Positions 1 through 16,820 are shown, numbered from the stretch's first letter. The stretch is 16,820 bases of DNA from Candidatus Nanohaloarchaea archaeon (GCA_042218325.1 JBDGRE010000035.1:1-16820), one strand, 5' to 3'. Translations and numbers: made by a program. The notes: generated by a model not told the origin, from the letters alone.

Positions 1-42
1 ATAAATATTTTCCAGCGGACGGAAAAGAGCTTCTTCACCGGC

Positions 43-177
43 TCAGGCCGTAAGCGGCGGCTCTGTGACGCAGTTCCTGTGGCAGTACCCGTCACTTGTC
101 TTGAGGTAGTTGCCGTCGGTGTGAACCCTGTCGCCGCAGATGACGCAGAGGCCGAGCTTCTGAGATAGTTGTGTCAT
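43..177 (-). CDS. 44-aa zinc-finger microprotein (CxxC-x18-HxxC), absent from ORF track
   Basis: Manual translation MTQLSQKLGLCVICGDRVHTDGNYLKTSDGYCHRNCVTEPPLTA*; GGAGG SD at 187-183, 5 nt before ATG; TTATATA box at 218-212. Confidence 0.75.
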   Translation of the reverse strand: MTQLSQKLGLCVICGDRVHTDGNYLKTSDGYCHRNCVTEPPLTA

Positions 178-211
178 TTTCCCCTCCCGGCCTATAGTTG
201 GTGCTGCACAG

Positions 212-218
212 TATATAA
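212..218 (-). promoter_or_regulatory. TATA box for the microprotein gene
   Basis: TTATATA on minus strand ~35 nt upstream of ATG 177, compatible with a short SD-containing leader; flanked by CCTATAG (191-197) and CTATAGG (225-231). Confidence 0.55.
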
Positions 219-263
219 GCAAAGCTATAGGAAACCACGTAACTACTCTGCAGTGGACAGAGC

Positions 264-1922
264 CTACTCATGGGCGAAGTAGAACTTCCCGCTCTCGTCC
301 CTGCGGACGAAGCCGAACCTCTCGAACTGCACGACCTCGCCCGTTTCTATCGCGTTCGGCTCTATCCTGCCCTCTATCTCACGGGAATCGGGCATCACCA
401 CGACCGCTGAATCGGCGGAAGAGGGCGCCCAGTGGATGATCGGTGCGTCCCTTTCGACCGCGACGGTGTGGTCGCCCTCGACGTACTCCGCCGTGCCACC
501 CGAGATCTCGACGTTGCACAGGCCTATCAGGCGCAGGAAGCCGTCCTCCAGGTCCTTCTCCTCGACCAGGACAGTAGAGGTTCCGTCTTCCTTATCGAGC
601 TCCGGCGTCCTGGCGCCCCGGTCCGGGTGGTCGGGGTGGAGCGGCATCTCCGGCGAAACATCCTCCGGCAGGCCGGTGATCTCGAGCTCGATAGGCTCTT
701 TCACGAAGAAGTAGCGGTCCGAGTCCTCGACCACGTCCCGGTTGGCGCTCTCCAGTGTTTCCACCGAGGCCTCGACGTCGTTCTCGCTGACACCCATCTC
801 GATGAAGAACTTCTGTATCGCCTCGGGCTGGAAGCCTCTCTTCTTCAACGCCTTCAGTGTCGGGGCGCGCGGGTCGTCCCAGCCGTCGAGCTCGCCTTCC
901 TCTATCATCTCGGTGAGTTTCGATCCGCTGACCGGGGCGTTGAAACCCGAGATGCGAACGTTGCCCCAGTAACGAACTTCCGGGTACTCCCAGCCGAGGT
1001 AGTCGTAGATGTACTTCTGTCTCTTGGTCGACGCGCGCAGGTCCTTGCCGCGAACGATGTGTGTGGTGTCGGTGTAGTGGTCCTCGATAGCGCCAGCGAA
1101 GTCGAGCAGCGGCCAGACCCGGTGCTGGTCGCCGGTCACCGGGTGATCCGGATTCTCTATTATCCTGAACGCGACGAAGTCCCTGACCGCAGGGTTCTTG
1201 TGGTCGAGATCAGTCTTTATCTTGAGCACCGCCTCGCCCTCTTCCGTTTCGCCATTCTTCATGTCCTCCCACTCGGCCATGTTGCTCTCCGGCGATGTTT
1301 CACGGTGCGGGCAGGCCTCGCCCTCGGAACGGTACTCGCGGCCCTCTTCCGGGTCGCACTCGCAGACGTACGCCTCGCCCATCTCGATGAGCTCCTCCGC
1401 GTGCCTGTAGTACTTGTCGAACTGCTTCGAGCTGTACACTATCTCGTCGGGCCGGTAGCCCAGCCACTCGTAGTCCTCCGGGTACCAGTCGTACGCGTCC
1501 TTGAGCGGCCGCTTCTTCCTCGGGTCGGTGTCGTCGAACCTCAGGACTAGCGTTCCTGAGTACTTGTCGCGGAGCTCGCCGTTGATGACCATACCGCGCG
1601 CGTGTCCTATGTGGGGCGGGCCGTTCGGGTTCGGCGCGAACCTTACTGTTACCTCGCCCTCCTCTGCGCCGGGAAGGTCGGGTATCGGGTCGTGCTCGTG
1701 CTCTTCTTCCTCGTAGTCGTAGTCATCCATCGCCTCTTCCTGTTCTTCGAGCGAGAGCTCGTTGATCTCCACGCAAACTCTTCCCGATACCTCCTGAACC
1801 TGCTCAGGGTCAGCGTCACTCTCTGCGATTACCTTTCCTATGACCGCGCCAGGGTTGCATTCTCCGCCGTACTCGACCGCGTTTTCAAGCGCGTGCTTCC
1901 GCGCGAGCTCTTCCAGTTCCAT
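264..1922 (-). CDS. gltX: glutamate--tRNA ligase, archaeal type
   Basis: RFAPNPNGPPHIGH (HIGH motif), LRFDDTDP, CxC...CxH Zn knuckle, THIVRGKD, GWDDPR, QFERFGF; archaeal N-terminus (LENAVEYGG). Confidence 0.97.
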   Translation of the reverse strand: MELEELARKHALENAVEYGGECNPGAVIGKVIAESDADPEQVQEVSGRVCVEINELSLEEQEEAMDDYDYEEEEHEHDPIPDLPGAEEGEVTVRFAPNPNGPPHIGHARGMVINGELRDKYSGTLVLRFDDTDPRKKRPLKDAYDWYPEDYEWLGYRPDEIVYSSKQFDKYYRHAEELIEMGEAYVCECDPEEGREYRSEGEACPHRETSPESNMAEWEDMKNGETEEGEAVLKIKTDLDHKNPAVRDFVAFRIIENPDHPVTGDQHRVWPLLDFAGAIEDHYTDTTHIVRGKDLRASTKRQKYIYDYLGWEYPEVRYWGNVRISGFNAPVSGSKLTEMIEEGELDGWDDPRAPTLKALKKRGFQPEAIQKFFIEMGVSENDVEASVETLESANRDVVEDSDRYFFVKEPIELEITGLPEDVSPEMPLHPDHPDRGARTPELDKEDGTSTVLVEEKDLEDGFLRLIGLCNVEISGGTAEYVEGDHTVAVERDAPIIHWAPSSADSAVVVMPDSREIEGRIEPNAIETGEVVQFERFGFVRRDESGKFYFAHE

Positions 1923-1962
1923 ACTTGAAGATTTCGCGGCTAAGTCTCTTTAAGACTGCGGT

Positions 1963-2253
1963 CTAAAGGTCGCGTTCGATGCGGGACAGCAGGCTGTCGT
2001 AGTCCTCGGGTCCGGCGCCGTTGACCCTGTAGGTCGCGTTCCTGCTCCATGGAACCTGCTCCGTCCTCTCCAAAAGACCTTCCTCGTGGAAGACGCCCAG
2101 TATACTGTCCACGGCATGTTCGGTCAGGTTCTCATCATACCTTCCTCCAAGCTCCCTCATGATCTCCCTAGTGGTCATCTCTCCTTCCTTCTCGAGAACT
2201 ATCTCCGCTACCTACTCACCGTGGCTGGCCGTCCACGCGTACTCTGCTCCCAC
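1963..2253 (-). pseudogene. small winged-helix DNA-binding protein; probable GTG start at 2253 with in-frame TAG at 2214-2212 (alternatively an intact 71-aa gene from ATG 2178)
   Basis: Frame reads (V)GAEYAWTASHGE*VAEIVLEKEGEMTTREIMRELGGRYDENLTEHAVDSILGVFHEEGLLERT...TYRV, a wHTH-like pattern; ATTATA at 2283-2278 lies ~25 nt upstream of the GTG. Confidence 0.5.
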
Positions 2254-2297
2254 GAAAATACCGATACGAGCTCAATCTATAATTAGGATTGACTGTT

Positions 2298-3749
2298 TCA
2301 GGTTCCGAACTGCTCCAGGTCCTTCTGGACCGAATTAGCCTTCTCCAAGATCTGCTGTCTTGAGTGACGTGAGCTCAGGGACGCCTTGCGCCATACCTCG
2401 TCGTCTCTGAACGCGGAGTACGCCTGGGAGGCCTTGGAATCGAAGAAGTCGCGCGCCTTGCTGGCCTCCCGCTGGTAGTTCACTACCGGCTCGGGGTAGT
2501 CTCTACCTATAACGGTGCCTGTCTCCTCCTGCAGCTCCTCCGGCATCTTCCATGGTTCCGCCAGGAACTCTTCCGGTACGTCTTCCAGCTCAGGCACGTA
2601 CTTCCCGATGAATCTTCCCTCGGGATCGTTCTCCCTCACCTGCTTCACCGGGTCGTATATCCTGTTTGCATGCACTCCTACCAATCCGGACTGCATCTGC
2701 CACTGGTAGTAGTTTATCGCAACATCTGCATCGATAAGATGCTTGAAGAAGTGGTCAGCTCCTATCTTCCACCACTGCTTCAGTATGTAGCTGAAGAAAG
2801 AGGCGCACATGGCACGCATCCTGAAGTTGAGCCATCCCGTCTGCTTCAACGCCCTCATAGATGCATCGACCAGCGGATACCCTGTCTCTCCATTCTTCCA
2901 AGACTCCACGAGCTCGTCGTCCCTCTGGTGCCTGTGCAGGTCCCTGTAAACAGGGTTTATTGCTTCCTCGGGGAGCTCCGGGTTATCCTCTATCTTCTGA
3001 CGGAAGTGTTGGTGCCAGACAAGTCGCTCCTGGAACATCTCCACACCGCCGGGCGCGTCTTCCTTCCGGGTCTCAGCCCTCTGGTGAGCCTCCCTGGGCG
3101 ATATCGCTCCATGCCTCAGGTAGGGGGATAGATGTGAGGTGCCTGATTCAGCCCTATCAGGCGGTGAGATACAGCCCGGATACTGCTCGATATCCTCCAG
3201 GAAGGATTCTAGCCTCCGGCGTCCCGCCTTAGCTCCCCCTTCCCCGAAGCTTTCTTTCCCAGGTTTCCCTATCTTATCACGTATCTTGTGTAGCTCGATA
3301 CCTTCTCTCTCGAGTTCGGATAGCTCTTCAGGAGGCCGCAGCATCTCCGAACTGAAGTACTCATCCACCCTCTCTGACCAGTTCTGCCTTGAGTTCTTCC
3401 CCGGCCTCACTACGCCCTTTGGAACACTCATGAACCTCTTCCGAGCTTCCTTCTCCTGGTCTCGGTCGAGAACGTTCATGTCCTGAGAGAAGTAGATATC
3501 GTGTTCCAGATCTTCCAGTACCTCGAGCGGTTCTCCCTCGAGCACCGTCAGCGACGACCCCCTGGACCTGTATCTTCTATCGAGGTCCTCGAGGCACTCG
3601 AGTACGAACTTCTTCCTCGCGGGTGAAACCATCTCGCTGTCCCACCAGCCTTCGTCCACGACGTACACCGGTGCTGCTCCTTCTCCGGCTGCATCCAGCG
3701 CTCTGTTATCCATCAACCTGAGGTCGTTCCTGTGCCAGACAGCTTTCAC
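2298..3749 (-). CDS. cryptochrome/DNA photolyase family protein (antenna + FAD-binding domains), NFRMRAM-type
   Basis: WHRNDLRLMDN N-terminus, TSHLSPYLRHGAIS, WKNGETGYPLVDASMR, LIDAD..IN...WQ, RIYDPVKQ..DPEG.FI.KYVPEL; GTG start. Confidence 0.93.
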   Translation of the reverse strand: MKAVWHRNDLRLMDNRALDAAGEGAAPVYVVDEGWWDSEMVSPARKKFVLECLEDLDRRYRSRGSSLTVLEGEPLEVLEDLEHDIYFSQDMNVLDRDQEKEARKRFMSVPKGVVRPGKNSRQNWSERVDEYFSSEMLRPPEELSELEREGIELHKIRDKIGKPGKESFGEGGAKAGRRRLESFLEDIEQYPGCISPPDRAESGTSHLSPYLRHGAISPREAHQRAETRKEDAPGGVEMFQERLVWHQHFRQKIEDNPELPEEAINPVYRDLHRHQRDDELVESWKNGETGYPLVDASMRALKQTGWLNFRMRAMCASFFSYILKQWWKIGADHFFKHLIDADVAINYYQWQMQSGLVGVHANRIYDPVKQVRENDPEGRFIGKYVPELEDVPEEFLAEPWKMPEELQEETGTVIGRDYPEPVVNYQREASKARDFFDSKASQAYSAFRDDEVWRKASLSSRHSRQQILEKANSVQKDLEQFGT

Positions 3750-3767
3750 GGCCGAAAAGTTGAAACT

Positions 3768-3777
3768 GATTTATTTC
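3768..3777. promoter_or_regulatory. AT-rich box centred between the divergent photolyase and nitroreductase starts
   Basis: gatttatttc centred ~24 nt from both GTG 3749 (-) and ATG 3797 (+). Confidence 0.4.
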
Positions 3778-3796
3778 ATCGTTTCGATGGTAAGTT

Positions 3797-4399
3797 ATGG
3801 AGTTCACCAGACTACTCAGGGAAAGGAAATCGGTACACAGCTTCGATGATAGAGAAGTCTCCAGACAGAAGGTGGTCGATATCCTGGAGACCGCGAGGTT
3901 CGCGCCCTCCGCCTGGAACCTCCAACCATGGGAGGTGATAGTGCTTGATTCTGAGGATTCAAAAGCGGAGGCAGTAGCTTCGTCCTACGACCAGGCTTTC
4001 CTGTCGGATGCCGACAAGATCCTGGTCATAGCCGGGGATGAGAGATTCGATGAGCACCTGGACGAAGCACTGACGGACTCGGTCAGCAAGGGCTACATGA
4101 CTGAAGAGGAGGCCGCAAGTCACAGGAAGACAGTCGAGGAGTTCCGGGGCCGTCGATGGGAGTGGAAGGAGCTGGAGCTTACCGCTAACTGCATGTTCCT
4201 GGCATCGGCCGTTCTCAACGCGGCTCACGAGCGAGGCCTCGGTGCCTGTCCCGTGAAGGGCTTCGACCAGGAAGAACTGGCAGAGAGGCTTGGACTCCAG
4301 CAGCTATATCCCATTCTACTGATACCGATAGGCTATCCCGCTGAAGACCTTGAGAAGAAGTGGCGCAGGGAGCCCGAGGACCTGATTGAGTTCAGGTAG
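3797..4399 (+). CDS. nitroreductase family flavoprotein
   Basis: RKSVHSF, APSAWNLQPW, GLGACPVKGFD, LIPIGYP FMN-binding motifs. Confidence 0.93.
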   Translation: MEFTRLLRERKSVHSFDDREVSRQKVVDILETARFAPSAWNLQPWEVIVLDSEDSKAEAVASSYDQAFLSDADKILVIAGDERFDEHLDEALTDSVSKGYMTEEEAASHRKTVEEFRGRRWEWKELELTANCMFLASAVLNAAHERGLGACPVKGFDQEELAERLGLQQLYPILLIPIGYPAEDLEKKWRREPEDLIEFR

Positions 4400-5232
4400 T
4401 GGTCGTATCGACCTGAACGCAGGAGTCCGAGCCCCAGGACTGCAGCCAGGAAAGCCGGGAGTATGTTCCCGAAGTAGATGTTGACTGCTCCCCAGAGAAA
4501 TACGAAGCTGACGACATCATCCAGCATGAAGTCGATGCTCCGGAGTCTCTCGACCAGCTTGGACCTGTCAAATGCTAGCTCAAGAGCTCCTACAGCTACC
4601 GTTCCGGAGAGGAGCCAGCCCGCGAAGTTGGTCAACGGGACACCGTAGAACGCTCCGGACGCGTAGTCCCAGAAATCCAGAGAGACCGCCGCGGGATCGA
4701 GGACCAGGTCGAAGATGATGAGAGTCGCAAGGGAGGCAGGAAGCCTTTTATGTATCTGGCGAGACTTCTCGGGAGCCAGGAGCAGGACAAGAAGGTACGA
4801 GTTCACGACCAGAGGGATGAAGAAGATAGGCAGCGCGAGAGGTATGTTGCCCGGCAGCATAGGACCGAGGGAAACACCGTAGCGGAATTCTCCGTAGGGG
4901 AATCCTGTGGTAGTGCCGACGTACTCTATGATATAGCTGTAGATTGTTAGGAGAGACAGGTAGATCGCGGCTTTCCTGTCAACTAGCTCGCCTGTGCCGG
5001 CGATCAGGGGTAGGCGCATCACCAGCGTCCCGAAAAGGATGAGGTACGGGTTGAACGAGAGAACAGAAAGAGGAAGCGTTATACCGCGGATTACTGTATC
5101 GTTAAGGATGCCCTCGGCAGAGGCGAGAAGTGTCAGCGCTCCCACGATCGGGAAGATGACAGATATTGTGAAACGGTTCTCTGCAACAAGCTTCTTCAGG
5201 TCGAATTTCTTAAGTTTTTGAAGCCTCTCCAT
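4333..5232 (-). CDS. cruF: bisanhydrobacterioruberin hydratase (carotenoid 1,2-hydratase), membrane protein; start corrected to ATG 5232 (299 aa)
   Basis: ENRFTISVIFP, LMRLPL-like segment (VMRLPLIAG), EYVGTTTGFPYGEFRY, LGPM, DLVLDPAAV..FW.Y, YGVPLTNFAGW, MLDD.VSFV.LWG as in haloarchaeal CruF; the ORF-track extension to 5499 overlaps the opposite gene. Confidence 0.85.
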   Translation of the reverse strand: MERLQKLKKFDLKKLVAENRFTISVIFPIVGALTLLASAEGILNDTVIRGITLPLSVLSFNPYLILFGTLVMRLPLIAGTGELVDRKAAIYLSLLTIYSYIIEYVGTTTGFPYGEFRYGVSLGPMLPGNIPLALPIFFIPLVVNSYLLVLLLAPEKSRQIHKRLPASLATLIIFDLVLDPAAVSLDFWDYASGAFYGVPLTNFAGWLLSGTVAVGALELAFDRSKLVERLRSIDFMLDDVVSFVFLWGAVNIYFGNILPAFLAAVLGLGLLRSGRYDHYLNSIRSSGSLRHFFSRSSAG

Positions 5233-5244
5233 GATATGTTTAGT

Positions 5245-5607
5245 ATGCAGGAGCTTCTTGAACCTGTCGTGAATAACCCTTCCGTCCGGTACGTTGTAGA
5301 AAACCCCGATGTCGCGGCTGCAGGAGCAACCGCTGCCTACATTGCCGGATGGTCTCTCGCGGGACAGTACGGAGTCTTCAGGGGAGAGAAGAGAGAGGCG
5401 TCCAAAGAAGAGGAGAATCTTGAGCAACGTCGAGAAGAGCTGAAGTCGGATATAGAAAGAGAGTCTGCAGTCAGGGAATGCTTCAACCATCTCCTGCACC
5501 CGGTAAAGTCAGGTGAACTCAGCGAGCTGGAGGAGAGCTCTTACGTTCCCGACCGCGATGACTCCGAGTACCGTTTCTCCGATGAAGATCTTGAGCGCTT
5601 AGACTAG
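5245..5607 (+). CDS. hypothetical acidic protein (120 aa) with one Ala/Gly-rich hydrophobic segment and a coiled-coil-like stretch
   Basis: MQELLEP...VAAAGATAAYIAGWSLAG...KEEENLEQRREELKSDIERE; acidic composition typical of this genome; stop shares CTAG 5604-5607 with the convergent gene. Confidence 0.65.
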   Translation: MQELLEPVVNNPSVRYVVENPDVAAAGATAAYIAGWSLAGQYGVFRGEKREASKEEENLEQRREELKSDIERESAVRECFNHLLHPVKSGELSELEESSYVPDRDDSEYRFSDEDLERLD

Positions 5608-7013
5608 AGACCGAGGCTTTCTCGGAATTCTTCCGCGTTCTGCCGGTGTTCTTCCAGTGTATCATCCGACATCCTGTCGAGCTGCGACGCCATGAAGCTC
5701 ATCCTCTGGATATCCTCAATCTTGTCGCGATGGTCCTCTATGAAGCTCCAGTAGAGGCCGTCCCAGTAATCCTCCCATTCACCTGAGGGGTAGTGCGACA
5801 TCTTCCGGATGTAGTTGCTGCTGGAGATGTATGGCTTGGTCATCATGTTCTCCCAGCTGTACTGCGACATGCCGTAGACGTTCGGAACCATGACCCAGTC
5901 GTAGCTGTCGATGAACATCTCCGAGAACCATTCGTAGACTTCGTCCGGATCGACTTCAAGGAGGAGCATGACATTGCCGAGTACCATAAGACGCTCTATG
6001 TGGTGGCAGTAGCCATCTTCCAGTGCGTTCTCTATCGAGGTGTCTACGGGCGGAAGCCCTGTTCCCGCAGTATAGAACTCTTCGGGAAGCGGGTTGTCGC
6101 AGCCGAAGAAGTTCTCGTCTTGCATCTCAGGCTCCATCTCGTAGACTGCGCGGATGAACTCGCGCCAGCCGATGACCTGGCGCAGGAAGCCTTCCAGGGA
6201 GTTCATCGGGTAGTCCCTTCTCTCGTGGTACGCGAGCGTCTTTTCTACCACCTCTCCCGGTGTCAGGAGACCGATGTTGAGAGCTGGTGAAAGCAAGGAA
6301 TGGTAGCCATAGCGGAGGTCGCTGTCTATCGCGTCTTGGTAGTCACCGAAGTTTTCCAGCCGGTTCTCGAGAAAGTCCTCCAGGTTCTCAAGAGCCTGAT
6401 CCCTGGTAGTCGGCCAAGAGAAGTTCTCGAGCGAGCCCGGGTTGTCCGGGAAGTTTTTCTCAACGTATTTCTTTGCCTCCTCGACGTGTTCGGATGAGAA
6501 CTGGGGTATCTCTGGAGGCTGCTCGTCTTCCGGCATCTTTTCCCTGTTCTCCGGGTCGAAGCTCCATTTGCCTCCCTCCGGGTTCCCATCGTTATCGATG
6601 AGTATACCGTGGTGCTTCCTGACCTGCTTGTAGTACTCCAGGTGGAAGTAGTTCTGAGGCATCGCCTGGCTGTTGAACTCCATCGAGTTCATGAACATCG
6701 GAGACTCGACGAACTCCAGCTCCACATCTTTCTCATCCGCCAGACCTTCTATTTCGTCTCTCAGGGTGTGGTCCACAGGGTCGTACATCTTGATGTGCTC
6801 GTGTTGCTCGAATATGAACTCGAAGTCTTCATCGTGCTCTATGTACTCCGCACCGGTCTCTTCCTGGTAGGCTTTCATAGAGGCGCGGTGCAGCACCAGC
6901 TTCTGCCTGTGGAAACTTAGCCTTGAGAAGAAGTGAGGGTGCTCGACCAGGTACTTCTCCTCTTCATCGACCGGCTCCGGGAAAAGATGGTTGGGTAGGA
7001 TGATAGCTGCCAT
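5604..7013 (-). CDS. prokaryotic (6-4) photolyase-like protein (PhrB/CryB family) lacking the Fe-S cysteines
   Basis: ILPNHLF, FHRQKLVLHRASM, GGKWSFDPENR, FGDYQDA, HSLLSPALNIGLL, EGFLRQVIGWREF, YCHHIERLM, FIDSYDWVMVPNV, TKPYISSSNYI.KMSHY. Confidence 0.92.
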   Translation of the reverse strand: MAAIILPNHLFPEPVDEEEKYLVEHPHFFSRLSFHRQKLVLHRASMKAYQEETGAEYIEHDEDFEFIFEQHEHIKMYDPVDHTLRDEIEGLADEKDVELEFVESPMFMNSMEFNSQAMPQNYFHLEYYKQVRKHHGILIDNDGNPEGGKWSFDPENREKMPEDEQPPEIPQFSSEHVEEAKKYVEKNFPDNPGSLENFSWPTTRDQALENLEDFLENRLENFGDYQDAIDSDLRYGYHSLLSPALNIGLLTPGEVVEKTLAYHERRDYPMNSLEGFLRQVIGWREFIRAVYEMEPEMQDENFFGCDNPLPEEFYTAGTGLPPVDTSIENALEDGYCHHIERLMVLGNVMLLLEVDPDEVYEWFSEMFIDSYDWVMVPNVYGMSQYSWENMMTKPYISSSNYIRKMSHYPSGEWEDYWDGLYWSFIEDHRDKIEDIQRMSFMASQLDRMSDDTLEEHRQNAEEFRESLGL

Positions 7014-7017
7014 CTTC

Positions 7018-7710
7018 CTATATCGAAAGTGTTAGGGACTGCCTGATATCTTTTATCCTGCTCTCCCTGACTCCTCTCCTCCTGCCGAGCTCCTTCAGGG
7101 AGTAGTACACCAGTGTTCCCGTCAACCCCATCGACGCTATCCTCCTGCCGGAGGTTCTTACCAGCTTTTTCCGGATGACCCCTGAATCTCCCACCGACTC
7201 GATCGTGCTGGAGAACTCAAGATCCTCACCCAAGACGTCGCTGAATCCGCCCGATTCAAGGTAGTCACCAGTTTTAACTGCGACTGCGAATCCTGGAAGC
7301 AGCGGGGTCTGTCCCCGCATCAGAACCTGGTTGCAGATGAACTGCACCACCCTTGATCGCAAACCGGTCATCTCGAACTTTGCGGTGCATGCGGAAAGCT
7401 CTTTCTCCTCCATCATCTCGATAGCGGTAGAGGTGAAGGAAGGACGTAGCTCGGTGTCGGCATCGAGGAAAACTATGTAGTCTCCCGAGCTCTGGCGAGC
7501 TCCGGTGTCTCTCGCGTTGCCTCGGCCCTTCACACCTGTAACTACTTTATCCGCTACCTCCCTGGCATAGCTCAGGGTACCGTCGCTGCTTCCTCCATCG
7601 ACGACTATCAGTTCCTTATCGAACTCTCCCTCCTGGGATGAAACAGAGGATACGGCCGAGGGGAGGGTTTCCCTCTCATCCCTCGCTGGGATGACGAAGG
7701 ATACTTTCAA
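7018..7710 (-). CDS. glycosyltransferase family 2 (230 aa); start corrected to TTG 7710
   Basis: KVSFVIPARDE, IVVDGGSSDGT, FLDAD (DxD), GED, TSGRR; GGTGA SD-like motif just upstream, overlapping the rnj stop. Confidence 0.88.
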   Translation of the reverse strand: MKVSFVIPARDERETLPSAVSSVSSQEGEFDKELIVVDGGSSDGTLSYAREVADKVVTGVKGRGNARDTGARQSSGDYIVFLDADTELRPSFTSTAIEMMEEKELSACTAKFEMTGLRSRVVQFICNQVLMRGQTPLLPGFAVAVKTGDYLESGGFSDVLGEDLEFSSTIESVGDSGVIRKKLVRTSGRRIASMGLTGTLVYYSLKELGRRRGVRESRIKDIRQSLTLSI

Positions 7711-7714
7711 GCCA

Positions 7715-9028
7715 TCACCCGTCGATGTCGATTGTGCGGCCGTTCTCGCCGATGAAGACGTCCTCTTCCAGCGTGTAGCCCTCATTGCGGGCCAGCTCCA
7801 CGTAACTACCCAGCTTCTGGATGGTTCCGTGGGACGGGACGATGTTGTCAGGGTCCATGTAGCTGATGAAGTCCCTGTGATCCTCCTTGTGCGCGTGTCC
7901 CGTGGTGTGGATATCCATGTACATCCGGACTCCCTTCTGCCTCAGCTTCTTCTCGAGGCTGTAACGGTTGGCCTGTGTCAGCGGCGTCGGGATAGTACGG
8001 GAAGAAAAGATGACGTGGTCTCTCCTGCCGAGGTTGAAAGGATACTCTCCGGATGCGAGCTTGTCCAGCTGCGCCCCGGGCTCACCTTGGTTGCCCGTGG
8101 CGACGATGAGCCAGTCCTCCTTGTTGTTGTCGACCTTGTTCATCAGCTCCTCCACCTCGTTATAGTAGGAGACGACCTCGACGTCGGAAAGGTCGATAAG
8201 GTCGAGCTCTGCCGCGGCCTCCGTGTACTCACGGAGACTTCTACCGACGAACGCAACTTTGCGTCTACCGTCGTTCGCGTCCAGCAGCGAGTTCAGCCGG
8301 GAGATCTGCGAGGAGAACGTCGTGACGACGACTGCGCCTCCTGCCTCGTAGCAGGAGTTCAGCACGTCCCGCAGCTCCACCTCGACAGACTCCTCGGAGC
8401 GCGCCCTTCCAGGCTCGTCGACCCGTGTGGTCCCGGGTATCATCAGCTTGACGCCTTCCTCACCGGCCCGCTTGAGCCTCTCGATGTCAGTCGTTTCCTC
8501 TATGACAGGCGAGTAGTCGATCTTCATGTCGTTGCCGTAGACCACGTTGCCATCGTCCGTTTTCAGGAAGCTGAGCGTCGCCTGCGGGATGGAGTGGTTG
8601 ACGTGCATGAATTCGACGGACATCGAGTCCGTGACCTCATACTCCTCACCTTTCTCTACCGCGATAAGGTCGTTGTCGATGTTCTTCCTGTCGTCCTCGA
8701 GGATGTTCTCCACGACCTTCCTGGTGAAAGGACTGCAGAGGATCGGTGCGTCGTAGGCTCCCGCGAGCTTGGGGATGGCGCCGACGTGGTCGAGGTGACC
8801 GTGCCCGATAACTATAGCTTTTACATCTTTGTCCATGATTTGTTCGTCAAGAGGAATCGCGCCTGTTTCAAGGGCGTCGTTCGTGGTCATCTCGTTGATC
8901 TCTCCTTCTGCGTTGATGACCTCCTCCATCTCGAATCCCATGTCGAATATGACCGTACCTTCATCTACCTCGACCGCGGTCATGTTACGGCCGACCTCTT
9001 CATAACCTCCTAAAGTGTGTACTTTCAT
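7715..9028 (-). CDS. rnj: archaeal ribonuclease J (beta-CASP metallo-beta-lactamase)
   Basis: GGYEEVGRNMT, HGHLDHVGA (HxHxDH), HSIP, TFSSQISR, TGNQGEP, HTTGHA, PSHG. Confidence 0.93.
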   Translation of the reverse strand: MKVHTLGGYEEVGRNMTAVEVDEGTVIFDMGFEMEEVINAEGEINEMTTNDALETGAIPLDEQIMDKDVKAIVIGHGHLDHVGAIPKLAGAYDAPILCSPFTRKVVENILEDDRKNIDNDLIAVEKGEEYEVTDSMSVEFMHVNHSIPQATLSFLKTDDGNVVYGNDMKIDYSPVIEETTDIERLKRAGEEGVKLMIPGTTRVDEPGRARSEESVEVELRDVLNSCYEAGGAVVVTTFSSQISRLNSLLDANDGRRKVAFVGRSLREYTEAAAELDLIDLSDVEVVSYYNEVEELMNKVDNNKEDWLIVATGNQGEPGAQLDKLASGEYPFNLGRRDHVIFSSRTIPTPLTQANRYSLEKKLRQKGVRMYMDIHTTGHAHKEDHRDFISYMDPDNIVPSHGTIQKLGSYVELARNEGYTLEEDVFIGENGRTIDIDG

Positions 9029-9108
9029 TCGTTTATCACGTTGAATATAAACCGGATAGAACCCAAGCTTTTAAAGGGAGGTCGGGGATTCAGGTCAATA
9101 ATTCCGGG

Positions 9109-10581
9109 CTATTTCATGCACATTACTCCGATATCCGCCGTGTCGCTCGTTACACGGGTCGTGGCGGTCTGTACACACATGACATGCCGGTTGTTGTCAG
9201 GCGCGCCGTCAACGCAGTGCGCCATGTTACTACCCGCCATGTCGTAGCTGTAATTTGTTATGCCCTGGAGAGACCTCTTGTAATCCGCGTCACCAAGAGC
9301 GGTTACTGAACAGAACGCGTTAGTGTTTCCTCCCCAGCTAAGTCTTGCGGCTTCTTGAGGAATCGTGATACCCATCTCGAAAAATTCACCTCCCTCGTTA
9401 TGTATACAAGTGTAATTCCCGCCGTTAGTACAGTCCGTATTACCTGCGGACGGCTTAGAAAGACCACCTTCACTTATACCACCTGATGTGTAGTATTTCC
9501 CGGAGTCATCAGGGTCTATCCCTGCCCACGCCATAGGCCGGTCCGAGTTCGCCCAGTCCACGTTCTTGACGCTGTTGCCACTCAAATCAAGGTTTGCATT
9601 TTTTACCGTCACAGGTCCTCCCTCGTTCGCCTGTAGAAGTCTTGGGTTACCTGACCGGGAGCTGTCGTAAATACTTACAGCGCTGGAACCCGAACCCGAA
9701 GTGTAGAGACGCAGATCCCCGCTTCCAGACGTGCCTGCCTGTATAGCGTTGGCGTCAGTTATTGAGTTGCCGTTCATCCGGAGACGGCTGCTCCTCAACT
9801 CCACCGGCCCTCCCCTGTTGACCCTGAAACGCTGGGTCCAGCTCCCGCCTCCACTGTCGGTCCAGACTGCGACGTCACCGGATTCGCTTGTGATAACAGG
9901 GCTGTAAGATGAACCTCTCAGCTCTACCTGGGGTTTATCACCGTGCTCCCCCACCATGATATCCGTAGCAGGACCGCGATAGGCAGAGGTACCAGACTTT
10001 ATGATACCGGTGCTGGAGAGATTCGCGTCAACACCAACATCTCCAGTAGGCCTGAGGACGATGTCCGTAGGCGAACCGGATGACGTTTCAAGATACATCG
10101 TGGAGTAAGACTCGATAGTGTTTGTATCAGTACCTGTAAGCTCGATACCGTTTTCGACCGCCAGAGGGCCGGAAGACTGGACACTAAGTGGCTGGTGCAT
10201 CCTTATCTGGCTTGTCGTGAACTCCGAGATCATCGTACCGGAGCCAGTTTCGGTAACGTTAAGCTCGCCGACTCCTTTTATGGTGTTCCCGTTCATGTTT
10301 ATCCTGCTGTTGCGGAAATCCCACTCGCTGTTCCCGGTATCCCACTCAAGGATATAGACGTTGCCTGGATCCTGGACAGAGGTGCCTCCGAACTGGAGAC
10401 CGTTCTGTAGCCGGAGCTCTGAGACGCTGAAGATATCCTGTCCGGTGACGTTCAGGTCCGCCACCATCTCGTCCATCGGGTGAATCTCCGAGAGATTATG
10501 CGACTGTTCCGGCTGCGCAGCGGCGGTTAGACCCAGGAACAGAAGGATTACTAGAGACGCAGTAAGCTTAGACAGCTTCAC
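9109..10581 (-). CDS. secreted fibre-like surface protein A (490 aa); start corrected to GTG 10581
   Basis: Signal peptide MKLSKLTASLVILLFLGLTAAA-Q; four [LI]-x-[MLV]-x-G-[NQ]-x-[IV] shaft motifs; Cys-rich C-terminal domain; TTTAAA box at 10609-10604. Confidence 0.8.
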   Translation of the reverse strand: MKLSKLTASLVILLFLGLTAAAQPEQSHNLSEIHPMDEMVADLNVTGQDIFSVSELRLQNGLQFGGTSVQDPGNVYILEWDTGNSEWDFRNSRINMNGNTIKGVGELNVTETGSGTMISEFTTSQIRMHQPLSVQSSGPLAVENGIELTGTDTNTIESYSTMYLETSSGSPTDIVLRPTGDVGVDANLSSTGIIKSGTSAYRGPATDIMVGEHGDKPQVELRGSSYSPVITSESGDVAVWTDSGGGSWTQRFRVNRGGPVELRSSRLRMNGNSITDANAIQAGTSGSGDLRLYTSGSGSSAVSIYDSSRSGNPRLLQANEGGPVTVKNANLDLSGNSVKNVDWANSDRPMAWAGIDPDDSGKYYTSGGISEGGLSKPSAGNTDCTNGGNYTCIHNEGGEFFEMGITIPQEAARLSWGGNTNAFCSVTALGDADYKRSLQGITNYSYDMAGSNMAHCVDGAPDNNRHVMCVQTATTRVTSDTADIGVMCMK

Positions 10582-10602
10582 ATCGCAAGTATCTTCTTCT
10601 TT

Positions 10603-10610
10603 GTTTAAAC
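10603..10610 (-). promoter_or_regulatory. TATA box, leaderless transcript of fibre protein A
   Basis: GTTTAAAC 22-29 nt upstream of GTG 10581. Confidence 0.55.
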
Positions 10611-10624
10611 CGTTGCCGGGAGTA

Positions 10625-13600
10625 CTATCCAACGCTGACACCTCCACCGTTCATGACCTGCTTCACCTGGTTCTGGTTCAGAGCGTATGGATAAATCCGT
10701 ATGTCATCTATCTTTCCAGCGTACCAGTCGTTACCGTTGAACTTGTCCATCCCTACTGAGACCTGCTGAATCTGCTGTAGATCGCCGCTCTTGGATTTGC
10801 CCCCCTGCAGTTCGCCATTGACATACGCCTTCATCTCTGCACCATCATAAACTAGGGTCACGTGCTGCCATTCACCTGTTTTCATATCATATCCAGTATC
10901 CCACGTGGCGGTTGAGCCTCCCGAGCTAAGGCGGAAGTGAAGGCTGGAGTCCCTTCCCTTGATATAGCTCATGAAGCCGTCTCCTTTCTCTACGATCCAT
11001 TGGCGGTTATCTCCGCTAATCTGGGACGGCTTCAGCCATGCAGAAACCGTTATCTTTTGGCCGAACGGGCCTTGCAGGGGATTAACGTCCAAGTAATCGT
11101 CATTCCCATCGAACTTCAGAGCCTTGCCATGCCGACCCGAAACCCATCTAGGATCTCCTACCATGTCAGCCTCGTTCCCTTCACCGCTGGAGTCAGTCAG
11201 GTTCATACCTTTGCCTTCTCGGGCGAAGAAGTAGGTGGCCTTGAACTCTACAGTTGATCCGTATCCATGGTCATAACCGCTGCATCTCCAGCATCCTGTA
11301 TCGCCGTTACCGCTCTGCACCCCGAAAGCTGTAGGTATACCGTTCGTCATTATCGTCCGCCATGAGCCTGAAATCGTCTGCGTGCTTCCGCTGTTTCCTC
11401 CACCGCATACGACGTGGCTTGTATCCGATGCCGGGTTGCCCATAGTGGGAAACACATTCACCGAGTTGCCGCTGGGCCCGGAGTTTGCGTAAGGAGTCAC
11501 CGGCTCCCTGCCGCCATCACAGTTGTTGTCCGCATCCTGGAAACGGAAGGAGCTGTTGTAAACTGTACGATTTATCCGTTCGGCAAACTTTTGCACCTGC
11601 CTATCCGAGATGCTGCTGCCTCTCTCGTCCGAAAGATTGAGGTCATAGAGCGCACTGTTCGACCCGTAATGCTCAGCGAAGTCCTGGTCGCAGTCAGGGT
11701 CCAAATCGAGCACCGCGCTCGAAGACCATTTGCCTTTCCACTTTGAGCTTTCACACGCAACAAATCCGAATCCGGTCCTGTGATCCTCGGTGAACCATAA
11801 CTTTGTCCAGCCCCCACCTTGAGTCTTCATATCACAGAAAACTTTGAACGCATCCTGTGGCTCTCCGGAGTAACCCGTAATCCAGTACTTCCCGCTTCCC
11901 GCTCCCGGCCTCAGGTTACTGATTCTTAGGCAAGAAGCCGCAGGGTTCTCCTTTGTTCCCACCTTACCAGCGTCCAGCTTCCAGTGGGCAGCCGGTCCTG
12001 GCATCTCTCCCCGGCCAGGATTTTTAGCCTGAGTATATAGCTCCCATACCTCTGCGCTTGAGAGGGAACGGTTGTAGAGACGGGCTTGATCTATCTTCCC
12101 TCCAAAGAACTCGTTGGGTGCAGGACGCGAACCTATCGTCCACGGAGAACCTGTCGAGGCGGTACCTATGTTCGAGTTAGTTCCCATAAGTTTTCCGTTC
12201 TTGTAGAAACGAGCCTGACCGTTGACTATATCCCACACTACTACTAGATGCTGCCACCGGTTTTTGTCGACAGGAACACCTGTCTGCCAGACGTTAGAGC
12301 TACCTATCCCAATATGGTACTCACCTTCATTTCTCCCGTGCCCCAAGAGCCAGTCCCATCCGCCGTTGTCAGCAGTTCCGATACTCCGTTTGTTCGAATC
12401 GATCTTAGTCGGGTAGACCCAGACAGAGAAGGTCAGCGGGGTGTCGGAGTCCATCTCGGGCCGGAAAGAACTAGAAACGTAGTCATCGGAGGCATCGAAC
12501 TCGAGGCAGCTACCTTTTACACATGAAGCACTCAATCTGGCACGAGGACCGTTCACCAGCTCACCATGGTTTCCTGCTCCGCTCTCATCTACCGCGATCT
12601 CGCCGTTCATGCCGCTCGGACAGCTGATGGTATCGCTCTGGCCGCATGTTTCGACGCGGTCGAGCGACTGGTAGAGGACAAGCTCATTCCGTAAATCGTT
12701 TCCACTGCCGCTGTTAAGCCTGCTGACTCCACGGGCGTACTGTTCTTTGACTTCCTGAGATGAGAGCGCATGCTGGAACAGAGTTACATCGTCTATCTTG
12801 CCGTTAAAGGCGTGGTTGGTGTCTCCGCTCCAGCCGTCGCCGTAAGGATAGAGCGTGCCGACAGTGAAGTCGAGGTTGTCATCGCCGTGGTCGAGCGGCA
12901 CCCATCTATCTATAGAATGGGTCTTGGTTCCTACAAGCTCTCCGTCCAGGTATAGAATTAATTTACCGGAGTCAAGCACGCCGACGGCGTGGTGCCACCC
13001 GCTGGAAACCGGGGAACTCTGTATCGTCTTGGTCGTTTCGTTACCCTGAATTCTCAGCGTGATAGAGTCGTCAGAATTGGAGTCTATTCTATAGTTGTAA
13101 TCTCCCATCCCGTTCCAAGGTTTGGAGACTATGCTGCCGCTGTTGCTGTCATCCCGGCTGTAGAACCAGGCCTCGATTGTCTTCCCGCCGCCGGTGTACT
13201 CCAGTTCTTTCGAGTCTGGTACTTCCACCCTGTCGTCAAGTCCATCAAAGTCCAGCGCGCTACCTCGCGTGCTCTCGGTCCAGTTGGGGCCGTCCACGGC
13301 GTTCGGCTCCAGCCTTCCATCGTTACCGTAGGAAGAAGTATCGTGAGCATAGTCTCCGCCGCTTTCCGAGAACCTCAGGTCAACCGCTGCGCCCTTAGAC
13401 TCCAGGCCCTGAGTCTTCTCGATTATTTCACTTGGTTTCAGAGCGTCCTTGTATATCTTGACCTGATCCAGTTTCATTTCGATGGAACCATAGTTCGGGG
13501 ACTGGCCCAGGTAAAGAGACTGACTGTTTGTACTTAGAGGCCCACAAACAGGCGCTGATGAGTCTAGCTGACCGTTTACGTAAACTTTCAGCTTGTTCGA

Positions 13601-14851
13601 GGCGTTGTTATAGACCCCGGCTAAATGGTACCATTTACCAACATCAAAAGCGGTATTTGTCTTGTCAATTCCGTCATTGTTATTATTGCAATTCCTCACC
13701 CGCCAGTGAATGGTATTTGTTCCATCCCCCTGAAACCAGAGACCCGGCGTTCGGGAACCACCGTCCCCCTTGACGAGCAATTGATCCCAACTGGAGCTAG
13801 ACGGTTCCTTCATCTTCATCCAGAACTGTACAGTGTGGTTATCTGTCAAATCAAGACTCCGGTCATCATCCGCTGTTATCCGACCGCTATCAGCCTTAAA
13901 TTCATAACACCGCCCTACCTTACACCCTAACGCCGACTGCTGGATAGCCCCACTATTAGGCTTTCCATGGTTCTTGTTGCCTGAGGTGTCGAAGACGTGG
14001 GTGCTGTTCTTCTCTGTGAAAGAGACGTCAAGTACTTTGTCCGGACTGGAGGTTCCCTGTCCGTCGCTGATCTTGTAGGAACCCTGATTGTACAAGGATT
14101 TGACCTGTGTTCTATTCAAATCTTCAGAGAATATCTTGACCTGGTCTATCGTTCCGTTGAATTCCGTACCCGACTTTATGCTTCCTGGGTAGGAACTGGA
14201 TTCGGTTCCCGCACCTATGTGCATGTAGCGGGTCGCACCGGAACCGAAGCCGTTAGAGGAGGCACTGGAAGTTACTTCGAGCTCCCCGTTTATGTACAGC
14301 CTGATCTCCCCCGATGGGTCGTAAACACCAACGATATGTCTCCATTCTCCTTTTTCGAGGATTGTAGAAGAGTATATATTACTGCCAGCTGCGGTCCATC
14401 TTATATCGTGGCCTCCATCGTTACCGCCGTTGTCTTCTATCAGGCACCAGTATTCCGAACAGTCGGTAGCGGCCAGTCTCGGCCAGCTGTCCGGAGAGCT
14501 TCCCTGCCTCTTCGCCCAGAGGGAGACAGTAAGACCTTTTGAGTACTCTGAACTTCCGTCATCCTTGTATGGGGTGTCCACCCAGTCTCCATCGGCGTAG
14601 AACCGTAGTGCGCTACCAGTTCTTCCCCGGCTCCATCTAGCTCCGTTCACGATTCCATCTTTAGAGCCTGCTGAATCCGCTACTATGCCTCCCGCGCCCT
14701 CATCGAACCGGTACTCCGCCCCAAGATTGTCGGAGCCGTCCGCGTCCAGGACTTCTGAGGCGCCGATGAAGCCCAAGGAGAGAACCACAAGTGTGACAAG
14801 TGCCGAGGCGAACAGGGTTTTTCTCTCTACGAGGTCTGTTTTGCGGCTCAT
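10625..14851 (-). CDS. large surface protein: N-terminal signal/TM, five LamG (ConA-like) domains, fibrinogen-like domain nested in the fifth
   Basis: Five repeats of [YW]xFD/E...DxSG..NxG...ALxFDG...WxHxxxVY...lYxNG...FxGxIDxVxIY...L; FCDMKTQGGGWT fibrinogen-like motif; hydrophobic N-terminus TLFASALVTLVVLSLGFIGA. Confidence 0.9.
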   Translation of the reverse strand: MSRKTDLVERKTLFASALVTLVVLSLGFIGASEVLDADGSDNLGAEYRFDEGAGGIVADSAGSKDGIVNGARWSRGRTGSALRFYADGDWVDTPYKDDGSSEYSKGLTVSLWAKRQGSSPDSWPRLAATDCSEYWCLIEDNGGNDGGHDIRWTAAGSNIYSSTILEKGEWRHIVGVYDPSGEIRLYINGELEVTSSASSNGFGSGATRYMHIGAGTESSSYPGSIKSGTEFNGTIDQVKIFSEDLNRTQVKSLYNQGSYKISDGQGTSSPDKVLDVSFTEKNSTHVFDTSGNKNHGKPNSGAIQQSALGCKVGRCYEFKADSGRITADDDRSLDLTDNHTVQFWMKMKEPSSSSWDQLLVKGDGGSRTPGLWFQGDGTNTIHWRVRNCNNNNDGIDKTNTAFDVGKWYHLAGVYNNASNKLKVYVNGQLDSSAPVCGPLSTNSQSLYLGQSPNYGSIEMKLDQVKIYKDALKPSEIIEKTQGLESKGAAVDLRFSESGGDYAHDTSSYGNDGRLEPNAVDGPNWTESTRGSALDFDGLDDRVEVPDSKELEYTGGGKTIEAWFYSRDDSNSGSIVSKPWNGMGDYNYRIDSNSDDSITLRIQGNETTKTIQSSPVSSGWHHAVGVLDSGKLILYLDGELVGTKTHSIDRWVPLDHGDDNLDFTVGTLYPYGDGWSGDTNHAFNGKIDDVTLFQHALSSQEVKEQYARGVSRLNSGSGNDLRNELVLYQSLDRVETCGQSDTISCPSGMNGEIAVDESGAGNHGELVNGPRARLSASCVKGSCLEFDASDDYVSSSFRPEMDSDTPLTFSVWVYPTKIDSNKRSIGTADNGGWDWLLGHGRNEGEYHIGIGSSNVWQTGVPVDKNRWQHLVVVWDIVNGQARFYKNGKLMGTNSNIGTASTGSPWTIGSRPAPNEFFGGKIDQARLYNRSLSSAEVWELYTQAKNPGRGEMPGPAAHWKLDAGKVGTKENPAASCLRISNLRPGAGSGKYWITGYSGEPQDAFKVFCDMKTQGGGWTKLWFTEDHRTGFGFVACESSKWKGKWSSSAVLDLDPDCDQDFAEHYGSNSALYDLNLSDERGSSISDRQVQKFAERINRTVYNSSFRFQDADNNCDGGREPVTPYANSGPSGNSVNVFPTMGNPASDTSHVVCGGGNSGSTQTISGSWRTIMTNGIPTAFGVQSGNGDTGCWRCSGYDHGYGSTVEFKATYFFAREGKGMNLTDSSGEGNEADMVGDPRWVSGRHGKALKFDGNDDYLDVNPLQGPFGQKITVSAWLKPSQISGDNRQWIVEKGDGFMSYIKGRDSSLHFRLSSGGSTATWDTGYDMKTGEWQHVTLVYDGAEMKAYVNGELQGGKSKSGDLQQIQQVSVGMDKFNGNDWYAGKIDDIRIYPYALNQNQVKQVMNGGGVSVG

Positions 14852-14944
14852 CTAGTTCACTGCGGGATATAGAAGGTTCTTTCCGTCCACGTTATAGACA
14901 TTCCCGCGGCCGTGTTTAAAGTTGCTTGAAAGCCGCGGTGAAGG

Positions 14945-14950
14945 TTTTAA
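14945..14950 (+). promoter_or_regulatory. TATA box, leaderless transcript
   Basis: TTTTAA at -29 to -24 from ATG 14974. Confidence 0.55.
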
Positions 14951-14973
14951 CCGAGCATCAGGAATACCAAGGT

Positions 14974-15879
14974 ATGTCGCCGAGGAAAATCCTGCTGGCT
15001 GCGCTGGTTCTTATGGTGCCGGCGGTCTCGGGCGCGCCCAGCTTCTCCGTAAAGCAGAGCTGCGATTCGGGCGAGGAGCCGCTGTTCTCGATGTACTCGA
15101 GGAGCGGGGGTAACGTCGCGAAGCCGGGCTACTACAAGTGGCAGGTCTGCGGGGAAGAGGTCGAGAACAGCGCGATAAGGACCAGTTGCAAGGAGGACGA
15201 GCGCAGGGTTATCTCGATGAAGACGAAGACCGATTCGCACGCCTCGGTGTACGACACCTACCACTGGAAGGTCTGCGCGACCGACGTCAACCCCTCCGTG
15301 GCGCAGAGCTGCAGCGAGAACCCTATCGTCTCGCTCTATTCCAAGGACGACTCTCACGCGGCCGAGCCCGGCTACTTCAAATGGCAGGTGTGCCCTCAGA
15401 CCCGGAAACCGCCGGAGAACGTGACGCTGCAGATGAAGATGGACGCGTCGAACGTATATGTCTCGGGCGACCCGGCACAGGAGAAAACCTACAACCCCTT
15501 GGAGCTGGACTACCCCTACATCGCGTCCGACCAGACCACCGGGATAGTCAGCTACGGCTCGCTCGTCAGCCTCGAATACGAGCAGAAGTCACGCGACGTC
15601 TTCCGTGTCACGCAGGACTCCGGCAGCTTCCTCATCCCTAACACCGGCGGCGGTTACCAGGAGATCGAGGACGACCAGGAACAGGTAGTCAACCGGCGTT
15701 TCCTGAACCTGCTTGAGCCCAGCTTCCACTACACCATACCGGAGAAACCTGTCGTCAAGGTCTACATGGACATGGAGGACCCTGTGAAAGGCTTCACCGG
15801 CACCGAAACCGGCAGCATCGAGATAGCGGTCCGCAACACGCTCGACAATGAAACACTGGTGGAGTTCAGGACGGGATAG
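14974..15879 (+). CDS. secreted protein (301 aa) with three Cys-bracketed repeats; start corrected to ATG 14974
   Basis: Signal peptide MSPRKILLAALVLMVPAVSG-A; repeats C..SM/SL....[GS][NH][VA].....Y.W.VC x3. Confidence 0.82.
   Translation: MSPRKILLAALVLMVPAVSGAPSFSVKQSCDSGEEPLFSMYSRSGGNVAKPGYYKWQVCGEEVENSAIRTSCKEDERRVISMKTKTDSHASVYDTYHWKVCATDVNPSVAQSCSENPIVSLYSKDDSHAAEPGYFKWQVCPQTRKPPENVTLQMKMDASNVYVSGDPAQEKTYNPLELDYPYIASDQTTGIVSYGSLVSLEYEQKSRDVFRVTQDSGSFLIPNTGGGYQEIEDDQEQVVNRRFLNLLEPSFHYTIPEKPVVKVYMDMEDPVKGFTGTETGSIEIAVRNTLDNETLVEFRTG
15061..15393 (+). repeat. three intragenic ~30-aa repeats at ~42-aa period
   Basis: CDSGEEPLFSMYSRSGGNVAKPGYYKWQVC (15061-15150); CKEDERRVISMKTKTDSHASVYDTYHWKVC (15187-15276); CSENPIVSLYSKDDSHAAEPGYFKWQVC (15310-15393). 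Confidence 0.85.
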
Positions 15880-16820
15880 TTAAGGCATCGGATTCGTAGG
15901 TATCAGCTGATAACCTGTTCCCAAGTCGTGGTAACCCTTACCCATCACATACATGTGCGTCTCCCGCAGGTGGACAGTAGCACCCTCCCCGTCATAATAT
16001 CCTGAAGCATATCCGAAAACCGTAACCTTATCCACTGCAGCCCCGTTAGGGATATCGATATTTGACCATGAAAAACTGGAAGCAATTGTACAGGTTTCAT
16101 AGCCATCGTCTGAGACGCTCAATGAAGGATATGCGTGATACTTGCCATTGTTAACAGTTTGAACCGTAACATTTTCTACTCTTCCTGAACCTTCCTGACC
16201 TCCCGATGCACAAGTGTTGCTCACGCCCACATATATACGGGAGTCATCGAACAAGTACTCTCCTCCCTTCGCAAAATTAGCGGTAACCTTAATGTAACCG
16301 CTGCACTGAAAACATCTGATAGAGTCGCTTATACCATCGCCAGTGTTCCCGTTCCACCAAGATACGGAGTTATCCGGGTTCGATTTCACCTCCCTGTGTG
16401 ACTGAGAAGTAACCTTACTGTCCACATAACCCTTCGTGGCCGCGTCATTGGCCGAGTTGGGAGATGACAACCCTGTTATCTGGTGGGAGTTCATGTCAAG
16501 ACCGTTTCCGGGACCTGTCCACCTTATCCACCCGTCGTTGTAATCTCTTATCGCGGCATCGTCCGAAATCCACAGACCGCCCCCATTTACATTCGGCTTG
16601 TTAGCGTAAAGCAACCCGTTCGACGTATCGTATATCAACTTCCCGTTATTGTTCTTCAAAGCCTCGATATCAGTAACATTGTTACCACTCAGGTCGATGC
16701 TATTGCTTCCGGCGCCGTTACCGCGTGAAAGCACATCGCTCAGGGCCTGATTATCCGGTACGACATCGTCGCTGGTATCTACGTAGCTCTTGGTGGTGGC
16801 GTCCTGGGCCTCTACCGGGT
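15880..16820 (-). CDS. fibre-like protein B, 5'-truncated by the window edge (tail-fibre/trimeric adhesin-like)
   Basis: Frame stays open to the window end: PVEAQDATTKSYVDTSDDVVPDNQALSDVLSRGN...; two DAxTKxYVD motifs; IDLSGNNVTDI and LDMNSHQITGL shaft motifs. Confidence 0.8.
   Translation of the reverse strand, partial: PVEAQDATTKSYVDTSDDVVPDNQALSDVLSRGNGAGSNSIDLSGNNVTDIEALKNNNGKLIYDTSNGLLYANKPNVNGGGLWISDDAAIRDYNDGWIRWTGPGNGLDMNSHQITGLSSPNSANDAATKGYVDSKVTSQSHREVKSNPDNSVSWWNGNTGDGISDSIRCFQCSGYIKVTANFAKGGEYLFDDSRIYVGVSNTCASGGQEGSGRVENVTVQTVNNGKYHAYPSLSVSDDGYETCTIASSFSWSNIDIPNGAAVDKVTVFGYASGYYDGEGATVHLRETHMYVMGKGYHDLGTGYQLIPTNPMP

Follow-up and report, generated by a model that had tools for sequence, protein, structure and literature searches.

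The question raised by this locus of a Candidatus Nanohaloarchaea archaeon is whether its fibre-like genes belong to a cell that attaches to other cells or to a virus. The window, which is the whole stretch of 16,820 nucleotides that was analysed, is the entire contig C29. Four consecutive ORFs at 9109-16820 encode fibre A (fibA), a LamG protein, a protein with three Cys/His repeats (Cys3), and fibre B (fibB), and all of them are predicted to be secreted. The fibA ORF (9109-10647, minus strand) is open to 10647, and the likely start at GTG 10581, placed by alignment with relatives, gives a protein of 490 aa (9109..10581). The LamG protein of 1408 aa is encoded at 10625-14851 on the minus strand. 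The Cys3 ORF was called at 14926-15879 on the plus strand, and its likely start at ATG 14974, also placed by alignment with relatives, gives a protein of 301 aa (14974..15879). The fibB gene (15880-16818, minus strand) runs off the contig end; since the window spans the whole contig, the 5' end of the gene is open and the C-terminal 312 aa are left. By the gene coordinates, the region between the divergent LamG/fibA genes and Cys3 (14852..14973) is presumed to be their shared promoter region.

The four genes lie next to rnj (RNase J, 7715..9028, minus strand), a housekeeping gene that serves as a conserved landmark of the locus and exhibits the Pfam domains RNase_J_b_CASP (1.1e-20), Lactamase_B, and RMMBL. 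The remaining six ORFs of the window encode GluRS, a photolyase, a nitroreductase, a carotenoid synthesis protein, a photolyase-related protein, and a GT2 protein. The window outside the locus consists of such housekeeping genes, and no capsid, terminase, or integrase gene was found in it. The preliminary description, which had reported four predicted surface proteins beside rnj with no capsid, terminase, or integrase gene in view, is borne out on both points. Each of the three complete proteins (fibA, LamG, and Cys3) has one N-terminal hydrophobic segment and no second one, which suggests export and surface display of the locus proteins; signal peptides were called from hydrophobicity and alignment. 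The sequon density of the locus proteins falls within the 80th-94th percentile among 625 ORFs and lends mild support to an extracellular location.

Four modules, in the order N-M-R-tip, make up the mosaic fibre A, which has no match in Pfam, PHROG, or NCBIfam profile searches. The signal peptide and N module (10243..10581, minus strand) carry the family hallmark H-x-L-S-x-I-x-P-x-D...DLN, and H28, S31, P35, and D37 are invariant among the 12 proteins of alignment A2, where fibA and 11 relatives have signal peptides. The M module (ORF aa 107-237, 9937..10329, minus strand) was recognised by its similarity to far longer fibres, whose inner segments are 56-61% identical to it; counterparts are found on contig C2 of the same genome (75652-75933), at 1012-1112 of a 1118-aa fibre of genome G001, and in a 1692-aa fibre of genome G015. 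The R region (9412..9894, minus strand) carries repeated L-x-M-N-G-N-x-I-x-D shaft motifs, at aa 289 and 353, and its matches in further family members are tandem copies. The Cys-rich C-terminal tip (9112..9654, minus strand) matches the C-termini of P0024, P0026, P0040, P0037, and P0064 (E 6e-38 to 1e-11), whose N-terminal parts are unrelated, so the same tip occurs on unrelated shafts. P0026 and P0040 are chromosomal proteins of Bradymonadaceae and Myxococcota genomes with C-termini 41-46% identical to the fibA tip. Both groups are predatory lineages. The AF2 model of the tip, a Cys-rich beta domain, is weak (pLDDT 64), and no known fold was found for the tip.

An exhaustive HMMER search of 1,835,955,588 representatives yielded 86 relatives of fibre A. 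In the domain map of 87 proteins, fibre A alone has all four modules together. The N module is N-terminal in all 40 of its carriers (residues about 2-116), the placement of the M module varies, and the tip is C-terminal. Among the 70 genomes of the class, 32 have matches to the N profile, at most six per genome, and those matches that start at the first position of the profile always lie at the protein N-terminus. The profile, which was built from the own family only and may be less sensitive in other families, has no match in the other 38 genomes, including the single-contig genomes G002, G007, G018, and G058, so this is not a universal system for host attachment. The own genome exhibits additional fibre ORFs on contigs C2, C35, and C10, which form second and third fibre loci. 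The proposal in the preliminary description of a paralogous fibre family with a conserved N-terminus and swappable distal parts and tips agrees with the N-module alignment, the profile search, and the domain map.

Both fibres of the window match neighbouring segments of a single giant fibre on contig C2. In 814,492 aa (all six-frame ORFs of at least 100 aa), the strict shaft motif was counted 15 times, always within a set of five fibre ORFs; because the pattern was derived from fibA and fibB, their five occurrences are circular, which leaves 10 independent ones. The shaft motif that had been described as common to both fibres is thus real and, in its strict form, confined to these five ORFs, but the two proteins are not similar pairwise (best BLASTP E 0.41). 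Their tips are unrelated, as had been noted before, with no mutual similarity found.

In the fibB fragment, aa 1-136 (nt 16411-16818) form the shaft and aa 140-312 (nt 15883-16401) an orphan tip, for which no relative was found among proteins of 171-546 aa. The motif D-A-x-T-K-x-Y-V-D is present in two copies. Residues 105-142 match eight PHROG tail or tail-fibre families (best 3.1e-9), a match that covers a short motif only. When three copies of fibB were modelled together, the model scored 0.72 against 0.00 for the best of three controls, and the interface was placed at residues 1-136. The runs share at least 71% of contacts, and the partner pLDDT is at least 48. Of 30 proteins solved as pairs of one chain, 21 attained the mark of 0.72, and of 23 solved as single chains none did, a calibration on two copies rather than three. 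The homotrimer prediction that had been proposed as a check thus gives a modelled trimer for the fibB shaft, with a low fold confidence (pLDDT about 50) and a score that may owe something to solved phage fibres already learnt by the modelling tool. The tip portion is not confidently placed.

The LamG protein belongs to the Concanavalin A-like / Laminin G superfamily, with five stretches matching Laminin_G_3 (402.2 bits, cut-off 27.6). These domains lie at aa 73-262, 308-487, 524-713, 775-945, and 1236-1408, and the N-terminus is a hydrophobic anchor or signal. Profile matches also place, at aa 960-1225 (nt 11177-11974, minus strand), a Cys-rich domain of the fibrinogen-like (GGGWT) type. GGGWT_bact (NF040941) reaches 51 bits (cut-off 30), COLFI scores 34.5 against 26.2 over only positions 24-70 of its 233, and Pfam Fibrinogen_C stays under its cut-off (20.7 against 22); the domain is recognisable by sequence in its N-terminal part only. 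The earlier reading of this gene as a protein with five LamG domains and a fibrinogen-like domain stands on these matches, for the fibrinogen-like domain as far as its recognisable part goes. A candidate assignment to the TafC family fimbrial proteins (NF052521) was rejected at 168.5 bits against a cut-off of 410, and the matching parts were the LamG-type stretches. LamG and fibrinogen-like domains generally bind sugars, and host S-layer glycans are a putative ligand by analogy with this habit only.

In Cys3, which is predicted to be secreted, three Cys/His repeats span aa 20-144 and a beta-sandwich spans aa 144-247, followed by a C-terminal part. The triple-Cys-repeat protein seen in the preliminary description was confirmed by alignment A1 of 24 sequences, which has six invariant Cys (C30, C59, C72, C101, C113, and C140) and two invariant His (H89 and H128). 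Nineteen relatives were found, and the two that bear an organism name are both Candidatus Nanohaloarchaea, which supports a nanohaloarchaeal identity of the present genome. The AF2 model has a pLDDT above 90 for residues 20-140. Its best structural match, the C-terminal Cys/His-rich domain of PCSK9 (VIA-align Z 6.6, 113 aa, rmsd 3.1), lies within the background, where the best match is typically 7-8, and the Foldseek matches (E of at least 0.24) are also in the background range. Cys3 has no membrane anchor and thus cannot alone tie a fibre to the cell.

A divergent N-module gene lies within 5 kb of 29 of the 43 full-length Cys3 genes. This applies to 27 of the 31 genes in the own family and to only 2 of the 12 in the other two families of the order, where the profile from the own family may have reached its limit of sensitivity. 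At the genome level (n=70), 28 genomes have both, four have only the N module (all weak matches), nine have only Cys3, and 29 have neither. Cys3 is, as far as gene sequences go, a conserved partner of the N-module fibres.

Equivalent loci, in which Cys3 is divergent from a fibre gene and accompanied by LamG proteins of 1400-1560 aa and more fibres, lie between cellular genes in the single-contig genomes G001, G015, and G011 and in G017. The fibre and Cys3 genes of these four genomes lie within about 5-40 kb of rnj, and the loci of relatives are often near rnj or an operon of type IV pilin-like genes. Orthologue-like LamG proteins of 1397-1560 aa (31-34% identity) occur in the equivalent loci of G001 and G015. 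Compared with G001, which is of the same genus, rnj is 85% and GluRS 75% identical, Cys3 35%, and LamG 31%, and the fibres match their counterparts module by module only. Judged by these identities, the locus proteins are fast-evolving within the genus. Across relatives, as the preliminary description had expected from such a comparison, the N-terminal module after the signal peptide is conserved, and the distal parts and tips are exchanged. The matches listed for 68 ORFs from the loci of relatives comprise tail-fibre-like, 'virion structural', LamG, WD40, DUF7289, TatC, and YadA_head families, and no head, packaging, or integrase family is among them. A 2722-aa fibre of a relative has 17 YadA_head stretches (248 bits).

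From the genes, domains, family distribution, synteny, mosaicism, and modelled trimer observed here, we consider it probable that the locus is a chromosomal, Nanohaloarchaea-specific surface cassette of N-module fibres with trimeric shafts, variable tips, and a lectin that serves host binding. The fibres and the lectin are most likely the tools with which the symbiont grips other cells. The core of the cassette would be a divergent pair, with the secreted Cys3 on one side and one or more fibre genes on the other. Each fibre would start with a Sec-type signal peptide and the conserved N module of about 100 aa, which may dock the fibre to the symbiont envelope or to a pilus-like structure, possibly via Cys3. 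Past the N module, phage-tail-fibre-like units (L-x-M-N-G-N-x-I ... D-A-x-x-K-x-Y-V-D) would form an intertwined homotrimeric shaft that ends in a variable C-terminal tip. The tips and the domains of the co-encoded large multivalent lectin (five LamG domains and a fibrinogen-like domain) may bind surface molecules of the haloarchaeal host, and the repertoire would diversify as modules are shuffled among paralogues and across lineages. A more speculative idea, to which we give little credence at present, is that Cys3 and the N module act as plug and socket. The three Cys/His repeats of one Cys3 would then form a pseudo-threefold platform that takes the N-terminal end of the homotrimer; at pilin loci, this platform would cap a type IV pilus-like filament at its tip. 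Every N-module fibre, whatever its shaft or tip, could mount on the same socket, and a symbiont with a tiny genome would gain swappable host recognition, with tips traded even with predatory bacteria.

Other readings of the same genes have to be weighed against the cassette. The fibres, Cys3, and LamG proteins may be accessory adhesins that are displayed on a type IV pilus-like filament and not free-standing on the envelope, with the window copy as a satellite of the pilin locus on C2. Cys3 stands first in a run of pilin-like genes, both on C2 and in G001, G015, G011, and G017, with the fibre gene divergent from the run. The pilin-like N-termini (K-G-Q-x-I-N-I-D-W, K-G-F-x-Y-T-L-E-A, and S-K-G-V-S-Q), a match of one protein to DUF7289 (37.6 bits, cut-off 27), and a 1060-aa protein of the run that bears FG-GAP repeats and LamG point the same way. 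In annotation by eye, the Cys3/fibre pair also adjoins an archaellum- or pilus-type operon in G012 and on C11 of G017, and excerpts of one report describe nanohaloarchaeal type IV pilus loci with GatE, an NTPase, and viral-attachment-like proteins (PMC11291902). However, no pilin gene adjoins the window copy or the other short-gap pairs (80-120 bp), and the K/R-G-Q type of class III signal, present in the neighbours of the C2 paralogue, is absent by eye from the four window proteins; we regard this arrangement as rather unlikely. A coat of the symbiont itself, whose proteins form or decorate the envelope and vary under selection by viruses or grazers, is less likely still. Predicted secretion, repetitiveness, fast evolution, patchy presence across genera, and raised sequon density would fit a coat, but the fibA tip is common to fibre-like proteins of other cell-attacking lineages, the LamG, fibrinogen-like, and YadA_head repeats are modules of the adhesion type, and separate S-layer proteins are reported for cultured nanohaloarchaea in the excerpted account of PMC10266531.

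The chromosomal character of the locus, which had been proposed before, bears on a possible provirus, an integrated archaeal tailed virus that would continue past the contig end and whose tail fibres these would be. The matches of fibB to PHROG tail and tail-fibre families, the termination of the contig within fibB, and one terminase-like ORF and an integrase in a low-GC stretch on contig C30 speak for a provirus. Against it are the signal peptides on fibA and its 11 relatives, the retention of this type of locus between cellular genes in single-contig genomes, the housekeeping neighbours in the window, and the matches listed for the 68 neighbouring ORFs, none of which is to a head or packaging family. 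A Phage_capsid search of the genome (96% complete) gave no match, and C30 has no match to the fibre family at E<=1e-6. A viral remnant is accordingly very improbable, and the proposed chromosomal locus holds. The poorest prospect is a polymorphic toxin or diversity-generating system, with the variable C-termini as toxins accompanied by immunity genes or as targets of a retroelement. Contact-dependent toxins likewise pair a conserved N-terminus with variable C-termini, but there is no space for an immunity gene here, with rnj 80 bp after fibA and fibB abutting the end of Cys3, and the Cys-rich beta domain of the fibA tip has no match to a toxin family. The genome has no RVT_1 (reverse transcriptase) match, and no template-like repeat of either tip was found.

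The surface cassette exhibits likenesses to several known systems. The tail fibres and receptor-binding proteins of tailed phages have modular tips, a trimeric shaft like the one modelled here, and the short shaft/collar motif of PHROG tail-fibre families, but the present locus differs in its signal peptides, its chromosomal cellular context, and the absence of baseplate and tail genes. A phage tail fibre in a virus or prophage setting was rejected on the cellular neighbours in the window and in relatives. Trimeric autotransporter adhesins of the YadA family share the logic of a trimeric fibre, and YadA_head repeats are present in the giant fibre of a relative. Unlike that family, the present system has no YadA_anchor barrel and no outer membrane, and fibA and fibB have no YadA match; identity with these adhesins was rejected, as YadA_anchor is absent from fibA, fibB, and the 2722-aa fibre, which has YadA_head only.

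The MAT fibres of Bdellovibrio bacteriovorus, according to excerpts of their description (PMC10769870), also come from a multigene family on the chromosome of a cell that attacks others. As here, a signal peptide is followed by a conserved beta-rich N-terminal domain with a presumed place on the producer surface, by phage-tail-fibre-like intertwined trimeric shafts (in the present family, as modelled), and by exchanged C-terminal tips. For both families, an interplay with type IV pili has been suggested as a possibility. The present family has the architecture of the MAT superfamily (signal peptide, shared N-terminal domain, and variable tips), which is a likeness of build rather than evidence of homology. 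When fibA, fibB, and the C2 fibre were compared by sequence with the PDB, no MAT structure was among the matches. The present family differs from MAT in being archaeal, in the S74 chaperone/protease domain, which the Pfam search did not find here, and in the conserved Cys3 partner gene and LamG lectins that go with the fibres.

Conserved type IV pilus loci with viral-attachment-like coiled-coil proteins are described for cluster 2 DPANN (PMC11291902, in excerpt). The paralogous locus on C2 adjoins GatE, P-loop NTPase, and FlaF/PilA-like pilin genes, like Locus 1 of that paper. The window copy differs in lacking pilin genes, and the excerpted text stresses coiled-coil proteins and not the fibre/Cys3/LamG set.

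Operons of LamG and adhesin genes like the present ones have already been published for cultured nanohaloarchaea (PMC10266531). In the part of that report available, Candidatus Nanohalococcus occultus SVXNc has an operon of LamG and trimeric-autotransporter-adhesin-like genes proposed to serve host recognition, in which proteins with up to five LamG domains lie beside a long adhesin-like fibre, as here. Its main-text account of the operon is silent on module shuffling, the tip family, and the conserved N module with its Cys3 partner. Compared with that operon, the window copy, with one LamG protein and two short fibres, is small. The locus of G015 has the make-up of the published operon: its fibre of 1692 aa is joined by three LamG proteins and a protein of 1391 aa, where the paper gives 1,693 and 1,386 aa.

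The window comprises all of contig C29 in a genome that has a size of 1.07 Mb, is 96% complete and comprises 35 contigs. The left half of the window consists of housekeeping genes that encode glutamyl-tRNA synthetase (GluRS), two photolyase-family proteins, a nitroreductase, a carotenoid-synthesis protein, a GT2 glycosyltransferase and RNase J (rnj). Four genes occupy the region from 9109 to the contig end. Fibre A is encoded on the reverse strand at 9109-10581, and its start is most likely the GTG at 10581 according to the alignment with relatives. The 1408-aa LamG protein, the candidate lectin, is encoded on the reverse strand at 10625-14851. The gene of the triple-Cys-repeat protein (Cys3) at 14974-15879 is on the forward strand and is divergent from the LamG gene with 122 bp between them. 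Fibre B at 15880-16818 is on the reverse strand and convergent with Cys3, and the contig end cuts off its N-terminal part. The three complete proteins (fibre A, the LamG protein and Cys3) each exhibit a single N-terminal hydrophobic segment and none elsewhere. These ORFs and N-terminal segments confirm the observation of four consecutive candidate surface-protein genes beside rnj at 9109-16820.

The window also contains a light-related cluster in this reduced genome at 2298-7013 (a class I-type photolyase, a photolyase-related DPRP protein, a Caroten_synth protein and a nitroreductase). A 440-aa ORF rich in Arg, Val and Asp lies exactly antisense to rnj at 7691-9013 on the forward strand; it has no support and is a shadow ORF opposite the GC-rich coding strand. 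The sequencing runs X1-X3 are uninformative on tip variation and expression, as X1 has the same break near 16795 and X2 and X3 yield identical short pieces only.

Fibre A and fibre B are not similar in pairwise comparison (best E 0.41), but they are both members of one mosaic family. Residues 24-125 and 120-219 of fibre A align at 53-56% identity with two widely separated segments of a giant fibre from contig C2 of the same genome. Residues 1-51 of fibre B match the segment of this giant fibre that directly precedes the one matched by residues 120-219 of fibre A. The relatives of fibre A that were identified using HMMER are 86 proteins at E<=0.001 among 1,835,955,588 representatives, and the matches of 87 stored proteins were placed on fibre A to give a module map with four modules (N, M, R and tip). 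The N module consists of the signal peptide and about 100 aa with invariant H, S, P and D, and it is always N-terminal in the 40 mapped proteins that have it. Many of these 40 proteins have a length of just 64-200 aa, and many N-module proteins of 110-200 aa consist of the module alone (such as G017:C11:38222-38566, G065:C2:36405-38110, P0049, P0069 and P0077). The position of the M module varies, for example residues 901-982 of 1002 and 1170-1357 of 1692. The R units are in tandem and the tip is C-terminal. All four modules occur together only in fibre A in this map.

The fibre A tip, with 46-48% identity, ends proteins that have quite different N-terminal parts. This tip and the fixed N-terminal module bear out the proposal of paralogous fibres with interchangeable tips. 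The paralogues that had been anticipated were also found, where the N-module profile matches 32 of the 70 genomes of the class and further fibre ORFs are located on contigs C2, C35 and C10 of the same genome, mostly at contig ends. Two proteins with the fibre A tip are bacterial; one is in a Bradymonadaceae MAG, where its gene is flanked by genes for a Ser/Thr kinase, a dehydrogenase, a ChrR-type cupin and a sigma factor, and the other is on a 6.87-Mb Myxococcota contig. Both genomes belong to predatory lineages. The model of the fibre A tip (AF2 pLDDT 64) exhibits no nameable fold in the VIA wide search (best Z 4.7), and its best match in BFVD has E 3e-3 with TM <=0.3. No relatives of the fibre B tip were found among proteins of 171-546 aa by word-seeded search.

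The strict shaft motif occurs 15 times in the 814,492 residues of all six-frame ORFs of the genome, and all 15 occurrences are within five fibre ORFs. The pattern was derived from fibres A and B, so the independent hits are the 10 in three other ORFs. The shaft motif that had been described as common to both fibres is thus retained. Fibre B also has two copies of the motif D-A-x-T-K-x-Y-V-D, and its residues 105-142 match eight PHROG families (best 3.1e-9), six of which are tail or tail-fibre families. The model of three copies of fibre B is an intertwined trimer over residues 1-136 with a score of 0.72, compared to 0.00 for the best of three controls. The mark of 0.72 was reached by 21 of the 30 proteins solved as one-chain pairs and by none of the 23 solved as single chains, in a calibration on two copies. 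The contact agreement between trimer runs is at least 71%, but the pLDDT (at least 48) indicates low fold confidence, and the trimer pass may stem from likeness to solved phage fibres. The homotrimer prediction that had been proposed as a check thus gives a trimeric shaft model for fibre B, at low confidence.

The best PDB sequence hit of fibre B is a designed leucine-rich-repeat (LRR) protein, with E 5e-5 for the whole protein and an i-Evalue >1 for every single stretch. The hit traces to a single internalin-type LRR-like unit at residues 37-48 (16675-16710; I-D-L-S-G-N-N-V-T-D-I-E-A-L-K). An LRR fold was rejected in favour of motif likeness because the shaft units are isolated rather than tandem. 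Fibre A, the N-module profile and the two C2 fibre ORFs had no PDB sequence hit below E 0.1. The ESM Atlas scores of fibre B are all <0.9 and serve as leads only.

The LamG protein has five Laminin_G_3 domains (residues 73-262, 308-487, 524-713, 775-945 and 1236-1408), in agreement with the number in the preliminary description. A Cys-rich stretch of about 265 aa lies between the fourth and fifth domains. The start of this stretch scores 51 bits against the bacterial fibrinogen-like GGGWT domain (cut-off 30) and also matches the start of COLFI, but the full Pfam Fibrinogen_C model is just below cut-off; by sequence, a fibrinogen-like domain can be recognised in its N-terminal part only. The NCBIfam 'TafC fimbrial' identity was rejected (168 bits vs 410), where the match is to the LamG repeats only. 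LamG lectins are common to all nanohaloarchaea according to a preprint (10.1101/794461).

In Cys3, the signal peptide precedes three repeats, which are each about 40 aa long and carry a pair of invariant Cys; two His are invariant as well. The alignment thus agrees with the triple repeat that had been described. The repeats are modelled at pLDDT >90; behind them come a beta-sandwich and a C-terminal part of poor model quality. The best structural matches are to PCSK9, whose three-module Cys/His-rich domain aligns over 113 aa (Z 6.6, rmsd 3.1), and to GH31 enzymes in their N-terminal sandwiches (Z 5-6.4), and both are within the background range of the search. Foldseek against PDB gave nothing at E<=0.001, the PDB sequence search with the Cys3 profile gave nothing below E 0.1, and the ESM Atlas gave no usable feature hit and TM <=0.40 by structure. 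All Cys3 relatives that bear a name are 'Candidatus Nanohaloarchaea archaeon'.

Cys3 is present in 37 of the 70 class genomes, 28 genomes have both Cys3 and the N module and 29 have neither, where the genomes are non-independent kin and the counts are a description rather than a test. A divergent N-module gene lies within 5 kb of 29 of the 43 full-length Cys3 genes. This applies to 27 of the 31 genes from the own family and to 2 of the 12 from the other two families. Two of the four misses in the own family are at contig ends. The gaps between Cys3 and the N-module gene form two classes of about 80-120 bp and about 700-1400 bp. In the second class, a small membrane protein is encoded in the gap and Cys3 heads a run of pilin-like genes, in which one protein matches DUF7289 and another is a 1060-aa FG-GAP and LamG protein. 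The gap in the window (4.4 kb) is an outlier because the LamG gene lies between Cys3 and fibre A. Cys3 would be a docking partner of the N-module fibres, as suggested by its steady pairing with N-module genes.

Two pairs of Cys3 and short N-module genes are in tandem in genome G065, a layout that would fit duplication of the pair as one unit. The C-terminal half of Cys3 (profile about 144-302) occurs alone in proteins of about 180-212 aa (such as G031:C6:28324-28842 and G031:C6:15634-16152) and is also embedded in giant ORFs (4177-4225 aa) from a different family of the order. In the pilin-type loci, Cys3 and the fibre are separated by a conserved membrane protein with a length of about 200 aa (L024:11326-11958, equal to C2 69650-70282; counterparts in G001, G015 and G011). 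It has a faint thioredoxin hit in its C-terminal half (E 0.049), but as it is without a CxxC motif it was not classed as a redox enzyme. A membrane-anchored DsbA-like Thioredoxin_4 protein (3.5e-19) adjoins rnj in the same-genus genome G001 (L012:4202-5119), between rnj and secreted Cys-rich proteins. It could point to dedicated disulphide formation for the latter, and no counterpart was seen in the window.

G001, G017, G015 and G011 contain loci of the same kind at a distance of about 5-40 kb from rnj. Comparing the window to G001, rnj is 85% identical, GluRS 75%, Cys3 35% and the LamG protein 31%, while the fibres match module by module. A comparison across strains had been proposed for this locus. 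The comparison in this work covers other genomes such as G001, at the above rnj identity, and in that scope the fibres are modular and the genes between rnj and Cys3 differ.

The fibres could also belong to a provirus, as the tail-fibre families matched by fibre B might suggest. No head, packaging or integrase families are among the families listed for the 68 ORFs in the loci of four relatives (Pfam: 25 of 42 families), and no Phage_capsid match is present in the 96% complete source genome. Its one terminase-like ORF and a nearby integrase are located in a separate low-GC island on contig C30 without fibre matches. The provirus was rejected on these listed families and genome matches, and the reading as a non-viral chromosomal locus stands. 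Tip variation by a diversity-generating retroelement was rejected, as the genome has no reverse transcriptase and no template-like repeat of either tip. A polymorphic toxin system was also rejected, as the gene spacing leaves no space for an immunity gene. The C30 island (1-25000; GC 0.41-0.50 vs 0.55-0.59 in the rest of the contig) contains the terminase-like ORF (16551-18107), the integrase (23641-24915), two very large ORFs (7301-14664) and, annotated by eye, DNA methyltransferase-like and ParB-like ORFs. It has no capsid match and no fibre genes, and could represent either an integrated element or a defence island.

The preferred reading of a chromosomal fibre family is partly supported in its structural and evolutionary parts, with host glycans as putative ligands. 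In Ca. Nanohalococcus occultus, three LamG genes are reported to share one operon with the genes for a TAA-like protein of 1,693 aa and a protein of 1,386 aa, as candidates for host recognition (PMC10266531); the locus in G015 is composed in exactly this way. Another report on nanohaloarchaea describes type IV pilus loci that have GatE and an NTPase as neighbours (PMC11291902), and the C2 locus resembles its Locus 1. The mosaic adhesive trimer (MAT) fibres of Bdellovibrio combine a signal peptide and a conserved N domain (about 130 aa) with beta-prisms that are trimeric and with swapped tips, and have been shown on the predator surface and to bind prey glycans (PMC10769870). They are the closest working model for the nanohaloarchaeal fibres, as a likeness of build that does not imply homology. 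The literature searches yielded no account of the defined N module, of Cys3 as its partner, of the module map or of the tip shared with predatory bacteria, where the supplements of these papers may hold annotation of the first two.

The host-recognition candidates of DPANN archaea are mostly listed by domain name only. This locus provides a concrete, testable set that consists of a small lineage-restricted fibre family with a defined candidate docking module, a conserved partner gene, a multivalent lectin and a tip domain that also occurs in cell-attacking bacteria. If the tips and lectin domains set the host range, cross-strain comparison should predict the haloarchaea usable by each nanohaloarchaeon, and the MAT parallel would represent the same solution in archaeal symbionts and bacterial predators.

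Contig ends interrupt further fibre genes at C35:1-7025 and C10:1-3355. C10 contains a fibre C-terminus, a HEPN/nucleotidyltransferase pair, TatC and a third Cys3 copy. C35 contains a 1409-aa ORF with a C-terminal tip that by eye is like a diverged fibre A tip. A join of C35 with the window is only a guess because the two contigs have no overlap of >=15 nt. The fibre N-terminus at C35 6530-7024 stops in the middle of a shaft motif, and the right end of the window begins in the next part of that motif.
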